Notes: generated by a model from the sequence alone, not told the origin. DNA of 64,000 nucleotides from Ignavibacteriota bacterium (GCA_963776275.1 CAVZMI010000014.1:64001-128000); one strand, 5' to 3'. Counted from the first letter of the stretch, positions 1-64,000 are shown. Numbers and translations are program-made.

Positions 1-35
1 GTTCTTAAATAAAAAAAATATTTGAGGGTCTATCA

Positions 36-707
36 ATGAATGATTTGGTTGAAAGAATTGGCCAAAGTGTTGAACGTGGAAAAATCAATAAGACATCGCC
101 TTATCCGAGTGACATGAAGGGTCTGGACGGTGCCGATGAGTTGACGCGTCAGGCTTTGGATGCAGCTGTCGGCCCTGATTTAATCCTGCAGGCATGCAAC
201 GATGGGATGAAGCGAATTGGAGCAAAATTCAGTAGAAATGAAGTATTTGTTCCGGAACTGTTGATGGCTGCCAAAGCCATGAAGGCAGTGATGGCCCACC
301 TTAAACCATTTTTCCAATCGGGCAGTGTTAAAGCGAAAGGGAAATTTATCATCGGTACCGTTGCAGGCGACCTGCATGACATTGGTAAGAATCTTGTGGC
401 AATGGTCGTAGAAGGCAATGGCTGGGAAGTCATAGATCTTGGCGTCGATGTTAAACCGACAAAATTCATTGAGACCATAAAAGAAAATCCCGGTTGTGCA
501 GTCGGCCTGAGCGCCCTGCTGACGACGACCATGGCTAACATGTCGAAAACGGTCGAAGAAATCAGGGCTCAATTTCCTGCAATAAAAGTTATCGTTGGGG
601 GCGCACCCGTTACTATGGAAGCCGCCTTGAAAATGGGTGCAAATGGATATTCGCCCAATCCGCAGGGTGCAGTTGCATTTCTTGATAAAGTTAATATTCC
701 CGGATAA
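36..707 (+). CDS. Corrinoid (cobalamin-binding) protein, MtaC/MetH B12-domain-like
   Basis: B12 cap motif 'F..NEVFVPELLMAAKAM', DxHxxG motif (GDLHDIGKNLV), SALLTTT and VIVGGAPVT motifs; RBS-like gaggg upstream. Confidence 0.93.
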   Translation: MNDLVERIGQSVERGKINKTSPYPSDMKGLDGADELTRQALDAAVGPDLILQACNDGMKRIGAKFSRNEVFVPELLMAAKAMKAVMAHLKPFFQSGSVKAKGKFIIGTVAGDLHDIGKNLVAMVVEGNGWEVIDLGVDVKPTKFIETIKENPGCAVGLSALLTTTMANMSKTVEEIRAQFPAIKVIVGGAPVTMEAALKMGANGYSPNPQGAVAFLDKVNIPG

Positions 708-724
708 ATCATTATAGTGTAAAA

Positions 725-1609
725 ATGAGATCTCTGCTCGCAGCACTCAAAAATAGAAAAATTCTGGTCTCTGACGGGGCATGGGGTACTTTCCTGCATC
801 AACGCGGGTTGCCGCCTGGAGAATGTCCGGAGTTATGGAATATCACGCATCGTGACGATGTCTTCGCAATTGCAAAAAGTTATATCGATGCGGGCGCTGA
901 CATGATCCTGACAAACAGTTTTGGCGGCAGTCCATTGAAACTTGAACATTATGGCCTAAAAAATCGGGCTGCAGAGCTTAACGAAGTCGCCGCAGCAATC
1001 TCGAGAGGTGCGGCAGGAGAAAGCCATCTCGTGCTCGGCTCCATCGGGCCGACCGGCGCAGTGTTGATGATGGGGCAGGTTTCTGAACAAGAATTATATG
1101 ATGGTTTTTTTATTCAGGCTGAATCGCTGAAAAAAGGCGGGGTGGATGCAATATGCGTTGAGACTATGTCTGCAATTGATGAAGCGTGCCTGGCTATACG
1201 CGCAGCCAGAGAAGCCACCGGACTTGAAGTTGTCTGCACATTTACATTCGAAAGAACCGTCGCCGGTGAATACCGCACGATGATGGGCGTTTCTCCCGTT
1301 GAAATGGTGCATGCGGTTAAGGATGCGGGAGCTGCGATTATCGGGACCAACTGTGGTAATGGATTTGACCAGATGATTGATATTGTTAATGAAATCAGAG
1401 AAGTGGACCGGTCAACACCGGTGCTTGTTCATGCCAATGCCGGAAAACCCACGCTTAGTGATGGTAAAACAGTCTTTCCGGAAACACCGGAAATGATGGC
1501 GGCAAAAGTTCGAGACCTGATAAAAAGCGGAGCCAATATAATCGGCGGCTGTTGCGGTACAACGCCGGCTCATATCCGGGCGCTGGCGAACGAAATAAAA
1601 AAGTACTGA
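725..1609 (+). CDS. Homocysteine S-methyltransferase domain protein (stand-alone MetH Hcy-binding domain)
   Basis: DGAWGT N-terminal motif, AGADMILTNSFG, Zn-ligand motifs GTNCG and IIGGCCGTTP. Confidence 0.92.
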   Translation: MRSLLAALKNRKILVSDGAWGTFLHQRGLPPGECPELWNITHRDDVFAIAKSYIDAGADMILTNSFGGSPLKLEHYGLKNRAAELNEVAAAISRGAAGESHLVLGSIGPTGAVLMMGQVSEQELYDGFFIQAESLKKGGVDAICVETMSAIDEACLAIRAAREATGLEVVCTFTFERTVAGEYRTMMGVSPVEMVHAVKDAGAAIIGTNCGNGFDQMIDIVNEIREVDRSTPVLVHANAGKPTLSDGKTVFPETPEMMAAKVRDLIKSGANIIGGCCGTTPAHIRALANEIKKY

Positions 1610-2361
1610 TGAATATTATTATGCCTCAAGCCGAACGACCAGATGAGATTGTTGAAGTCCCAATAGACTTCAACGATCTTACAGTAAGCAAAAATGAGAT
1701 TGAGTTTTCACTTGGATATTCCGAAGATAAAATTCCATCGCATTTTGAAGAAATGATAGATGATATTCTATCGCAGTTATCGGGACGTTGTGAAATAAGT
1801 GCCGGATACCGGATCGTCGATGTCAAAAAGCCTGTTGACCGGTATGACGGTCTATATGTCGGAGGTAAGTTTTTCAAGATGCAAAAGATCGTTACCGGTC
1901 AGCTCAGGAAAGCCGAAAAGGCGGCGTTATTTGTCTGTACCATCGGACCAAAAATGGAAACATGGGCCAGACAACTTATGCAGAATGGTGATACTGTGGC
2001 AAGTCATATCGTTGATACAATCGCGTCGGAGGTAGTAGAAAGTGCGACCGATATATTGCATGATCGTATAGAGCAACAAATGCGGGTACATGGGATGAGC
2101 GTAACCAATAGATACAGCCCGGGTTATTGTGACTGGTCGGTATCTGAACAACATTTGCTCTTTTCATTTCTCCCGGCAAATTTTTGTGGCATAAAATTAA
2201 CGGAATCCGCACTGATGGTGCCGATTAAATCTATCAGTGGTATTATCGGAGTCGGTGCAACAGTCAAGCGTGCAGACTACATATGCGATCGATGTGGAAT
2301 AAAAGACTGCACTTATCGGGCGTTCCTTTTAGCGCGAAACCAGCGTATCATTCATAAATAA
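1609..2361 (+). CDS. Vitamin B12-dependent methionine synthase activation (AdoMet-binding) domain protein
   Basis: RYSPGYCDW motif, LTES.LM.P.KS.SG motif, C-terminal CxxC-x4-C; ATG at 1609 overlaps the upstream TGA (tgatg). Confidence 0.88.
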   Translation: MNIIMPQAERPDEIVEVPIDFNDLTVSKNEIEFSLGYSEDKIPSHFEEMIDDILSQLSGRCEISAGYRIVDVKKPVDRYDGLYVGGKFFKMQKIVTGQLRKAEKAALFVCTIGPKMETWARQLMQNGDTVASHIVDTIASEVVESATDILHDRIEQQMRVHGMSVTNRYSPGYCDWSVSEQHLLFSFLPANFCGIKLTESALMVPIKSISGIIGVGATVKRADYICDRCGIKDCTYRAFLLARNQRIIHK

Positions 2362-2395
2362 ATTCATATCGAATTATAGGGAAAGAACAAATAGA

Positions 2396-3420
2396 ATGAC
2401 AGATCGACAGTGGGAAATGCTGAAGAGCGTCATTAAAGGTGAAATTCTAGATCCTTTTCCAGTCGGCTTTATTATTGATTCTCCATGGTTGCCGAACTGG
2501 TGCGGGATCAGGATACTCGATTATTTTTCGAATGATGAATTATGGTTTGATGCAAATATGAAGGTGCTTACCAAGTTTCCGGATGTAATTTTTTTACCCG
2601 GATTCTGGTCGGAATTTGGTATGTGCACGGAACCGTCGGCTTTCGGGTCCGCTGCACGTTTCCATCGAACGAGTTCCCTCATCCACATAAATTAATCCAA
2701 TCAGTTGATGAGATCGATTCATTGCCTTTACCGAATCCCAGAACGGACGGTCTGTTGCCGTTTGTGCTGAATCGATTGAAACTTGCACAATCAAAAATTG
2801 AGAGAGCGGGTCACAGGATTCGCTTTGCCGTCGCCCGCGGACCCCTGAATATCGCCAGCTTCCTGATGGGTTCGACAGAATTTCTAACGACCATGATGAT
2901 GCAGCCGGAGAAAGCCGAAGAACTCATGAAAAAGGTTACCGCTTTTCTTAAAGACTGGCTGCATCTGCAAATGGAGACATTTCCTTCTATCGATGGTATT
3001 TTTTTGCTCGATGACATCATCGGTTTTTTAGGTGAAACGGAATTTTGCACATTCGGTTTGCCATTTTTTAAGGAATTATTTGATGTTAACGTTTCTCTAA
3101 AATTATTACATAACGACGCACACTGCAAAGTATCTGCACCGTATCTGCCTGAGATGGGCGTTAACATGTTTAACATGGGTTTTGATATCACACTCAACGA
3201 AATAAAACAATTGACAAAGAACAAAATAGCATTAATCGGGAACATTCCTCCGAGAGATGTTCTTGCAAGCGGTGATATCACCAAAATAACAAAGACGACC
3301 ATGGATCTGGTTGATTCTCTGAAGGATAAATCGAAAGTTATTTTTTCGTGTGGTGGCGGTATGCCGCCGGGTGTAAGTACTGAAAGTATAACGGCTTTCA
3401 TTAATGCGACCAGAAAATAA
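2396..3420 (+). CDS. Uroporphyrinogen decarboxylase-family (MtaA/CmuA-like) methyltransferase; one-base frameshift near 2645
   Basis: ORFs 2396-2695 and 2623-3420 join if one G is added at ttcggg|tccgc; motifs RGPLNIASFLMG, GNIPPRDVL, IFSCGGGM typical of the URO-D/MtaA fold. Confidence 0.8.
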
Positions 3421-3428
3421 GCAGGCAA

Positions 3429-5381
3429 ATGAAATCACAAATATTGAATATATCATTGGTAGTCGGGTTACTGATTTTAATAAATGTCGCTTGTGGTTAC
3501 AGTAAAGAAAACCGTATTGATAGTCCTAACGGCTTTGTCAGAGTTGAGCTGAATTTGAACGATCAGGGGACACCTGAATTCAACGTTTTGTTTTCAGAAA
3601 ACCCTGTTATGAAAAATAATCGTCTGGGTCTGATCAGGGACGATGGTGATTTTTCAAAAAACCTCCGCATGATATCGGTTTCATCGACAGAGGAAATTGA
3701 AGATCAATACACTCTCCTGTCGGGGAAAAAAAATAATTGTACATATCGGGGAAACAGAAAAGTCTTCCATTTTAAGAACAGGGAAGATGAAGAATTTGAT
3801 ATTATTTTTCAGGTTTCAAATGATGGCGTTGCATTCCGGTACTATTTCCCGGGGAAAAACGGTGAAATTAAAAGGATAAGCGACGAGCTCACACGCTTCA
3901 GTTTTGACGACAACACACATGCATGGATTCAACCGATGTCGGCAGCAAAGTCGGGATGGAATTCAGTGAATCCCTGTTACGAAGAGCATTACTTCCACGA
4001 TATCAATATCGTGAAGTTACCCGATAACGAACCCGGATGGGTATTTCCTGCATTATTTAAATCGGGAAATTACTGGATTGTGCTGGCTGAAACCGCTCCG
4101 GATCGCAATTATTGCGCATGCAGGCTAATCCACGATAGCACCGGTTTTAAGATCGGATTTCCACAAAAAGCTGAAGTCTTCCCGGGAGGTTCCCTTAACC
4201 CCGAATCGAAAATACCCTGGTATACGCCGTGGCGAATTATTACACTCGCCGACAATCTCAGGACTCTGGTAGAATCCACTCTGGGCACCGATCTAGCGAA
4301 ACCGTCTGTACTCTCGGATATTTCATTTGTAAAGCCCGGCAGATCATCGTGGAGCTGGGTATTGTTTAAGGATGATTCGACTGTTTTTCATGTGCAGAAA
4401 AGATTTGTCGATTATGCCGCCGATATGGGTTGGGAGTATTGTCTGGTTGATGCCGACTGGGACCGGAAAATCGGTTATGAAAAACTCGGTGAACTCTGTA
4501 ATTATGCGGCATCGAAGGGCATCGGTATTACTGCCTGGTACAATTCAGCCGGCAGTTGGAACACCACACCATATACACCGCGCGATAAATTGCTTACGAA
4601 AGTACTTCGTGATACCGAATTTAAAAAATTAAGAGGCCTTGGAGTAAAGGGAATAAAGGTTGATTTTTTTGGTGCCGACGGCCAGTCGATGATAGTCTAT
4701 TATCAGGATATTATCGAAGATGCAGCCCGGAACGGACTCATGATAAATTGCCATGGTTCTACCATACCACGAGGATGGCAGCGCACCTATCCAAATCTTG
4801 TTTCGATGGAGGCGATCAGAGGATTTGAGTATATCACCTTTGAACAGCTTAATGCCGACAGGGAGGCCGGTCATTGCACAGTAATTCCATTTACACGCAA
4901 TCTTTTTGATCCGATGGATTTCACGCCGGTCTGTTTCAGTGAGGTACCGAACATTCAAAGAAAGACCACCAACAGCTTTGAACTGGCACTCTCGGTTCTG
5001 TTTCTCTCCGGCGTTCAGCATTTTGCCGAGGTTCCCGAAGGTATGGCTAAAGTCCCGCCTGAAGTTCGGCAATTCTTGAAAGACATCCCCTCTGCATGGG
5101 ATGAATCGAGATTCGTCGATGGGTATCCGGGGAAACATGTGGTTATCGCACGACGGAAAGCAGATGTATGGTATATCGGAGGGATCAACGGTGAACGGAT
5201 TGAAAAAACTCTCGATCTCGATGTGAGTTTTATCCGCAATCCCGGGAAAAATATTCTCATCACGTGCGGCAAGGACAACCGCTCCTTTACACTACGCAAC
5301 GAGAATCTTGATGGCACCCGTCCGTTAAAAATTACTTTGAAGCCGGATGATGGTTTTGTCTTTCGTATTTCAGGAAAATAA
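3429..5381 (+). CDS. Glycoside hydrolase family 97 (probable retaining alpha-galactosidase type)
   Basis: Signal peptide, SNDGVAFRY, TPWR, KPGRSSWSW, GIKVDFF (Asp nucleophile type), HG..PRGWQRTYPN, PMDFTP. Confidence 0.9.
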   Translation: MKSQILNISLVVGLLILINVACGYSKENRIDSPNGFVRVELNLNDQGTPEFNVLFSENPVMKNNRLGLIRDDGDFSKNLRMISVSSTEEIEDQYTLLSGKKNNCTYRGNRKVFHFKNREDEEFDIIFQVSNDGVAFRYYFPGKNGEIKRISDELTRFSFDDNTHAWIQPMSAAKSGWNSVNPCYEEHYFHDINIVKLPDNEPGWVFPALFKSGNYWIVLAETAPDRNYCACRLIHDSTGFKIGFPQKAEVFPGGSLNPESKIPWYTPWRIITLADNLRTLVESTLGTDLAKPSVLSDISFVKPGRSSWSWVLFKDDSTVFHVQKRFVDYAADMGWEYCLVDADWDRKIGYEKLGELCNYAASKGIGITAWYNSAGSWNTTPYTPRDKLLTKVLRDTEFKKLRGLGVKGIKVDFFGADGQSMIVYYQDIIEDAARNGLMINCHGSTIPRGWQRTYPNLVSMEAIRGFEYITFEQLNADREAGHCTVIPFTRNLFDPMDFTPVCFSEVPNIQRKTTNSFELALSVLFLSGVQHFAEVPEGMAKVPPEVRQFLKDIPSAWDESRFVDGYPGKHVVIARRKADVWYIGGINGERIEKTLDLDVSFIRNPGKNILITCGKDNRSFTLRNENLDGTRPLKITLKPDDGFVFRISGK

Positions 5382-6619
5382 TGGATAGAATTTTATACTC
5401 TGTTCTCCTTATCATCGTTCCGGTATTTTCTTCGTGCGGCATGCCTGTGATGACACAGGATTCGTCAGCCACCGAGGAAAAGCTCCGAACCATTGCCTCG
5501 ATGATACTCAGGGACGCGACATTCCAGTTTGTAGATCAGAAGAGCGGACAGCGATATCGCACTCCCCAAGATGCATCGCCGGATATTCAGATAGGGCTGG
5601 AAAGTCCCTATAACGATTGGCGGTACTGGAACGGCGTTCTGAATATCGCGATGATCAGACTGGCCGAAGTACTTCGTGAGCCGGCATATGCCGAATTTTC
5701 GTTCAGGAATATCGCTTTTAGCTTCGATCACTACCAATATTTTGAAAAGATGTATAAAGGCGAAGGGAAGTGGAACTATCCTTTCGGGCAGCGGTTCATC
5801 ATGGAAGAATTGGACGACTGCGGTGCTATGGGTGCAAGTGTCATTGAAGTGTACCGCCGTGATCCGCAGGATCGCTATCGCGCATATATCGATCAGGCTG
5901 CCGAACATATATCCGTAATACAAAATCGAATGGAGGATGGAACTCTTGTACGGTCGTTCCCGCGAAAATGGACACTCTGGGCGGATGATCTGTACATGGG
6001 ACTCTCGTTCCTGACTCGTATGGGTGAATTGACGGGTGAAAGCCGCTATTTCGACGATGCAGCCCGGCAGGTTATCAACTACCATAAATACCTTTTTGAC
6101 GGGGAGCTAGGACTCATGCATCATTGCTGGTATTCGGATCTCCAGCGTCCGGGTATTGCCTACTGGGGGCGTGCGAATGGGTGGGCACTGTTGGCACAAA
6201 TCGATTTACTCGATCGATTGCCGAACAATCATCCTCAGCGTGATACATTGCTCCTCCTTCTTCAACGACACATCAAAGGGATCGCACGGTATCAAAGCAG
6301 CGAAGGCCTGTGGCATCAACTGCTAGACAAACCAGATTCATTTCTGGAAACATCCTGCAGTGCGATGTTCACGTATGTGACGGCACGAGCCGTCAATAAA
6401 GGGTATATCGATGCGAGTTTTATTCCGGTCGCTCTGCAGGGATGGCAGGGAGTGATTTCGAAGATACATCCGGATGGACAGATCGAAGGTATTTGCACCG
6501 GAACCGGAGTCAGTGAGAATCTGCAATTCTACTATCAACGACCGACACCGCTCAATGATGTCCATGGTATTGGCGCGATATTGCTGGCCGGTACAGAGGT
6601 GCTGCAACTGCAAAAGTAA
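5381..6619 (+). CDS. GH105/GH88 unsaturated uronyl hydrolase, probable lipoprotein
   Basis: Lipobox-like FSSC, LWADDLYM, WGRANGW, GLWHQLLD, ETSCSAMF, HGIG; ATG overlaps the GH97 stop. Confidence 0.88.
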   Translation: MDRILYSVLLIIVPVFSSCGMPVMTQDSSATEEKLRTIASMILRDATFQFVDQKSGQRYRTPQDASPDIQIGLESPYNDWRYWNGVLNIAMIRLAEVLREPAYAEFSFRNIAFSFDHYQYFEKMYKGEGKWNYPFGQRFIMEELDDCGAMGASVIEVYRRDPQDRYRAYIDQAAEHISVIQNRMEDGTLVRSFPRKWTLWADDLYMGLSFLTRMGELTGESRYFDDAARQVINYHKYLFDGELGLMHHCWYSDLQRPGIAYWGRANGWALLAQIDLLDRLPNNHPQRDTLLLLLQRHIKGIARYQSSEGLWHQLLDKPDSFLETSCSAMFTYVTARAVNKGYIDASFIPVALQGWQGVISKIHPDGQIEGICTGTGVSENLQFYYQRPTPLNDVHGIGAILLAGTEVLQLQK

Positions 6620-6672
6620 TCCGTTCAGCGGATATTACAGATGTATATCTTTATTAGTCACTTTTGGATATT

Positions 6673-9195
6673 ATGATATTTACTCAAAGGCATCTATTGT
6701 TTTCCAAAGCAGGGAAATCGATTCTCCTTTTAATATCTAATCTTCTTTTTGTTGGATTCTGTCAAGCCCAAATTCCCGGAGTTGATCTGAAGTTAAATAA
6801 TCTCGGATATTTTGAAACACGTGGGCTCGATATACTGGTTTTCAATAACTGGTACGACAGCAATTTCGGCGATGCAAAAATGAGCGGAGTTGAAATTATC
6901 CATCATGGGGTGCGTACAGCAACCAACGGCGATGTGAGACTCAGCCCTACACCCGCACAATGGGATTCCATTCCGCGACTCGTAGAACGCAGAGTGAATA
7001 AAAAAGATAGTAGTATTGAAGTTTTTTTACAATATCCTGCATATGCCTTTGCTTACATGATCAAAGCCCAGGCACATGACGGAGGCATTCTTCTAAGCGT
7101 CAATCTTGAAAAACCGATACCTAAAGACCTTGAAGGTTGTGCCGGGTTCAATTTCGAATTTCTTCCTTCCGCGTATTTTGAAAAAACATATCTGGTGGAC
7201 GGTAAAAGCGGCATTTTCCCATTATATCCTACCGGACCCATGGAAGCAAAGGAGTCAGGTAAGGTTCAACCCTTGCCGATCGCCTCAGGGAAATCTTTTG
7301 TACTTGCCCCGGAAGATCCGGCTCGACGAATTACCATCAAAACCAAAGACAGCGAACTTCTTCTATATGATGGCCGCAACATGGCACAGAACGGCTGGTT
7401 TGTGATTCGCAGCCTTCTTCCTTCCGGAAAATCAGGTAAAGTAATCGAATGGTTTCTCGAAGCCGGTACAATTCCGGGCTGGACGCGGCCGCCGGTGATT
7501 GCGCATTCACAGATCGGATATCATCCCGATCAAATAAAAATTGCGGTGATTGAATTAGATAAAAACGATACTTCACTCCAGTCGGCGCGCTTGCTTCAGG
7601 TACGTGAGGATGGAGAATTCGTCGAAATATTTAAGGGCGATCTAAGAACTTGGGGCGGGTATCTCCGGTACAATTATTCTACCTTTGATTTCTCGTCCGT
7701 AAAAGAGAGCGGCCTGTACGTCATTGAATATAATTCAGTTCGAACAAAACCATTCAGAATAGCAGCCGACATTTATAAAAATGCATGGCACCCGACACTC
7801 GATATTTTTTTCCCGGTTCAGATGGATCATATGAGAGTCAGGGAAGCTTACCGGATTTGGCATGGTGCATCTCATCTTGACGATGCGTTACAGGCTCCGG
7901 TGAATCATGAACATTTCGATCTATATGCGCAGGGTCCGACAACGGATTCTCCGTATAAACCGGGCGAGCATATTCCCGGTTTAAATATCGGAGGCTGGTA
8001 TGATGCCGGCGATCACGATATCCGGACTCAGACTCAATATTATACAGTATTAAATCTGGTCCATGTGTGGGAGACTTTCGGTTTACGGCGGGATGAAACA
8101 ACAATAGACCAGAAAAAACGCTATGTGGAAATACATCATCCAGATGGAATTCCCGACCTTCTACAACAGATAGAGCATGGCGCGCTTGCTCTCATAGCTC
8201 AACATCGGGCTGTCGGTCACGCAATTCCAGGTATCATAGTGCCCGATCTCTCACAATATACGCATCTGGGCGACGCGGCATCAATTACGGACAATCTCGT
8301 ATACAATTCCAAGCTGAAACCGCTCGAGACCGATGGATTCACTAGCGGTACGTTCGATGATCGATGGGCATTTACCAGCAAATCTACTCCGTTGAATTAT
8401 GGCTCAATTGCTGCACTCGCCGCGGCGAGTCGCGCCCTTCATGGATACAATGACACGCTGGCTGATGAATGTCTGGCAACAGCAAGAAAAGCGTGGGACG
8501 AAGAACACAGCCATGAGCCGGATATTTTTTATCACGGGAACACCGCCGGAGGTTTGTTGGAGATAGAGGAAATGCAGGCGAGTGTCGAACTTTTACTCTG
8601 CACGAAAGAAACCAAGTACGCAGATAGAATAAACGAGCTGCTGCCAAAAATTGAAAATAGATTCGGTTTCATTGCCGGGATGGTTGTTCGCGCCATACCT
8701 TATATGGATGTGGCATATTCAAAAAATATTGAAGATCTTGTAAGGGACTACAAATATACTCTCGATAAGTTGAACGAACAGAATCCCTTCGGTGTCCCTA
8801 TTACCGCCGGTAACTGGGGAGGAGTAGGAGCAGTTATGGGATTTTCATTGACGAATTATTTTTTGCATAAATCTTTTCCCCAGATTATTGGAAAGGAATA
8901 TGTTTTTAATGGATTGAACTATATTTTTGGATGCCACCCGGGTTCCGACATTTCGTTCGTCTCGGGTATAGGAACTCAATCGAAGAGAATCGCCTATGGG
9001 AACAACCGTGCTGATTATTCATTCATTGCCGGCGGCATAGTTCCGGGAGTCCTTATTCTTAAGCCGGATTTCCCCGAAAATAAAGAAGATTGGCCCTTCC
9101 TGTGGGGAGAGAATGAATATGTAATCAGTATGGGATCAATTTATATTTATCTGGTAAATGCAGCAAACGAATTATTGAACAGTACTGGGGATTGA
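6673..9195 (+). CDS. Glycoside hydrolase family 9 with N-terminal accessory and Ig-like domains
   Basis: Signal peptide, SQIGY (CelD_N), GGWYDAGD catalytic motif, NYIFGCHP, ENEY near the C-terminus. Confidence 0.85.
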   Translation: MIFTQRHLLFSKAGKSILLLISNLLFVGFCQAQIPGVDLKLNNLGYFETRGLDILVFNNWYDSNFGDAKMSGVEIIHHGVRTATNGDVRLSPTPAQWDSIPRLVERRVNKKDSSIEVFLQYPAYAFAYMIKAQAHDGGILLSVNLEKPIPKDLEGCAGFNFEFLPSAYFEKTYLVDGKSGIFPLYPTGPMEAKESGKVQPLPIASGKSFVLAPEDPARRITIKTKDSELLLYDGRNMAQNGWFVIRSLLPSGKSGKVIEWFLEAGTIPGWTRPPVIAHSQIGYHPDQIKIAVIELDKNDTSLQSARLLQVREDGEFVEIFKGDLRTWGGYLRYNYSTFDFSSVKESGLYVIEYNSVRTKPFRIAADIYKNAWHPTLDIFFPVQMDHMRVREAYRIWHGASHLDDALQAPVNHEHFDLYAQGPTTDSPYKPGEHIPGLNIGGWYDAGDHDIRTQTQYYTVLNLVHVWETFGLRRDETTIDQKKRYVEIHHPDGIPDLLQQIEHGALALIAQHRAVGHAIPGIIVPDLSQYTHLGDAASITDNLVYNSKLKPLETDGFTSGTFDDRWAFTSKSTPLNYGSIAALAAASRALHGYNDTLADECLATARKAWDEEHSHEPDIFYHGNTAGGLLEIEEMQASVELLLCTKETKYADRINELLPKIENRFGFIAGMVVRAIPYMDVAYSKNIEDLVRDYKYTLDKLNEQNPFGVPITAGNWGGVGAVMGFSLTNYFLHKSFPQIIGKEYVFNGLNYIFGCHPGSDISFVSGIGTQSKRIAYGNNRADYSFIAGGIVPGVLILKPDFPENKEDWPFLWGENEYVISMGSIYIYLVNAANELLNSTGD

Positions 9196-9281
9196 CAATA
9201 AAAATAAAAGAGAAGTTCTGCCAGGGAAAAATAAAATTTCTATTGGGGGAGAACAACCTGACAAGAGAAGGGGAGATTAAC

Positions 9282-12179
9282 GTGACGCAGATAAATCGTT
9301 ATAGAATATTAACTAGTATAGTCATCATGGCCGTTTTATTTGTAATGAGTGCTCTTGGCCAGAATGCGCGGGATCTGGTGAAGGGCAATTTAATTCAATT
9401 CAATGACAACGGCGCCTGGTGCTGGTATCAGGATGAGCGGGCAGTTGTCGATATCGCGGGCGGTAAGATAATTATTGGTTCGGATGCAAGCGGATCTGGT
9501 GTAGGTGGGTCGGACCGCAATGGGGAGATAGACGCGGTTATCTTCGATCTTCAGACTGGATTGATGCAGAAGTCTGTTCTTATGGCGGCTAAAGTACTGG
9601 GCTGCGATGATCATAATGCACCAGCTTTTCTAGTCCATCCCGACGGATCGGGAAAATATCTGGTAATGTATACCGGGCACAATAATAATAACCTCACATA
9701 CTACCGTACATACGATGGCGGTGTCTGGGGGGCGCAGCATACATTCGATTGGAATACTCAACCCGGCGGTACCGATTTTGCCACAACATATTCGAATATC
9801 CATTACCTTTCTGCGGAAGGTCGCATTTACAACAATGCCAGAGGAAACGGTCATGGTGGCCAGAATCTCATGATTTCAAGTAATCTGGGAGATACATGGT
9901 CGTATGGTGGATTCCTCACGAATAATGCGAACATCGGATATGTCAATGGATACTTTAAATATTGCGATAACGGCGTCGATCGTATTGATTTTACTTGTAC
10001 CGAATATCATCCACGCGACTATAACACAAGCATTTATCATGGCTACGTTAAAAATGGCCAGACATTCAAATCAGATGGAACACTCGTCGACAGTACAATT
10101 TTTGACAAAGTTCCCACAACACCTCAGAGTTATACACCGGTTTTTATTACCGGTACCGTGGTCAACGGTATGACTATGACACGTTGCTGGAATATAGATG
10201 TCCAGAGATATGCCGATAGCACGATTACAGCTCTCATCAAAGCACGCGTGAATGATAATCCAAGTAGTCCTTCGCAGGATCCGGACCATTGTTATCTTTA
10301 TTGCCGCTATGATGGCCAGAGCTGGACTTATACATATCTCGGCAAAGCCGGTAAAAAACTTTATTCCAGTGAGCAGGATTATACAGGTTTGGGAGCGTTG
10401 TGCCCTAATGACCCGAATACCATCTACATATCAACACCCTACGATCCCCGAAATGATTCTGACCTGATCGTTCATGAAATATATAAAGGAGTCACTTCTG
10501 ATCATGGAGCAACGTGGACGTGGACACCGATCACGCAGAAATCTGTCCGCGATAACCTTCGGCCGATCGTCCCTGCATGGGACACAAATAATACCGCCTT
10601 ACTCTGGTGGAGGGGAACGTATACCGCCGCTCAAAGTTATAATGCAGCAATTGTCGGCATTCTGGATCGGCCTTCGGAAACGTTGAGTAAAATGACCTAT
10701 GTAGATGCCACAACCGCAAACACAATTCTTTCCACGGGTGAACCATTGACAACCACCGGACCTGATACGAGTGCATGACCAGCGGACAACCAATGGCATC
10801 AACGAACGGATCGCGGCAACGGCGGTTCTGTTTTCACATCGTCAGAGGTTAACCGTGAAAATGCACCTATGCTCAAGACGCAGGTTACAATACCGGTCAC
10901 GGGGGTTTATGATATCTGGGTCAACTTCTGGGGAAATCCTACTAAGAGTACAGACTGGCGGATCAAGGCAGGACTCGATACCAGTCATATGCAAATATTC
11001 CGGCAAATGGCGTGTAAGGAAGTTGAAAATGGCGACCATGAAAGCACACTCGTTCTCTCCGGCAGCGACAATACATTCCTCTATCAGGCGTATGTCGGAC
11101 GCGTCCAGGTATTGGCAAACAACACCTTTGATGTTTTCGTCGACGATGACACGATCAGAACAGGCGCACTAATTCCTCCCACAGGAAGCGTCCGCACTTG
11201 GTATGACGGTGTTAGTTATGCCATCGTGAATGGTTCCAGTACTGCACCAGTGTTCGCTCTGTCGGCACCTGAAATCAATTTCGGAACGATACGAAATGAC
11301 TCTACAAAGAAGGACAGTGTGCTTGTTTCCAATCCTGGAAACGATACACTGCGGATCACGGCAATCTCATCAACCAATGCGCGCTTTATCTTTGCACCTG
11401 CGACAATGACACTTGCACCGTTGGGAAGTGCTTATCTGGTAGTAACGTTTGCACCTCAGGATACGTCGAGTCAGTTCGGACTCATCATTTTTACACATAA
11501 TGCATTGAGTTCACCGGATACACTCGCCATCAGCGGAAAGGGAAGCGCCGTGCCTGTACCGGTGTTCTCTCTTTCGGGAACTGCAATCAATTTCACGACG
11601 GTATCAATTGGTTCTACAAAGAAAGACAGCGTTCTTGTTTCCAACCCCGGCACCGATACACTAAAAATCACGGCAATCTCATCAACCAATGCACGCTTTA
11701 CCTTTATACCTGCGACGATGACACTCGCACCATCGGGAGGTACATATCTGGTAGTAACGTTTGCACCTCAGGATACGTCGAACCAATCCGGCCTCATCAT
11801 TTTTACGCATAATGCATTGGGTTCGCCGGATACGCTTTCCGTCAGCGGGAAGGGGAGCGCTGCGGTTGCGGTTGAACATGATAAAACACAAATCCCGACC
11901 GAGTACGTGCTCAATCAGAATTATCCCAATCCGTTTAATCCCTCGACTGAGATCAGATTCGCCGTTCCGGTTGCTTCTCACGCATCGCTGGTTGTGTACG
12001 ACATCCTCGGGAGAGAAGTCGCCGCTCTGGTAAATGGGAATATTGAAGCCGGATATTATACGGCAATATGGAATGCATCATCGATGTCAGGTGGTATCTA
12101 CTTTGCGAAGTTCACTGCGAATGGCGAGGCCGGGAAACTCAAATACAGCAAGGTGAATAAAATGTTGCTCATGAAATAA
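9282..12179 (+). CDS. Secreted BNR-repeat (BNR_4-like beta-propeller) protein with two Ig-like (ASH) repeats and T9SS CTD; interrupted by an in-frame TGA at 10776-10778
   Basis: GTG start after gggag; GAWCWYQDERA, DDHNAPA, S.NLGDTW and TSDHGATW Asp-boxes; the frame stays open past the TGA into ORF 10869-12179, which ends in an NYPNPFNP CTD. Confidence 0.75.
11244..11860 (+). repeat. Tandem duplicated 312-bp (104-aa) Ig-like domain
   Basis: tctacaaagaaggacagtgtgcttgtttcc at 11301 recurs as tctacaaagaaagacagcgttcttgtttcc at 11613; the protein repeats STKKDSVLVSNPG...HNAL.SPDTL. Confidence 0.9.
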
Positions 12180-12248
12180 ACCGGATCGCGTTTTCCAACA
12201 AAATGGGAACGTTTTAACGGATAAATATTAATTGACAGATAATAAAAT

Positions 12249-13626
12249 ATGATGTATCGTAAACTAACAATCGAAAAAGCGGAGGACCTGATTTTTGGGT
12301 ATGCTCCGCATCCTGTTACAACTCCACGGGGATTAGTCATCGGAGGCGGATTTGTATATCCCGAATTGAATTTTACTTTACCCCCGATGCAAATAAATAA
12401 TGAAACCTTATCAGAGGTGAAAGGCCACTATCGCCAGATAGTTACAGATGCGCTCGAGCATGCCGTGCATCTTCATTCGAGAGGAGTAATACTCGAGTTT
12501 GAGACCCTGACCGAAATGACACAAACGCCCGATATAGGTGTTGAACTGATAAAAATCATGAATGAAATCTGTGAAAATTATTATGTGCAGCATGGTTTGA
12601 AAAGCGAAATCAGATTGACTCCGAACGATCTGCGTGAGTTTGAAAGGCCGCCCAGGCAGAGGACATCCCATCTGCTGCAACCAATGCTGGAGTTATTCGA
12701 GAGAGGAGCCCGGGCCGGAGGAGATATGTTGTCGATCGAATCAACCGGAGGGAAAGAAATTTCCGATGACGCGCTTATGATGTGTGATATGAAACAATTT
12801 ATATTCAGCCAGTCGGTATTGGGGGTGCGCGACATGCAGATGCTCTGGGGAAAAATAGTAGAGATTGCTTCCCGTACGGGGAAAATCGCCGGAGGTGATA
12901 CGGCATGTGCATTCGGCAATACGGCTATGGTACTGGCCGAGAGAAAATATATCCCTAAGATTTTTGCTGCGATCGCAAGGGTAGCCACTGTCGTACGGAC
13001 GCTGGTGGCAGTCGAGAAAGGAGCGCGAGGTGCCGAATAAGGACTGCGCATACGAAGGACCGTACCTGAAGGCGATTACAGGCATTCCGATTTCAATGGA
13101 AGGAAAAACTTCCGCCTGTGCTCATTTCAGTCCCCTGGGAAATATCGCCGCAGCCTGTGCTGATCTGTGGAGCAACGAAACGGTTCAAAATATTAAATTG
13201 CTCTCAGGGATGGCGCCTACAGTATACCTTGAACAACTTGAATATGACACAAGGCTTATGAACCAGGCAGTTATATGTGGAAAGGGCGAGATACTTCAAC
13301 TCCAAAAACTCTTTGTCAATTCGGATGTTTATTTCGATCCGCAGGCATTTGTGCTTTCGCCCGATAATGTCATAGAAATCTCGAAAGAAATTGTGAAGGG
13401 TGAAAGCTATATCGACGCAACGAAGCGGGGCTGCCTGAAAGCGTTGGCTCTCGTTGCGGAGGCAATAAAAACGGGCCGGGTGATCCGCGATCCTAAGGAA
13501 GACGAATGGTTCATCATTCTCCGACAGGATATTGAAATGATACCTGTTAATGAATCGGATTTCGTGGAGCTGGTTCTACCCACTTTAGATCAAACGAAGC
13601 TACTCTTAAATGAGTATGGCTTATGA
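12249..13626 (+). CDS. mtaB: Methanol:corrinoid methyltransferase MtaB family; one-base frameshift near 13032
   Basis: IGGG.V.PELNF, LSIESTGGKE, GDTAC, (GP)NKDCAYEG, GIPISMEGK, DLWSNE motifs; removing one G at ggtgccg fuses ORFs 12249-13040 and 13030-13626. Confidence 0.87.
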
Positions 13627-13832
13627 ACTAAATTGCGAATATTCATGACTTTATTCGAATCGATTGGAGTTGAATGGTACAGAAAAGTTGATTTGGAAGA
13701 CATTTGAACGTCACGTACTTCAAACAGGGAAGAGGAATCTAATACTGATTATTAAGACTATGTGAGCATTTGAGTTAAGGCCATCCGGGTATTTTTCAAT
13801 AAAAACATCAACCTGCGCGACGGATTTTTGGC

Positions 13833-13862
13833 TTGACATTTAGAATGATTTCTTATTATATT
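13833..13862 (+). promoter_or_regulatory. Sigma70-type promoter for the GH10-kinase-GH3-GH116 cluster
   Basis: TTGACA at 13833-13838 followed 17-18 bp later by TTATAT/TATATT. Confidence 0.65.
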
Positions 13863-13877
13863 GAAACGATTCAATAT
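13858..13877. promoter_or_regulatory. LacI-family operator palindrome
   Basis: ATATTGAAACGATTCAATAT: a 20-bp near-perfect palindrome with central CG overlapping the -10; a weaker site TTGAACCGATATAA follows at 13881. Confidence 0.7.
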
Positions 13878-14171
13878 CATTTGAACCGATATAAATCTCA
13901 GAGGGCAATACCAAGCTATATGAACAAGAGCAACTGCGTGACGTTTCTCTTGAGGGTGGAATTTTTGTAAAATTGGAAGAAAAGGTGTGCTCGCATTGGG
14001 AGGACTAAAATACTTACTCCGCAGGCGCTAATTTCGACTGGCATCTCCAGATCGATGTTGGAACACTATATTTCTTGATCATCGTCTGAATTTCTGTCTA
14101 CAAACCTCAGAATGAATGGAGATTAATTACGAAGCCGATAGGCAGTGCAAGAAGAAGTGCCTGAACATAAA

Positions 14172-15385
14172 ATGAAAACCCGAATACAAACATCTTTTAC
14201 TTCTTTTTTTTCAAAACTCCTTGGGTCTGCTACTGCGGTCGGTGCTAAAAACGACAACCAGCCTGTTTTGAAAGATTTGTTTAAGAATGACTTTTATGTC
14301 GGTGTTGCTCTCAATTTAAATCAGATTTCGGGAAATGAACCATACTCCCTCGACCTTGTGAAAAAACATTTTAACAGCATCTCACCCGAGAATATTTTAA
14401 AATGGGAAGAGGTTCATCCAGAACCGGACAGATATAATTTCGATGCAGCGACCGTTATGTGGCTTTTGGTGAAGAGCACAAAATGCATATAATCGGCCAC
14501 ACTCTTGTCTGGTTTTATCAAACGCCGGACTGGGTGTTCCAGGACGAGTCGGGCAAACCCATAAGCCGCGAGATGCTGCTTGAACGGATGAAAGATCACA
14601 TATTCACGGTGATGGGCCGTTACAAAGGCCGAATCCATGGCTGGGATGTAGTCAACGAAGCGATCACACCTGATGGCCAATTCAGAAAATGCAAATGGCT
14701 CGAAATTATCGGCGAAGATTATGTGCTCAAGGCTTTTGAATATGCCCGTCAGGCCGATCCTGACGCCCAGCTCTATTACAATGATTATAATTTGTGGAAG
14801 GAACATCAATGCGACGGCGTCGTCCGGTTGATCCAGAATTTGCAGTCGAAAGGCGTTCGCATAGATGGCATCGGCATACAAGGACACTGGGGTCTGGACT
14901 ATCCGAGTTTCGAACAGATTGAGACCTTCATAAGGGCTCTTTCCAAATTGGGAGTCAAGTTAATGATTACGGAGATGGACTTAACCGTACTTCCTTTTGC
15001 TGAAGATCACATGAACAAGGGGCTTTCATCCCTGGATTCAAAATTACAGAAGAAGCTAAATCCGTACACCGATGTCCTACCTAACTCTGTTCAAAAAGAT
15101 CTGGCAAATCGATACGCCGAATTATTTTCGTTTTTTCGTAAGCACCGGGATAAATTTAGCCGGGTGACTATATGGGGAGTTCACGATGGACAATCATGGC
15201 GCAATGACATGCCTGTCATTGGACGCACCGATTATCCGCTGTTGTTCGACCGTCAATTTAAACAAAAACCCGCCTTTGATGCAGTCGTTAAAATAGTTCA
15301 AGACCGTAGTTTCAGAACACAGATGTTTAGATTAAATAACGTTTTGGGAGAATATCAATATAGAAATCCTGCACTGTCGATTTAG
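14172..15385 (+). CDS. GH10 endo-1,4-beta-xylanase; one-base frameshift near 14450
   Basis: FNSISPENILKW, GHTLVW, WDVVNEA (acid/base), YYNDYN, IDGIGIQGH, ITEMD (nucleophile); adding one base at gcagcg|accgtt joins the two ORFs. Confidence 0.9.
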
Positions 15386-15444
15386 TAACGCCAAAAAGAC
15401 ATGCAGAATTATTTCACGTAAAATTGTATTATAAGGAACTTAGT

Positions 15445-16662
15445 GTGGTGAATAAAAAAGATATCGAAATCGTAGCTGCCGGGCATACCTGCCTCGACTT
15501 AATACCTGCTTTTACAATTGACGGTAAGGTGGATAACCTTACAGACGTCCTTGTACCCGGCAAAATGATTAACATGGGTGAATGCGTCGTTGTGGGGGGA
15601 GGTCCTGTTACAAATGCCGGCGTATCGATCCGCCGGCTCGGCGTAAAAACTGAATTAATCGGCAAGATTGGGGATGATGATTTTGGTAAAGAGATCCTTA
15701 GCTGGTATGAAGAGCACGAAGGGCATTTTAAGGGGATCAAAATGGTTGACGGTGAATCCACATCATATACCATTGCTATATGCATACCCGGCATAGATCG
15801 TTTTTATCTTCATCATTGTGGAGCCAACGACACATTCGGCTATGACGATATGGATTTCGATCTTGTTCGGCGTTCAAAACTGATGCTATTTGGTTATCCG
15901 CCCTGGATGAGAAAGCTGTATGAAAATACAGGTCGTGAATTAACAAAAATTCTCAAAGAGACCAAAGAATTAGAAACAACAACTGCGCTCGATCTTTCGC
16001 TTCCTGATGTAAATAGTTATGCAGGTCAAATCGACTGGTTTGCAATTCTTAAAGATTGGGTGCCTCTGTCGGATTTTATGGTTCCCAGCGCGGAAGAGAT
16101 ATTTTATTTTCTTTATAAAGAAAAATTTCTTGAAAAAAAGGCGAAGCTCGGGCCCAAAGAGAGCGTACTTGACCATATGACCGTAAAAGAGATTTCCACG
16201 ATGGGGAGTGATTTAATAAGAATGGGGACGGCAGTAGCAATGATCAAATGCGGCCACAGAGGCTTATATGTCAGGACCGCCGACCAGGACCGGCTTAAGA
16301 AGATGGGTGCGGCAGGATGTTCCGATCTTGAAAACTGGGCTAATCGCGAGCTCTGGTTCCCTGTTTATCAGGAGGAAAAATTTGTAGGAGCACTGGGTTC
16401 CGGTGATTCGGCAATTGCGGGATTCCTTTCCGCGTTTGTGTGGAACCATACAATCGAATCATGCTTAAGGTATGCAAACGCTGCCGGAAGTATGAACGTT
16501 ACCGTTCCTGATGGTCTTACCTGGAATAAAGGGTTCGACGATTTGACAAGGCGTATTAAGGCGGGGTGGAAAACGAAAGATCTGAAAATTGACGAGACCG
16601 GCTGGAAGAACGAACGCGGATTCTGGGTGGGGCCCTCTAACCGGGGCAAATGGGAATCATAA
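15445..16662 (+). CDS. PfkB-family carbohydrate kinase
   Basis: GGGPVTNAG..RLG, GKIGDDDFG, anion-hole GSGDSAIAGFL, ANAAG. Confidence 0.88.
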   Translation: MVNKKDIEIVAAGHTCLDLIPAFTIDGKVDNLTDVLVPGKMINMGECVVVGGGPVTNAGVSIRRLGVKTELIGKIGDDDFGKEILSWYEEHEGHFKGIKMVDGESTSYTIAICIPGIDRFYLHHCGANDTFGYDDMDFDLVRRSKLMLFGYPPWMRKLYENTGRELTKILKETKELETTTALDLSLPDVNSYAGQIDWFAILKDWVPLSDFMVPSAEEIFYFLYKEKFLEKKAKLGPKESVLDHMTVKEISTMGSDLIRMGTAVAMIKCGHRGLYVRTADQDRLKKMGAAGCSDLENWANRELWFPVYQEEKFVGALGSGDSAIAGFLSAFVWNHTIESCLRYANAAGSMNVTVPDGLTWNKGFDDLTRRIKAGWKTKDLKIDETGWKNERGFWVGPSNRGKWES

Positions 16663-16685
16663 ACGAAAAAAACAGGAGATAGAAA

Positions 16686-18512
16686 ATGGTAAAGAAAAGC
16701 AATGCGAAAAGAGATGCATTTATCAGTAAAAAATTGTCAAAAATGAGTTTGGAAGAAAAGATCGGCCAACTTTTAACGTTTACCAGGCGCGGCGCAATGA
16801 TAACGCCGAGCGGAATCGAACAAATCACAAGGTTGCAGTGCGGAGGTCTTTGCCTCGAACCATACGCGGTCGAAACCTGCAAAAACCTTTACTGGGGTAA
16901 TTCCCAGATAGATCAGAATTTTAAAAAGCCGCCGGGTTATTTTACCATATCAAATACCTATTTTGCCGGCAAATCCTTTGGCATCAGCATAACACCGGAA
17001 GATTATACGAAGGACTTGAATAAATTACAGAAAATCGCAATGAGCAGGCGTTCCGGGATTCCTCTCCATATGACCATTGATTTCGAAGGCGATTTTAAAA
17101 ACGATTACATGGCAGGTGGCATAAGACAGTTTCCGCCTCCAATGGGTATGGCAGCCATCGGTGATGAAAAGCTGACTTATAAAATCGGTTTAACCATTGC
17201 CAAACAATTAAGTGCTATTGGCGTTACGCAAATGTATTCACCGGTCTGCGATGTAAATATCAATCCCAAGAACCCTGAAATTGGAATCAGGTCTTTTAGT
17301 GACGATCCTGAGACTTGTGCAAAACACGCCGTCGCTTTATTGAAAGGTTTTCAGGACGGCGGCATAGCGGCAACCGCAAAACATTTTCCCGGAAGAGGTG
17401 ATTCGGCAACCGACGCTCATGATGTACTGGATGTAATCAGAGCCGACAAACAAAGAATGCAGGAAGTCGAATTGTATCCGTTCAAAGCTGCAATAGCCGC
17501 GGGAGTTCAAGCCATTATGACGGGGCATTCCGTTTATCCCGCCTATGACGATAAATTCCCTACGACTCTGTCAGAAAAAATCCTTACCGGTCTTTTAAGA
17601 GAGGAACTTGGATTCGATGGCGTTATTGTGTCCGACGCTATCGGTATGGCTGCAATCCTCAAACAATGGCCCCTTCCGAGGGCTTGCGCGTTAGCGATTA
17701 AGGCGGGGTGCGATACGATACTCCTAAAAGCTGATGATGAATCGAGATCGCAGTGCTTCTTTGGAGTCAAGCAGGCCGTCGAATCGGGTGAACTCTCTGA
17801 AGAGAGGATCGATGAAGCCGTGACACATCTTTTAAGGATGAAGTACGACCAGGGCCTGTTTGAGACGGCCGGAAAGAGGGATCCGAAAAAAGCTCAGGCC
17901 TATGCAATGAGCAAACAGGTCGTAGATTTTTCCTGGGATGTTGCCAAGAAAGCCCTGATCGTGATGCGCGATGATCAAAAAATGCTGCCTTTGAGTCCTA
18001 AGGAGAAAATGCTGGTTATCGAGCAGCGTATTCCCTATGAATTCTGCGGAAAAGATCCTTATATGCACCAACATATGTTCGCCGAGGATATGGTGGAGTA
18101 TACGCAAAATATGATTCTGGTCGATACCGACTTTGCGGCAACCGAAGATGAGTTTGCAGAGTGCCTCGAACTTGCCAAACAGGTGGACCTTGTCGTTATG
18201 ACAAATTATTACGCCCGAATCGTAAAGACGGGCAATAACCGGCTGCTTGTCAAGAAGCTCAAAGAAGCGGGTAAAAAAGTAGTCGTTGTGACAAACTACC
18301 CGTATGTGGAAGGCACGACAAATGAGGCCGACGTCGCGGTCTGCAATTTCAGCGGAACGCCTGATTCTATAAAGGCCGCAGTCGGAGTGCTTTTTGGGAA
18401 AATCAAACCCTCGCCTAAAACGAAGTTGCCCGTAGCGCTTGGTGTTCAACAGGAAAGTGCTGTAAAAAAACCGGCGCCCCAGAAGAAAACTCTGGACTTA
18501 TCGTATTGTTAA
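16686..18512 (+). CDS. GH3 NagZ-like glycosidase (cytoplasmic), with C-terminal domain
   Basis: MSLEEKIGQL, DFEG, NPEIGIRSF, KHFPGRG....DAH, LREELGFDGVIVSD; no signal peptide. Confidence 0.88.
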   Translation: MVKKSNAKRDAFISKKLSKMSLEEKIGQLLTFTRRGAMITPSGIEQITRLQCGGLCLEPYAVETCKNLYWGNSQIDQNFKKPPGYFTISNTYFAGKSFGISITPEDYTKDLNKLQKIAMSRRSGIPLHMTIDFEGDFKNDYMAGGIRQFPPPMGMAAIGDEKLTYKIGLTIAKQLSAIGVTQMYSPVCDVNINPKNPEIGIRSFSDDPETCAKHAVALLKGFQDGGIAATAKHFPGRGDSATDAHDVLDVIRADKQRMQEVELYPFKAAIAAGVQAIMTGHSVYPAYDDKFPTTLSEKILTGLLREELGFDGVIVSDAIGMAAILKQWPLPRACALAIKAGCDTILLKADDESRSQCFFGVKQAVESGELSEERIDEAVTHLLRMKYDQGLFETAGKRDPKKAQAYAMSKQVVDFSWDVAKKALIVMRDDQKMLPLSPKEKMLVIEQRIPYEFCGKDPYMHQHMFAEDMVEYTQNMILVDTDFAATEDEFAECLELAKQVDLVVMTNYYARIVKTGNNRLLVKKLKEAGKKVVVVTNYPYVEGTTNEADVAVCNFSGTPDSIKAAVGVLFGKIKPSPKTKLPVALGVQQESAVKKPAPQKKTLDLSYC

Positions 18513-18569
18513 TGACCCTGGTAACTGCTTAACAGAAATTTAAATAACTTAGTAAAGAGAAAATATCAT

Positions 18570-21146
18570 ATGCCGAAACCTTCCAGTTTAAAAATAAAAG
18601 ATATTTATACAATATCAGGATCGCAAATAAGTAAGATTTATGTTGATAATAAAATGGCGGTCCATTTTCAGGGAATGTCAAAAACTCTTCTATTTCCTCA
18701 TACCATTGCGCTTCAGGGTGCGCCTACTTGTTCGATAGGCATATCTCCATATGGTTTATACAATAGACTTAATAATGCCGGTAGACTGATCTTGATAAAT
18801 CAAAACGCAATTCAATTGGGCTCTGCACCGTTTATCCGTGTTCCTGCCCGCCAGGGCTTGGCAGGCGGGGGTGATAAATTTGTTATGCTCACGACAAGAG
18901 ATCCCAAGGCGGTTGAAGGTCCTGATGATGTGCCTGCTTTGAAGAATTATTATCATCCTGCAATATCCGAAAAGCAAACTTCTATTTCTATTGCTACACC
19001 TTTGGCGGAAATGACGTATAAAGTGGGGAAGGTTAAAGTGACAAGAAGAATGATTTCTCCCTTCTTATCTGGAAATGTCCCGGCCCTGATGCCTATCGGT
19101 GTAGAGGAATATGAGGTCGAGAATACTTCAAGCCAGGATCAACAAATTACTCTGGTATTCCCCAGACCATCCCTTGCAAATCTTCAAGAAAAAGAATTAA
19201 AGCCAAAGGATCAGGACACTGTCTATTTATGTTCGACACCGGTGAAAGACCATGTCCATGAAGATTTTAGATCTGCAGCCATCAGGGGAGTGGTCATGGG
19301 AAGCAAGGAATGCGCGGACAGGATGGTCATTGCCGTACCGGAAATAAACGGCGTGACAATAGATACACAACCTTACTTTTGCTTAAACAGACTTAAACAG
19401 GATTTATTGTTGAATGATGATGGAAGCTTTTATGAAAAGAGAGCACCAATATTGAATCAAGATTATGGGTCGGCCATCAGTGTTACTTTTACATTGAAGC
19501 CGAAAGCAATCATAACGATACCGCTTGCCATCGTTTTAGATTTCCCTCAACAGCGGTTTATTGATGGGAAAAATTTTGAACGTAAATATGTAAAAAGTTT
19601 CAAGAATAAAGAAACCAGGGCTGTGGATATGGCAAAATTCGCCCTGGATAATTATTCTGAATGGCTGAACCGTGCTCTAACAATCCAAAGCAGGATTTTT
19701 GATTATATACGGAAAAGTCCTTCTTATAAGAACGATAAAAATGGTGCTTTGAGATTAACCCGGTTGATATTAAACGAATTTAGTTTTCCACTGTCAAATG
19801 CTGCGGTCTGGGTTGAAGACGATGATGGCAATGATAGAGCCCGGTTCCTGGAATGTTTTGATTACGCTTATATTAATCCCTCTGATGTTGATTGGTATTC
19901 GATGGTGCTGCTTGTACTATTTCCCAATGTAGAACGAGAACTCTGCCAGCGGTTCATTGACTCGATTCTGGCGGAAGATCTTACACAGCGGTTTTATCAT
20001 CTCCATGGGTCATTTGTCGAAGCCAGAAAGCATTTTCAAGAGCATCCAGAAGAATACGAAGGCAAATCACTGACCCAGATAAGAGATACTTTCAAGATTA
20101 AAGGCAGTGTGGCGCATGATTTAGGTGCTTTGGTGAAAGGTCATGCCCTGCGCAACGTCAGTGATTATGCCTGGTATAATAATAACTACTGGGTGGATCT
20201 TTTCCCCAAGCTGGCAATCAGGGTACTGCGCAACGTTAAATTCATGGGTGATGCAGAATTTCTAAAAAAGAATTGGCAGACGCTGAAATTTGGATTGGAA
20301 TATCTGCAAACACTTGATATAGACGGAGACGGTATCCCCGAGGGTAATCCCCATGAAGTTAAAAATACATTTGATAATTTAACATTGTTCGGCCTAGATA
20401 GCTACGATGCGACTACCTTCATGGCCGGCTGTCAAGCAATGATAATAATGGCCGGTATGATGGAGGATGAGCCGGCAAAAAAACAATATGAAGCGAGTTT
20501 TGAAAAAGCTTCTGCGGCTTTTGAGAAATTATGGAGAGATAAGAAAAACAAAAAAGGCAGAAGATTGCAGTATTACGTCACCTGTTATGACACTATTACA
20601 AAAAAAACAAACACAGATGTATGGACTAATCAGTTGGATGCCCTGTGGTATCTAATTGCAATAGGAGAGAAGCCCTTTGTTTCGGACGAGAGAGCAATAA
20701 AAATCCTCAAGACAATTTATAAGAATAACCGGACCACCATGGGCTGGGCTATGTGCCGGACGGAAGACGGGGAAGCAGTAGAATCGGAACAGGGACAAGA
20801 CGTCTATACAACATCCAATTATGTTTTTGCACAGCTTCTTGATTATTACGGATTGGTAAAAGAGAGTAAAGAAGTATATAAGGCGATGGATAAGGTTATC
20901 TTCCAGCATGCTAATTCTTTGATATCACCCGACAATCTGAGAGCAGAATTAGAAAAAGAAGCGGGAGAATTAACCGCTGGGTCCCATTATATTGTAGCTG
21001 CTTATCCCAGGCCGGGTGCGGTATTGACACAGATAGTGCTGCAATTTATAAAAGAACTTCAAGAACGTGCAGGTAAAACAAAAATAGATTCTCAGCAATT
21101 GAAATCTTTTGTCACGGATTTATTTCTGAAATTTGATCAGAGTTAA
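18570..21146 (+). CDS. GH116-family glycosidase (beta-glucosidase/beta-xylosidase-like), cytoplasmic
   Basis: FLECFDY...DV, HDLG, D.DGDGIPE, NTFD, NQLDALWY motifs of GH116. Confidence 0.75.
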   Translation: MPKPSSLKIKDIYTISGSQISKIYVDNKMAVHFQGMSKTLLFPHTIALQGAPTCSIGISPYGLYNRLNNAGRLILINQNAIQLGSAPFIRVPARQGLAGGGDKFVMLTTRDPKAVEGPDDVPALKNYYHPAISEKQTSISIATPLAEMTYKVGKVKVTRRMISPFLSGNVPALMPIGVEEYEVENTSSQDQQITLVFPRPSLANLQEKELKPKDQDTVYLCSTPVKDHVHEDFRSAAIRGVVMGSKECADRMVIAVPEINGVTIDTQPYFCLNRLKQDLLLNDDGSFYEKRAPILNQDYGSAISVTFTLKPKAIITIPLAIVLDFPQQRFIDGKNFERKYVKSFKNKETRAVDMAKFALDNYSEWLNRALTIQSRIFDYIRKSPSYKNDKNGALRLTRLILNEFSFPLSNAAVWVEDDDGNDRARFLECFDYAYINPSDVDWYSMVLLVLFPNVERELCQRFIDSILAEDLTQRFYHLHGSFVEARKHFQEHPEEYEGKSLTQIRDTFKIKGSVAHDLGALVKGHALRNVSDYAWYNNNYWVDLFPKLAIRVLRNVKFMGDAEFLKKNWQTLKFGLEYLQTLDIDGDGIPEGNPHEVKNTFDNLTLFGLDSYDATTFMAGCQAMIIMAGMMEDEPAKKQYEASFEKASAAFEKLWRDKKNKKGRRLQYYVTCYDTITKKTNTDVWTNQLDALWYLIAIGEKPFVSDERAIKILKTIYKNNRTTMGWAMCRTEDGEAVESEQGQDVYTTSNYVFAQLLDYYGLVKESKEVYKAMDKVIFQHANSLISPDNLRAELEKEAGELTAGSHYIVAAYPRPGAVLTQIVLQFIKELQERAGKTKIDSQQLKSFVTDLFLKFDQS

Positions 21147-21288
21147 AGACTGCACCTGTACAATTTGCTTTTCATAATTTAAATATGGAACATATGGTAA
21201 AATGGGGTCAATTTGAGTTTGTAGTAAATAATTCTTCTCGGAATCAGAATTTGGAAAAAATTATCTTACATGTAATATAAAATAATCT

Positions 21289-22794
21289 TTGGAGCAGATA
21301 GTGCAGACGACGACGGGTAAACTTACTGTACGAGAAAAAATTGGTTACGGCTTTGGAGACGCAGCCGCTAACTTCGTGTTTCAAACGATGCTGATCTTTC
21401 AGCTGGGATTCTACACGGATGTCTTCGGCATTACTGCGGCGGCTGCAGGCACACTGCTGCTGGTAGGACGCTTTTGGGATGCAATTTTTGACCCGTTCAT
21501 GGGCGTTGTTGCAGATCGCACGAATACAAGATGGGGAAAATTCCGCCCATGGGTTCTGTGGTCGGCGATACCGTTTGCACTCATGTTCTTCTTAACCTTT
21601 ACAACTCCGAATTTCGGCGGGACGGGAAAACTTATTTATGCTTATGTCACCTATATTCTTCTGATGACGGTCTATTCCGTAAATAACCTGCCATACTCGG
21701 CCCTCAATGGCGTGATGACCGGCGACGTAAATGAACGCACCAGTCTCTCTTCCTATCGCTTCTTCTTTGCCATGACGGCGGCGTTGGTGGTGCAAGGTTT
21801 GACTTTGCCTATGGTCGCCAAGTTAGGACAAGGCGACAACGCTAAAGGCTGGTCGTTGACGATTGGGCTATTTGGGATTCTCAGTATCATATTCATCGTC
21901 ATCACTTTCTTGAGTGCCCGTGAACGCATTCACCCGGATCCGAAGCAGAAATCGTCGGCAAAGAAAGACTTCGCCGCCCTTATAAAAAACGTACCATGGA
22001 TCGCAATGTTTGTTTTGACCCTGTTCCTTTTCAGTACGCTCGCCTTGTGGGGCAGCGGCATGTTCTACTATTTTACTTACTTCGTGGACAAAAACCAATT
22101 GTTCAATTTCCTGCAATCATGGGGGTTGGTAACCTCCTCTACCGATGCGCTGGGCCAGTCGGGCTGGTGGCATAATCTTCTCAATACCTTCGGACTCATT
22201 GCGACAGAAAGCCGCACAAATGTCTCATCGGTAGGATTCAGCCTATTTAATATGTGTGGTATGCTGGCGAATATCATTGGTGTGCTATTCTCAAAAGCAT
22301 TAGCGGTTCGGTTCGGTAAAAAGAAAGTCTTTATCGTAGGTTTATCTCTAACGGCGCTCTTTACCGGACTTTTCTTTGCATTACCGGCGGAAGCAGTTGG
22401 GCTCACGTTTGTATTGAACATTCTTAAATCTCTGGCTTATGGCCCAACGATTCCGTTACTGTGGGCGATGATGGCCGATGTAGCCGATTATGCTGAATGG
22501 AAAACTATGCGCCGTGCCACCGGCGTTGTCTTCGCGGGTATTGTGTTTGCACTAAAAGCGGGGTTAGGACTCGGCGGTGCTATCTGCGGGTGGCTGCTCA
22601 CGGGGTACGGATATATCCCCAATGTCGCTCAAGCAGAAAATGCTCTATTCGGTATCCGCATGACGGCAAGCATCTACCCGTGTATCACGTTCTTCATTGG
22701 AGTTATTGCCTTATTATTCTACGGGATAGACAAGAAACTCAATCTTCAGATTCAAGACGAATTGGCTGAGCGCCGGAAACAATTCGCGTCTTGA
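21289..22794 (+). CDS. Glycoside-pentoside-hexuronide (GPH) MFS symporter, XynT-like
   Basis: EKIGYGFGD, DRTNTRWGKFRPW, WAMMADVADY; about 12 hydrophobic segments. Confidence 0.92.
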   Translation: MEQIVQTTTGKLTVREKIGYGFGDAAANFVFQTMLIFQLGFYTDVFGITAAAAGTLLLVGRFWDAIFDPFMGVVADRTNTRWGKFRPWVLWSAIPFALMFFLTFTTPNFGGTGKLIYAYVTYILLMTVYSVNNLPYSALNGVMTGDVNERTSLSSYRFFFAMTAALVVQGLTLPMVAKLGQGDNAKGWSLTIGLFGILSIIFIVITFLSARERIHPDPKQKSSAKKDFAALIKNVPWIAMFVLTLFLFSTLALWGSGMFYYFTYFVDKNQLFNFLQSWGLVTSSTDALGQSGWWHNLLNTFGLIATESRTNVSSVGFSLFNMCGMLANIIGVLFSKALAVRFGKKKVFIVGLSLTALFTGLFFALPAEAVGLTFVLNILKSLAYGPTIPLLWAMMADVADYAEWKTMRRATGVVFAGIVFALKAGLGLGGAICGWLLTGYGYIPNVAQAENALFGIRMTASIYPCITFFIGVIALLFYGIDKKLNLQIQDELAERRKQFAS

Positions 22795-23047
22795 ATTTAA
22801 ATTGTCAGAGCTCTATGGTGTGTAACGCATGGAGACTTATGGCTTAATAATTGGCTTCTAAAAGGCAGAACCATTAACACCCTGCTGGTTTGGTTGCAGC
22901 AGGGGCAACAAACCGGCATTAGGTATAGTTGTGAAATTAGTGGAGAAATCGGCTGGAAATTAGAATAAATCGGGTACTATCACGAAGTCATCTACATGGT
23001 TGGTTTTGCGCGGGGTAAATTTAATAGCGATTTTTGGGACGACTGTA

Positions 23048-23076
23048 TTGACAGCAAGATAAAAAAAACGTACTAT
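23048..23076 (+). promoter_or_regulatory. Sigma70-type promoter upstream of the TonB receptor
   Basis: TTGACA (23048-23053), exactly 17 bp, TACTAT (23071-23076). Confidence 0.72.
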
Positions 23077-23239
23077 TCATGTATCAGGCAATTTACAACA
23101 TCCGAGGCCCCAAAATTATTTTAATAGCGGTATTAAGCTATGAGTGTGCTGAACTCCTGAACAAAAATTGATGTCAAAAAAAGTTTGGATGACAAAATAT
23201 CATTAATAAAATATTGAGAAAACTCAAGAGGAGGGCAAA

Positions 23240-26200
23240 ATGTCTCTTGGATATACTTACAGAAGATTGTTGGGTGTATGTTTATTTTTGTCAATCTTCA
23301 TAGTCCAATCGTCGTTGGCACAAGGATCCGGGACAATCAAAGGTCAGGTGGTTGATCAAGCAACCGGTGACCCACTTCCGGGTGCAAATATTGTAGTCGT
23401 AAATACGAGCATTGGTTCTCCTGCTGATCTGGATGGAAACTACACTTTACGCTTAGTTCCGACAGGAAAATGTAAGGTGAAGGCGTCGTATATCGGCTAT
23501 GATCCGATCACTCGAGAGGTGACTGTTACCGAAAATGCAACGCTGCACGAAACCTTTCGCTTAACACCTCATGCAATAATGGGTATAGAGGTAGTAATTA
23601 CAGCGCAAGCAAGGGGTCAACAAGCTGCCATTAACCAGCAATTAACGGCAAATACTATTATGAATGTGGTCTCTGAAGAAAGAATCCAGGAATTGCCGGA
23701 CTTCAACGCGGCAGCGGCAATAAGTCGCCTGCCAGGTGTCTCGACTCTTCAGAGTTCAGGCGAAGCCAACAAAGTTGTGATCAGGGGATTAGCTCCTCAG
23801 TTCAACACGGTCTCTGTTGGTGGAATTAAACTCGCGTCTACAGGAAGCACTCAGATCGGTGCGACTTCACTGCCGGGCCTGACATCCGGTTCAATCAATC
23901 AGGACAGAAGCGTTGACCTTTCCATGATAACTCCCTATATGATCAAAACGATCCAGGTCTATAAATCGCTCACTCCTGATATGAACGCCAATGCTATCGG
24001 TGGTATTGTGAATATGGAACTGAGGGAAGCACCGTCGGAATTTCACGGTGACATCTTGTGGCAATCCGGCTATACACAGAAGAGCAATACATACGGGAAT
24101 TACAGAGCGGTGGCATCTGGAAGCGGTCGTTTCTTCGATGACGCTCTTGGTGTGTATCTTCTCGTAAACGCGGAACAGTACGACCGTAGTGCAGATAACA
24201 TGAATGCCGGATATACTCCGCCTACCAATAGCGCGATCGATTCAATAACCGGCTATAAACCTGTCCAGGTAACAAGTGTAACGCTACAGCGCCATATTGA
24301 AACAAGAAACCGTTACGGCGGTAACTTAATCCTTGACTACAAACTGCCTTCCGGCACCATTAAGTCTATCAATATGTTGAGCAGGTTGAACTCTGATTAT
24401 CAAGATTATCAAACGATCTTAGATTATTATTATGATCACAATATTAACTTCACATACAGGAAAGGGAATGCAAATACAGATATCGCAGTGAATACATTAG
24501 AATTTACAAACGATTTCGGATTTATGTCAGTCGTTTTGAAAGCCGCTAATACTTATTCCCAAAACAACAATCCTAGATCACCCTACTACCAATTCTTTCA
24601 AACAGGAGGAACCCCTCCTGATCAGGACAATACAGTTCCTGAAGACTTTGCACATAATGTAAAGTATAACGGTGATAGCGCGTCTTATTTGGCCAACGTA
24701 AATCTATTTAGTGCTAATTATAAGGAAAATGACCAGCTGTATAAGGGGGATTTCAAGATTCCTTTCAATGTACAGTCAAACGTATCAGGTTTCTTTAAAT
24801 TTGGCGGGGAGTATGACTACAATCTCCACACTAACGATCAGAATACGCCTTATATTACAATAAGCGGCCGTGCAGGTCTAACGTCACCTGATATTAATGG
24901 CAGAGTGATTGATGCTCTTTTTGCGCGTTACCCCCAATTACAAATGGGTAATTCCAACCGTTTCCCGGCATTTAATTTTACGAACACCGACTCGAAACTT
25001 TATTCGAGCTTCTTGGATGATCGATTCGGTCGGATGTTTTGGGTGGCCGACCCGAATTGGCTGAATTCGATAACTGATTTTTTATCGAATGACCCTGCAT
25101 TCGCCGCAACAAACAGTACCGGAGGATGGTTCGAAGGTGTTTATCAAAAACTCCCCAACGATTATAAATACATTGAGAAATATTATGCTGCATACTTGAT
25201 GGCAGAATTGGATTTAGGTCAGAACCTTATTATAGTCGGCGGCGCCCGTTATGAAGATGTTAAGTCATTATACGAAGCATACAATATGGTAGATCTCCGC
25301 AATCAACCTCCAAATCAACCATATTATCCGATTACAGCATATCCGCAGAATCATTACTTGCTGCCGATGGTACAAACAAAGTATAACCTGACTGAATGGA
25401 GCGACATACGTTATTCCTATAGTCAAACCCTTGCACGTCCCGATTATCATCAACTTTCACCTCATTATAATATCAATTCCGATTACACACAGCTCTATGC
25501 AGGAAATCCTGACCTTAAACCCGCACAAGCATATAACCACGACGTTGGAATTACATTTCACAGCAACGAATTAGGTCTTCTCTCTATTGGAGGCTTCTAC
25601 AAAACCATATCGCACTTTACGTATTACACTCAATACAAACTATATTCTGCTCCTGCTATAATTCCGCCAGGATATGATTCGGTCGGGACATACCCTCTCC
25701 TCGCGCAGCAAGGGGGCACAGTCTCAGGTAAAGCATTGTTAAACACTTACGTCAATAGTCCTTACAATGCTTATGTGAAGGGTGTCGAGGCAGATTTTCA
25801 AACGTCGTTCTGGTATTTACCATTTCCGTTAAATGGAGTTGTTCTCGGCATCAATTACACGCATATTTGGTCGTCTGCCACGTATCCCTACTTGTTAACT
25901 CGTAATGTTCCCGATCCTAATGACCCCAGACACATAAAGTCCATACCCAAATTAGTTGATAGTTCACGGGCTGGGCGTCTGATTTACCAGCCGAACAATA
26001 TATTGAACGCATATATAGGTTACGATTACCTGGGGTTTTCAGTTCGAGTGTCCTTCCTGTTCCAGGGGAATTCTGTTACGTATGTTGGAGGCGAACAGGA
26101 GCAAGACGGATTTAGTAAAGACTATTTTCGATTAGACGCTTCAGCGAGATATAAACTACCATGGTTTACGCAAGTACAACTTTTCTTAGACATAAATAAT

Positions 26201-26305
26201 ATCAACCAGCGGGCAAATATTTCAGCTCAGAAGACGATAGGCGGTTTTACGAATGAACAATTCTATGGTCTTACGGCAAACCTCGGCGTTAGATATACAT
26301 TATAA
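23240..26305 (+). CDS. TonB-dependent receptor
   Basis: Signal peptide, carboxypeptidase-regulatory-like N-domain, plug (LPGVS..VVIRGL, IQVYKSLTPD), GNPDLKP, barrel-type C-terminus; RBS gaggagg. Confidence 0.92.
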   Translation: MSLGYTYRRLLGVCLFLSIFIVQSSLAQGSGTIKGQVVDQATGDPLPGANIVVVNTSIGSPADLDGNYTLRLVPTGKCKVKASYIGYDPITREVTVTENATLHETFRLTPHAIMGIEVVITAQARGQQAAINQQLTANTIMNVVSEERIQELPDFNAAAAISRLPGVSTLQSSGEANKVVIRGLAPQFNTVSVGGIKLASTGSTQIGATSLPGLTSGSINQDRSVDLSMITPYMIKTIQVYKSLTPDMNANAIGGIVNMELREAPSEFHGDILWQSGYTQKSNTYGNYRAVASGSGRFFDDALGVYLLVNAEQYDRSADNMNAGYTPPTNSAIDSITGYKPVQVTSVTLQRHIETRNRYGGNLILDYKLPSGTIKSINMLSRLNSDYQDYQTILDYYYDHNINFTYRKGNANTDIAVNTLEFTNDFGFMSVVLKAANTYSQNNNPRSPYYQFFQTGGTPPDQDNTVPEDFAHNVKYNGDSASYLANVNLFSANYKENDQLYKGDFKIPFNVQSNVSGFFKFGGEYDYNLHTNDQNTPYITISGRAGLTSPDINGRVIDALFARYPQLQMGNSNRFPAFNFTNTDSKLYSSFLDDRFGRMFWVADPNWLNSITDFLSNDPAFAATNSTGGWFEGVYQKLPNDYKYIEKYYAAYLMAELDLGQNLIIVGGARYEDVKSLYEAYNMVDLRNQPPNQPYYPITAYPQNHYLLPMVQTKYNLTEWSDIRYSYSQTLARPDYHQLSPHYNINSDYTQLYAGNPDLKPAQAYNHDVGITFHSNELGLLSIGGFYKTISHFTYYTQYKLYSAPAIIPPGYDSVGTYPLLAQQGGTVSGKALLNTYVNSPYNAYVKGVEADFQTSFWYLPFPLNGVVLGINYTHIWSSATYPYLLTRNVPDPNDPRHIKSIPKLVDSSRAGRLIYQPNNILNAYIGYDYLGFSVRVSFLFQGNSVTYVGGEQEQDGFSKDYFRLDASARYKLPWFTQVQLFLDINNINQRANISAQKTIGGFTNEQFYGLTANLGVRYTL

Positions 26306-26326
26306 TTAATAATAAGGAGATATTCT

Positions 26327-28090
26327 ATGAAGAACCGTATCTACATGTTACTGATTATAGCGGTTATTTTTTCGGTGCAAGTATATGCCCAGAATATTGT
26401 ACTTGTCCACAGTGACGTTTCCCCTAATGAAGGGGGACTTAATGTCGCTATCCAAGCCGCCATTGACGCGGGCACTCTATCCAATACTATATTCCAATTA
26501 GATCCCTGGGGCTATTACATCCTCAGCGGCACAGTGACTGTCCCACCTAATCAACACCTTACAATAGTGGCACCGGAACCGGGTTACACACAGGAAACGG
26601 CTCCGCCTCAAATATTTTTGAGTTCGCAAATAGCGAATTGGAGATATAACTTCGATATCTACGGAGATGTTACTATGAAAAACGTTTGGTTAATATATGC
26701 AAACACGGGCGGCGCGCAACAGAGTTGTAGTCTGGATATTGATGACGACACTCTTAGGCATACGAATACTGCTGAATTCGAGGGAGTAATTTTTGACTAT
26801 GCACCTATCAACGGATCTGTGGAGGTAAGATGTACGAATTTCACCGCAAAATTCACTAATTGTTATTGGCGGAACAACATCGATCCACACTACAGGTATT
26901 ATGGAAGATCTGTCTCTTACCCTTATCAAAGCACGACCTGGCATACCAATAAAATTTCATTTGTGAATTGTACGATGGCAAATATGGGATACGCTTATAT
27001 GGGATACAATCCTGGTGAAGATACCCCTGAAACTGCAGATACTGTATCGTTTAACCATTGCACGTTCTTTAATATGATGATGCATTCACTTGAGCCATCG
27101 TTTTGGGAATGGCTTTCTGTCACAAACTGCGTTTACGTGAATCCGTGGATGTATGGAGATATACCATCGGGACGGGGAGGAGTCACCGGAATTCCTCCTG
27201 GCGGTGCATTGTACATCGATAGCCTGAGCTTGGCAAAACCAGCAGCTTTTCCAGGAGGACTACGGATCACCGAAGCTGAGCGCCATATACTATTCATAAA
27301 TAACAGCTATTTCATAGAGCAGTGGATTAGAGATTACATGGATCATGGCAATGCATACAGTGATACTGCCAGTGAATTGTACAAACCGTTACCTACGCCT
27401 ATGCTAAATATAACTGCCCTTCGTTTCTTCGATTCGGTTGATGCGGGGACTGGATTGAAAGCATGGCCGTATATAAATAAGGCTAATCTATACGATGGAG
27501 ATGATCCGGGCTTTATTCTTGAACCGACTAACAAAGACGCTATTAAGGCCTTCTTGTTAGGCAGATGGGCAACCGGCGCTAATGTTGACTGGGCGTACGA
27601 TATTCAATCTGATTTGCAGGGATCATGGCCAATGAATGAAGACTTATCGTACACGAACAGTACATTACAGACTGCCGGGTTGGGTGGCTTCCCGTTGGGA
27701 GACCTCTACCACTGGTGGCCGACGCAGTATACTACGTGGAAAGCTCAGGAAGCGACGGAAAATCAAACAATTTCGAGCTTGCTTACTAATGGTCTTGTCG
27801 GCGTTAAAATGCAACCCGGAATTCCTGCAAAATATGAGCTTACTCAGAACTATCCGAATCCGTTCAACCCGACGACTCAGATCGACTACTCGGTTCCGCA
27901 AAGCGGCTACGTGTCGCTGAAAGTATATAATCTTCTTGGACAGGAAGTGACGACATTATTCAACGGCGTACTGCAACCCGGGAATTATACTGCTACTTTT
28001 AACGGCAAAGGACTTGCGAGCGGCGTTTACTTATACCGATTGCAGGCAGGGAGTGTCTCTATTACCAGGAAATTGGTACTTATGAAGTAA
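26327..28090 (+). CDS. T9SS-secreted hypothetical protein (probable beta-helix), TonB receptor partner
   Basis: Signal peptide, F.NC/HCTF beta-helix-like repeats, GFPLGDL motif, QNYPNPFNP CTD. Confidence 0.75.
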   Translation: MKNRIYMLLIIAVIFSVQVYAQNIVLVHSDVSPNEGGLNVAIQAAIDAGTLSNTIFQLDPWGYYILSGTVTVPPNQHLTIVAPEPGYTQETAPPQIFLSSQIANWRYNFDIYGDVTMKNVWLIYANTGGAQQSCSLDIDDDTLRHTNTAEFEGVIFDYAPINGSVEVRCTNFTAKFTNCYWRNNIDPHYRYYGRSVSYPYQSTTWHTNKISFVNCTMANMGYAYMGYNPGEDTPETADTVSFNHCTFFNMMMHSLEPSFWEWLSVTNCVYVNPWMYGDIPSGRGGVTGIPPGGALYIDSLSLAKPAAFPGGLRITEAERHILFINNSYFIEQWIRDYMDHGNAYSDTASELYKPLPTPMLNITALRFFDSVDAGTGLKAWPYINKANLYDGDDPGFILEPTNKDAIKAFLLGRWATGANVDWAYDIQSDLQGSWPMNEDLSYTNSTLQTAGLGGFPLGDLYHWWPTQYTTWKAQEATENQTISSLLTNGLVGVKMQPGIPAKYELTQNYPNPFNPTTQIDYSVPQSGYVSLKVYNLLGQEVTTLFNGVLQPGNYTATFNGKGLASGVYLYRLQAGSVSITRKLVLMK

Positions 28091-28506
28091 TACTTATCCT
28101 CAAGTGTCTCCTGTCCTGGCTGAGAAGCCAGGGCAGCATGCACTTGTTGATGCAATGCCGGCTTTTTGGAAACGAAAAGGGCGGTTTTAGTTCAAAGCGG
28201 GATTTATTGTGCGGCGAGTGCGCCAGAGGCGCGCCAGCGGCGTCCGTAAACGCATCAGCCAAAGGGCTGAATTTATTTTTTACCCGGGAATAATAATGCT
28301 GTACTTTAGTTATGATAGTTCTTAAATTAGGTGGCGTTCCACTTTGTGGGAATCCTTAGCAACTTGGAATTGCAGCCTTTAAAATAATAGTTGCAGAAAT
28401 TATCAAGTGCGCGACTTTTCCCGAAGATCACAAAGAACTCCTTCGGAGGATATTTCGGATATTAATTAACAATTACTCCACTAATAGAAAAAACTTTGGA
28501 GGAAAC

Positions 28507-31500
28507 ATGAAAACTTTCGTACGTTTAATTACAGTCGGAGTACTCTTCGTCTTGCTGGGGGCAAGTACATTGACAGCACAGGGAGTGACGTACTCTACCG
28601 GTCCGGCAGTTCCCATAGCATTAGCCGGAGCTAACGGCGGCTTTTCGTGGGGAGACGTGAATGGAGATGGTTATCTGGATGCCCTTATCCGTCAAAATAA
28701 CTTGTTGATAAACCAGGTTACATCTTTCACTCCATTGACTAACACGGGTCTTCCAAGCGGACAAGACGGATGCGGTTTAGGTCTTGCCGATTTTAACGGC
28801 GATGGTTACCTTGACGCTTTTGGTATCGCGCAGAACACTTGGGTTCCGTGGTTATATATCGATAGCGTTGGAGTATCGTTTAAGGCAGCAACAGGGACTG
28901 GAGATCTTGTAACCGCTGGAGGCACTGGAGTTGCCAGTGGTTTCGGTGGAATGACAGTAGCTGACTATGACAGGGATAATAATCTGGATATGGCTTGGAC
29001 CGGTGCCCATGGGATTTGGCTCTTAAAAGGAAGTGCCAGTGGCGCTTTTACACATAAGGGCAATAGCTCTTCAGCTCCGGCAATAGATACATCCCTATCC
29101 TATGAATCGTGGGAAATGTCTTTCCTCGATGCAAATAATGATGGTTATTCCGATTTGTTAGCGGCAAGTTTCAGACAAGGATATCAGAAGTTTAATACTG
29201 GAACAGCAGCTTATAGAAAAGGATGCGTTTTCTTCGTGAACGATGGAAACGGTAAATTTTATGTTCCAACCGCGGCAAAACTTGGACGCACAATTTATGA
29301 ACTCGATTCTATCTCGGCTGGAGTAATTTATGCCGGTACGAAGGCCGATACTGGAATTATTGTAGACGATACAGTGCGCCACTTTGAAGCCATCGCACAT
29401 GCAGTGGGTGATTTTAACAATGATGGCATCATGGATTTGTATATCGCATCGAATAGTTCAAATAACCTGGATGCACGCGACACTGCAAGGTTTATTGTTC
29501 TCGTGTATGGAAAAGGAGATGGCACATTCACGTACAAATGGAATGGAACATCAACCGTTGCTAATAATGGATTAACTCAGAATGGAGGCTCACGGTCATT
29601 AAATGTGGGCGATTATAACAATGACGGAAATTTAGATGTAGTGGTAGGCTGCTTCGGAGCTGGTGTATACTCCCAATATCTCTATAGAAACAACGGCGAT
29701 GGAACATTCACCGACGTATCAACAGCTTCTGGCATAAACACTAGTGGCACAAGGAGCGTAGCCTTTGTTGAATATAATAACGACGGCTTCCTCGATATTT
29801 ATACCTATACCAATACCACTACTGTTTTAATGAAGAACAGCGGCAACTCTAACCATTGGATTGGCTTCAAACCCATAGGCACTGGCAATAACAAGTCGGC
29901 TGTTGGAGCAGTTCTCACGATTTATACAGGATTGAAGAAGCAAATCCGAGCCATCAGAGCAGACGCTGGCTCAGCAGCTTCAGGTGAAGGATTACGGGCC
30001 AACTTCGGTCTCGGAACAGCCACAGCTATTGATAGTTTAGTTGTACAGTGGCCCGATGGTGTAAGGCAGAAAGTCACCGGTATTCCTTCTGTGAACAGGT
30101 ACTGGACGGTAAAGGAGGGTGTGGATGTCCCGGCAGTTCCAGTGCTTGTTGGCCCGGCAAACGGTGTAGACGGTGTGCCGATCGATACCACCTTAAGCTG
30201 GAATACTGCAGTCGGCGCTGTCGCTTATCAGTGTCAGGTTTCACTTGATTCTACATTCGCGACGGGTATAAATGTTAACGATACGTTGACCGGCACGACC
30301 AAGCAGCTTACCGGACTCGGGAACAGCTCAACGTATTACTGGCGCGTCCGTTCAATTGGCACCATCACCAACGGATTCGTGAGCGCATACGCAACGCGTC
30401 ATTTCACGACAATTGCCCATATTCCGGATGTACCCGTGCTTGCTTTACCGGCGGATAACGCTTTGGATCTGGAGTATATGGTTACACTGACTAGTTACAA
30501 AACTAAGGGTGCAGCCCATTATCATTGGCAACTCTCTACCGCCCTGGCATTCTCTTCACTTGCAGTCAATGACTCAACAACAGATTCGGTAAGAGTTGTA
30601 GGACCATTGGCGTCCGGCACGAAGTATTATTGGAAGGTACGGGCCGTTAATCCCGGTGGCCCGAGTGAGTTTTCAGCCCCCGATTCCTTCACGGTCATGG
30701 CTGCTCCGGGTGCAACTACGCTTGCATACCCCACAAGCAACCAAAAAAGCGTGAGTGCAGATAACCTGAAACTGAAATGGCATCCGGCATCCATAGCTTC
30801 AGGTTACGAGTGCCAGATCTCACTGAGCAAGTCATTCTCCACGTTGGCCGTTGCCAGTGACTCGACGGCTGATACGACTTTCACAGCTACACTGGATCAT
30901 ATAACGAAATATTACTGGCGTGTACGCGGCTTCACTGTCGGTGGAAATGGCCCATTTACTGCGATAGATTCGTTTACCACGATTGTGCCAATTCCTGCCG
31001 CGCCAACGCTTGTTTCACCTCGTTCGGTAGTGAACGTGCCGAGAAATCCAACCATTATCTGGCATGCTTCAACATACGCGACACGATATCGTCTTCAGAT
31101 TGCGACAAACAGTTCGTTCATTGCAATAGTCTTAGACACCACGGTAGCAGACACGACAGTCTGGTTGAGGACCGATGCTGGATGCGAACAAGTTATACTA
31201 CTGGCAGGTCAGTGCAACAGATACGTTGGGGACAAGTGCGTACTCCACTCCGGCGCATTTCACGACGGGGACAACCAGTATCGATCAAGCTGCTGAAATT
31301 CCAAAAGAGTTCGCACTCTTGCAGAATTATCCGAACCCATTCAATCCTTCAACGACAATTGGCTATGATCTTCCGAAAAACGCTTATGTGAAGATCATTA
31401 TCTACGACATGCTTGGAAAAGTTGTAGCCAATTTAGTAGACGGGATGCAGGCCGCGAATAGATACACTATTGAATGGAATCCATCACATTTGAGCAGTGG

Positions 31501-31585
31501 AATCTATTTCTATCGAATTGAGGCTCGGAGTCAGGATGGATCAGCAAACTTTACTGCAGTGAAAAAACTTCTTTTCATGAAGTAA
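28507..31585 (+). CDS. FG-GAP/VCBS-repeat + ASPIC/UnbV + fibronectin-III protein with T9SS CTD; frameshift near 31172
   Basis: Repeated GD.N.DG.LD motifs, NHWI.F, FGLG...IDSLVVQWPDG, YYWRV FN3 repeats; the CTD is in ORF 31175-31585. Confidence 0.82.
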
Positions 31586-31598
31586 TATTTTCCTAGTT

Positions 31599-31639
31599 AC
31601 GAGTGCGACTCACCTTGAAAGTGAGTCGCACTTGTTTTT
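31599..31639 (+). terminator. Rho-independent terminator
   Basis: gagtgcgactcac / gtgagtcgcactt stem followed by gttttt. Confidence 0.85.
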
Positions 31640-31797
31640 GTATATGGTGTTGGTGAAATAAGGATATTTTATCCTCCCACTTTATAAGTCCATCGTATTT
31701 TCGATCGTTTTCTTGTCACTTGAGAAAAGGGTGAATTGGTGATATAAATTTTGGCGAGGAAGAATTATATATTTAGAAAAAGGAAGGATTCGTATTG

Positions 31798-33516
31798 ATG
31801 GAAAATAAATATTTTCCAAAAGTCGATAAAACAATTTCCTATGAAGGTAAAAAATCCAAAATCAAAATTGAAACTCCAAGTGTGAAGTTCTTCTCGGTTC
31901 TTTTTGTATTATTATCGTTGCTCCTTCCTGCGAACGCACAGATCAGAAGTACTGATGGCGTATCCGGCATTCCTCATTTAAGGACACAAGGCACTGCCAC
32001 TCAGCTCATCGTCGATGGAAAACCATTCCTGATGCTTGCCGGGGAATTAGGAAATTCAAGTGCATCAGATCTGGAATATATGAGACTCATTTGGCCCAGG
32101 TTGGTAAAGATGCATTTGAATACCGTTCTCGTTCCGGTGTATTGGGAACTCCTGGAACCGCAAGAAGGGAAATTCGATTTTACGCTGGTCGATAGTATTA
32201 TTCATTCAGCCAGGCGCTACGATCTGAAGGTTGTCTTCCTCTGGTTTGGTAGCTGGAAGAACAGCATGTCGTGTTATGTCCCTCTTTGGATCAAAACGGA
32301 TGAGCAGCGATATCCGCGTGCACGCACTAAGGAAGGCATGGCTGAGGAGATACTTACTCCGTTCAGCGATGAGAACAGGAATGCGGACGCCCGCGCTTTC
32401 GCCGCATTTATGAAACATATCCGCACGGTGGACGGCATAAACCATACTGTTATCATGGTACAGGTTGAGAACGAGATCGGCATGATTCCTGATGCAAGGG
32501 ATTACTGTAAGGAGGCGAATAAACATTTCTCGGAACACGTGCCGACAGAGTTAATGAATTATCTTCAGAAGAATAAGGATCTATTGCCTCCTGAAATTCA
32601 TGAACTTTGGCAGAAGGCGGATTTCAAAACATCGGGAACGTGGGAAGAAATTTTTGGGAGGAGCTTGCAAACAGATGAAGTATTCATGGCATGGTATTTT
32701 GCGAAGTATACGAACTATGTGGCGGAAGCGGGGAAAAAAGAATATCCATTACCCATGTATGTGAATGCGGCACTGATCCGCCCCGGATACAAGCCCGGGC
32801 AGTATCCGAGTGCAGGGCCGCTGCCCCATCTTATCGATATCTGGAGGGCGGCTGCTCCAGAGATAGATTTTTTGGCGCCCGACATTTATTTCAATAATTT
32901 TAAGGAGTGGTGCGGGAAATATGATTATCGAAACAATCCGGTATTCATACCGGAAGCAGCCAACAACCAGAGCGTAACTAATGCTTATTATGCGATTGCA
33001 CAGCACAATGCAATGGGTTACAGCCCGTTCTCGATTGAATCGCTTGATGATCCCGAAAACAATCAGGTTTCAAAGGGATATGATGTGCTCCGTCAGCTGG
33101 AGCAGCTGATCATCGAGAACCAGGGAAAGGGAGCGATGGCCGGCGTACTGCTGGATAGCGTAAATCAGACAGAGCGCGTTCAACTCGGAGATTTCACTTT
33201 CAACTTTAAACATGAGTATAGCTGGCGGTATGCGTTCCGATCCGGTGTCGATACGCCGAGGGTCGGTGGGATGATCGTCATGCTCTCTCTGGAGGAGTTC
33301 TTGATTGCCGGCAGCGGGATCATAGTAACATTTGAGTCGCGGACAGACGACAGTGCCATCGCAGGAATTGCATGCATCGATGAGGGCAAGTTTGTCAATG
33401 GCAAATGGGTTGCAGGTCGTCGCATGAATGGAGACCAGGATCATCAGGGAAGGCAAATGCATTTGCCAGGCGGATCGTTCGGAATTCAGAAAGTGAAACT
33501 CTACAAGTACCGATGA
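31798..33516 (+). CDS. GH35-related beta-galactosidase with DUF5597-like C-terminus
   Basis: QLIVDGKPFL, GEL.NSS, LWFGSWKN, MVQVENE, YPSAGP, APDIY, FIPE. Confidence 0.85.
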   Translation: MENKYFPKVDKTISYEGKKSKIKIETPSVKFFSVLFVLLSLLLPANAQIRSTDGVSGIPHLRTQGTATQLIVDGKPFLMLAGELGNSSASDLEYMRLIWPRLVKMHLNTVLVPVYWELLEPQEGKFDFTLVDSIIHSARRYDLKVVFLWFGSWKNSMSCYVPLWIKTDEQRYPRARTKEGMAEEILTPFSDENRNADARAFAAFMKHIRTVDGINHTVIMVQVENEIGMIPDARDYCKEANKHFSEHVPTELMNYLQKNKDLLPPEIHELWQKADFKTSGTWEEIFGRSLQTDEVFMAWYFAKYTNYVAEAGKKEYPLPMYVNAALIRPGYKPGQYPSAGPLPHLIDIWRAAAPEIDFLAPDIYFNNFKEWCGKYDYRNNPVFIPEAANNQSVTNAYYAIAQHNAMGYSPFSIESLDDPENNQVSKGYDVLRQLEQLIIENQGKGAMAGVLLDSVNQTERVQLGDFTFNFKHEYSWRYAFRSGVDTPRVGGMIVMLSLEEFLIAGSGIIVTFESRTDDSAIAGIACIDEGKFVNGKWVAGRRMNGDQDHQGRQMHLPGGSFGIQKVKLYKYR

Positions 33517-33650
33517 AATGTCTTCAATGTCGCGGTTCAGAGTCTGCCATATCAAAAGTGAGTTAAAAATATAAGAGATGGTTTTCGGTATATTCCTTTT
33601 GATAAAAGGAAAAATGAGATAAGATTCAATGCAGTGAAAAAGGGTAGCTG

Positions 33651-33692
33651 AAAAAAGAAAAAGCCGGCTCCAAAGAACCGGCTTTCTTCTTC
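33651..33692. terminator. Bidirectional intrinsic terminator
   Basis: aaagccggctc / gaaccggcttt stem flanked by an A-tract on the left and a T-rich tract on the right. Confidence 0.8.
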
Positions 33693-33728
33693 ATTCACTA
33701 TTCACAACTCACAATTCACTATTTATTT

Positions 33729-33743
33729 GTGTCCCCAACGGGA
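33729..33743 (-). mobile_element. Putative att site: 3' fragment of a tRNA (Glu-like)
   Basis: Minus strand reads TCCCGTTGGGGACAC, the T-stem 3' strand + acceptor strand + discriminator pattern, with no upstream tRNA body; a terminator follows on the same strand. Confidence 0.45.
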
Positions 33744-33925
33744 CATAATCAAAAGGAGTGTTTTTTACCGAGTTTTATCGATTTTGTTGAGATTCCTGTA
33801 CGATTTCTCATTTAGGGTATTATGGAGGGGATCGGATGGAGCAAAAAAGTCTTTATCATTTTTTAGCTCAAATGATCCGATTTGATTTGACGACATAACA
33901 ATATTTTTTCTGAAAGAAACAGTTT

Positions 33926-35065
33926 ATGAAAAGGATTGTTTTGCTCTTAGAATCATCACGTGAATTCGGAAGACAATTAATTATCGGTATTGCCCATTAC
34001 TCAAGGCTCAACGGTTCATGGCCTTTTTTAATGAGCCGATAGATCTAAAATCGTCAATTCCTCATTTAACTAGCTGGAAACCGGACGGAATCATTATGCG
34101 TGATTCTTTAGTATCAAAAGAATTGCTGAAACTAAAAATTCCAACAATCCTTGCTATTCATGATTCTTCATATCCAAAAGATGTCCCGGTAATAAAAACA
34201 GATTCCTGTTCAATTGCGAGATTGGCAAGCAAGCATTTTATTGAAAGAGGGTTTAAAAATCTTGCCTTCTGCGGTTTCGATAATTATGACTGGTCTGAGG
34301 GGCGTAAATTATTTTTTAACCGATTCAATAATGAAGCCGGCATTAAAACCTATAATTTTCGCCAATCAAAAAAAATTAAAAACTATAACTGGGAAAATGA
34401 ACAGAAGCATGTGAGAAAATGGATTGCGGGTTTGCCAAAACCTGTCGGTATATTTGCCTGTAATGACGACCGTGGACATCATATACTGGAGGTATGTAAA
34501 TTGGACAATTTAAGAGTCCCGGAGGATGTCGCAGTGATAGGTGTTGATAATGACCCGCTGATATGCGAATTAGAAGATCCACCACTTACAAGTATTGCTT
34601 TAAATGTTGAATCTGCAGGTTTTGAAGCTGCAAAACTATTGGATCAATTAATGAATAAAAAGAAGATTGTTGGAAGTCAAATAATGGTTACTCCAAGTCA
34701 TATAGTTCAAAGACAATCTTCAGACATTCTTGCTGTCGATGACACCGAGGTCGCCCAGGCAATTCACTATATCATGAACAATGCAAAAAATAAAATTCTT
34801 GTTCAGAGACGTCGTAAAAGCAACCAGCATCAGCAGACGATCACTGGAGAAACGGTTCAGAAAATCCTTTCACAGATCCATCTATAATGAAATACAACAG
34901 GTCCGTGTTGAATTGATTTCAAAATTACTCATAGAAACCGACCTGCCTATTTCCCAAATCACTTCTTCTTTTAGTTTTACGGACTGCGAGCATATTTCCC
35001 GCTTTTTTAAGAAAGAAAAAGGGATCGGCTTGCGTGAATTTCGTAAATTTCATAAACCTCTCTGA
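33926..35065 (+). CDS. xylR: XylR-type transcriptional activator (periplasmic-binding-fold sensor + C-terminal AraC HTH); two frameshifts near 34021 and 34804
   Basis: MKRIVLLLESSREFGRQLIIGIA from ATG 33926; LPKPVGIFACND, VPEDVAVIGVDND, RQSSD; AraC part SRRSLEKRF...LLIETDLPISQI. Confidence 0.87.
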
Positions 35066-35072
35066 TATCTCT

Positions 35073-35142
35073 CCCGTACGCTATTTGGTTAATTAATAGT
35101 ACAAAATGGCTACTATTTGAACGTCTATGTATTTATTATTTA
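35073..35142 (+). promoter_or_regulatory. Conserved ~70-bp promoter/operator element, copy 1 (putative XylR site)
   Basis: cccgtacgctatttggttaattaatagtacaaaatggctactatttgaac...; TGGTTA/TGGCTA at 21-bp spacing, then TTGAAC. Confidence 0.75.
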
Positions 35143-35223
35143 GAATATTATGGGAGAGTAATTACCGTCGTTTTCTGTCCTCTAATAATTTGATTCATTC
35201 ACTTTTTTTAGGAGAGACCACAT

Positions 35224-36258
35224 ATGGGTAAAAAATTAAATTATGTTATGTTTTTAGTACTGTTGGCAACCATACATATTAATTTGACCGCTCAGGGAGT
35301 TGATCCGGGGACTGTGAATCTGACCCATTCATGGACATTCAATGATGGAACGACAAATGATCATATTGGTGGCGCCAATGGTACGTTGATGGGGACCGCC
35401 GAGGTATATGAGGGTTCGCTGCTGGCGGTAAATCCTGGCGCATATATGGAAATGCCTGCAGATAAAATCGCGATAAACACATATACCGAAGTTACCATTG
35501 AAGCATGGTTTAGGTCGGTTGCTAATGGAAATACCGGTTATACTATGCTGGCCTTTTTTGGTGATACAAAGAATAGAGTGGGTGTAGACGGCTATTTTAT
35601 ATGCTCGGCAAGGGGCGATAATAAAAGCCGTGCAGCAATCTCCTGCGGCGTGTATTCAAGTCCATGGAACGGCGAAGACGGGGCAAACGGCCCCGAATAT
35701 GACGACGGTGAACTTCATCATATGGTGAGCACTCTGAATGCGACAGAAATAACATTGTATATTGATGGACTGCTCCAGGCATCCGCTCCTCTGGATACGA
35801 ACAACAGTATCGCGAGATTAGGTACAACTCATGCGTATCTTGTAAAAAGCGGATATGAGGATGATGCTACATGGTTGGGTGAGATACTTGAATTTAACAT
35901 GTATAACAAGACTCTGTCGGCGGATGAAGTGCTCTTTCTTTTCAACAGAGGTGCCAGTACGACGGGTGTCGAGAAGGAGATTGCGGGTACTCCGAAGGAA
36001 TATCGCTTGTTACAGAATTATCCAAATCCCTTCAACCCGACGACGACGATTGAATTCGCATTGCCCCGGCGCAGCACTGTTCGTCTTGTCCTTGTAAACA
36101 CAATGGGTCAGGTTGTACGGGAATTAGCTGACGGAGAATTCACAGCGGGCATCCATAGAGTGAAATTAGATGCTTCCAATCTGGCATCGGGCGTTTATTT
36201 TTGCAGAATGCAGTCCGATAATTTTGTCGATGCAAAAAAAATTGTGCTTATGAAGTGA
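35224..36258 (+). CDS. LamG/concanavalin-like domain protein with T9SS CTD
   Basis: Signal peptide, HSWTF.DG, TIEAWF, HHMV...LYIDG, YNK.LS..EV, QNYPNPFNP. Confidence 0.85.
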   Translation: MGKKLNYVMFLVLLATIHINLTAQGVDPGTVNLTHSWTFNDGTTNDHIGGANGTLMGTAEVYEGSLLAVNPGAYMEMPADKIAINTYTEVTIEAWFRSVANGNTGYTMLAFFGDTKNRVGVDGYFICSARGDNKSRAAISCGVYSSPWNGEDGANGPEYDDGELHHMVSTLNATEITLYIDGLLQASAPLDTNNSIARLGTTHAYLVKSGYEDDATWLGEILEFNMYNKTLSADEVLFLFNRGASTTGVEKEIAGTPKEYRLLQNYPNPFNPTTTIEFALPRRSTVRLVLVNTMGQVVRELADGEFTAGIHRVKLDASNLASGVYFCRMQSDNFVDAKKIVLMK

Positions 36259-36347
36259 GTTTATGGTGCACGTCTCCAGGATCGGACTGTGTTTGTCGTT
36301 AGTCCGGCTTAAGAGACTCAAGAGATTTTGCCATGGTAGAACATTCT

Positions 36348-36856
36348 CAGGAGGTAGCAGCGTCCCGCCGACAATTTACCGAAGAAGAAAAGACCTAAAT
36401 CGCGCTTGAAGGAATGAGCTGCAGCATCGCGGTTGCCGAGCTTTGTCGGAGGCACGGGATTTACGAACACTATTCCGTCCTTCAGGGAACAATGGCGCGA
36501 ACAGTTTATCGAAACAGATCGTCAGCGTTTTGAAGCCGGCGGTAAGAACGATATCGTGAAAGTGAAGGACCGGGAGATCGCGAAGCTGAAGGAACGTAAC
36601 GGCGATCTGACGCATGACAATGAAGCTTTTAAAAAAGCCAGCGACGAGGGGAAAAAAACCATCGGTCCGATCACTTCCTCGGCCGATTTCACGGTTATAG
36701 CGATTAGTTGGTATCAACCGCAGCCGTTTATACTACACACCTCGGTATCACCAACGAGCAACGAGTAACGAGTAACGACAAAACAGATCTCCTGAAAGAC
36801 CTTGCCGGTTTATATTCTCCGTTCGGTTACCGGAGAATAACTGTCATGGCCGGATA
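36348..36856 (+). mobile_element. Degenerate IS3-family transposase remnant
   Basis: OrfA-like RRQFTEEEK*IALE ... WREQF ... EIAKLKE..GDL..DNEAFKKA ending in the A6G slippery motif, then OrfB-like DLAGLYSPFGYRRI; stops and frameshifts, no DDE domain. Confidence 0.72.
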
Positions 36857-36894
36857 TTTGAGTATGGGAGGAATGAGGAGGATCATAAATCGCA

Positions 36895-39800
36895 ATGAAA
36901 AAAACAACCTATTATCGACACGATATTTTCATAATCGCCATCGCATTTTTGATGCTTACGACGGTTCAAGCATTCTCGCAGCCGCTGGCAAGCGGATACG
37001 ACAAATTCATCGGTAATGTATTCGATTCGGGAAATCCCCCTGATAAATTTGAGTTGTACTGGAATCAGGTCACGCCCGGAAACGCCGGGAAGTGGATGTA
37101 TGTGGAACCGGTACGGGATGCCTACTCGTGGTCGCAGCTCGACATAATGTATCAATACTGCATACAGCGGGGAATTCCTTTCAAATATCACTGCTTGATA
37201 TGGGCGGCACAGCAACCGACGTGGATTACGACGCTCGATTCCGCTTCCCAGGCACACGAAGTCGAGGAATTCATCCGTTTGGTCGGCGAACGATACCCGC
37301 AAATGAGCTCTATCGACGTGGTGAACGAGCCTCTGCCGGGTCACAACCAGGCTGGGTATCGGAACGCTCTCGGCGGAGCCGGCACGACGGGATGGGACTG
37401 GGTCATCACCGCGTTTCGATGGGCACGTCAGTATTGCGCTCCGGGAGTGAAACTCATCCTGAACGATTTCGGCATCATCAACAGCAACAGCAATACCGAC
37501 GCATTCCTTGTCATCATTAATCTTCTCAAAGAGAGAGGATTAATCGATGCCATCGGCGTCCAGGGACACCGGTTCGAACTCGAAGGTGCTACAGCAAACG
37601 CCATCACGTATAATCTGAATCGACTCGCGGCGACGGGACTGCTGATCTATATTTCCGAGTTCGATGTGGCACCAAGCAATATCGTAAATGACAACACACA
37701 GCTGACAGAAATGCAGCGTGTTTTTCCTGTGCTCTGGACACACCCGGGCGTGAAAGGCATTACATTCTGGGGATACCTGGCGGGATCGATGTGGCAAACT
37801 GGTGCATACCTGATTCGGTCCGATGGAACCGAGCGTCCGGCTCTGCAGTGGCTGCGAAATTACCTGACTGCAGCGGGCAGTTTCCGCTCCCACAGAAGCG
37901 GCCCCTGGAACGATGTCAACACATGGGAGCGGTACGACGGGAGTTCGTGGATCACCCCCGCACTAACGCTGCCGTCAACTACGTCGAAGATCGTCTCGGT
38001 GGAAAGTGGAGACACCGTTGCAGTCGCAGTCACCGATTCGATCGACCAACTCTGGATATCGCAGGGCGCCGGAATTGTCATTAATCCCGGAAAGACGTTG
38101 ACGGTACAGCACGGCGATCCGCTCGACATCAGCGGTGCGGATATGTTCATTAATGGTTTCGTGAAGTGTTTTGGAACCCTCGCAGCGGGAACCGGCGCAT
38201 CGATTTTCTTCGGGAACGGCAGCTCCTATGCGCACGAACAAAACGGAGGAGCGCTGCCGAAAGCGACATGGGGAGCCGGCTCCGTCTGCATTCTCGATAG
38301 CCTCAAGAATTCGGCTCCAACGAACGGAAATCAGAATTTTTCCGATATCATGTGGAACTCACCCGGCCAAACCGAAAACCTCGGTCTCGGCTGGAACGGC
38401 AACACGATCAGCGGCACTATCACGATTCAGAATACGGGAACAGGGATATGGAATTTCTGCAGCCCTACCGCCGGGGAACGAGATACCGTTAATCTCAATG
38501 GCGATGTCGTACAGTCGGGTGGTCAGGTAGCGGCATGCGGATCTGATGATGCAACCGCGTCGGTCATCGTTAGTCACACCGGAAATATCAACATCACCGG
38601 AGGAAATTTCTCGATTTCCAGAGGTTCCGGTGGTAACGTCATATGGAATCTTGACAGTGGAAATGTATCGATAAAAAATGCAATGACGCAAAATGATTTC
38701 GGGAGTAACGGGAGTCTCGTATTCTGCGGAAACGGTATCGTTCAGACATTGACACTCTCCGGTGTGACATACGGAACGGGTGGATTGCCGGTTGAGGTCG
38801 ACAGCGGTGCCACTCTCAGTATGGGAACAAGTATCCTCGATGGAGAAGGAAATTTTCGGCTGAAACCCGGAGCAACATTTCAGACCGGCCATACAGGAGG
38901 CTTGGATTCCTCCATCATTACGACGGGCATCAGGAATTTCAGCACTTCGGCGTATTATGCATTCAATGGCACAAAAAACATGATTACGGGGATTTCTATT
39001 CCCGATACAGTAGCACGGTTAACTATTAATTGCTCTCAGAATTTGACGCTCTCGAAGAATCTCGTAGTCAATGAAATGGTGGAGATGAAAAAAGGCCACC
39101 TCCTGAACGGCGGCAACATATTGACCTATGGATCAGCTGCAACCTTGAAATACTCAGGATTTATGTCGCAGACATCGTCGGATAATGAATTCCCCGAGAT
39201 TGCAGGTCCGAAGAATCTCATCGCTGCCACCGAAAACGGTCTTATACTCCATTCATCCCGGACGATCGGTGGTACGCTTTCACTACAACGAAAAATGACG
39301 CTCGGTGCAAATTCACTAACTGCATCCTTGACATCCGATGCAACCCCGACCGCCTATGTCGTAACAAACGGCACCGGTAGTCTGAAACTGACGTTAGATG
39401 GAACAGAGGAAACACTTTTTCCGGTAGGGACGGCGACAGCATATGCGCCTGTCTGGATCAGTAATGCCGGAATACCTGATACCCTCGGTGTGAACGTCGT
39501 GTCTGATACTTCGTCAGCCCCGTACGGCGGACGCGTCAACGCGTGCTGGAAAATTGATGAAAATACCCAGGGCGGAGGAAATTATACCTTGCGGTTCGGC
39601 TGGAGTCCCGCACTGGAAAATTCGGCCTTCTCAGCCGATCGCTCCCATAATGCGCGAATATTTCTTCTTTCCGATACGACCGAAGCGGGAACCGGCGCCT
39701 ATACAACCGACTTCTTGACGGCTCCGTACAGCGTTTCGCGCGGAGGTATCACGACACTCGGACTGTTCGGCGTCGGTAGGTTCGGATTCCTGACGGATGC

Positions 39801-40104
39801 GGTGGAACGAAACGACGGCGTTCCAAAAGAAATCCGACTAGCACAGAATTACCCGAATCCGTTCAATCCAACCACCATGATTGTCTATGAACTCCCGTCG
39901 GCGATGAATGTGACCCTCGTAATCACCAATGTTCTCGGGGTGAAGGTTCGGACAGTCGTTGATACACGACAATCAGCTGGTAGATTCTCGACCGTTTGGG
40001 ATGGCACCGACGATCAGCGCCGGATGGTTGCGACGGGGATTTATTTTTATACCCTTACAGCCGGCGACTTGAAATTAACGAAAAAAATGCTTTTGATGAA
40101 ATAA
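36895..40104 (+). CDS. GH10 xylanase fused to a ~635-aa uncharacterised module and T9SS CTD
   Basis: WNQVTPGNAGKW, DVVNEP, ILNDF, GVQGH, ISEFD; QNYPNPFNP with FlgD-like WDG CTD. Confidence 0.88.
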   Translation: MKKTTYYRHDIFIIAIAFLMLTTVQAFSQPLASGYDKFIGNVFDSGNPPDKFELYWNQVTPGNAGKWMYVEPVRDAYSWSQLDIMYQYCIQRGIPFKYHCLIWAAQQPTWITTLDSASQAHEVEEFIRLVGERYPQMSSIDVVNEPLPGHNQAGYRNALGGAGTTGWDWVITAFRWARQYCAPGVKLILNDFGIINSNSNTDAFLVIINLLKERGLIDAIGVQGHRFELEGATANAITYNLNRLAATGLLIYISEFDVAPSNIVNDNTQLTEMQRVFPVLWTHPGVKGITFWGYLAGSMWQTGAYLIRSDGTERPALQWLRNYLTAAGSFRSHRSGPWNDVNTWERYDGSSWITPALTLPSTTSKIVSVESGDTVAVAVTDSIDQLWISQGAGIVINPGKTLTVQHGDPLDISGADMFINGFVKCFGTLAAGTGASIFFGNGSSYAHEQNGGALPKATWGAGSVCILDSLKNSAPTNGNQNFSDIMWNSPGQTENLGLGWNGNTISGTITIQNTGTGIWNFCSPTAGERDTVNLNGDVVQSGGQVAACGSDDATASVIVSHTGNINITGGNFSISRGSGGNVIWNLDSGNVSIKNAMTQNDFGSNGSLVFCGNGIVQTLTLSGVTYGTGGLPVEVDSGATLSMGTSILDGEGNFRLKPGATFQTGHTGGLDSSIITTGIRNFSTSAYYAFNGTKNMITGISIPDTVARLTINCSQNLTLSKNLVVNEMVEMKKGHLLNGGNILTYGSAATLKYSGFMSQTSSDNEFPEIAGPKNLIAATENGLILHSSRTIGGTLSLQRKMTLGANSLTASLTSDATPTAYVVTNGTGSLKLTLDGTEETLFPVGTATAYAPVWISNAGIPDTLGVNVVSDTSSAPYGGRVNACWKIDENTQGGGNYTLRFGWSPALENSAFSADRSHNARIFLLSDTTEAGTGAYTTDFLTAPYSVSRGGITTLGLFGVGRFGFLTDAVERNDGVPKEIRLAQNYPNPFNPTTMIVYELPSAMNVTLVITNVLGVKVRTVVDTRQSAGRFSTVWDGTDDQRRMVATGIYFYTLTAGDLKLTKKMLLMK

Positions 40105-40143
40105 CACCCCCACGAGAAAATAATTGTAAGCAAAGAAAACGAT

Positions 40144-41754
40144 ATGAGAAAATTTACGATATTCATCATTTCAGTGGTCATATGCTTCGGTTCCGGTATC
40201 ATACTGGCGGCGTCCGGAACGGTGAAGGCAAAAGAAAATCATCAGACGATGGTCGGATTCGGCGCATCGATTGCCTGGTACACGGAAACGCTCGCGAATC
40301 ACCCGCAGAAGGCGGCAATCTACGAATTGATCTTCAACGATCTCGGCCTTGATATCCTGCGGCTGAGAAACAACTACGGCAAACCGGGCGGGGTTGAGAC
40401 ATCGGTTTCAACCATCGTCTCCGATATGAACCTTGTCGCGAACGAACGGCCTCTGATTCTTATGTCGTCGTGGTCGCCGACGTGGGACCTGAAGAGCAAC
40501 ATGAGCGTCAACGGCGGAGGCAACGCCACGCTGAAGAAAGAGAACAACCAGTATGTATACGGCAAATTTGCCAAATACTGGGTCGACGCGTTGACAGCGT
40601 ATCGTGACGCCGGGATCGAACCCGACTACATCAGTATGCAGAACGAGCCGTCGTATGACGCACAATGGGAATCGTGCCGGTTCGACCCAAGCGAAGGGAC
40701 GGTTGCGGGCTATGGAAAAGCTCTCGACACTCTCTGTGCGGCTCTTGATGCGGCAGATCTTCATCCGAAGATTCTTGCGCCGGAAATCCACGGGATCGGG
40801 TACGGTACGCCGGCGAATTATATGTCGACGATCCATAGGAATCTCGTCGATGGATACGATTATCATCTCTATCATGGAAACAGCGGAACAAACAATACCG
40901 ACTACGTAACCCCCGACGGTTTCAACGCCAGTCTCGTATCTGCTGCAAGCGTTTTTAACGGTAAACCAATTTGGCAGACCGAATACGACAGGGGCGACTG
41001 GTTCCAGACGGTCTGGGTGATCCACAACTGTCTGGTTAATGGTAATGTCTCAGCATACCTCTGGTGGGAGTTGACCTGGGGTGAAGGGAGCAAACCGCTC
41101 ATCACGCTCACATCGACTAATTACATAATAAACAAGTTTTACTGGGCATTCCGCCAGTACTCGAAATATATCAGTACCGGTTGGAGGAGGGTAACGTCGA
41201 CGACGAGTGACGACAGCCTCCGCATGTCGGCCTTCGTTAGCCCCGGAGGAGACGCCCTGACGCTTGTGATACTGAATATCGGCACGATATCCAGATCGAT
41301 GGATATCGCGATTGAAGATTTTACAGTTTCCGATGTAACGGTCATACGGACTTCCGACACGGAGGAGGGAAATGAAATAATCTCGTCATACAGCGCATCG
41401 TCGCCAATGGAATTCCCTGCGCACTCTATAACGACACTGGCATTCACAGGTAGTCTCATCACATCGATCGAATCGCCGGCATCAGTTCCAACCGACTTTT
41501 TATTATATCAGAATTATCCCAATCCGTTTAATCCGACCACGACGATTTCGTATACTGTTCCTGCTCGATCGATGGTGCGAATCGAGATCTTCAACGCCAT
41601 CGGACAAAAAGTTGCTACGTTGGTCGATCAGATACAACAAGCCGGCACATATACTGTCCGCTTCGATGCTTCGACTCTCGGCTCTGGTGTCTATTTTTAT
41701 AGAATGATAACGCCTAAAATTACAATGACAAAGGAGATGATTCTCGTGAAGTGA
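40144..41754 (+). CDS. GH30 xylanase-like enzyme with T9SS CTD
   Basis: Q.MVGFGAS, SSWSP, SMQNEP, WQTEY, AYLWW, QYSKYI; CTD. Confidence 0.85.
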   Translation: MRKFTIFIISVVICFGSGIILAASGTVKAKENHQTMVGFGASIAWYTETLANHPQKAAIYELIFNDLGLDILRLRNNYGKPGGVETSVSTIVSDMNLVANERPLILMSSWSPTWDLKSNMSVNGGGNATLKKENNQYVYGKFAKYWVDALTAYRDAGIEPDYISMQNEPSYDAQWESCRFDPSEGTVAGYGKALDTLCAALDAADLHPKILAPEIHGIGYGTPANYMSTIHRNLVDGYDYHLYHGNSGTNNTDYVTPDGFNASLVSAASVFNGKPIWQTEYDRGDWFQTVWVIHNCLVNGNVSAYLWWELTWGEGSKPLITLTSTNYIINKFYWAFRQYSKYISTGWRRVTSTTSDDSLRMSAFVSPGGDALTLVILNIGTISRSMDIAIEDFTVSDVTVIRTSDTEEGNEIISSYSASSPMEFPAHSITTLAFTGSLITSIESPASVPTDFLLYQNYPNPFNPTTTISYTVPARSMVRIEIFNAIGQKVATLVDQIQQAGTYTVRFDASTLGSGVYFYRMITPKITMTKEMILVK

Positions 41755-42051
41755 GAAGCAGGCGCACATCGGTCTGCGCATAGGTTCTACGTCTGCACGG
41801 ATTAGACGGCAAAAATGTTCGCAGGTAACAACAAACTGGCATTGACGATGCGACGCTTATGAGATCGCTCAAAATATATCATCAACATAACAGAACGAAC
41901 GAGCCGCAAGCACCCGACGCGTTTCCGGAAATCTGCTTATCCGTTGGAGAAAATCTATTTAAAATCAATGCGTTGTAATTGAAGGGAGGTGAATTATCCT
42001 AAAACGTTGATGGATTGAACATCCTGTAAATTACGATTCATTTCAACTAAT

Positions 42052-43906
42052 ATGAAAAAGGAGAGAGAAATGAAAATATTTGGTTACTTTCTTGTTGTAC
42101 TCGGATGCCTGCTGATGTTCATGTTTGCACCGGGTACGGTATCGGCACAATATCCGGTATTCATTCCCCACGATTCCACGAATCTCGGGATCTATACGAA
42201 ACTCGGCATGATGGGCGCCGCGTGGGGTGACTTCAATAACGATGGCTATCTCGATCTCTTTCAGACCGGAAACGGTGTGCGAAGCCACTTGTATCAGAAT
42301 AACGGCGGTGTAAGCTTTACACGAGTATCGAAAGACTCGACGAATATGCCGGGAATCTTATTCGACTCGGTTGGTACTGCATATAAAGAAGGAGCCGTGT
42401 TCGCCGATTTCGACAACGATGGCAAACTCGATATCGTCTGGGCAAACCTCGGTCTGGCGATGTATAAAAACAACGGCTACTATTTCGATGATGTGACGTC
42501 CACCGCTTTCGGCACTACGGGAATCGCGAAGGGTCAATGCATCTGGGGAATTACTGTCGGCGATTTCGATAACGACGGCTATGTCGATATAGCGCTCGCC
42601 GGCGGCAACCAGGGGCCAAATTCGCTCGCGGGGCCTGTGTACATTCTCCATAACAACAAGGACATGACCTTCACTGACGCCGCAACGGCGCTCATCAACG
42701 GTAGCCTCGGACTGATCGAAGCGTGGAATCCTGCCTGGGTCGATATCAACAACGACGGATTTCTCGATTTGTTCCTCCCCTGCATCCGTACGGCTCCCGA
42801 GTACTGCGAAATGCTTCTCAATGACGGCGGCGGATTCACGCCGATGGATACAAGCACCGTCGGAGGATCGGGATTGAATATCAGATCGGCCATTGCATCG
42901 GCGTGGGGCGATTATAATAACGACGGGTTCCTCGATCTCATTGTGACTCCTTTTGTGAATGATAACGACGGCAGGCTGAAACTCTTCAGGAACAACGGAG
43001 ACAACACCTTCACGAACGTCTCGGTGGAAGCCAATATCGACACCAACTACGACGGTACCTCACGTGCGCTCGTGTGGGGCGATGTCGACAACGACGGCTA
43101 CCTTGATCTCCTCATGGGGAGTAGAACTCTCGGTCAGAGATTGTTTCACAACAACGGTGATGGAACCTTCGCCGACATATCGCATGAGGTCGCTCTGGAT
43201 ACGATCAAGGGACGCGATGAACGTACCGTTTTCCTTATTGATTACAACAGCGACGGCTTCCTCGATTACTATGGTTCCGGTCTTAACAGCTGGAAACGGC
43301 TCCTGACGAATAGCGGGAACGGTAATCACTGGATTGCGTTCCGGCCTGTCGGTGTTACCGATAATAAGGCCGGAATCGGCGCCCGATTTACTCTCGTGGC
43401 AGGCGGCAAACGGCAGACCCGCGTCATCGAAGGTGGATCAATCGGCGGATGCGGCAACGGCAATCTTTGGGCAAACTTCGGCCTCGGTCCGTCGACTACA
43501 ACGGTCGACAGCGTCATCGTCAACTGGCCGACGGGGGCGAGAGACGTTCTCGACAAATCTCACCATTGTCGATAAATATTATATCTTCACACAGGGTGTC
43601 GGTGCGGTCGTAGGAATCAAGGATCAACAAAGTTCAATTCCAGAGCAGTTCGAGTTGAAAGCAAATTACCCGAATCCCTTTAACCCGTCCACGACGATCG
43701 TTTACGCCCTGCCGAAACAGTCGAAGGTCACGGTCGAAGTATTTGACATGCTCGGAAGAAAAGTCGCGACACTCGTTGATGAAACGAAATCGGCTGGCGA
43801 ATATTCGGTCCAGTTCGATGCAACGAAGTATGCATCCGGTGTCTATGTGTACAAGATGTCGACACCGACAATTACGATTGCGAAGAAGATGATGCTGGTG
43901 AAGTAA
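42052..43906 (+). CDS. FG-GAP/ASPIC-UnbV (CRTAC1-like) protein with T9SS CTD; frameshift near 43550
   Basis: Seven D.N/D.DG..D repeats, NHWIAF, FGLG...VDSVIVNWP; the CTD lies in ORF 43334-43906. Confidence 0.82.
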
Positions 43907-43931
43907 ACGCTGTACGGCATTACCCTCAGAG

Positions 43932-43965
43932 AAGGGGGACTTGGCGGAAGCTGAGCCCCCCTTTT
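43932..43965 (+). terminator. Rho-independent terminator
   Basis: aagggggacttggc / gctgagcccccctttt hairpin after the stop. Confidence 0.75.
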
Positions 43966-44074
43966 AAGTTGTGAGTTATAAGTTGTGAATGAAGAATGTT
44001 ATTAGAACTATCATCGCCCGCTCTTTTATCCACTCATTCGTCCGCTCTTCAGTCTGCCCTGATTGCCATTTAAA

Positions 44075-44108
44075 TAAAAAGCCCCCTCGCCGCGATGGGC
44101 AAGAGGGC
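44075..44108 (-). terminator. Rho-independent terminator of the minus-strand operon
   Basis: taaaaagccccctcgcc / ggcaagagggct hairpin with an A-tract on the plus strand. Confidence 0.7.
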
Positions 44109-44131
44109 TGGTGAAGTGCACTTCTTTCTTT

Positions 44132-45151
44132 TTAGAAACCTAATCGTACGCTGAACATGTGAACCGCGTTGAGGGCGCCGAAATCGATATACGCATAATC
44201 GAAATTCATTATGGTTCCTGCGATGACATAATGAAGTCCTGCTCCGTAGTTCAATCCCTGCTCCGTATCTTTGGCTGCAAGACCTTTGTATCCGGCCCGC
44301 AGCGAAATCATATCGTTGAACGTATATTCGGCGCCGACGTTGAGCGACTCAACGTCGTCGCTTGGGTGAAGTGCGTCAGCCGAAACGATCAGATTGCTGT
44401 TCAGCGCCCCCTTGAGAACGTCCATGGATACCCCGACGCGGAACAGAAGCGGCAGATCGAAATTATCGGTTTGCAGTCGTGCGTTGATGTTGGCATTGTT
44501 TCCATTCGCTCCCGGGTCGATATCGTGCTGGATCTGCAGGTCGCGGCCATCCAGCTGCATTTTCGAGCCGTAGTTCGAGATGCTCATACCAAGCATGACG
44601 CCGTGGAACCGTGTGTCGAAGAGTGCGCCTACGTCAAGGGCGAATCCGCCGGCACTGGTGTTATAAAGCCTTTCATTGATATATTTCACGTTGATACCGA
44701 TCGAGAACTGATCGGTAAGATTTCGCGCATATGTCAATCCAAAGGCATAACTTGCAGCATCGAACAACTCGCCCGTTCCTTCCGGCTGGGCAATCGTGGT
44801 TCGTTCCATCTCGCCCATTGTGAGAAACGTAGCGTTGACGCCGATGTTTCCGAAGTTGCTCAGTGGAAAAACGATTCCCGCATAGTTGAACGAGAGATCG
44901 GCAATCCATTTGGCGCTGGAAAACATAGCGTCAACATTGTTGAGTTTGGCAATTCCGGCCGGATTCCAGTACATGGCCGATGCGTCGTTCACAACCGAAA
45001 CACTGGCGCTTCCCATTGCGTTTGCCCGCGGACCGACGTCGATCCCCAGAAAGCTCGCAGCGGTCGTCCCGACTTTCGTCACTCCCTGGGCCTGAATATT
45101 CGGATTGCACACCAGCACCAATCCGAGAATGATTAAAATATACTTTTTCAT
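44132..45151 (-). CDS. PorV/PorQ-family (UPF0164) outer-membrane beta-barrel protein
   Basis: GTTAASFL.I.VGPRA.AMG, A.YWNPAG, LRAGY, DYAY, terminal Phe. Confidence 0.85.
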   Translation of the reverse strand: MKKYILIILGLVLVCNPNIQAQGVTKVGTTAASFLGIDVGPRANAMGSASVSVVNDASAMYWNPAGIAKLNNVDAMFSSAKWIADLSFNYAGIVFPLSNFGNIGVNATFLTMGEMERTTIAQPEGTGELFDAASYAFGLTYARNLTDQFSIGINVKYINERLYNTSAGGFALDVGALFDTRFHGVMLGMSISNYGSKMQLDGRDLQIQHDIDPGANGNNANINARLQTDNFDLPLLFRVGVSMDVLKGALNSNLIVSADALHPSDDVESLNVGAEYTFNDMISLRAGYKGLAAKDTEQGLNYGAGLHYVIAGTIMNFDYAYIDFGALNAVHMFSVRLGF

Positions 45152-45166
45152 TGTATGTCTTCTCCG

Positions 45167-48100
45167 CTATTTAAGGACTACGAATTTTCCGGTTTTTTCG
45201 CCGATACCGTCGGCTTTGATATGGTAAATGTAAATACCGTACGAAATTTCCAGGTTATCCTTCGAGAGCATATTCCACACCTCCGTCCCATCGATCAGCG
45301 GGGCGTCGTGTTCGAAGAGCCTTCACCAGTTGACCCCGGACATTGAAGATTTTGATCGTACATTTTTGAGGCAGGTGCGTGAAATGGAGAACCCGGTCTC
45401 CACGTCCGTTCGAATAGGGATTCCGCGGTTCCCACGAGTTCGTCACGATGTATGGGTTCGGAACCACCTTGATCATATCGAGCTCGGTCTTTGCCTTTTC
45501 CATATTGACGCCCTGTGCCACTGTGGTGAATTCATAGAGATCGTTGGTGAGAAACGGGTGCGTTAAGTTCAGAGTGAGAATGTCGCCCGATACCGGCAAT
45601 GTCGAGTCTGCCTGAGTTGACGAACTGATGGTGTACCTCACCCACCAGCTAGCAACCGTATCGCCCGGATTCAGGAATATAATTTCATCCGACAGACGTT
45701 TCTTCAAATTGAATGAAAACACCCCACTGCCGCCGTTGGCTGAATCGACTTCCCTGAATGCGAAATCAACTTTCTGGTTTGTCAGTGTGTTGAGAACCGT
45801 AAAGTTGACCCGTTTCGCGGGAATCACCTGCGAGCCTCTTTTGTATACTTTTGATGTGTCGATACCGACTTCCCCGATCACGACCGCATAGTTACCCGCT
45901 GGGAGGATCTCCACTCGTTGTTGGAGATAGGAATAGGGTCGGAAATCATATGTAGGGATACCCGTTTTACTCCACCCGGAGGTGGCAGCGTCGATGCCGA
46001 GTATTCCCGGATTTCCGCTGAATGAGAGTGTGAATCCCTCGACAACCGACACTCCTTCGCTGCCGTATCCCGTGAGCGGGCAGTTTTTCAACAGTGTATC
46101 GCCTGCGGTCATATTTATCAGGTTGAAACCCCCCGTCGCTTTCATCACGCTGGAACCGACCGTGGTATCGCGCGCCACAAAGGAAATCTGATATGTATTG
46201 TTCTCTTTCACCTGGGTATTATCGATGATGTTGTAGCCTATCGTTCCGCTTGCCGTATTTTGTGAACCGGCCATGAATTTCCCGTCCTTGAAACCGGCTT
46301 CAACATATCCGGCTGCTGGCGCTTCAGGCCGCACTACGACGACGTTTTTCCCTTTTTCTATCTCGCCCGAAGTCTGAACCGCAACGAACTTCGTGCATTC
46401 CGACGGGTCGATCCCCAACGAGTCGTCACCATGGTCGAATGAAGTTACGGCGTAGAAGTACGTTGTACCGTTCACCGCGGTAGTGTCGACCCAGTAATGA
46501 CGCAACCCGGTATTATTCCCGAGCCAGAAGTGTATTCCGGCGTTTTGTGCCTGGATGGGTGCAAACCCCGAGTATTCATTATCGAGGTCGAATTGCGCGA
46601 TCGGTTCTCTGGCGATGACGCTTCCATACCCGTCGGTAATCGGTGTGGCATCGTTGAATCCGGGATCCGTTGAACGGTAGATTTTGTATCCTTCGAAGTC
46701 TTTGCCGCTGATTGGATCCTCCGACGATTCGGCAAAATTATCCCAGAAGAGTGTTACTTTATGATCGCCGGCGATAGCTCTAAGCGTCGGGATGAGCGGA
46801 GCCTGGGCGAAGTTGTAGTTCTGGTTGTATGCCATAGCAAAATAGTTCTTGTTCCGGACGAGCGCGTCGAGGTTGATGCCGCAGACAATCGCCATCGAGA
46901 ACCGCTCGGTCTGACCAGGGACGATTGGAAAATATCCCGATCCAAACAGGAGCTCGACGTTCGCCGTCACGAAAGTGTAGGTGAACGATCCCGGAGCCAG
47001 ACCGTTCCACATCATTTCTGGATCGTACTGGAAGACCGTTCCCCAGTCGTAAAGGTAGAAGCTTGTGAGCCCGAGCATATCGCTTTCATCGATATCTGTC
47101 TTGTCGATATGCGGTTCACCCGGAAGGTCCGTTCCCCGTCCGGATGTCGGTAAACCGTCACCTTCGCCGGCATCGCCGGTGTTCGCCAGCCCATCCATAC
47201 CAACGTCGTCTGTCAGAACATTCCAGTCGCCATCGTTATCGATGCCGTCGTCGCGGCGTTCGTCGATCAGGGGATTGGTCTTTCCGTTTGTTGCCGGATT
47301 GGGATCGAGATAGTTGATATATTTATATCCTGTTCCGTCGTCGGCAATATAAAGGTAATGGAAAACGCCGTTCTGGTCGGCACGTCCTCTGTTCTCGTCG
47401 ATAAGTCCGTTGAGGTTATCATCGAACAGGTTATCGCCGATTTCCCTGAGCGTGTCACCGGCGTAATACTTATAGATTCTACCTCCGAATGGAATGAACA
47501 GCGTGTCGAGAGAGGTTTTACCGAGTTTCACCAGTGTGTCGGCAAGGGTTGTAACAACACGATCAAACGTTTTATAATTGATAAGAACGATCTGATCGTT
47601 CGGATTGAGAGCTCTCGATCGAAACATCGATTCTGACATCGTCGGGCCAGGACCGTTCTTTCCGTCGTTATCGTTGTCGATACCGTCGTAAGGATTTCCC
47701 GGACTCTCGAGGAAGGCGCCTCCCATATATCCGACAGGCCTCCAGTTACCGGCTCCGAGATCGTCGGCATCCCACATGTAAGCAATATCGAGGTTCCTGT
47801 CGTATGCAGCCTTGTCATCGCCGGCATCAGGCCCCGTGTTCGATTCACCCATATTGTTTCCTACTTTGAAACCGAAGACATTTTTGTCGAGAAGGTGGGT
47901 TCCGATATTCTGCAGGTCATAGAGGCAGAAGATCCCATCTTTAACCGACGCTTTCGACCATTGAAGTCCGCGAACGTACATCCGCAGGCCGAGGCCCCTT
48001 CGTTTGTGATTCATACTGTCGGGGAAAAATAATGCCATTTTATTGTTGTAGTCGTCGGCAACGAAATAGCTTTCTTCGTCTGCGTTGAATTTATTCTTTC

Positions 48101-48659
48101 CGAAGTATCCGTTCCATGCCGCCTTCAAGGAGTTTCCATCCGCGGCATCATTTCTCCAGCCTGGATCGGTTGCATCGTCCATTTTATCCGGCCAGAATGC
48201 GGGCCATGAGTTCGGCCACTCGGATCTTCCTTTCGACATTGCGATCCTGTTATTGTCCGGATCGGCAAATCCTGGGAGCGGCAGGAATGTCCACCATTCG
48301 TTCGTCACGGGATCGCGCGGTCCGTGCGTTTGCGAGATGTTCATACTCTTGTTCTCACTGAGAAGATGAACGGTGTTTCTGGTCGTATCGATGACTTCAG
48401 CGACCACCATCGGATTTCCGTCAACCAGGTAATAGTGCCCGCTGTTGATCGGCCATTCGCCTGCTACTTCAAGAGGATTTGTTTTGTTGCTGACTCTCCC
48501 TCCGAATGTTCCGTCATTGAACAGGCTCACACGAAAGTCGTTTCCTGAATGAACTCCGATGCGGGTTTCCGAATCCATCCCGTGCAGCGTACTCATCTGT
48601 GCCTGCATAACGGAGGTGGAGAGTATCACCACGACTATGAAAAATAAGATTCTTTTCAT
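45167..48659 (-). CDS. Large secreted hypothetical protein with Ca-binding DxDxDG loops, FN3-like domain and 'IKVVPNPY' CTD; frameshift near 45315
   Basis: Signal peptide, DGIDNDNDG / DGIDNDGDW, FEGYKIYRS, YFYAVTSFD; the corrected tail reads EHDAPLIDGTEVWNMLSKDNLEISYGIYIYHI...KFVVLK, stop at 45167. Confidence 0.8.
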
Positions 48660-48675
48660 TCTTTTATCTCCTCGA

Positions 48676-51600
48676 CTAGAAACCTAAGATGACGCCGACT
48701 TCGACCCGGCGGGGCGCCGTGTACCAGCTCGGCTGATTCACGTAATCCTGAACTGTGCTTACCCTGTTGCTGGTATACGGTATCTTTCCCGGATTGATAT
48801 TCGTCGTGTATTCCGGACTTCCCGTATCGCCGTATACCACAGTGGCATCCCGCTGATCGAGCAGGTTGTAGACGTTCACGAAAAATTCAAGGCTGAGCCG
48901 TGATGCGAGCTTGAACGTCCTGTTGATCGTCAGATCAATACTTTTCTGATCAGGACGACGTGCGCTGTTCTGTACCAGACCCGAGACGGCGCCGGCTCCC
49001 ACCGACTCCGCAACCGGGAAGGCGGGTGTGTACGGGCGTCCGCTCCAGTACCTGCCGATGAGCGAAACCGTCCACTGGGACATGTTTAAGATGAATTGCA
49101 CGTTGAGCGTGTGCGTTTGATCCCAGCTCATCGGAATAAGACTCAATACCGGCGCCTGATTTGAAAGCTGGGCGTTGAACGCGTCCTGGGGATTCGAATA
49201 GGTACCTTCGGCTTTCTGGAACGTGTAATCGGCACGGAACGAATAATTGTCGGTGAAACGCTTTTCGATCTTTAACGTAATGCCGCGGACATTCTCGTAA
49301 TCCTTATTCTCGAAGATCGAATACGCAACGCCGGTTTTTAACGTCATGATTAGCGGGCTTGTTCCTACCCAGTCACGCACATCGCGGTAGAATATCGTCA
49401 GGTCGACGCCGATGTCGTCGCTCAGCTGTTGCTGCAATCCGAGTTCGTACATGACCGTCTTCTGCAGTTTGAGATTGGCATTTCCGAATAACGCATCTCC
49501 GGATCCGCTTGACACCTTGAAATCCGGATTGGAGTACAGATACTGAAACTCTGGCGTTTGGCAGAAGTGTCCGTAGGAGAAATGGATCACACCGCGGTCG
49601 GTGATCGGAAATGCGATTCCGAGGCGCGGGCTGAGCGACATTTTTGCATTAACTTTCTTCTGCATGAACGCCCGGCGCTCATCCGGCGTGTATTCATGAA
49701 TTGCACCGGAGGCGAGCTGCTCGGCGATATATTTGTCGATCGTGCCGGCATAGTTCGCGGGCATATCGACCCAGTTTGCGTAGATGTTCTTGTATTTGAA
49801 CGGACTGTAAATATTTGGATCTTCCGGATCGGCGGGTATTACCGAGTTTGGGTCGAAATAATCATAGCGCAGACCGATGTTCAGAATAATGTCGTTGAAT
49901 TCGGTTTTGTCCTGAACATAGGCCGATATTTCCCGGGGCTTCCGATCGTAATCGTTCCGATAGAGGCTTCCGACGGCCGGTATTGCCGGCATGAACGGCG
50001 TAATCGGCTGACCGGATTCATCAGTTTTCGCTACAATTTGGTATCCGTGAAGCGTGATCTCGTGGAGTCGTACTTCGGCCCCGACTTTCAGCTGATGCAT
50101 CTTGCTCACCTGGCTCGTCAAATCGACTTTTCCGACCCAATACGCTGTGCTACGCGTTGTATTCGTGACGTCCATTCCCTTGTTCAGGAAACTATAGGAG
50201 GCCGGTGCGTTGATCGACTCCCGATTGATATATCCGACCGGACCCGCTTGGATCGGGAATGTATTCATATCGTCCGCCCAGTCCGGTGATTGAATCGAGC
50301 CGCGCCTTACCCTGGCTGGTGTATGGATCGAATACCGCGGGAAATATCCCTTTGGTTGAGTCTGCAATAATACTCACAAGATAGGTGTTCGCAGTGTTCG
50401 GATCGTCCCAGACATATTGCTTCGATTCTGAGTAGAAACGACTTATGTGAACTTCATAGAATGTCGATTGTGAGAGGATCTGGTTCAATGTAAACATCAG
50501 TGTCAATCCAGTGGAATGGTACTGTGGCAGTCCATAGGGATCGTATTTGTAGTCGTGGGTGTTGAACTGATTGTAACCGCCCACTCCGGACACGTTGAAC
50601 TGGTAATCAGCAGTGTTGTACCGGAAATAGTTTCTGTCCCTGTCGTTCTTGTTCCAGAAAATGCTAAAATTTGTCTTCAACGACGAGATAGGCTGAAAGT
50701 TCAATTTTCCCTGTAAGGAGATCGCTTTATTCGGATTCATCGCCACCAGAGAGCTATCGCCCGGTGTTCCGTTAGGTCTAAACCAGTTCCTTCCGTAGAA
50801 ATACCCCTTATCATAAATGTATCGACCGTTAGCGAAGAAAGTCAAGTTGTCGCCCGTAAAGGGAACCGGTCCGCTCAAACTGAATTCTCCGTTGTAAATC
50901 GGAAATTCCCCGTTGTAAATTGGATTAAAATTTTTCAGCGGATGATCGCGGGTGCTTGAGACTATTCGTGTAAGTCCTTTAACCGTGGAATCGCTGACGG
51001 TCTGAAGAGACTGGTAGAGTCCAAATCGATCATCGTTGCTGAGATAATCGCCGCCGTAAATTTTGAGCTGACCCGTATAATTGCTTCCACCTTCCTTCGT
51101 GATGATATTCACGATACCCGACATCGCCTGGCCGTATTCGGCATTGAACGTGCCGCTCACGACCTGAACTTCCTGAATGGCGGAGTTTTCGACAGTCGTC
51201 CCCATCCGTCCGTCATAAACGTCGGTTGAGGATATGCCATCAACCCAGTAGGCGATTTCACCGGGTCTGCCGCCGCGCATATGCAGCCGCCCGTCGGACT
51301 CGATGATGCCGGCATTCAATCTAAGGACCTGTTGTAAATTCTGAACCGGCAGACTCTCAATCTGGTCGGCTGTAGTCGTCGAAAGGGATCCAGTCATATC
51401 TTTCACGATAAGTTTTCTTTCAGCTGTCACGATGACGGCTTCAAGTTCCACAGCCATTGGATGTAATTCGGTTAATAGTCGTGTCGTTAAGTCGATGTTC
51501 ACCCGGACGTTCTCGTATTGCACCTGCCGGTATCCGATCATTGTTACCGTAACTGTATAAGTTCCAGGTGGGATGTTCAGGATCATAAAATTCCCATCGA

Positions 51601-51781
51601 CATCGCTCGATGTGCCCATCCTGGTACCTTTCAGGAGGACATTCGCAGCAATCAGGGGTTCCCCGGTAGAAGCATCGGTGATTCTTCCCGATATCTTTCC
51701 GGTCGTGCCCGCAAACAACGCCGTTGCACCCGCCGCAAGCATCAGCAGTGCAAAGAGAAGGATCGAAGTTTTCACATTCAT
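48676..51781 (-). CDS. TonB-dependent receptor; frameshift near 50243
   Basis: GTTGKISG.ITD, plug RGGRPGE..Y.VDG, SGTFNAEYGQAMSG, SPRLGIAFPI, GNANL, terminal Phe. Confidence 0.88.
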
Positions 51782-51839
51782 AGCAGTTACCTTAATTTTG
51801 TCTGAGTGATTCTATTATTATAGTGCAGTTATGACACGC

Positions 51840-53316
51840 TTACAGATTTAGAAGCTTTCGTAACAATGCGTCGAGCTTCTGTGTGGAGATAAACAAAGGG
51901 AATTCCGGAACAACTACCGGGTATGGCACACCCTGCCTGTAGGCGAATAAATCGATATTTGTCAATGTTATTTTCGCCAGAACAGCCCGGTTTATAACAA
52001 TTCTATTGCTGTATTTCATTTGCAGGTTTTGAAGATACGAGGTCCAGAATTGACGTACTCCTTCCCTGTCGTCGGCATTGATTTTCCCGTCTTTCAGGGT
52101 GGATTCGATAATACGCTTTTGCTCGTCCTGCGCGAGTAATGCATCCTTCCACATTTCGACCGTCCGGAGGAACGTCGTCCGATGCATCAAGCGATCTTTC
52201 ATAGGATTCCAGAGTCAGATAATGATCGCGTACCATGTCGACGACAGCGAGCTTGAATTCCCGTTTGAAGTTCATGCTGTCCAAAGCAGTCGTCCGGAAT
52301 ACCAGCGGATGCGAAAGAATCTCCTTCCGAAAATCCCCGACACTCCAGGTCTTCTTGTCGATGGTGAAAAATGGAGCCCCGAGGTCGATTTCCTCCGCCG
52401 GAATCGGGAGTTCCCTCATCGTAATATGCAGAGAATCGCTTTGCTTTATCCGCACATAGTGTGTGAAGGCGAAGTCGGAGAGGGCGTTGAATGTCGCTTT
52501 ATTGAATTCGATTTTTTTCCCTTTCATCAGATCGGCCTGATATGATGCCCATAATTTCCGGGCTTTCGACTGACGAAGAAAATCCCTGACCTCGGCCCAT
52601 CTCATACGCTGATCGTCACCGCTTACGATCGGATAGTCCACACGGTTCACCACCCGCATCACAATGTATCCGCCTGTCCTAAGTCTCAGCGGGCCTATAA
52701 CCGCTCCGGTATCGAGAGGTGCGCTGAACAACGATTCATGAATCGCATCATCATCGGGATCTTTGAATCGCACCTTTCGGATCGGTTTTTTTCCCGCCGC
52801 CGTCTCAAGTTCTCTGAAAACTTCATCGGATAATTCGGGCGCATTCTCAAAGATTTCCGTAATTCGCCGGGCGAGATCCTGATCGCTCAACATATAGAAT
52901 TCCACCTCGTACTCCCTTTGTGATAGCGTGTAGGCTTTTTTCACTTCGGAGGTATCGAGCCGGACGTTCTGCATACCTACTTCATCCTGAAGTTTATCGC
53001 GCATCGACTGTTCTTTGATGCCTTTGAGCGCGGCTTGAAATAGGGGATTGTTAGGCAACGAGCTTGTTTGCCGGGCTTCGAGTGAAAGAATTTTTTCCGA
53101 GATCAGATTGTCGAGCGCGGCATTTTTATCCTTAAAGTTGTCGGGGCGGATTGTCAGTTCGGTTCGCAGCTTGAATTCTCTCACCGACAGCACCTTGTCG
53201 GCGATGCGGGCAAGGATTGTGCTGTCCGACTGGCTCAGGGCGTCAGTTGCGCAAAAAAGGAACGCCTGGCCGATCCAGAGGAACACACGGAATTTGCCGG
53301 TACGGGTAAAAGTCAT
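51840..53316 (-). CDS. SurA/PpiC-like peptidyl-prolyl isomerase/chaperone-like periplasmic protein; frameshift near 52170 (alternative GTG start at 53331)
   Basis: Signal peptide, ILARIADK.LSVREF, LDNLISEKIL, G.VIGPL....GYIVMRV; ORFs 52003-53331 and 51840-52202 join. Confidence 0.6.
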
Positions 53317-53390
53317 ACCTATTCTCTTCACTCCGGTCTTTCGCTTTATGCGAATAAAAAATTGCCTTTTGGGGATTAACTGTAGTTACC

Positions 53391-53460
53391 TGAATAATAA
53401 ATACATAGATGTTCAAATAGTAGCCATTTTGTGCCATTAATTAACCAAATAGCGTACGGG
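53391..53460 (-). promoter_or_regulatory. Conserved ~70-bp promoter/operator element, copy 2
   Basis: The reverse complement matches copy 1 at 66 of 70 positions and points into the minus-strand operon. Confidence 0.78.
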
Positions 53461-53912
53461 CGAAATTTTAGATTGTTTTATATAATGTACAAAAGCTATT
53501 CCATTTTTGCCACCATAAAGGAGGAGGTATATTTTCAGGAGACGCTTTCAAACGAGAGAAGAAGCTCGTCGAATATTTTTTAGATACCTGGGAATTTTTT
53601 TGGGGGGAGTCGGCGGCACGCGTCTCTCGGTTTAAAAAAATCACCAGTTGTAATTGAACGGCAATAAAATATATTGTTATGATTCACAGTCAATTTTTTG
53701 CGTTAAGCTCCACGTGAGGTATGATGAACGGAATTATTTTTTCCTGAGTAATGCGACTACTATTTCAAATTATAGAGATAATGGAGAATAAACTAAAGTT
53801 ATTGAATAGAGCAAGAGGCTCTCTTAAGCCGGGGGTACTGCTATAACCTTCAAGTCGGCAGATTCAATGAAGCTAAAAAAAGTTATATTTCTCATATTTT
53901 AAAAGGACATTC

Positions 53913-55457
53913 GTGATGAAACACATAAGGCAACGAAGAAGTGTTCGGACCTGCATTAGGGGCGTGGTGAGTGTTGTGCTTTTGCATGGTATGGCGTTCT
54001 TTCCGCAGATCCACGCTCAAGGGACTAATGATGCAGTTCTTTATTTAGACAGTATTAAGCAGGTCATCAGAGGATTCGGTGCGGCAAATATACTTCCCTG
54101 GCGTCCTGATATGACAATGGATGAAATAGAGAAAGCTTTTGGTACCGAGACAGGTCAAATCGGATTTACAATACTGCGTCTCCGTGTCCCACACCAGACA
54201 AATGAATTTGGACTCAATATTCCTACCGCTCAATTGGCCAGCTCAATGGGAGTGACAATTATTGCGTCACCCTGGACACCACCTTACTGGATGAAAACGA
54301 GTAAAAGCATAGTAGGTGGCAAACTATACGATACTTCATACGCTTCCTATGCAGCCCATTTGAAATCTTTTGCCGATTATATGTCAAATAACGACGCACC
54401 ATTGCATGCCATCTCGGTTCAAAACGAACCTGACATTTCGGTAACTTATGAATCGTGTGATTGGACTGCCTCAGAAATGCTCAGATTTGTGAAAGAAAAT
54501 GCACCGTCTATTGGTACGAATATCATCGTTCCCGAGTCGTTTCATTTCGACCATGCCTTATCCGATCCTATACTCAATGATTCTGTCGCTGCTGCAAATG
54601 TTTCAATAATAGGAGGACATATTTATGGAGGAGGGCTTGGCAGCTATCCCCTCGCTGCCAGCAAAGGGAAAGAATTGTGGATGACAGAATATCTGAATGT
54701 TGATACATCCTGGACAGCCGTTCTTGCTACCGGCAGCCAAATTAATGATTGTATGAATGTCGGTATGAACGCTTATGTCTGGTGGTATATTGTAAGATTT
54801 TACGGACCGATTAATGAAAATGGAAACGTAACAAAACGCGGTTATGTGATGTCGCAATATGCAAGATTTATCCGTCCCGGATTTGTACGAGTCTTGGCTA
54901 CAATACCTCCGCGGAGATTGCTCACTATAACGGCATATAAAAGCGATTCTAAATTAATCATCGTAGTTGTGAATTCAGGTTCGTCTTCAATAGAACAAAC
55001 GTTTAGAATACAGAACCTTTCAGGCGGAACTGCGGTCTTTACGCCATATGTTACCTCCCAGACCAAAAATTGCGCTCAGGAGAGTGATATTACGCTATTA
55101 AATGGTAGTTTTACCACTACGCTCGATGGATCGAGTATAACAACTTTTGTGGCTGAAGATATTTCAAGTGTAGGTGATATCTCTGTGGTTCCACAAACGA
55201 TCACGCTATCTCAGAACTATCCGAATCCGTTCAACCCGACGACCCGGATTGCCTACACTATTCCTCAGACCGGGTATGTCTCGCTCAAAGTTTACAATCT
55301 CCTCGGCCAAGAGGTGGCAACACTGTTTGAAGGCACTTGTCATCCGGGCCGATATGAAGCTACGTTCGACGCCGCCGGACTTGCGAGTGGTGTGTATTTC
55401 TACCGGCTGAGCGCCGGGCATTTCGCCGAAACGAAGAAACTCTTGTTACTTAGATGA
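53913..55457 (+). CDS. xynC: GH30_8 glucuronoxylanase with T9SS CTD
   Basis: QVIRGFG, ASPWTPP, SVQNEPD, PESF, GGHIYG, LWMTE, AYVWWYIVRFYGP, KRGYVMSQYARFIRPG. Confidence 0.88.
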   Translation: MMKHIRQRRSVRTCIRGVVSVVLLHGMAFFPQIHAQGTNDAVLYLDSIKQVIRGFGAANILPWRPDMTMDEIEKAFGTETGQIGFTILRLRVPHQTNEFGLNIPTAQLASSMGVTIIASPWTPPYWMKTSKSIVGGKLYDTSYASYAAHLKSFADYMSNNDAPLHAISVQNEPDISVTYESCDWTASEMLRFVKENAPSIGTNIIVPESFHFDHALSDPILNDSVAAANVSIIGGHIYGGGLGSYPLAASKGKELWMTEYLNVDTSWTAVLATGSQINDCMNVGMNAYVWWYIVRFYGPINENGNVTKRGYVMSQYARFIRPGFVRVLATIPPRRLLTITAYKSDSKLIIVVVNSGSSSIEQTFRIQNLSGGTAVFTPYVTSQTKNCAQESDITLLNGSFTTTLDGSSITTFVAEDISSVGDISVVPQTITLSQNYPNPFNPTTRIAYTIPQTGYVSLKVYNLLGQEVATLFEGTCHPGRYEATFDAAGLASGVYFYRLSAGHFAETKKLLLLR

Positions 55458-55571
55458 AAAGATAACTTGATATGATAAATAAAATTATATTTCCGTTACT
55501 TGTATTAATTTCATTGAACCTTACTGCGGGTTGAACCGAGAAAAATTATCCTGATACATGTTCCTCACTTG

Positions 55572-55635
55572 CGCTATTTGGTTAATTAATAGTCTTAAAT
55601 GGCTACTATCTGAACATCCCTGTATTTATCATTCA
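55572..55635 (+). promoter_or_regulatory. Conserved promoter/operator element, copy 3
   Basis: cgctatttggttaattaatagtcttaaatggctactatctgaacatccctgtatttatcattca, upstream of the GH43 genes. Confidence 0.75.
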
Positions 55636-55751
55636 TGATGAGATGAATGAGTAATTGCTGCCGCTTTACTCTGAAATCATTAACGCTCGTGAAGTGATTT
55701 TACTTCATTAATAAAATCTTTTATTCTATATGTAATGGAGCCCGCTGATAA

Positions 55752-58034
55752 ATGAACAGAATTTTTACGTTACTGCTTTTTTGCGTTATAGCGTACAGCT
55801 ATAGTCTCTGTCAATCTCCCTCGTTCGATACATTTACAAATCCGGTCATTCCGGGTGATCATCCTGATTGTACGTTGACAAAAATCGGGAACGATTTTTA
55901 TACAACCGGATCGTCGTTCAATCCGACGCCGGTGATTTATCACTCGACAGATCTGGTCCATTGGGAAGCCATTGCGCAGCCGGTGAGCGCTGCATGGTCA
56001 AATTATGGCGACGCACCTGGAGGAGGATGCTGGGGAGGACAGATAGTATACTACAATAATAAATATTGGGATTTTTTCGGAAGAGCTTTTGTCATGTACT
56101 TTGTCACTGCAGATGCACCAGAAGGGCCATGGAGTACGCCAACTCTCATGAATGTCCCGCCACCTGTTCCTGGTTTTGGTGCCGATAATTCTATCTTCAT
56201 TGATGACGACGGAAAATGGTACCTCCTGGTAAAAAACGGACGGGAAAACAACTGGATAGTGGAACTTGGAAGTAATGGCCAGCCGCAGGGAGCTATTTAC
56301 GATTTACGATGGCTCAATCCTGCCCCTTCGTATCCATATAGCTGGGCTGAAGGTCCGGTAATGTGGAAACACAATGACTACTATTATTATTCTTTTGCGC
56401 GCGATGTTGGCGGCGGGCAAAAAGTTTTTCGAAGTACTACGCTGACCGACGATAAAAATTCGTGGGAAAACCTTGGTGATTTCTTTAATGAAAGTGATCC
56501 GTTGAAATATCAATCATTATTTCAAAACCCGAACCACAGTTCTGCCGCTATAGAACTGGACGATGGTACAAGCTGGGTTGTTCATCCTGTATGGCGTAGG
56601 GGAGTGTCGAATGAATGGCTGGGTCAGGGCAGGCAGGGATTGCTCAACCAGGTTATTTATGATGCTAATGATAAACCAATAGCCGATTATCCTGTGAACC
56701 AGCCGAAGGATGCTCCGAAATTGCCAAGCAGCGGCATTCCATGGATGGTGCCTCATTCGGATTTTTTTGATTCCGTCAAAGTAAATCCCGAGTGGTCATT
56801 TTTGGGATATACCCCTAATAATACCTATTCGCTGACCGATCGTCCCGGTTGGCTGCGTTTGTCACCGAAGAGTAGTTCAAAAGCCAATACTGTTATCAAG
56901 AATGATGGAGAGCATAATTACTCATTAATAACCCGTCTCGAATTCGATGCGATGTCAAAAAATGATGAAGCAGGGCTTCGAATTATAAGAGGGGATGCAA
57001 CAAAATATGTCAAACTGGCCAGTTCACTGAATGCGGATGGAAAGAGAATCATTTTTTTTAGTTTTGAAAATACAAGGTATGAGGTTGAAAACAGCGTTGG
57101 TGATACTCTGTGGCTCAGAATGATTAGGGTCAACCATAAAATAGGCGGGTATTATAGCAGCAATGGCAATGACTGGGTAAAAGTCGGTCAAGACGTCGAC
57201 ATTAGTTCGATAGACTCATATACAGATCCTGGCTACCAAGTTTGGGAAGGAACCAGACAAGGTTTATATGTTCAGGGAAGTGCAGCCTTTTTCGATCTTT
57301 ACATTTATCGCGATGCACATACACCTATTCTGGCAGAATGCCCTGCAAACCAGCTCGGTACCACGAGAGCGGTTAAAAGTCAGGATGTCACGGTTCTCGA
57401 TAATATACATGCGAACGACTGGGCGCTGTATGCCGGGGTGGAATTCGGCTCCAACGATTATCCGATAAAGAACGATTCGCTGATCGTTACCGCTTCATCT
57501 GTTGCATCGGGAAATGCCGTCGAAGTGTGGCTCGACTCGCTCGATACCGGCACGAAAATCGGCGAGTGCACTATCGGCAATACGGGTTCACTGAATACAT
57601 TCAAAACGTTCACCGCCGGTGTATCGTCTCCCGTTTACGGAAAGCACGATGTGTATCTGAAATTTACCGGAACGGGAACGGACAAACTGTTCCAGCTCCG
57701 AACATTCTATTTTTCGGATACGACGTATTCCAGTACTTCGATCGGAGAGTTGCCCTCAAACGGGACGCCCAAATCATTTTATCTCGGACAGAACTATCCC
57801 AATCCTTTCAATCCGTCGACAACAATTCAATTCTCTATCCCGAGAAATTCGTTTGTGACTCTGCGATTGTTCGACGCGCTGGGGAAGCACGTCAACGATC
57901 TGGTGTCGGAGAAGCTTCAAGCGGGTGACTATCGTATTCAATGGAACGCTCAGAATTTGGCCAGCGGAGTGTATTTCTATCGGTTGATGGCCGGTAATTT
58001 TTCCGAGACCAAGAAGACAGTGTTGATGAAGTGA
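55752..58034 (+). CDS. GH43 beta-xylosidase/arabinofuranosidase + GH43 C-domain + CBM6 + T9SS CTD
   Basis: NPVIPGDHPD, STDLVHWE, DNSIFIDDDG, AEGP, RPGWLRL, CBM6 G.HDVYLKF, CTD. Confidence 0.88.
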   Translation: MNRIFTLLLFCVIAYSYSLCQSPSFDTFTNPVIPGDHPDCTLTKIGNDFYTTGSSFNPTPVIYHSTDLVHWEAIAQPVSAAWSNYGDAPGGGCWGGQIVYYNNKYWDFFGRAFVMYFVTADAPEGPWSTPTLMNVPPPVPGFGADNSIFIDDDGKWYLLVKNGRENNWIVELGSNGQPQGAIYDLRWLNPAPSYPYSWAEGPVMWKHNDYYYYSFARDVGGGQKVFRSTTLTDDKNSWENLGDFFNESDPLKYQSLFQNPNHSSAAIELDDGTSWVVHPVWRRGVSNEWLGQGRQGLLNQVIYDANDKPIADYPVNQPKDAPKLPSSGIPWMVPHSDFFDSVKVNPEWSFLGYTPNNTYSLTDRPGWLRLSPKSSSKANTVIKNDGEHNYSLITRLEFDAMSKNDEAGLRIIRGDATKYVKLASSLNADGKRIIFFSFENTRYEVENSVGDTLWLRMIRVNHKIGGYYSSNGNDWVKVGQDVDISSIDSYTDPGYQVWEGTRQGLYVQGSAAFFDLYIYRDAHTPILAECPANQLGTTRAVKSQDVTVLDNIHANDWALYAGVEFGSNDYPIKNDSLIVTASSVASGNAVEVWLDSLDTGTKIGECTIGNTGSLNTFKTFTAGVSSPVYGKHDVYLKFTGTGTDKLFQLRTFYFSDTTYSSTSIGELPSNGTPKSFYLGQNYPNPFNPSTTIQFSIPRNSFVTLRLFDALGKHVNDLVSEKLQAGDYRIQWNAQNLASGVYFYRLMAGNFSETKKTVLMK

Positions 58035-58198
58035 TATTCTTTCAATCCATGGAGTTGGCGCACCGGTAGGACGGACGTTCCCGAGGCGCCTGTATACAAC
58101 AGAATAGATAAGAGTGCACATCGAGGCAGTCTCCAAAGAAATTATTCCTTCGAACTATATGTTCAATACCCTCGAGATATAACGAAATAGGAGGAGAG

Positions 58199-61100
58199 AT
58201 GAAAAAGGTCACTGGAAGAATAGTATGTCGATCAGCTTCTTTCATGTTTCTCGTCAGCGTCATTATGTATGCGCAGCCTTCGCAATCTCCGAGAACATTC
58301 TGCAATCCCATGAACCTCAGTTATCGGTTCATGGTGGATGCCGTTGACGCACGTGAAGCGGCAGATCCGGTAGTGGTATTATTCAAGGACGATTACTATC
58401 TGTTCGCATCGCGCTCAGGAGGATATTGGTGGTCAAGCGATATGCACAACTGGACATTTGTGATTCCCAGCGGCTTGACCATCATAGAAGATTACGCTCC
58501 CGGTCTGGTAGTTATGAGAGATACTCTGTTTTATATAGGGGGCGCCGGTGGTCAGGTGTTTAAATCCGCAGACCCGAAATCGGGTAAGTGGACAATCGGA
58601 AGCAGCATTAAAGCCTACGGCGATCCCGCCCTCCTCCTCGATGATGACGGAAAACTTTATATGTACTACGGCGTTTCAAATGTGAATCCCATCAGTGTGG
58701 TTGAACTTGATCCGTATTCATTCAGTGAAATCGGTGCCCCGGTCACTCTATTTGGTTCACACGCGTCTTCTTACGGCTGGGAACGACGCGGCGATGATAA
58801 TCTTCTGGATGAACAGCCGTGGATTGAAGGATCCTGGATGGTCAAGTATGACAATAAGTATTACCTCCACTACTCAGCTCCTGGAACTGAATTTAAAACC
58901 TACGCACATGGTATCTATGTTTCGGATTCACCCAAAGGACCGTTTCAATATGCCGACTACAGTCCTTTTTCATTTAAACCCACCGGATTCATTTGCGGTG
59001 CAGGGCATGGATGCACGTTCAGGGATAAGAACGACAACTATTGGTGCGTCGCAACAATGACCATCTCGGTCAAACATATGTTTGAACGCCGACTCGGATT
59101 GTTTCCAGTTTCATTCGATGCTGACGGACATATCAATTGCAATACTGTCTTTGCCGACTATCCACAATATCTCCCCGGAGAAAAAAACGATCCGGGAATT
59201 GATAATCGAACGGGCATGATGCTTTTATCCCGGAACAAATATGTTACCGCTTCATCCTCGCTGTCAAATCACGGGGTCAACTATGCTGTCGACGAAGAAA
59301 TCCGCACCTATTGGTCTGCTCAAACCGGCAATGCCAATGAATGGTTAATGGTCGATTTGGGAAAAGAGTGTGATATCGAAGCAGTGCAAATAAATCTTGC
59401 GGAAGAAGGAACAACACCGGAACTTGTGCGGGGCCGCACGAATCCCGTCTACGAACAGTATGTCCTGCAGATTTCTAGCGATGGTACAAACTGGAACACA
59501 CTTGTCGACAAAAGCGGCAACACGCAAGATGTGCCTCATGATTATATCGAACTTGTCCAGGCAACCAAAGCGCAGTATGTAAAACTCATAAATGTCTTTA
59601 CACCAGGGAATGGGAAATTTGCTGTCCGCGACCTAAGAGTTTTCGGAAATTCAGGCAAAGCAGTCATCAACGATATTACGGGTATTACAGTCAACCGTAA
59701 TGCTGCCGACGGAAGAGATGCCGTCATCCGCTGGTCACCTGTCGACAGTGCTGACGGTTATATTGTACGGTACGGAATTGCCCCGGATAAATTATATAAC
59801 AATTATATCGTTTATGATGCCGATAGTATCTCAATTCACAGCTTAAATAAAAATGTTGAATATTTTTTCTCGGTGCAGTCCTTTGATAATGGTACCGATT
59901 ACTACATTCCTACCGGAGAATTCAAATCATACAAATCGGGAAACTGGAATGAAACCGATACCTGGCAGAGGTTTAACGGTACTCAATGGATTCATCCGGC
60001 CCCTGGTCTCCCCGCACTGACCGACGGACCCATCACGATTTGCGCAGGTCATACGGTCACGATTACCGCGAACGATTCGGCAAACCAGCTTGCGGCAGAT
60101 TCGGGCTCGACTCTTATCGTCAATCCGGGAACAACGTTCAGAGTCGTCGACGGAATAGGAACCGACTTCACGGTCGCCGGGACATTGAGGAATAACGGAA
60201 TAATCAATGGCGGCCCGTCTTCAACATTGAGTTTTATCGACGGGGGAACGTACGTTCATGAACGGGACAGTGGTACGATCCCATCCGCGGAATGGCGGAC
60301 GGGATCGACGTGCCGGATCGAAGGTATTACGGTGAACGCTCCTTCCAACGGAAACCAGAATTTTTATAATGTCGTCTGGGATTGCGTCAATCAGTCGGGA
60401 AATTCAAGCCTTCAATGGAACAATAACACTATCGGCGGTACCATCACAATAATCAACACGGGAACGGGAAGTTGGCAGATGTGCGAACCTTCTGCCGGCT
60501 CTTCGGTGAATGTTACATTGAACGGCGGTATCGTTCAATCCGGCGGCGCATTCACAACAAACGGGACAAACAATGCAGGCACGTCGGTAACAATATCACA
60601 GCGCGGCAATATTGCCGTGACGGGAGGAAACTTTTCGATAAGCAGCGGATCACAGGGGGGAACGGGAACGGCAGTATGGAACCTCGACGGGGATATGACT
60701 ATCAGCAATGCCACCGTGCACAATTCAAATCCTGCCGGCGGAAAATTCGTTATTACCGGAACACATATTCACAGCCTCACGCTCGGAGAAGGCAATACGT
60801 TAACGTCCCTTCCGATAGAAGTAGCCGGCTGTGCAACATTGAGTCTGGGAACGAGTGAATTGGTGGGTTCTGGCTTTTTTATACTCGATACCGGAGCCAC
60901 CGTGTTATCAGGACATCCCGACGGTATTAATGGCAATCTCAAAAATACCGGTACAAGAACTCTATACCCGGAAACTGGGTACGGTTTCAACGGTACCGCC
61001 GCTCAGGTAACCGGAGATTTGATGCCCGATGTAGTCAGAAATTTAATGATGGATAACACCGCGGGAGTAACCCTCTCAAAATCGGTAACCGTGAACGGTA

Positions 61101-62119
61101 TGCTTGAGATTAAGAAGGCGGGCCTTTCTCTTGGAAGTTACACACTTGTCTTCGGCCCGGAAGCGACATTAAAGTATTCCGGCACAACGGCAATGAGTAC
61201 CAGTAATGTCGAATTTCCCGCAACGGGAGGACCGAAGAACGTTTATATCGGTAACTCAAGCGCATCCGGAATCACGCTGCATGCGCAGCGGACTATTAAC
61301 GGTAATCTCCGTCTCTCAGGAAAATTCAGACTGTCAAACAATAATTTCACTGCGGCAACGGCAGACAGAGAAGGTATTACCGGCTTTGTCGTCACGAACG
61401 GCACCGGTTCTCTCGGCATCACGAATGTCGGGACGGAGAAGACCCTCTTTCCGCTCGGCTTATCTTTCTACGCACCGGTCTGGATCATCAACAACGGCGC
61501 GGTCGACGATGTATCGGCAAGAGTCGAATCCGCAACTCAATTGCTGCCCGACGGCGGTAGGGTTCGGGCAAAATGGACTTTGAGAGAAGGCACGGCCGGC
61601 GGCGGAAACTACACGGTGACATTCGGATGGATGACTCAGCTTGAGGACACAAAATTCACTCAGGACAGGAATGCGAATGCGGGCATTTTTCTATTCGCGT
61701 CGGATACTACCGAAGCGGGAACCGGCGGATACACAACGCAGTTCGATTCACCACCGTACACGATCTCACGCGGCGGAATAACCACACTTGGTTCGTTCGG
61801 GGTTGGTAAGTTCGGCACTATCACAGTTGGCGTCAAGAATTCAGAAATGGTACCAACCGACTTCAGTGTGAGTCAAAACTATCCTAATCCCTTTAATCCG
61901 GTAACTCGTATATCCTTCACTATCCCCGAAGATGTTCATGTTTCCTTGAAGGTTTTTAACGTCCTTGGAAAAGAAATTGCAACTATCGTTGATCGGAATA
62001 TGGAGAACGGCGAGCACACATATGAATGGAATGCATCTGATTTTTCTTCAGGTATTTACTTTTATAGGATAACTGCGGGAGATTTTGTCCAGACTAAAAA
62101 GATGATATTGTTAAAATAG
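58199..62119 (+). CDS. GH43 + discoidin (F5/8, CBM32-like) + FN3 + shared ~635-aa module + T9SS CTD
   Basis: READPVV-like motif, DPALLLDDDG, PWIEGSWM, GAGHG, AVDE..RTYW, WLMVDLG, CTD. Confidence 0.87.
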   Translation: MKKVTGRIVCRSASFMFLVSVIMYAQPSQSPRTFCNPMNLSYRFMVDAVDAREAADPVVVLFKDDYYLFASRSGGYWWSSDMHNWTFVIPSGLTIIEDYAPGLVVMRDTLFYIGGAGGQVFKSADPKSGKWTIGSSIKAYGDPALLLDDDGKLYMYYGVSNVNPISVVELDPYSFSEIGAPVTLFGSHASSYGWERRGDDNLLDEQPWIEGSWMVKYDNKYYLHYSAPGTEFKTYAHGIYVSDSPKGPFQYADYSPFSFKPTGFICGAGHGCTFRDKNDNYWCVATMTISVKHMFERRLGLFPVSFDADGHINCNTVFADYPQYLPGEKNDPGIDNRTGMMLLSRNKYVTASSSLSNHGVNYAVDEEIRTYWSAQTGNANEWLMVDLGKECDIEAVQINLAEEGTTPELVRGRTNPVYEQYVLQISSDGTNWNTLVDKSGNTQDVPHDYIELVQATKAQYVKLINVFTPGNGKFAVRDLRVFGNSGKAVINDITGITVNRNAADGRDAVIRWSPVDSADGYIVRYGIAPDKLYNNYIVYDADSISIHSLNKNVEYFFSVQSFDNGTDYYIPTGEFKSYKSGNWNETDTWQRFNGTQWIHPAPGLPALTDGPITICAGHTVTITANDSANQLAADSGSTLIVNPGTTFRVVDGIGTDFTVAGTLRNNGIINGGPSSTLSFIDGGTYVHERDSGTIPSAEWRTGSTCRIEGITVNAPSNGNQNFYNVVWDCVNQSGNSSLQWNNNTIGGTITIINTGTGSWQMCEPSAGSSVNVTLNGGIVQSGGAFTTNGTNNAGTSVTISQRGNIAVTGGNFSISSGSQGGTGTAVWNLDGDMTISNATVHNSNPAGGKFVITGTHIHSLTLGEGNTLTSLPIEVAGCATLSLGTSELVGSGFFILDTGATVLSGHPDGINGNLKNTGTRTLYPETGYGFNGTAAQVTGDLMPDVVRNLMMDNTAGVTLSKSVTVNGMLEIKKAGLSLGSYTLVFGPEATLKYSGTTAMSTSNVEFPATGGPKNVYIGNSSASGITLHAQRTINGNLRLSGKFRLSNNNFTAATADREGITGFVVTNGTGSLGITNVGTEKTLFPLGLSFYAPVWIINNGAVDDVSARVESATQLLPDGGRVRAKWTLREGTAGGGNYTVTFGWMTQLEDTKFTQDRNANAGIFLFASDTTEAGTGGYTTQFDSPPYTISRGGITTLGSFGVGKFGTITVGVKNSEMVPTDFSVSQNYPNPFNPVTRISFTIPEDVHVSLKVFNVLGKEIATIVDRNMENGEHTYEWNASDFSSGIYFYRITAGDFVQTKKMILLK

Positions 62120-62222
62120 TATCGTATTACAGAAACCTTAATTGAATTGTAATTGGCATTGAAGGTTATACATAATTAATGAAAACTCGAAAAAATAGAA
62201 TTTTTAGAGGAGTTTAATAAAT

Positions 62223-63770
62223 ATGAAAAGGAAGCTAAAACCAGGATTTTTTCTTCTTTTACTTTCGCTTTTACCATTGGGTACATTGCCAGCTCAAACT
62301 GCAAAGATTAAAATTGATATCGATAGGACAATAGGAGAAATCGACCCAAAAATTTACGGGGTATTCATGGAACCTATCGAATTTGACCCAAAGCGATTTG
62401 GTTCGAATGATACAATTATTCACAATACCCTTTATGGCACACTGTACGATCCTTCCTCTCCTCTCGCTAACGAAAACGGCTTTAAAAAGAATTTCATCGA
62501 GGCTGCACGAGAGCTTAAAATAACGAACATGCGCTGGCCGGGCGGTAACTATGTTGCAGGTTATAACTGGCAGGACGGTATTGGCCCGAAAGACCAACGG
62601 CCTGTTCGCAAAGAACTGGCATGGGGTGCTATTGACAATAACCAGGTCGGCACCGATGAATGGGTACAGTTAAATATGGCAATGGGTTCCGAGAATGTCA
62701 TTTGTATCAATCTTGGAACCGGAAACATCAATGATGCCCGCTATTGGGTTGAATATTGCAATTCGCCAAAAGGAACGTACTACGCCAACTTAAGAAAAAA
62801 ATATGGCCATGAAAAACCATATGGCATAAAATACTGGTGCCTGGGGAATGAAGTTGACGGTGAACCTTGGATTATGGGTTATAAGAACGCCGATGATTAC
62901 TGCAAAATTGCAAAAGAAGCTGCTAAAGTTATGCGGTACACCGATAATAGGATTAAGTGTATAGCGAATGGATCGTCGAATTACGATAATACTGGCAAGT
63001 GGGTTGACTGGAACTGGAAAATAATCAACGAATTAAGAAATGTTGCCGACTACATATCCATTCATCGCTATTGGGATTATTCCGACGATTACTATGTCTA
63101 TATCGGACAGCGGGCAATGGATCTAGAGGAAAAAATTAACATAACTGCTTCTCAAATTACAGCTGTTAAAACCATATACCGGTTACAAAAACCAATTTAT
63201 TTGTCAGTAGACGAATGGGCACCTTTCAGTAGAGGTTTATTACCTGTTCTGGCAGTAGCCCAGTATTTCAACTCTTTCATACGTCATGCCGATGTAGTTA
63301 AAATGGCAAACTATACCATGTTTACATCACTATTGAGCAACGACAGGGAAAAAGGAACGTTCAAAACGCCATTGTTTTACACATTCAAATTATTTTCGAA
63401 CAATTGCCTTGGTAACTCTATCGACGCTTATGTACGCTGCGATACTTTTAATACAAACGATTGCAAAGGAATTCCATACCTTGATGTAACATCCGTTTAT
63501 GGAAAAGAAACAAATACCCTCCTGATCAATGTTGTAAACCGTCATAAAGACAAAGCCATTAGTACAGAGATAATAAGTAATTCGGGCTCGTTCTCCGGGA
63601 ACGCCCTAATAAGTGAGGTAAACTGCGATGATATTCACGCAGAGTTCACTTTTGACAAACAACAACAATATAACCCCATAACCAAAGAAATGCTGGTTGA
63701 AGGAAACACGATGACCTATTCTTTCCCTGCCCATTCATTTGTTCAAATACAGGTGAAGATTAAAAAATAA
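62223..63770 (+). CDS. abfA: GH51 alpha-L-arabinofuranosidase
   Basis: IYGVFME, RWPGG, WQDGIGP...RP, VEYCN, WCLGNE, SIHRY, VDEW, VKMAN. Confidence 0.93.
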   Translation: MKRKLKPGFFLLLLSLLPLGTLPAQTAKIKIDIDRTIGEIDPKIYGVFMEPIEFDPKRFGSNDTIIHNTLYGTLYDPSSPLANENGFKKNFIEAARELKITNMRWPGGNYVAGYNWQDGIGPKDQRPVRKELAWGAIDNNQVGTDEWVQLNMAMGSENVICINLGTGNINDARYWVEYCNSPKGTYYANLRKKYGHEKPYGIKYWCLGNEVDGEPWIMGYKNADDYCKIAKEAAKVMRYTDNRIKCIANGSSNYDNTGKWVDWNWKIINELRNVADYISIHRYWDYSDDYYVYIGQRAMDLEEKINITASQITAVKTIYRLQKPIYLSVDEWAPFSRGLLPVLAVAQYFNSFIRHADVVKMANYTMFTSLLSNDREKGTFKTPLFYTFKLFSNNCLGNSIDAYVRCDTFNTNDCKGIPYLDVTSVYGKETNTLLINVVNRHKDKAISTEIISNSGSFSGNALISEVNCDDIHAEFTFDKQQQYNPITKEMLVEGNTMTYSFPAHSFVQIQVKIKK

Positions 63771-64000
63771 GCCAATAAACACATCAATCATATATCATAA
63801 CCATAAAGCTTATCTAAAAGAACTGGATTAACAATTCCAAGAGTTGGTAAGGCTCCGTCAGGAAACTGATTCAAGAGAAATCCAGCTGCACCATGCAATA
63901 TAATAGTGTATCGGTGAATCGTAAACCTTGAACATTTTTTTAATGCTGATGGATGGCAAAACTTGAAAGATACATGCTTATGAAAAAAAGTCTAAAACTG

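Follow-up and report, generated by a model that had tools for sequence, protein, structure and literature searches.

A putative corrinoid-dependent methyl-transfer cassette in a xylan-utilization locus of an Ignavibacteriota bacterium

In a 64,000-nucleotide stretch of the genome of an Ignavibacteriota bacterium (GCA_963776275.1, CAVZMI010000014.1:64001-128000; below referred to as the window), the first four genes encode a corrinoid protein, a stand-alone homocysteine (Hcy) methyltransferase module, a MetH-type reactivation domain and a protein of the UroD/MtaA superfamily. They are best read as a corrinoid-dependent methyl-transfer system of glucuronoxylan and glucuronate utilization. More specifically, their sequences and neighborhood suggest that the cassette may be a cobalamin-dependent O-demethylase for 4-O-methylglucuronate with homocysteine as the acceptor, a proposal that we consider evenly poised between right and wrong. 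No description of such a cassette was found in the literature that was searched.

Gene content and integrity of the locus

Pfam scans of the window revealed ten gene features from the corrinoid protein to an MtaB homologue, all on the + strand within 36-13626; they are given here together with two genes located 3' of MtaB.

36-707, + strand: corrinoid (B12-binding) carrier protein; B12-binding 91.5 bits, B12-binding_2 58.4 bits
725-1609, + strand: stand-alone Hcy S-methyltransferase; PF02574, 231 bits
1552-2361, + strand: MetH-type reactivation (AdoMet-binding) domain protein; PF02965, 48.6 bits, cut-off 25
2396-3420 (pieces 2396-2695 and 2623-3420), + strand: UroD/MtaA-superfamily protein ("type 1"); PF01208/URO-D, 101.7 bits on the second piece
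3429-5381, + strand: GH97 glycoside hydrolase; three GH97 Pfam domains
5381-6619, + strand: GH88/GH105-family unsaturated uronyl hydrolase; PF07470, 267.6 bits
6664-9195, + strand: GH9 with CelD_N; Pfam
9192-10778, + strand: 528-aa protein, possibly a BNR_4-like beta-propeller; nearest ESM Atlas clusters
10869-12179, + strand: Ig-like (choice-of-anchor D) protein with a T9SS sorting tail; Pfam/NCBIfam
12249-13626 (pieces 12249-13040 and 13030-13626), + strand: MtaB homologue (methanol:corrinoid methyltransferase); PF12176
14145-15385, + strand: GH10 xylanase, frame broken by a 1-nt indel near 14449; Pfam
15424-16662, + strand: PfkB-family sugar kinase; Pfam/NCBIfam

This content agrees with that listed in a first-pass annotation of the DNA, from which the Ig-like T9SS protein was missing. 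Two labels of that annotation are to be read more loosely: the gene called GH105 does belong to PF07470, a family that comprises both GH88 and GH105 and does not separate the two, and the "BNR protein" at 9192-10778 has no Pfam or NCBIfam match, so that the label is a lead only, BNR_4 being the nearest ESM Atlas clusters (score 0.92). A homologue of the latter protein (51% identical) is found 3' of the UroD-like gene in a related locus, L090, and GH97 genes also lie 3' of the cassette in loci L031, L033 and L038. The 20 kb upstream of the window (L003) harbor CBM9, SSF, GH94, GDSL/TPR, GH3-CBM6, GH8, GH115 and GH30 genes.

The intergenic gaps from the corrinoid protein to MtaB range from -58 to +90 nt and are followed by a gap of 518 nt 3' of MtaB. 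A terminator-like hairpin at 10808-10828, between the genes of the 528-aa and the Ig-like protein, may count against transcription of MtaB together with the cassette.

Of the five methyl-transfer genes, two are interrupted in the assembly, the UroD-like gene by a 1-nt indel near 2644 and MtaB near 13032, which could mean that these are pseudogenes in a decayed or chance arrangement, where the adjacency to carbohydrate-active enzyme (CAZyme) genes would have no functional meaning. We regard such decay as very improbable. An independent 17.4-kb peat-metagenome contig from a relative (~95% identical, colinear over 863-16000) differs by single-base indels at 2644, 13032 and 14449, the very positions where the frames of the UroD-like gene, MtaB and GH10 break. 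Housekeeping genes of the genome are split as well (HemE, MetH, UxaC, FTHFS and PfkB genes elsewhere are likewise broken across frames), the UroD-like genes of relatives are intact in a single frame, and the arrangement recurs across phyla. Judged by these sequence comparisons, the three frameshifts look like assembly indels.

Carrier, acceptor and reactivation modules

The 36-707 protein carries the DxHxxG, SxL and GG motifs of a B12-binding module in the form of GDLHDIGK, SALLTTT and GGAP, which are invariant in 21 homologues including the window copy. When used as a tblastn query against the genome, it retrieved only itself and the B12 module of MetH, and PF02310 has three matches in the genome, i.e., this protein, MetH and a weak one (40.5 bits) in a 531-aa open reading frame. 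The 36-707 protein is the only free-standing corrinoid protein found in the genome.

The Hcy module keeps the DGAWGT, TNSF, VET, NCG and GGCCGT motifs and is 30% identical to the Hcy module in the genome's own MetH. Its best solved relative is the Hcy module of Thermotoga maritima MetH (1Q7M, 160 bits), with whose motifs NCG and GGCCGT align; the single Cys and the Cys-Cys pair at these positions are presumably the zinc ligands. The product of 725-1609 is proposed to be a methyl-corrinoid:homocysteine methyltransferase. The adjacent reactivation-domain gene likely starts at the ATG at 1609, overlapping the stop codon of the Hcy gene as TGATG; AdoMet binding is predicted from the PF02965 match. 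Among solved structures a single relative was found, the separate T. maritima protein 1J6R (34 bits), which offers a precedent for such a domain standing alone. A tblastn search of the genome (E ≤ 1e-3) found no homologue of the activase RACo. The two T. maritima proteins are thus the closest solved relatives of the Hcy module and the activation protein, respectively, but in T. maritima MetH the pterin and B12 modules are fused to the Hcy module, whereas in the window the modules are separate proteins and the pterin module is missing.

Across the 3.7-Mb genome, the pterin-binding family PF00809 is matched only on contig C7, inside a canonical MetH, and Pfam scans found no pterin-binding gene in the window or in the 20 kb upstream, where the first-pass annotation had suggested looking for one. 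Because a complete four-module MetH (C7) and a methylenetetrahydrofolate reductase (MTHFR; C3) are encoded away from the cassette, the cassette is an extra system rather than the housekeeping methionine synthase. The Hcy, B12 and activation modules do correspond to MetH minus its pterin module, and UroD-family methyltransferases that possibly use pterins have been proposed in methoxydotrophic archaea, as outlined in PMC8630106; the cassette might accordingly be an ordinary methionine synthase in pieces in which the UroD-family protein replaces the pterin module and the methyl group comes from methyl-tetrahydrofolate or another pterin. We consider this quite unlikely, given the complete MetH, the embedding of the cassette in xylan and glucuronate loci of several phyla, its co-occurrence with GH115 and the four related loci in which a separate pterin methyltransferase lies by the UroD-like gene and would be redundant. 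Also, no SAM or cobalamin riboswitch was found in five loci.

Folate independence, a part of the first-pass annotation, would fit this genome, whose only pterin domain is that of MetH, but does not extend to the whole family. Among the 43 type-1 loci in the best 80 of at least 426 relatives (see below), four carry a stand-alone pterin methyltransferase and a MetF/MetV-type MTHFR within 10 kb, in some cases also FTHFS; a pterin methyltransferase (MT II) is also found in L127, and in one genome a pterin/MTHFR module takes the place of the Hcy module. With such relatives, the family is not strictly folate-independent.

The donor methyltransferase and its genomic setting

The UroD-family protein is proposed to be the donor-specific methyltransferase (MT1). 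Its model (pLDDT 91.8) displays the UroD fold, with TM scores of 0.76-0.81 and the best one, 0.81, to MtaA (4AY7), and it scores 56 bits against TIGR01463, where the cut-off is 235. The type-1 protein has the motifs H239-N-D241-A-P-C244 (H-x-D-x2-C) and SC319GGG, retained in the window copy as HNDA-x-C and SCGGG; the MtaA-type H-x-C...C zinc motif is absent from it, H-x-C being found only in extra MtaA-like paralogues of other loci. A UroD-superfamily MT I encoded together with a corrinoid protein is also a trait of O-demethylases, the methyltransferase activity here being putative, and in most type-1 loci the two genes adjoin. A complex of the two proteins is predicted with a score of 0.70, compared with 0.01 for the best of three controls; the mark set for this score is attained by 58 of 80 complexes with solved structures and by 2 of 110 mismatched pairs, counts that hold only roughly since our own alignments were used for the prediction. 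The runs agree in at least 76% of the contacts with a partner pLDDT of at least 91, and the predicted interface takes in the His-loop of the carrier (residues 114-116) as well as UroD residues 245-246, beside the conserved Cys244. The UroD-like protein is the most conserved part of the locus (median identity between Ignavibacteria and other phyla 68-78%, compared with 48-57% for the neighboring GH115) and belongs to a small, discrete family, of which a set of 1.84 billion contains 120 representatives at E ≤ 1e-30.

Relatives of the Hcy module number at least 426 in contigs of one genome per species, of which the best 80 loci were examined, with neighbor clusters labeled from one Pfam-scanned representative each or by tblastn to the window genes. 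In these best 80, the commonest neighbors are the corrinoid protein (63), the activation domain (57) and the UroD-like protein (55), followed by GH115 (24), GH43 (21), GH10 (19), SDR (13), GH8 (13), a CE1 esterase (11), GH105 (9), MFS_1 (6), UxuA (6), UxaC (5), PfkB (5) and GH67 (5). The GH88/GH105 family occurs within 10 kb in nine of the 80 loci, GH9 homologues occur in five, and in L127 a weak GH88-like gene directly adjoins the UroD-like gene. A link to α-glucuronidase or hexuronate genes, i.e., GH115, GH67, UxaC or UxuA in the fetched flanks (at most 10 kb), is found in 28 of the 43 type-1 loci among these best 80, in one of 12 type-2 loci (UroD ~33% identical, with RACo) and in three of 25 loci in which no UroD gene was seen; RACo accompanies only the type-2 cassette (9 of 12 loci). 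By record label, the linked type-1 loci are 15/21 in Ignavibacteria, 2/2 in Calditrichaceae, 4/4 in Fibrobacterota and 1/1 in Spirochaetes. Type-1 loci of Verrucomicrobiota, Kiritimatiellota and Kryptoniota, phyla in which the cassette also recurs, show the link in 0/4, and the three genomes tested have GH115 elsewhere.

A similar picture emerges at the genome level. Twelve of 400 other genomes in a sample of the phylum carry the UroD-like gene, with GH115 within 10 kb in nine, GH115 or hexuronate genes within 10 kb in 11 and the Hcy module in the same cluster in eight. Across the class (151 genomes, this one among them), GH115 is present in 13 of 15 with a type-1 gene and in 2 of 136 without, although kin are not independent and these co-occurrence counts overstate the number of independent events. 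One of the two type-1 genomes that lack GH115 has GH67, and where GH115 is absent from the fetched flanks of a type-1 locus, all five genomes tested encode it elsewhere. The linkage to glycan utilization proposed in the first-pass annotation is therefore conserved across phyla, and its broad suggestion of a methylated-glycan donor would narrow, through GH115, GH67, UxaC and UxuA, to 4-O-methylglucuronate.

Some observations count against 4-O-methylglucuronate as the donor: 15 of the 43 type-1 loci, some of them on truncated contigs, have no α-glucuronidase or hexuronate gene in the fetched flanks, and a CE1 esterase (PF00756), which 11 of the 43 type-1 loci (best 80 of at least 426 relatives) carry and which in many Ignavibacteria loci is encoded directly 3' of the UroD-like gene, also fits a methoxylated aromatic from xylan, e.g., ferulate freed by CE1. 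The cassette would then be a phenyl methyl ether O-demethylase of the acetogen style with homocysteine as the acceptor, chemistry that has precedent in the UroD-superfamily MT1 enzymes OdmB and VdmB, described in PMC10418091 as acting on phenyl methyl ethers. An aromatic donor is nevertheless unlikely in our view. CE1 is absent from all type-1 loci of Fibrobacterota (4), Calditrichaceae (2) and Spirochaetes (1), which carry GH67/GH115, UxaC, UxuA, SDR, PfkB and MFS_1 instead; in L035/L121 the cassette runs directly into UxaC-MFS_1-SDR-PfkB, and the genome-level co-occurrence is with GH115.

The first-pass annotation had given MtaB a leading part in the system. The gene at 12249-13626 is the only MtaB in the genome, its pieces matching PF12176 with 290.9 and 206.3 bits over profile positions 4-263 and 264-452 of 460. 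A homologue in L040, 75/65% identical to the window MtaB, aligns over its full length with Methanosarcina barkeri MtaB (2I2X_A, 274 bits) and conserves chain positions 164, 220 and 269 (one Glu, two Cys), which we take to be the metal ligands; the window pieces hold the same residues in the motifs SIESTGGKE, DTACAFG and NKDCAYEG. The summed score against NCBIfam MtaB_Meth (215.5 + 153.6) is far below the 720-bit equivalog cut-off. No B12-binding gene, i.e., no MtaC, is adjacent to MtaB, and the only free-standing carrier lies 11.5 kb upstream (36-707).

An MtaB with its metal ligands and no corrinoid protein of its own in the genome raises the idea that methanol is the real donor, with MtaB as MT1 and the UroD-like protein as an MT2 of the MtaA kind, acting on some thiol alongside the Hcy module. 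In a variant, methanol would arise locally from methyl esters or by β-elimination of 4-O-methylglucuronate, the unsaturated uronate passing to GH88/105, genes of which recur next to the UroD-like gene. MtaB or its remnants do lie beside the cassette in L040, L055, L031, L035 and G073, the last three holding remnants, but the gene is intact in only 2 of the 43 type-1 loci (best 80 of at least 426 relatives), and MtaB can therefore not be the general donor enzyme. Moreover, the type-1 protein has H-x-D-x2-C, as opposed to the H-x-C of MtaA-like paralogues in the same loci, and the lyase of the variant is neither known nor identified at the locus. We assign the methanol-donor explanation a low probability. 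The MtaB-neighborhood survey proposed earlier for FCB genomes was made for other Ignavibacteria genomes: beside their MtaB homologues, a single CAZyme-labeled gene (a GH3-like ORF) was recognized, five of eight have their own corrinoid protein adjacent, and some adjoin a different UroD-family gene or RACo. The core of the cassette is its first four genes and not MtaB; the candidate for a donor enzyme that recurs in linkage with xylan genes is the UroD-family protein, and MtaB is probably a sporadic add-on that supplies methanol methyl groups to the same carrier.

Proposed mechanism and relation to known systems

If 4-O-methylglucuronate is the donor, secreted GH10, GH30 and GH8 xylanases together with the GH115 encoded just upstream would free 4-O-methyl-D-glucuronate, which would then be imported and bound by the UroD/MtaA-family protein (MT1), where the conserved His/Asp/Cys/Cys site is a candidate metal center for activation of the ether oxygen. 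The methyl group would be taken by the Co(I) corrinoid protein, leaving D-glucuronate for the UxaC/UxuB/UxuA/KdgK pathway. Transfer from methyl-Co(III) to zinc-activated homocysteine by the stand-alone Hcy module would yield methionine and regenerate Co(I), while oxidized Co(II) would be repaired by the MetH-type activation domain through reductive methylation with AdoMet. With no corrinoid protein of its own in this genome, MtaB probably uses methanol to charge the same carrier, and in relatives with an additional pterin methyltransferase, MetFV and FTHFS, the methyl group may go on to tetrahydrofolate. To our knowledge, there is no precedent for an attack of Co(I) on the methyl ether of a sugar, an alkyl ether; the substrates of known O-demethylases are aryl methyl ethers, with their better leaving group.

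Glucuronoxylan carries about 1 MeGlcA per 10 xylose, and the methyl need for methionine plus AdoMet is about 0.15-0.25 mmol per g cells. From these general figures, we estimate that the homocysteine sink would accommodate ~5% of the methyl groups of fermented xylan. Since homocysteine cannot take all xylan methyl groups, bulk catabolism cannot rely on it as the sink where a pterin module is missing from the genome, and the role in this organism would be methyl salvage, the term used in the first-pass annotation, which fits better than bulk catabolism.

The use of one corrinoid protein by a split MetH and a catabolic demethylase has been demonstrated genetically, as reported in PMC12478193. In MtgBCDE of Ruegeria pomeroyi and the split MetH of Phaeobacter inhibens, as described there, a free-standing corrinoid protein serves a stand-alone PF02574 module and a donor-specific catabolic methyltransferase, so that demethylation and methionine synthesis share one carrier. 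The donor enzyme of MtgBCDE is an MttB-superfamily glycine betaine methyltransferase, whereas the one proposed here is of the UroD family (plus MtaB); the pterin module MtgD is essential and directs the bulk methyl flux to tetrahydrofolate, whereas none is present in this genome outside MetH; and the MtgBCDE-type system replaces MetH in aerobic marine Proteobacteria, whereas here MetH is present and the setting is anaerobic xylan degradation (all as given in PMC12478193 for MtgBCDE). The window encodes neither an MttB-superfamily donor enzyme nor a bidirectional pterin module; what it has in common with the MtgBCDE-type system is the carrier and the Hcy module only.

The phenyl methyl ether O-demethylases of acetogens and Desulfitobacterium likewise consist of four components, including a UroD-superfamily MT I (PMC10418091) and a small corrinoid protein of the His-on type. 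As in these systems, a pterin MT II accompanies the UroD-like gene in some relatives of the cassette, along with MetFV. In the known O-demethylases, MT II is pterin-binding, activation is by an ATP-dependent RACo/RamA activase and the substrate is an aryl methyl ether, whereas in the window the homocysteine module would act as MT II, repair would be by a MetH-type AdoMet domain and the substrate is presumed to be a sugar alkyl methyl ether; MetH aside, no pterin-binding MT II is found in the window or the genome. A further difference is that the host is a fermentative glycan degrader. The cassette resembles MtaABC of methanogens and acetogens (2I2X) in the full-length MtaB homology with metal ligands, the MtaC/MetH-type corrinoid protein and the UroD/MtaA-superfamily protein, and differs in that no MtaC lies beside MtaB, the metal motif of the UroD-family member departs from that of MtaA and homocysteine is proposed to take the place of coenzyme M or tetrahydrofolate as the acceptor. 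Type 1 mlp clusters, as far as described in the preprint by Kountz and Balskus (PMC10418091), are likewise bacterial, encode UroD/MtaA-like methyltransferases together with a corrinoid protein and lack a tetrahydrofolate methyltransferase; in that account they hold two or three paralogues of Mlp along with a Ram/RACE activase but neither a homocysteine module nor a CAZyme context, most come from Firmicutes, and their proposed role is in the metabolism of methyl-sulfur or methyl-selenide compounds.

In marine bacteria, as presented in PMC6292453, P450 demethylases encoded with glycan genes act on 6-O-methyl-D-galactose, where the methylated sugar similarly blocks catabolism; that route is oxygen-dependent and oxidative, releases formaldehyde and has no kinship with the cassette in sequence or mechanism. 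The cassette would be the anoxic, methyl-conserving counterpart of these carbohydrate demethylases. The broader proposal, to which we give slightly less than an even chance, is that a tightly conserved UroD-family clade constitutes the first cobalamin-dependent carbohydrate O-demethylase. It would strip the 4-O-methyl group from the glucuronate side chains of glucuronoxylan under anoxic conditions, with a corrinoid protein that serves interchangeable acceptors (homocysteine here, tetrahydrofolate/MetFV in relatives) and to which MtaB can add methanol, and it would have spread by horizontal transfer among anaerobic fiber degraders of at least six phyla. If true, this would fill a missing step in plant cell-wall breakdown.

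Gene content and integrity of the locus

The window (G000:C14:64001-128000; C-numbers denote contigs) belongs to a 3.7-Mb genome of the class Ignavibacteria, referred to as G000, which is 96% complete. A Pfam scan recovered the gene array that the first-pass annotation had described at 36-13626, i.e., a cassette composed of a corrinoid protein, a homocysteine (Hcy) module, an activation domain and a UroD-like protein, followed by glycoside hydrolases and MtaB.

Features of the locus (window coordinates, strand, assignment)
36-707, +, corrinoid protein (Pfam)
725-1609, +, stand-alone homocysteine S-methyltransferase module (Pfam)
ORF 1552-2361 (probable start: the ATG at 1609, which overlaps the stop codon of the preceding gene), +, MetH activation domain (Pfam)
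2396-2695 and 2623-3420, +, URO-D-family protein in two frames (Pfam)
Between the UroD-like and 528-aa protein genes, +, GH97, then a GH88/105-family hydrolase, then GH9 (Pfam)
After GH9, +, 528-aa protein without family (ESM Atlas: BNR_4, 0.92)
Between the 528-aa protein gene and MtaB, +, Ig-like T9SS protein (Pfam)
12249-13040 and 13030-13626, +, MtaB in two frames (Pfam)

Between the corrinoid protein and MtaB, neighbouring genes are spaced by -58 to +90 nt, whereas 518 nt separate MtaB from the next gene. Further downstream are GH10 (also split), PfkB, GH3, GH116, MFS_2, a SusC-like receptor and numerous CAZymes with T9SS tails. A LacI-family protein with a periplasmic-binding fold (34018-34887, 289 aa), in which an N-terminal HTH is not detectable, may have been frameshifted too, or may be a truncated regulator of the locus. 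Scans for promoters and terminators returned 35 and 14 sites, respectively, vs 31.4 and 14.6 in shuffled sequences; these counts are no higher than in shuffles, and the scan does not mark the ends of operons. A terminator-like hairpin with a T-rich tail at 10808-10828, between the BNR_4-like and Ig-like T9SS genes, may split the run from corrinoid protein to MtaB into two transcripts, at site counts that are at shuffle level. The window, the 20 kb upstream of it and three loci of relatives (L032, L035 and L055) gave no Rfam match at the gathering cut-off, so that riboswitches for SAM or B12 offer no hint here.

The breaks in the UroD-like, MtaB and GH10 frames look like assembly errors. The only public run listed for this stretch, a peat metagenome, matches it in DNA contigs, and no RNA run was listed for positions 1-10000; a 17.4-kb contig of this metagenome (depth 16) is colinear with window positions 863-16000 at about 4% substitutions and displays single-base indels at 2644, 13032 and 14449, i.e., at the exact break sites of these three frames. 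Genes elsewhere in G000 are also split, including HemE (three frames), MetH, UxaC, FTHFS and a PfkB kinase, with example sites at C12:26651-27670, C7:1471-4958, C21:271220-272633 and C28:4751-6395, as is a TonB-dependent receptor in the window (48676-50367 and 50192-51781). Pervasive single-base frameshifts are typical of an unpolished long-read assembly, and gene calls in this genome therefore need care. In view of the indels, the split housekeeping genes and the homologues in relatives, which are in one frame, the UroD-like gene and MtaB are treated here as intact in nature.

The UroD-like protein and its association with glucuronoxylan loci

The AlphaFold model of the UroD-like protein (pLDDT 91.8) displays a UroD fold. 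In a fold search its top match (TM-score 0.81) was MtaA (4AY7), a methylcobalamin:CoM methyltransferase, while true decarboxylases scored 0.76-0.80 at 15-18% identity; a sequence search of solved structures returned only true UroDs (E ~1e-10), such that MtaA was found through the fold search. No curated NCBIfam model reaches its cut-off with this protein, and the ESM Atlas offers only the generic name "uroporphyrinogen decarboxylase family". Among 1.84 billion representatives, 120 match at E<=1e-30 and full-length identity drops stepwise from 53% to 46% to about 35%, which indicates a small, discrete clade. The predicted complex of the corrinoid protein with the UroD-like protein scored 0.70, compared to 0.01 for the best of three controls, and thereby passed a mark that 58 of the 80 solved complexes and 2 of the 110 mismatched pairs attain; these calibration figures hold only approximately, as the alignments were self-made. 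At least 76% of the contacts agree between runs, partner pLDDT is at least 91, and the carrier cap helix and His-loop are placed against UroD residues 159-171, 211-216 and 245-246. This model supports a putative carrier-enzyme pair.

At least 426 relatives of the stand-alone Hcy module were found in contigs of one genome per species, and the best 80 loci (61-81% identity) were surveyed by calling and clustering ORFs and scanning one representative per cluster with Pfam. The metagenome-assembled genomes (MAGs) behind these best 80 of at least 426 loci are labelled Ignavibacteria, Melioribacter, Calditrichaceae, Chitinispirillaceae, Fibrobacter, Chitinivibrionales, Kryptoniota, KSB1, Spirochaetes, Pontiella, Opitutales, other Verrucomicrobiota, Bacteroidales, Prolixibacteraceae and Desulfatiglandales. 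The commonest neighbours in this set of 80 are the corrinoid protein (63), the activation domain (57) and the UroD-like protein (55), followed by GH115 (24), GH43 (21), GH10 (19), SDR (13), GH8 (13), CE1-type esterase (11), the regulators HTCS (11) and LacI (10), the corrinoid activase RACo (10), GH88/105 (9), GH3 (8), SASA esterase (7), MFS_1 (6), UxuA (6), UxaC (5), PfkB (5) and GH67 (5). A recurrent order on one strand is GH8-GH115-GH43-corrinoid protein-Hcy module-activation domain-UroD-like-CE1. Between phyla, the UroD-like protein is the most conserved product of the locus (median identity 68-78% vs 48-57% for GH115), which suggests horizontal spread of a constrained function. One cassette is found in a genome labelled Melioribacter roseus (L093), which makes the substrate proposal below directly testable.

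The UroD-like proteins of the surveyed loci form three groups. Type 1, the clade of the window cassette, is 67-100% identical to the protein of locus L031 and displays H239, D241, C244 and the cysteine of an SCGGG motif. Type 2 is about 33-35% identical and the cysteines are missing at the type-1 positions; its genes are always arranged as RACo-activation domain-small ORF (108 aa)-UroD-corrinoid protein-Hcy module, where the corrinoid protein is about 38-45% identical. Twelve loci carry this type (L053, L066, L069, L071, L073, L077, L079, L083, L087, L092, L094 and L096). The third group consists of extra UroD paralogues (20-23% identical) with the classical MtaA H-x-C...C zinc motif, which may serve a further donor or acceptor branch. 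In L048, L056, L062, L076, L078 and L089 they follow the type-1 cassette at a distance of a few genes (e.g., L062:15394-16437), often preceded by DUF362, SMP-30/gluconolactonase-like and uncharacterised T9SS proteins.

The association with xylan is a feature of type 1. In the fetched flanks of the best 80 of at least 426 loci, GH115, GH67, UxaC or UxuA is found in 28 of 43 type-1 loci, 1 of 12 type-2 loci and 3 of 25 loci in which no UroD was seen. Across 151 genomes of the class, GH115 is encoded in 13 of 15 with a type-1 gene vs 2 of 136 without one, and one of the two type-1 exceptions has GH67; because kin are not independent, these and the other co-occurrence figures are descriptive counts rather than tests. 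The CAZyme linkage expected for the cassette from the first-pass annotation is thus conserved in other genomes, for type 1. Five of five tested genomes without GH115 in the type-1 flanks, including Pontiella and Opitutales MAGs, encode it elsewhere. A sample of 400 other genomes of the phylum yielded 12 with a type-1 gene, all within the class, with GH115 within 10 kb in 9 and GH115 or hexuronate genes in 11; the Hcy module is found in the same cluster in 8 and a pterin methyltransferase in 3. In two genomes (G153 and G053) the type-1 gene is located in a GH8/GH10-GH115 cluster where carrier and Hcy genes are absent nearby, i.e., the xylan-linked element is the UroD-like gene and not the Hcy module.

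Acceptor modules and MtaB

The cassette is distinct from the housekeeping methionine synthase, whose Hcy, pterin, B12 and activation modules are found in a row on contig C7, with MTHFR on C3. The cassette Hcy module is 30% identical to that of the organism's own MetH; its best solved relative is the T. maritima MetH Hcy module, and all signature motifs are kept. The activation protein resembles a free-standing T. maritima protein (1J6R), and the DxHxxG loop of the corrinoid protein is invariant among the homologues aligned. As first noted, the window harbors no pterin-binding gene; genome-wide, PF00809 matches only the canonical MetH on C7. The upstream 20 kb, where such a gene had been sought, encodes GH30, GH115, GH8, GH3-CBM6, a GDSL/TPR protein, GH94, an SSF transporter and a CBM9 protein, none of them pterin-binding. 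Dihydropteroate synthase (FolP) was not found either, although the genome is 96% complete; the organism may be auxotrophic for folate, or a contig may be missing.

The closest relatives (L032, L037 and L039; 78-81% identity) carry, at 1.5-5 kb from the cassette, an acceptor operon that encodes FTHFS, a free-standing pterin methyltransferase, a MetV-like protein (PF12225) and an MTHFR of the MetF type. L067 has its pterin gene within the cassette, and genome G229 (L127) has, in this order, genes for a GH88-like protein, a UroD-like protein, pterin methyltransferase, MetV, MetF and a corrinoid protein, with no Hcy module. These variable acceptor modules fit a model where the type-1 protein would be a donor-specific methyltransferase (MT1), with Hcy or pterin proteins as alternative acceptor-side (MT2) modules. 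In G000, neither the pterin methyltransferase of the acceptor operon nor its MTHFR type was found, and a 91% identical FTHFS is present; homocysteine appears as the only visible acceptor in this genome.

MtaB, proposed at first to feed the cassette, retains the Glu/Cys/Cys positions of the M. barkeri enzyme and is the sole MtaB in G000. It follows the UroD-like gene at a distance of 8.8 kb, and 11.5 kb separate it from the cassette's corrinoid protein, which is the only free-standing one found in G000, so that MtaB, if working, must use the cassette carrier. Intact MtaB is found beside the cassette in L040 and L055, and short remnants are found in L035 (12888-13059) and genome G073 (C2:237844-237981), directly 3' of the UroD-like gene, and in L031 (15895-16323), 3' of GH105; the remnants suggest that the UroD-like gene and MtaB were neighbours ancestrally and that this arrangement has decayed in several lineages. 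The recurrent CAZyme linkage expected of MtaB homologues was not seen: in nine stretches from eight other Ignavibacteria genomes, where a minority of the ORFs was annotated, no xylan genes were recognisable with the labels used, and the only CAZyme-labelled ORF was GH3-like (L029). In five of these eight genomes MtaB has its own corrinoid protein alongside. The sets in L025-L029 (G014, G033, G024, G312 and G153), which include a different UroD-family gene (26% identical) in two and RACo in one, amount to methanol methyltransferase sets like those of methanogens or acetogens, here in non-methylotrophs. MtaB is a sporadic accessory.

The candidate methyl donor and its implications

To our knowledge, glucuronoxylan carries methyl groups in two places only, at O-4 of its glucuronate and, as methoxyl, on esterified ferulate. 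In hardwood xylan, 4-O-methylglucuronate is found on roughly every tenth xylose. Because the alpha-glucuronidase association persists in phyla without CE1 esterase, 4-O-methylglucuronate is favoured over ferulate as the putative donor, an assignment about equally likely to be right or wrong. In the Fibrobacterota and in L035, UxaC, MFS_1, SDR and PfkB are directly linked. A hexuronate cluster in G000 (C21:262421-272633: UxaC, two MFS_1, SDR, two PfkB, an unknown gene and 6PGD) shares its gene order with the segment fused onto the L035 cassette, and resides on a different contig from the G000 cassette; tblastn at E<=1e-3 returned no UxuA homologue in G000. GH88/105 genes are found directly beside the UroD-like gene in L049, L122, L124, L125, L078, L084, L031 and L127, and the window copy is at 5381-6619. 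As a speculation, their substrate in a glucuronoxylan context might be hexenuronate formed by methanol elimination from 4-O-methylglucuronate.

The main chemical difficulty with this donor is the alkoxide leaving group; MtaB copes with hydroxide, an even poorer leaving group, by means of a metal. The main difficulty in capacity is that homocysteine could, by a rough estimate, accept about 5% of the methyl groups in the xylan fermented. Because of this stoichiometric limit, the first-pass term "methyl salvage" is retained for systems where homocysteine is the sole acceptor; with a pterin/MetFV/FTHFS module the system can be a catabolic route.

We know of no description of anaerobic removal of the 4-O-methylglucuronate methyl ether before the uronate pathway, and none was found in the open literature. 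Searches of PMC open full text and bioRxiv, i.e., texts outside subscription and supplements, returned no description of the cassette, no paper that connects MtaB or corrinoid proteins with either xylan or 4-O-methylglucuronate, and nothing joining 4-O-methyl-glucuronic acid, demethylation and methanol. A preprint on the cockroach gut in which xylan and a corrinoid protein are both mentioned deals with a methanogen. The accessible parts of GapMind 2026 and of the Stordalen Mire methylotrophy paper do not treat the cassette, and the type 1 mlp clusters (PMC10418091) were considered as its family and rejected. The closest precedent is MtgBCDE, in which a split MetH and glycine betaine demethylation draw on the same corrinoid protein (PMC12478193); in mechanism, the closest analogue is the O-demethylase of acetogens, whose MT I is of the UroD superfamily (named in PMC10418091). 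In contrast to both, the cassette has a donor enzyme of another clade, a homocysteine acceptor without a pterin module, a MetH-type repair domain and a conserved location within the glucuronoxylan loci of glycan-degrading anaerobes.

If this reading is true, sugars would be a new substrate class for corrinoid methyltransferases, and the system would offer a biocatalyst for demethylating uronic acids derived from glucuronoxylan. It would also explain vitamin-B12 dependence of xylan use in fibre degraders of peat, sediment and gut, where plant cell-wall methyl groups would enter methionine and C1 pools directly rather than as methanol for methanogens.
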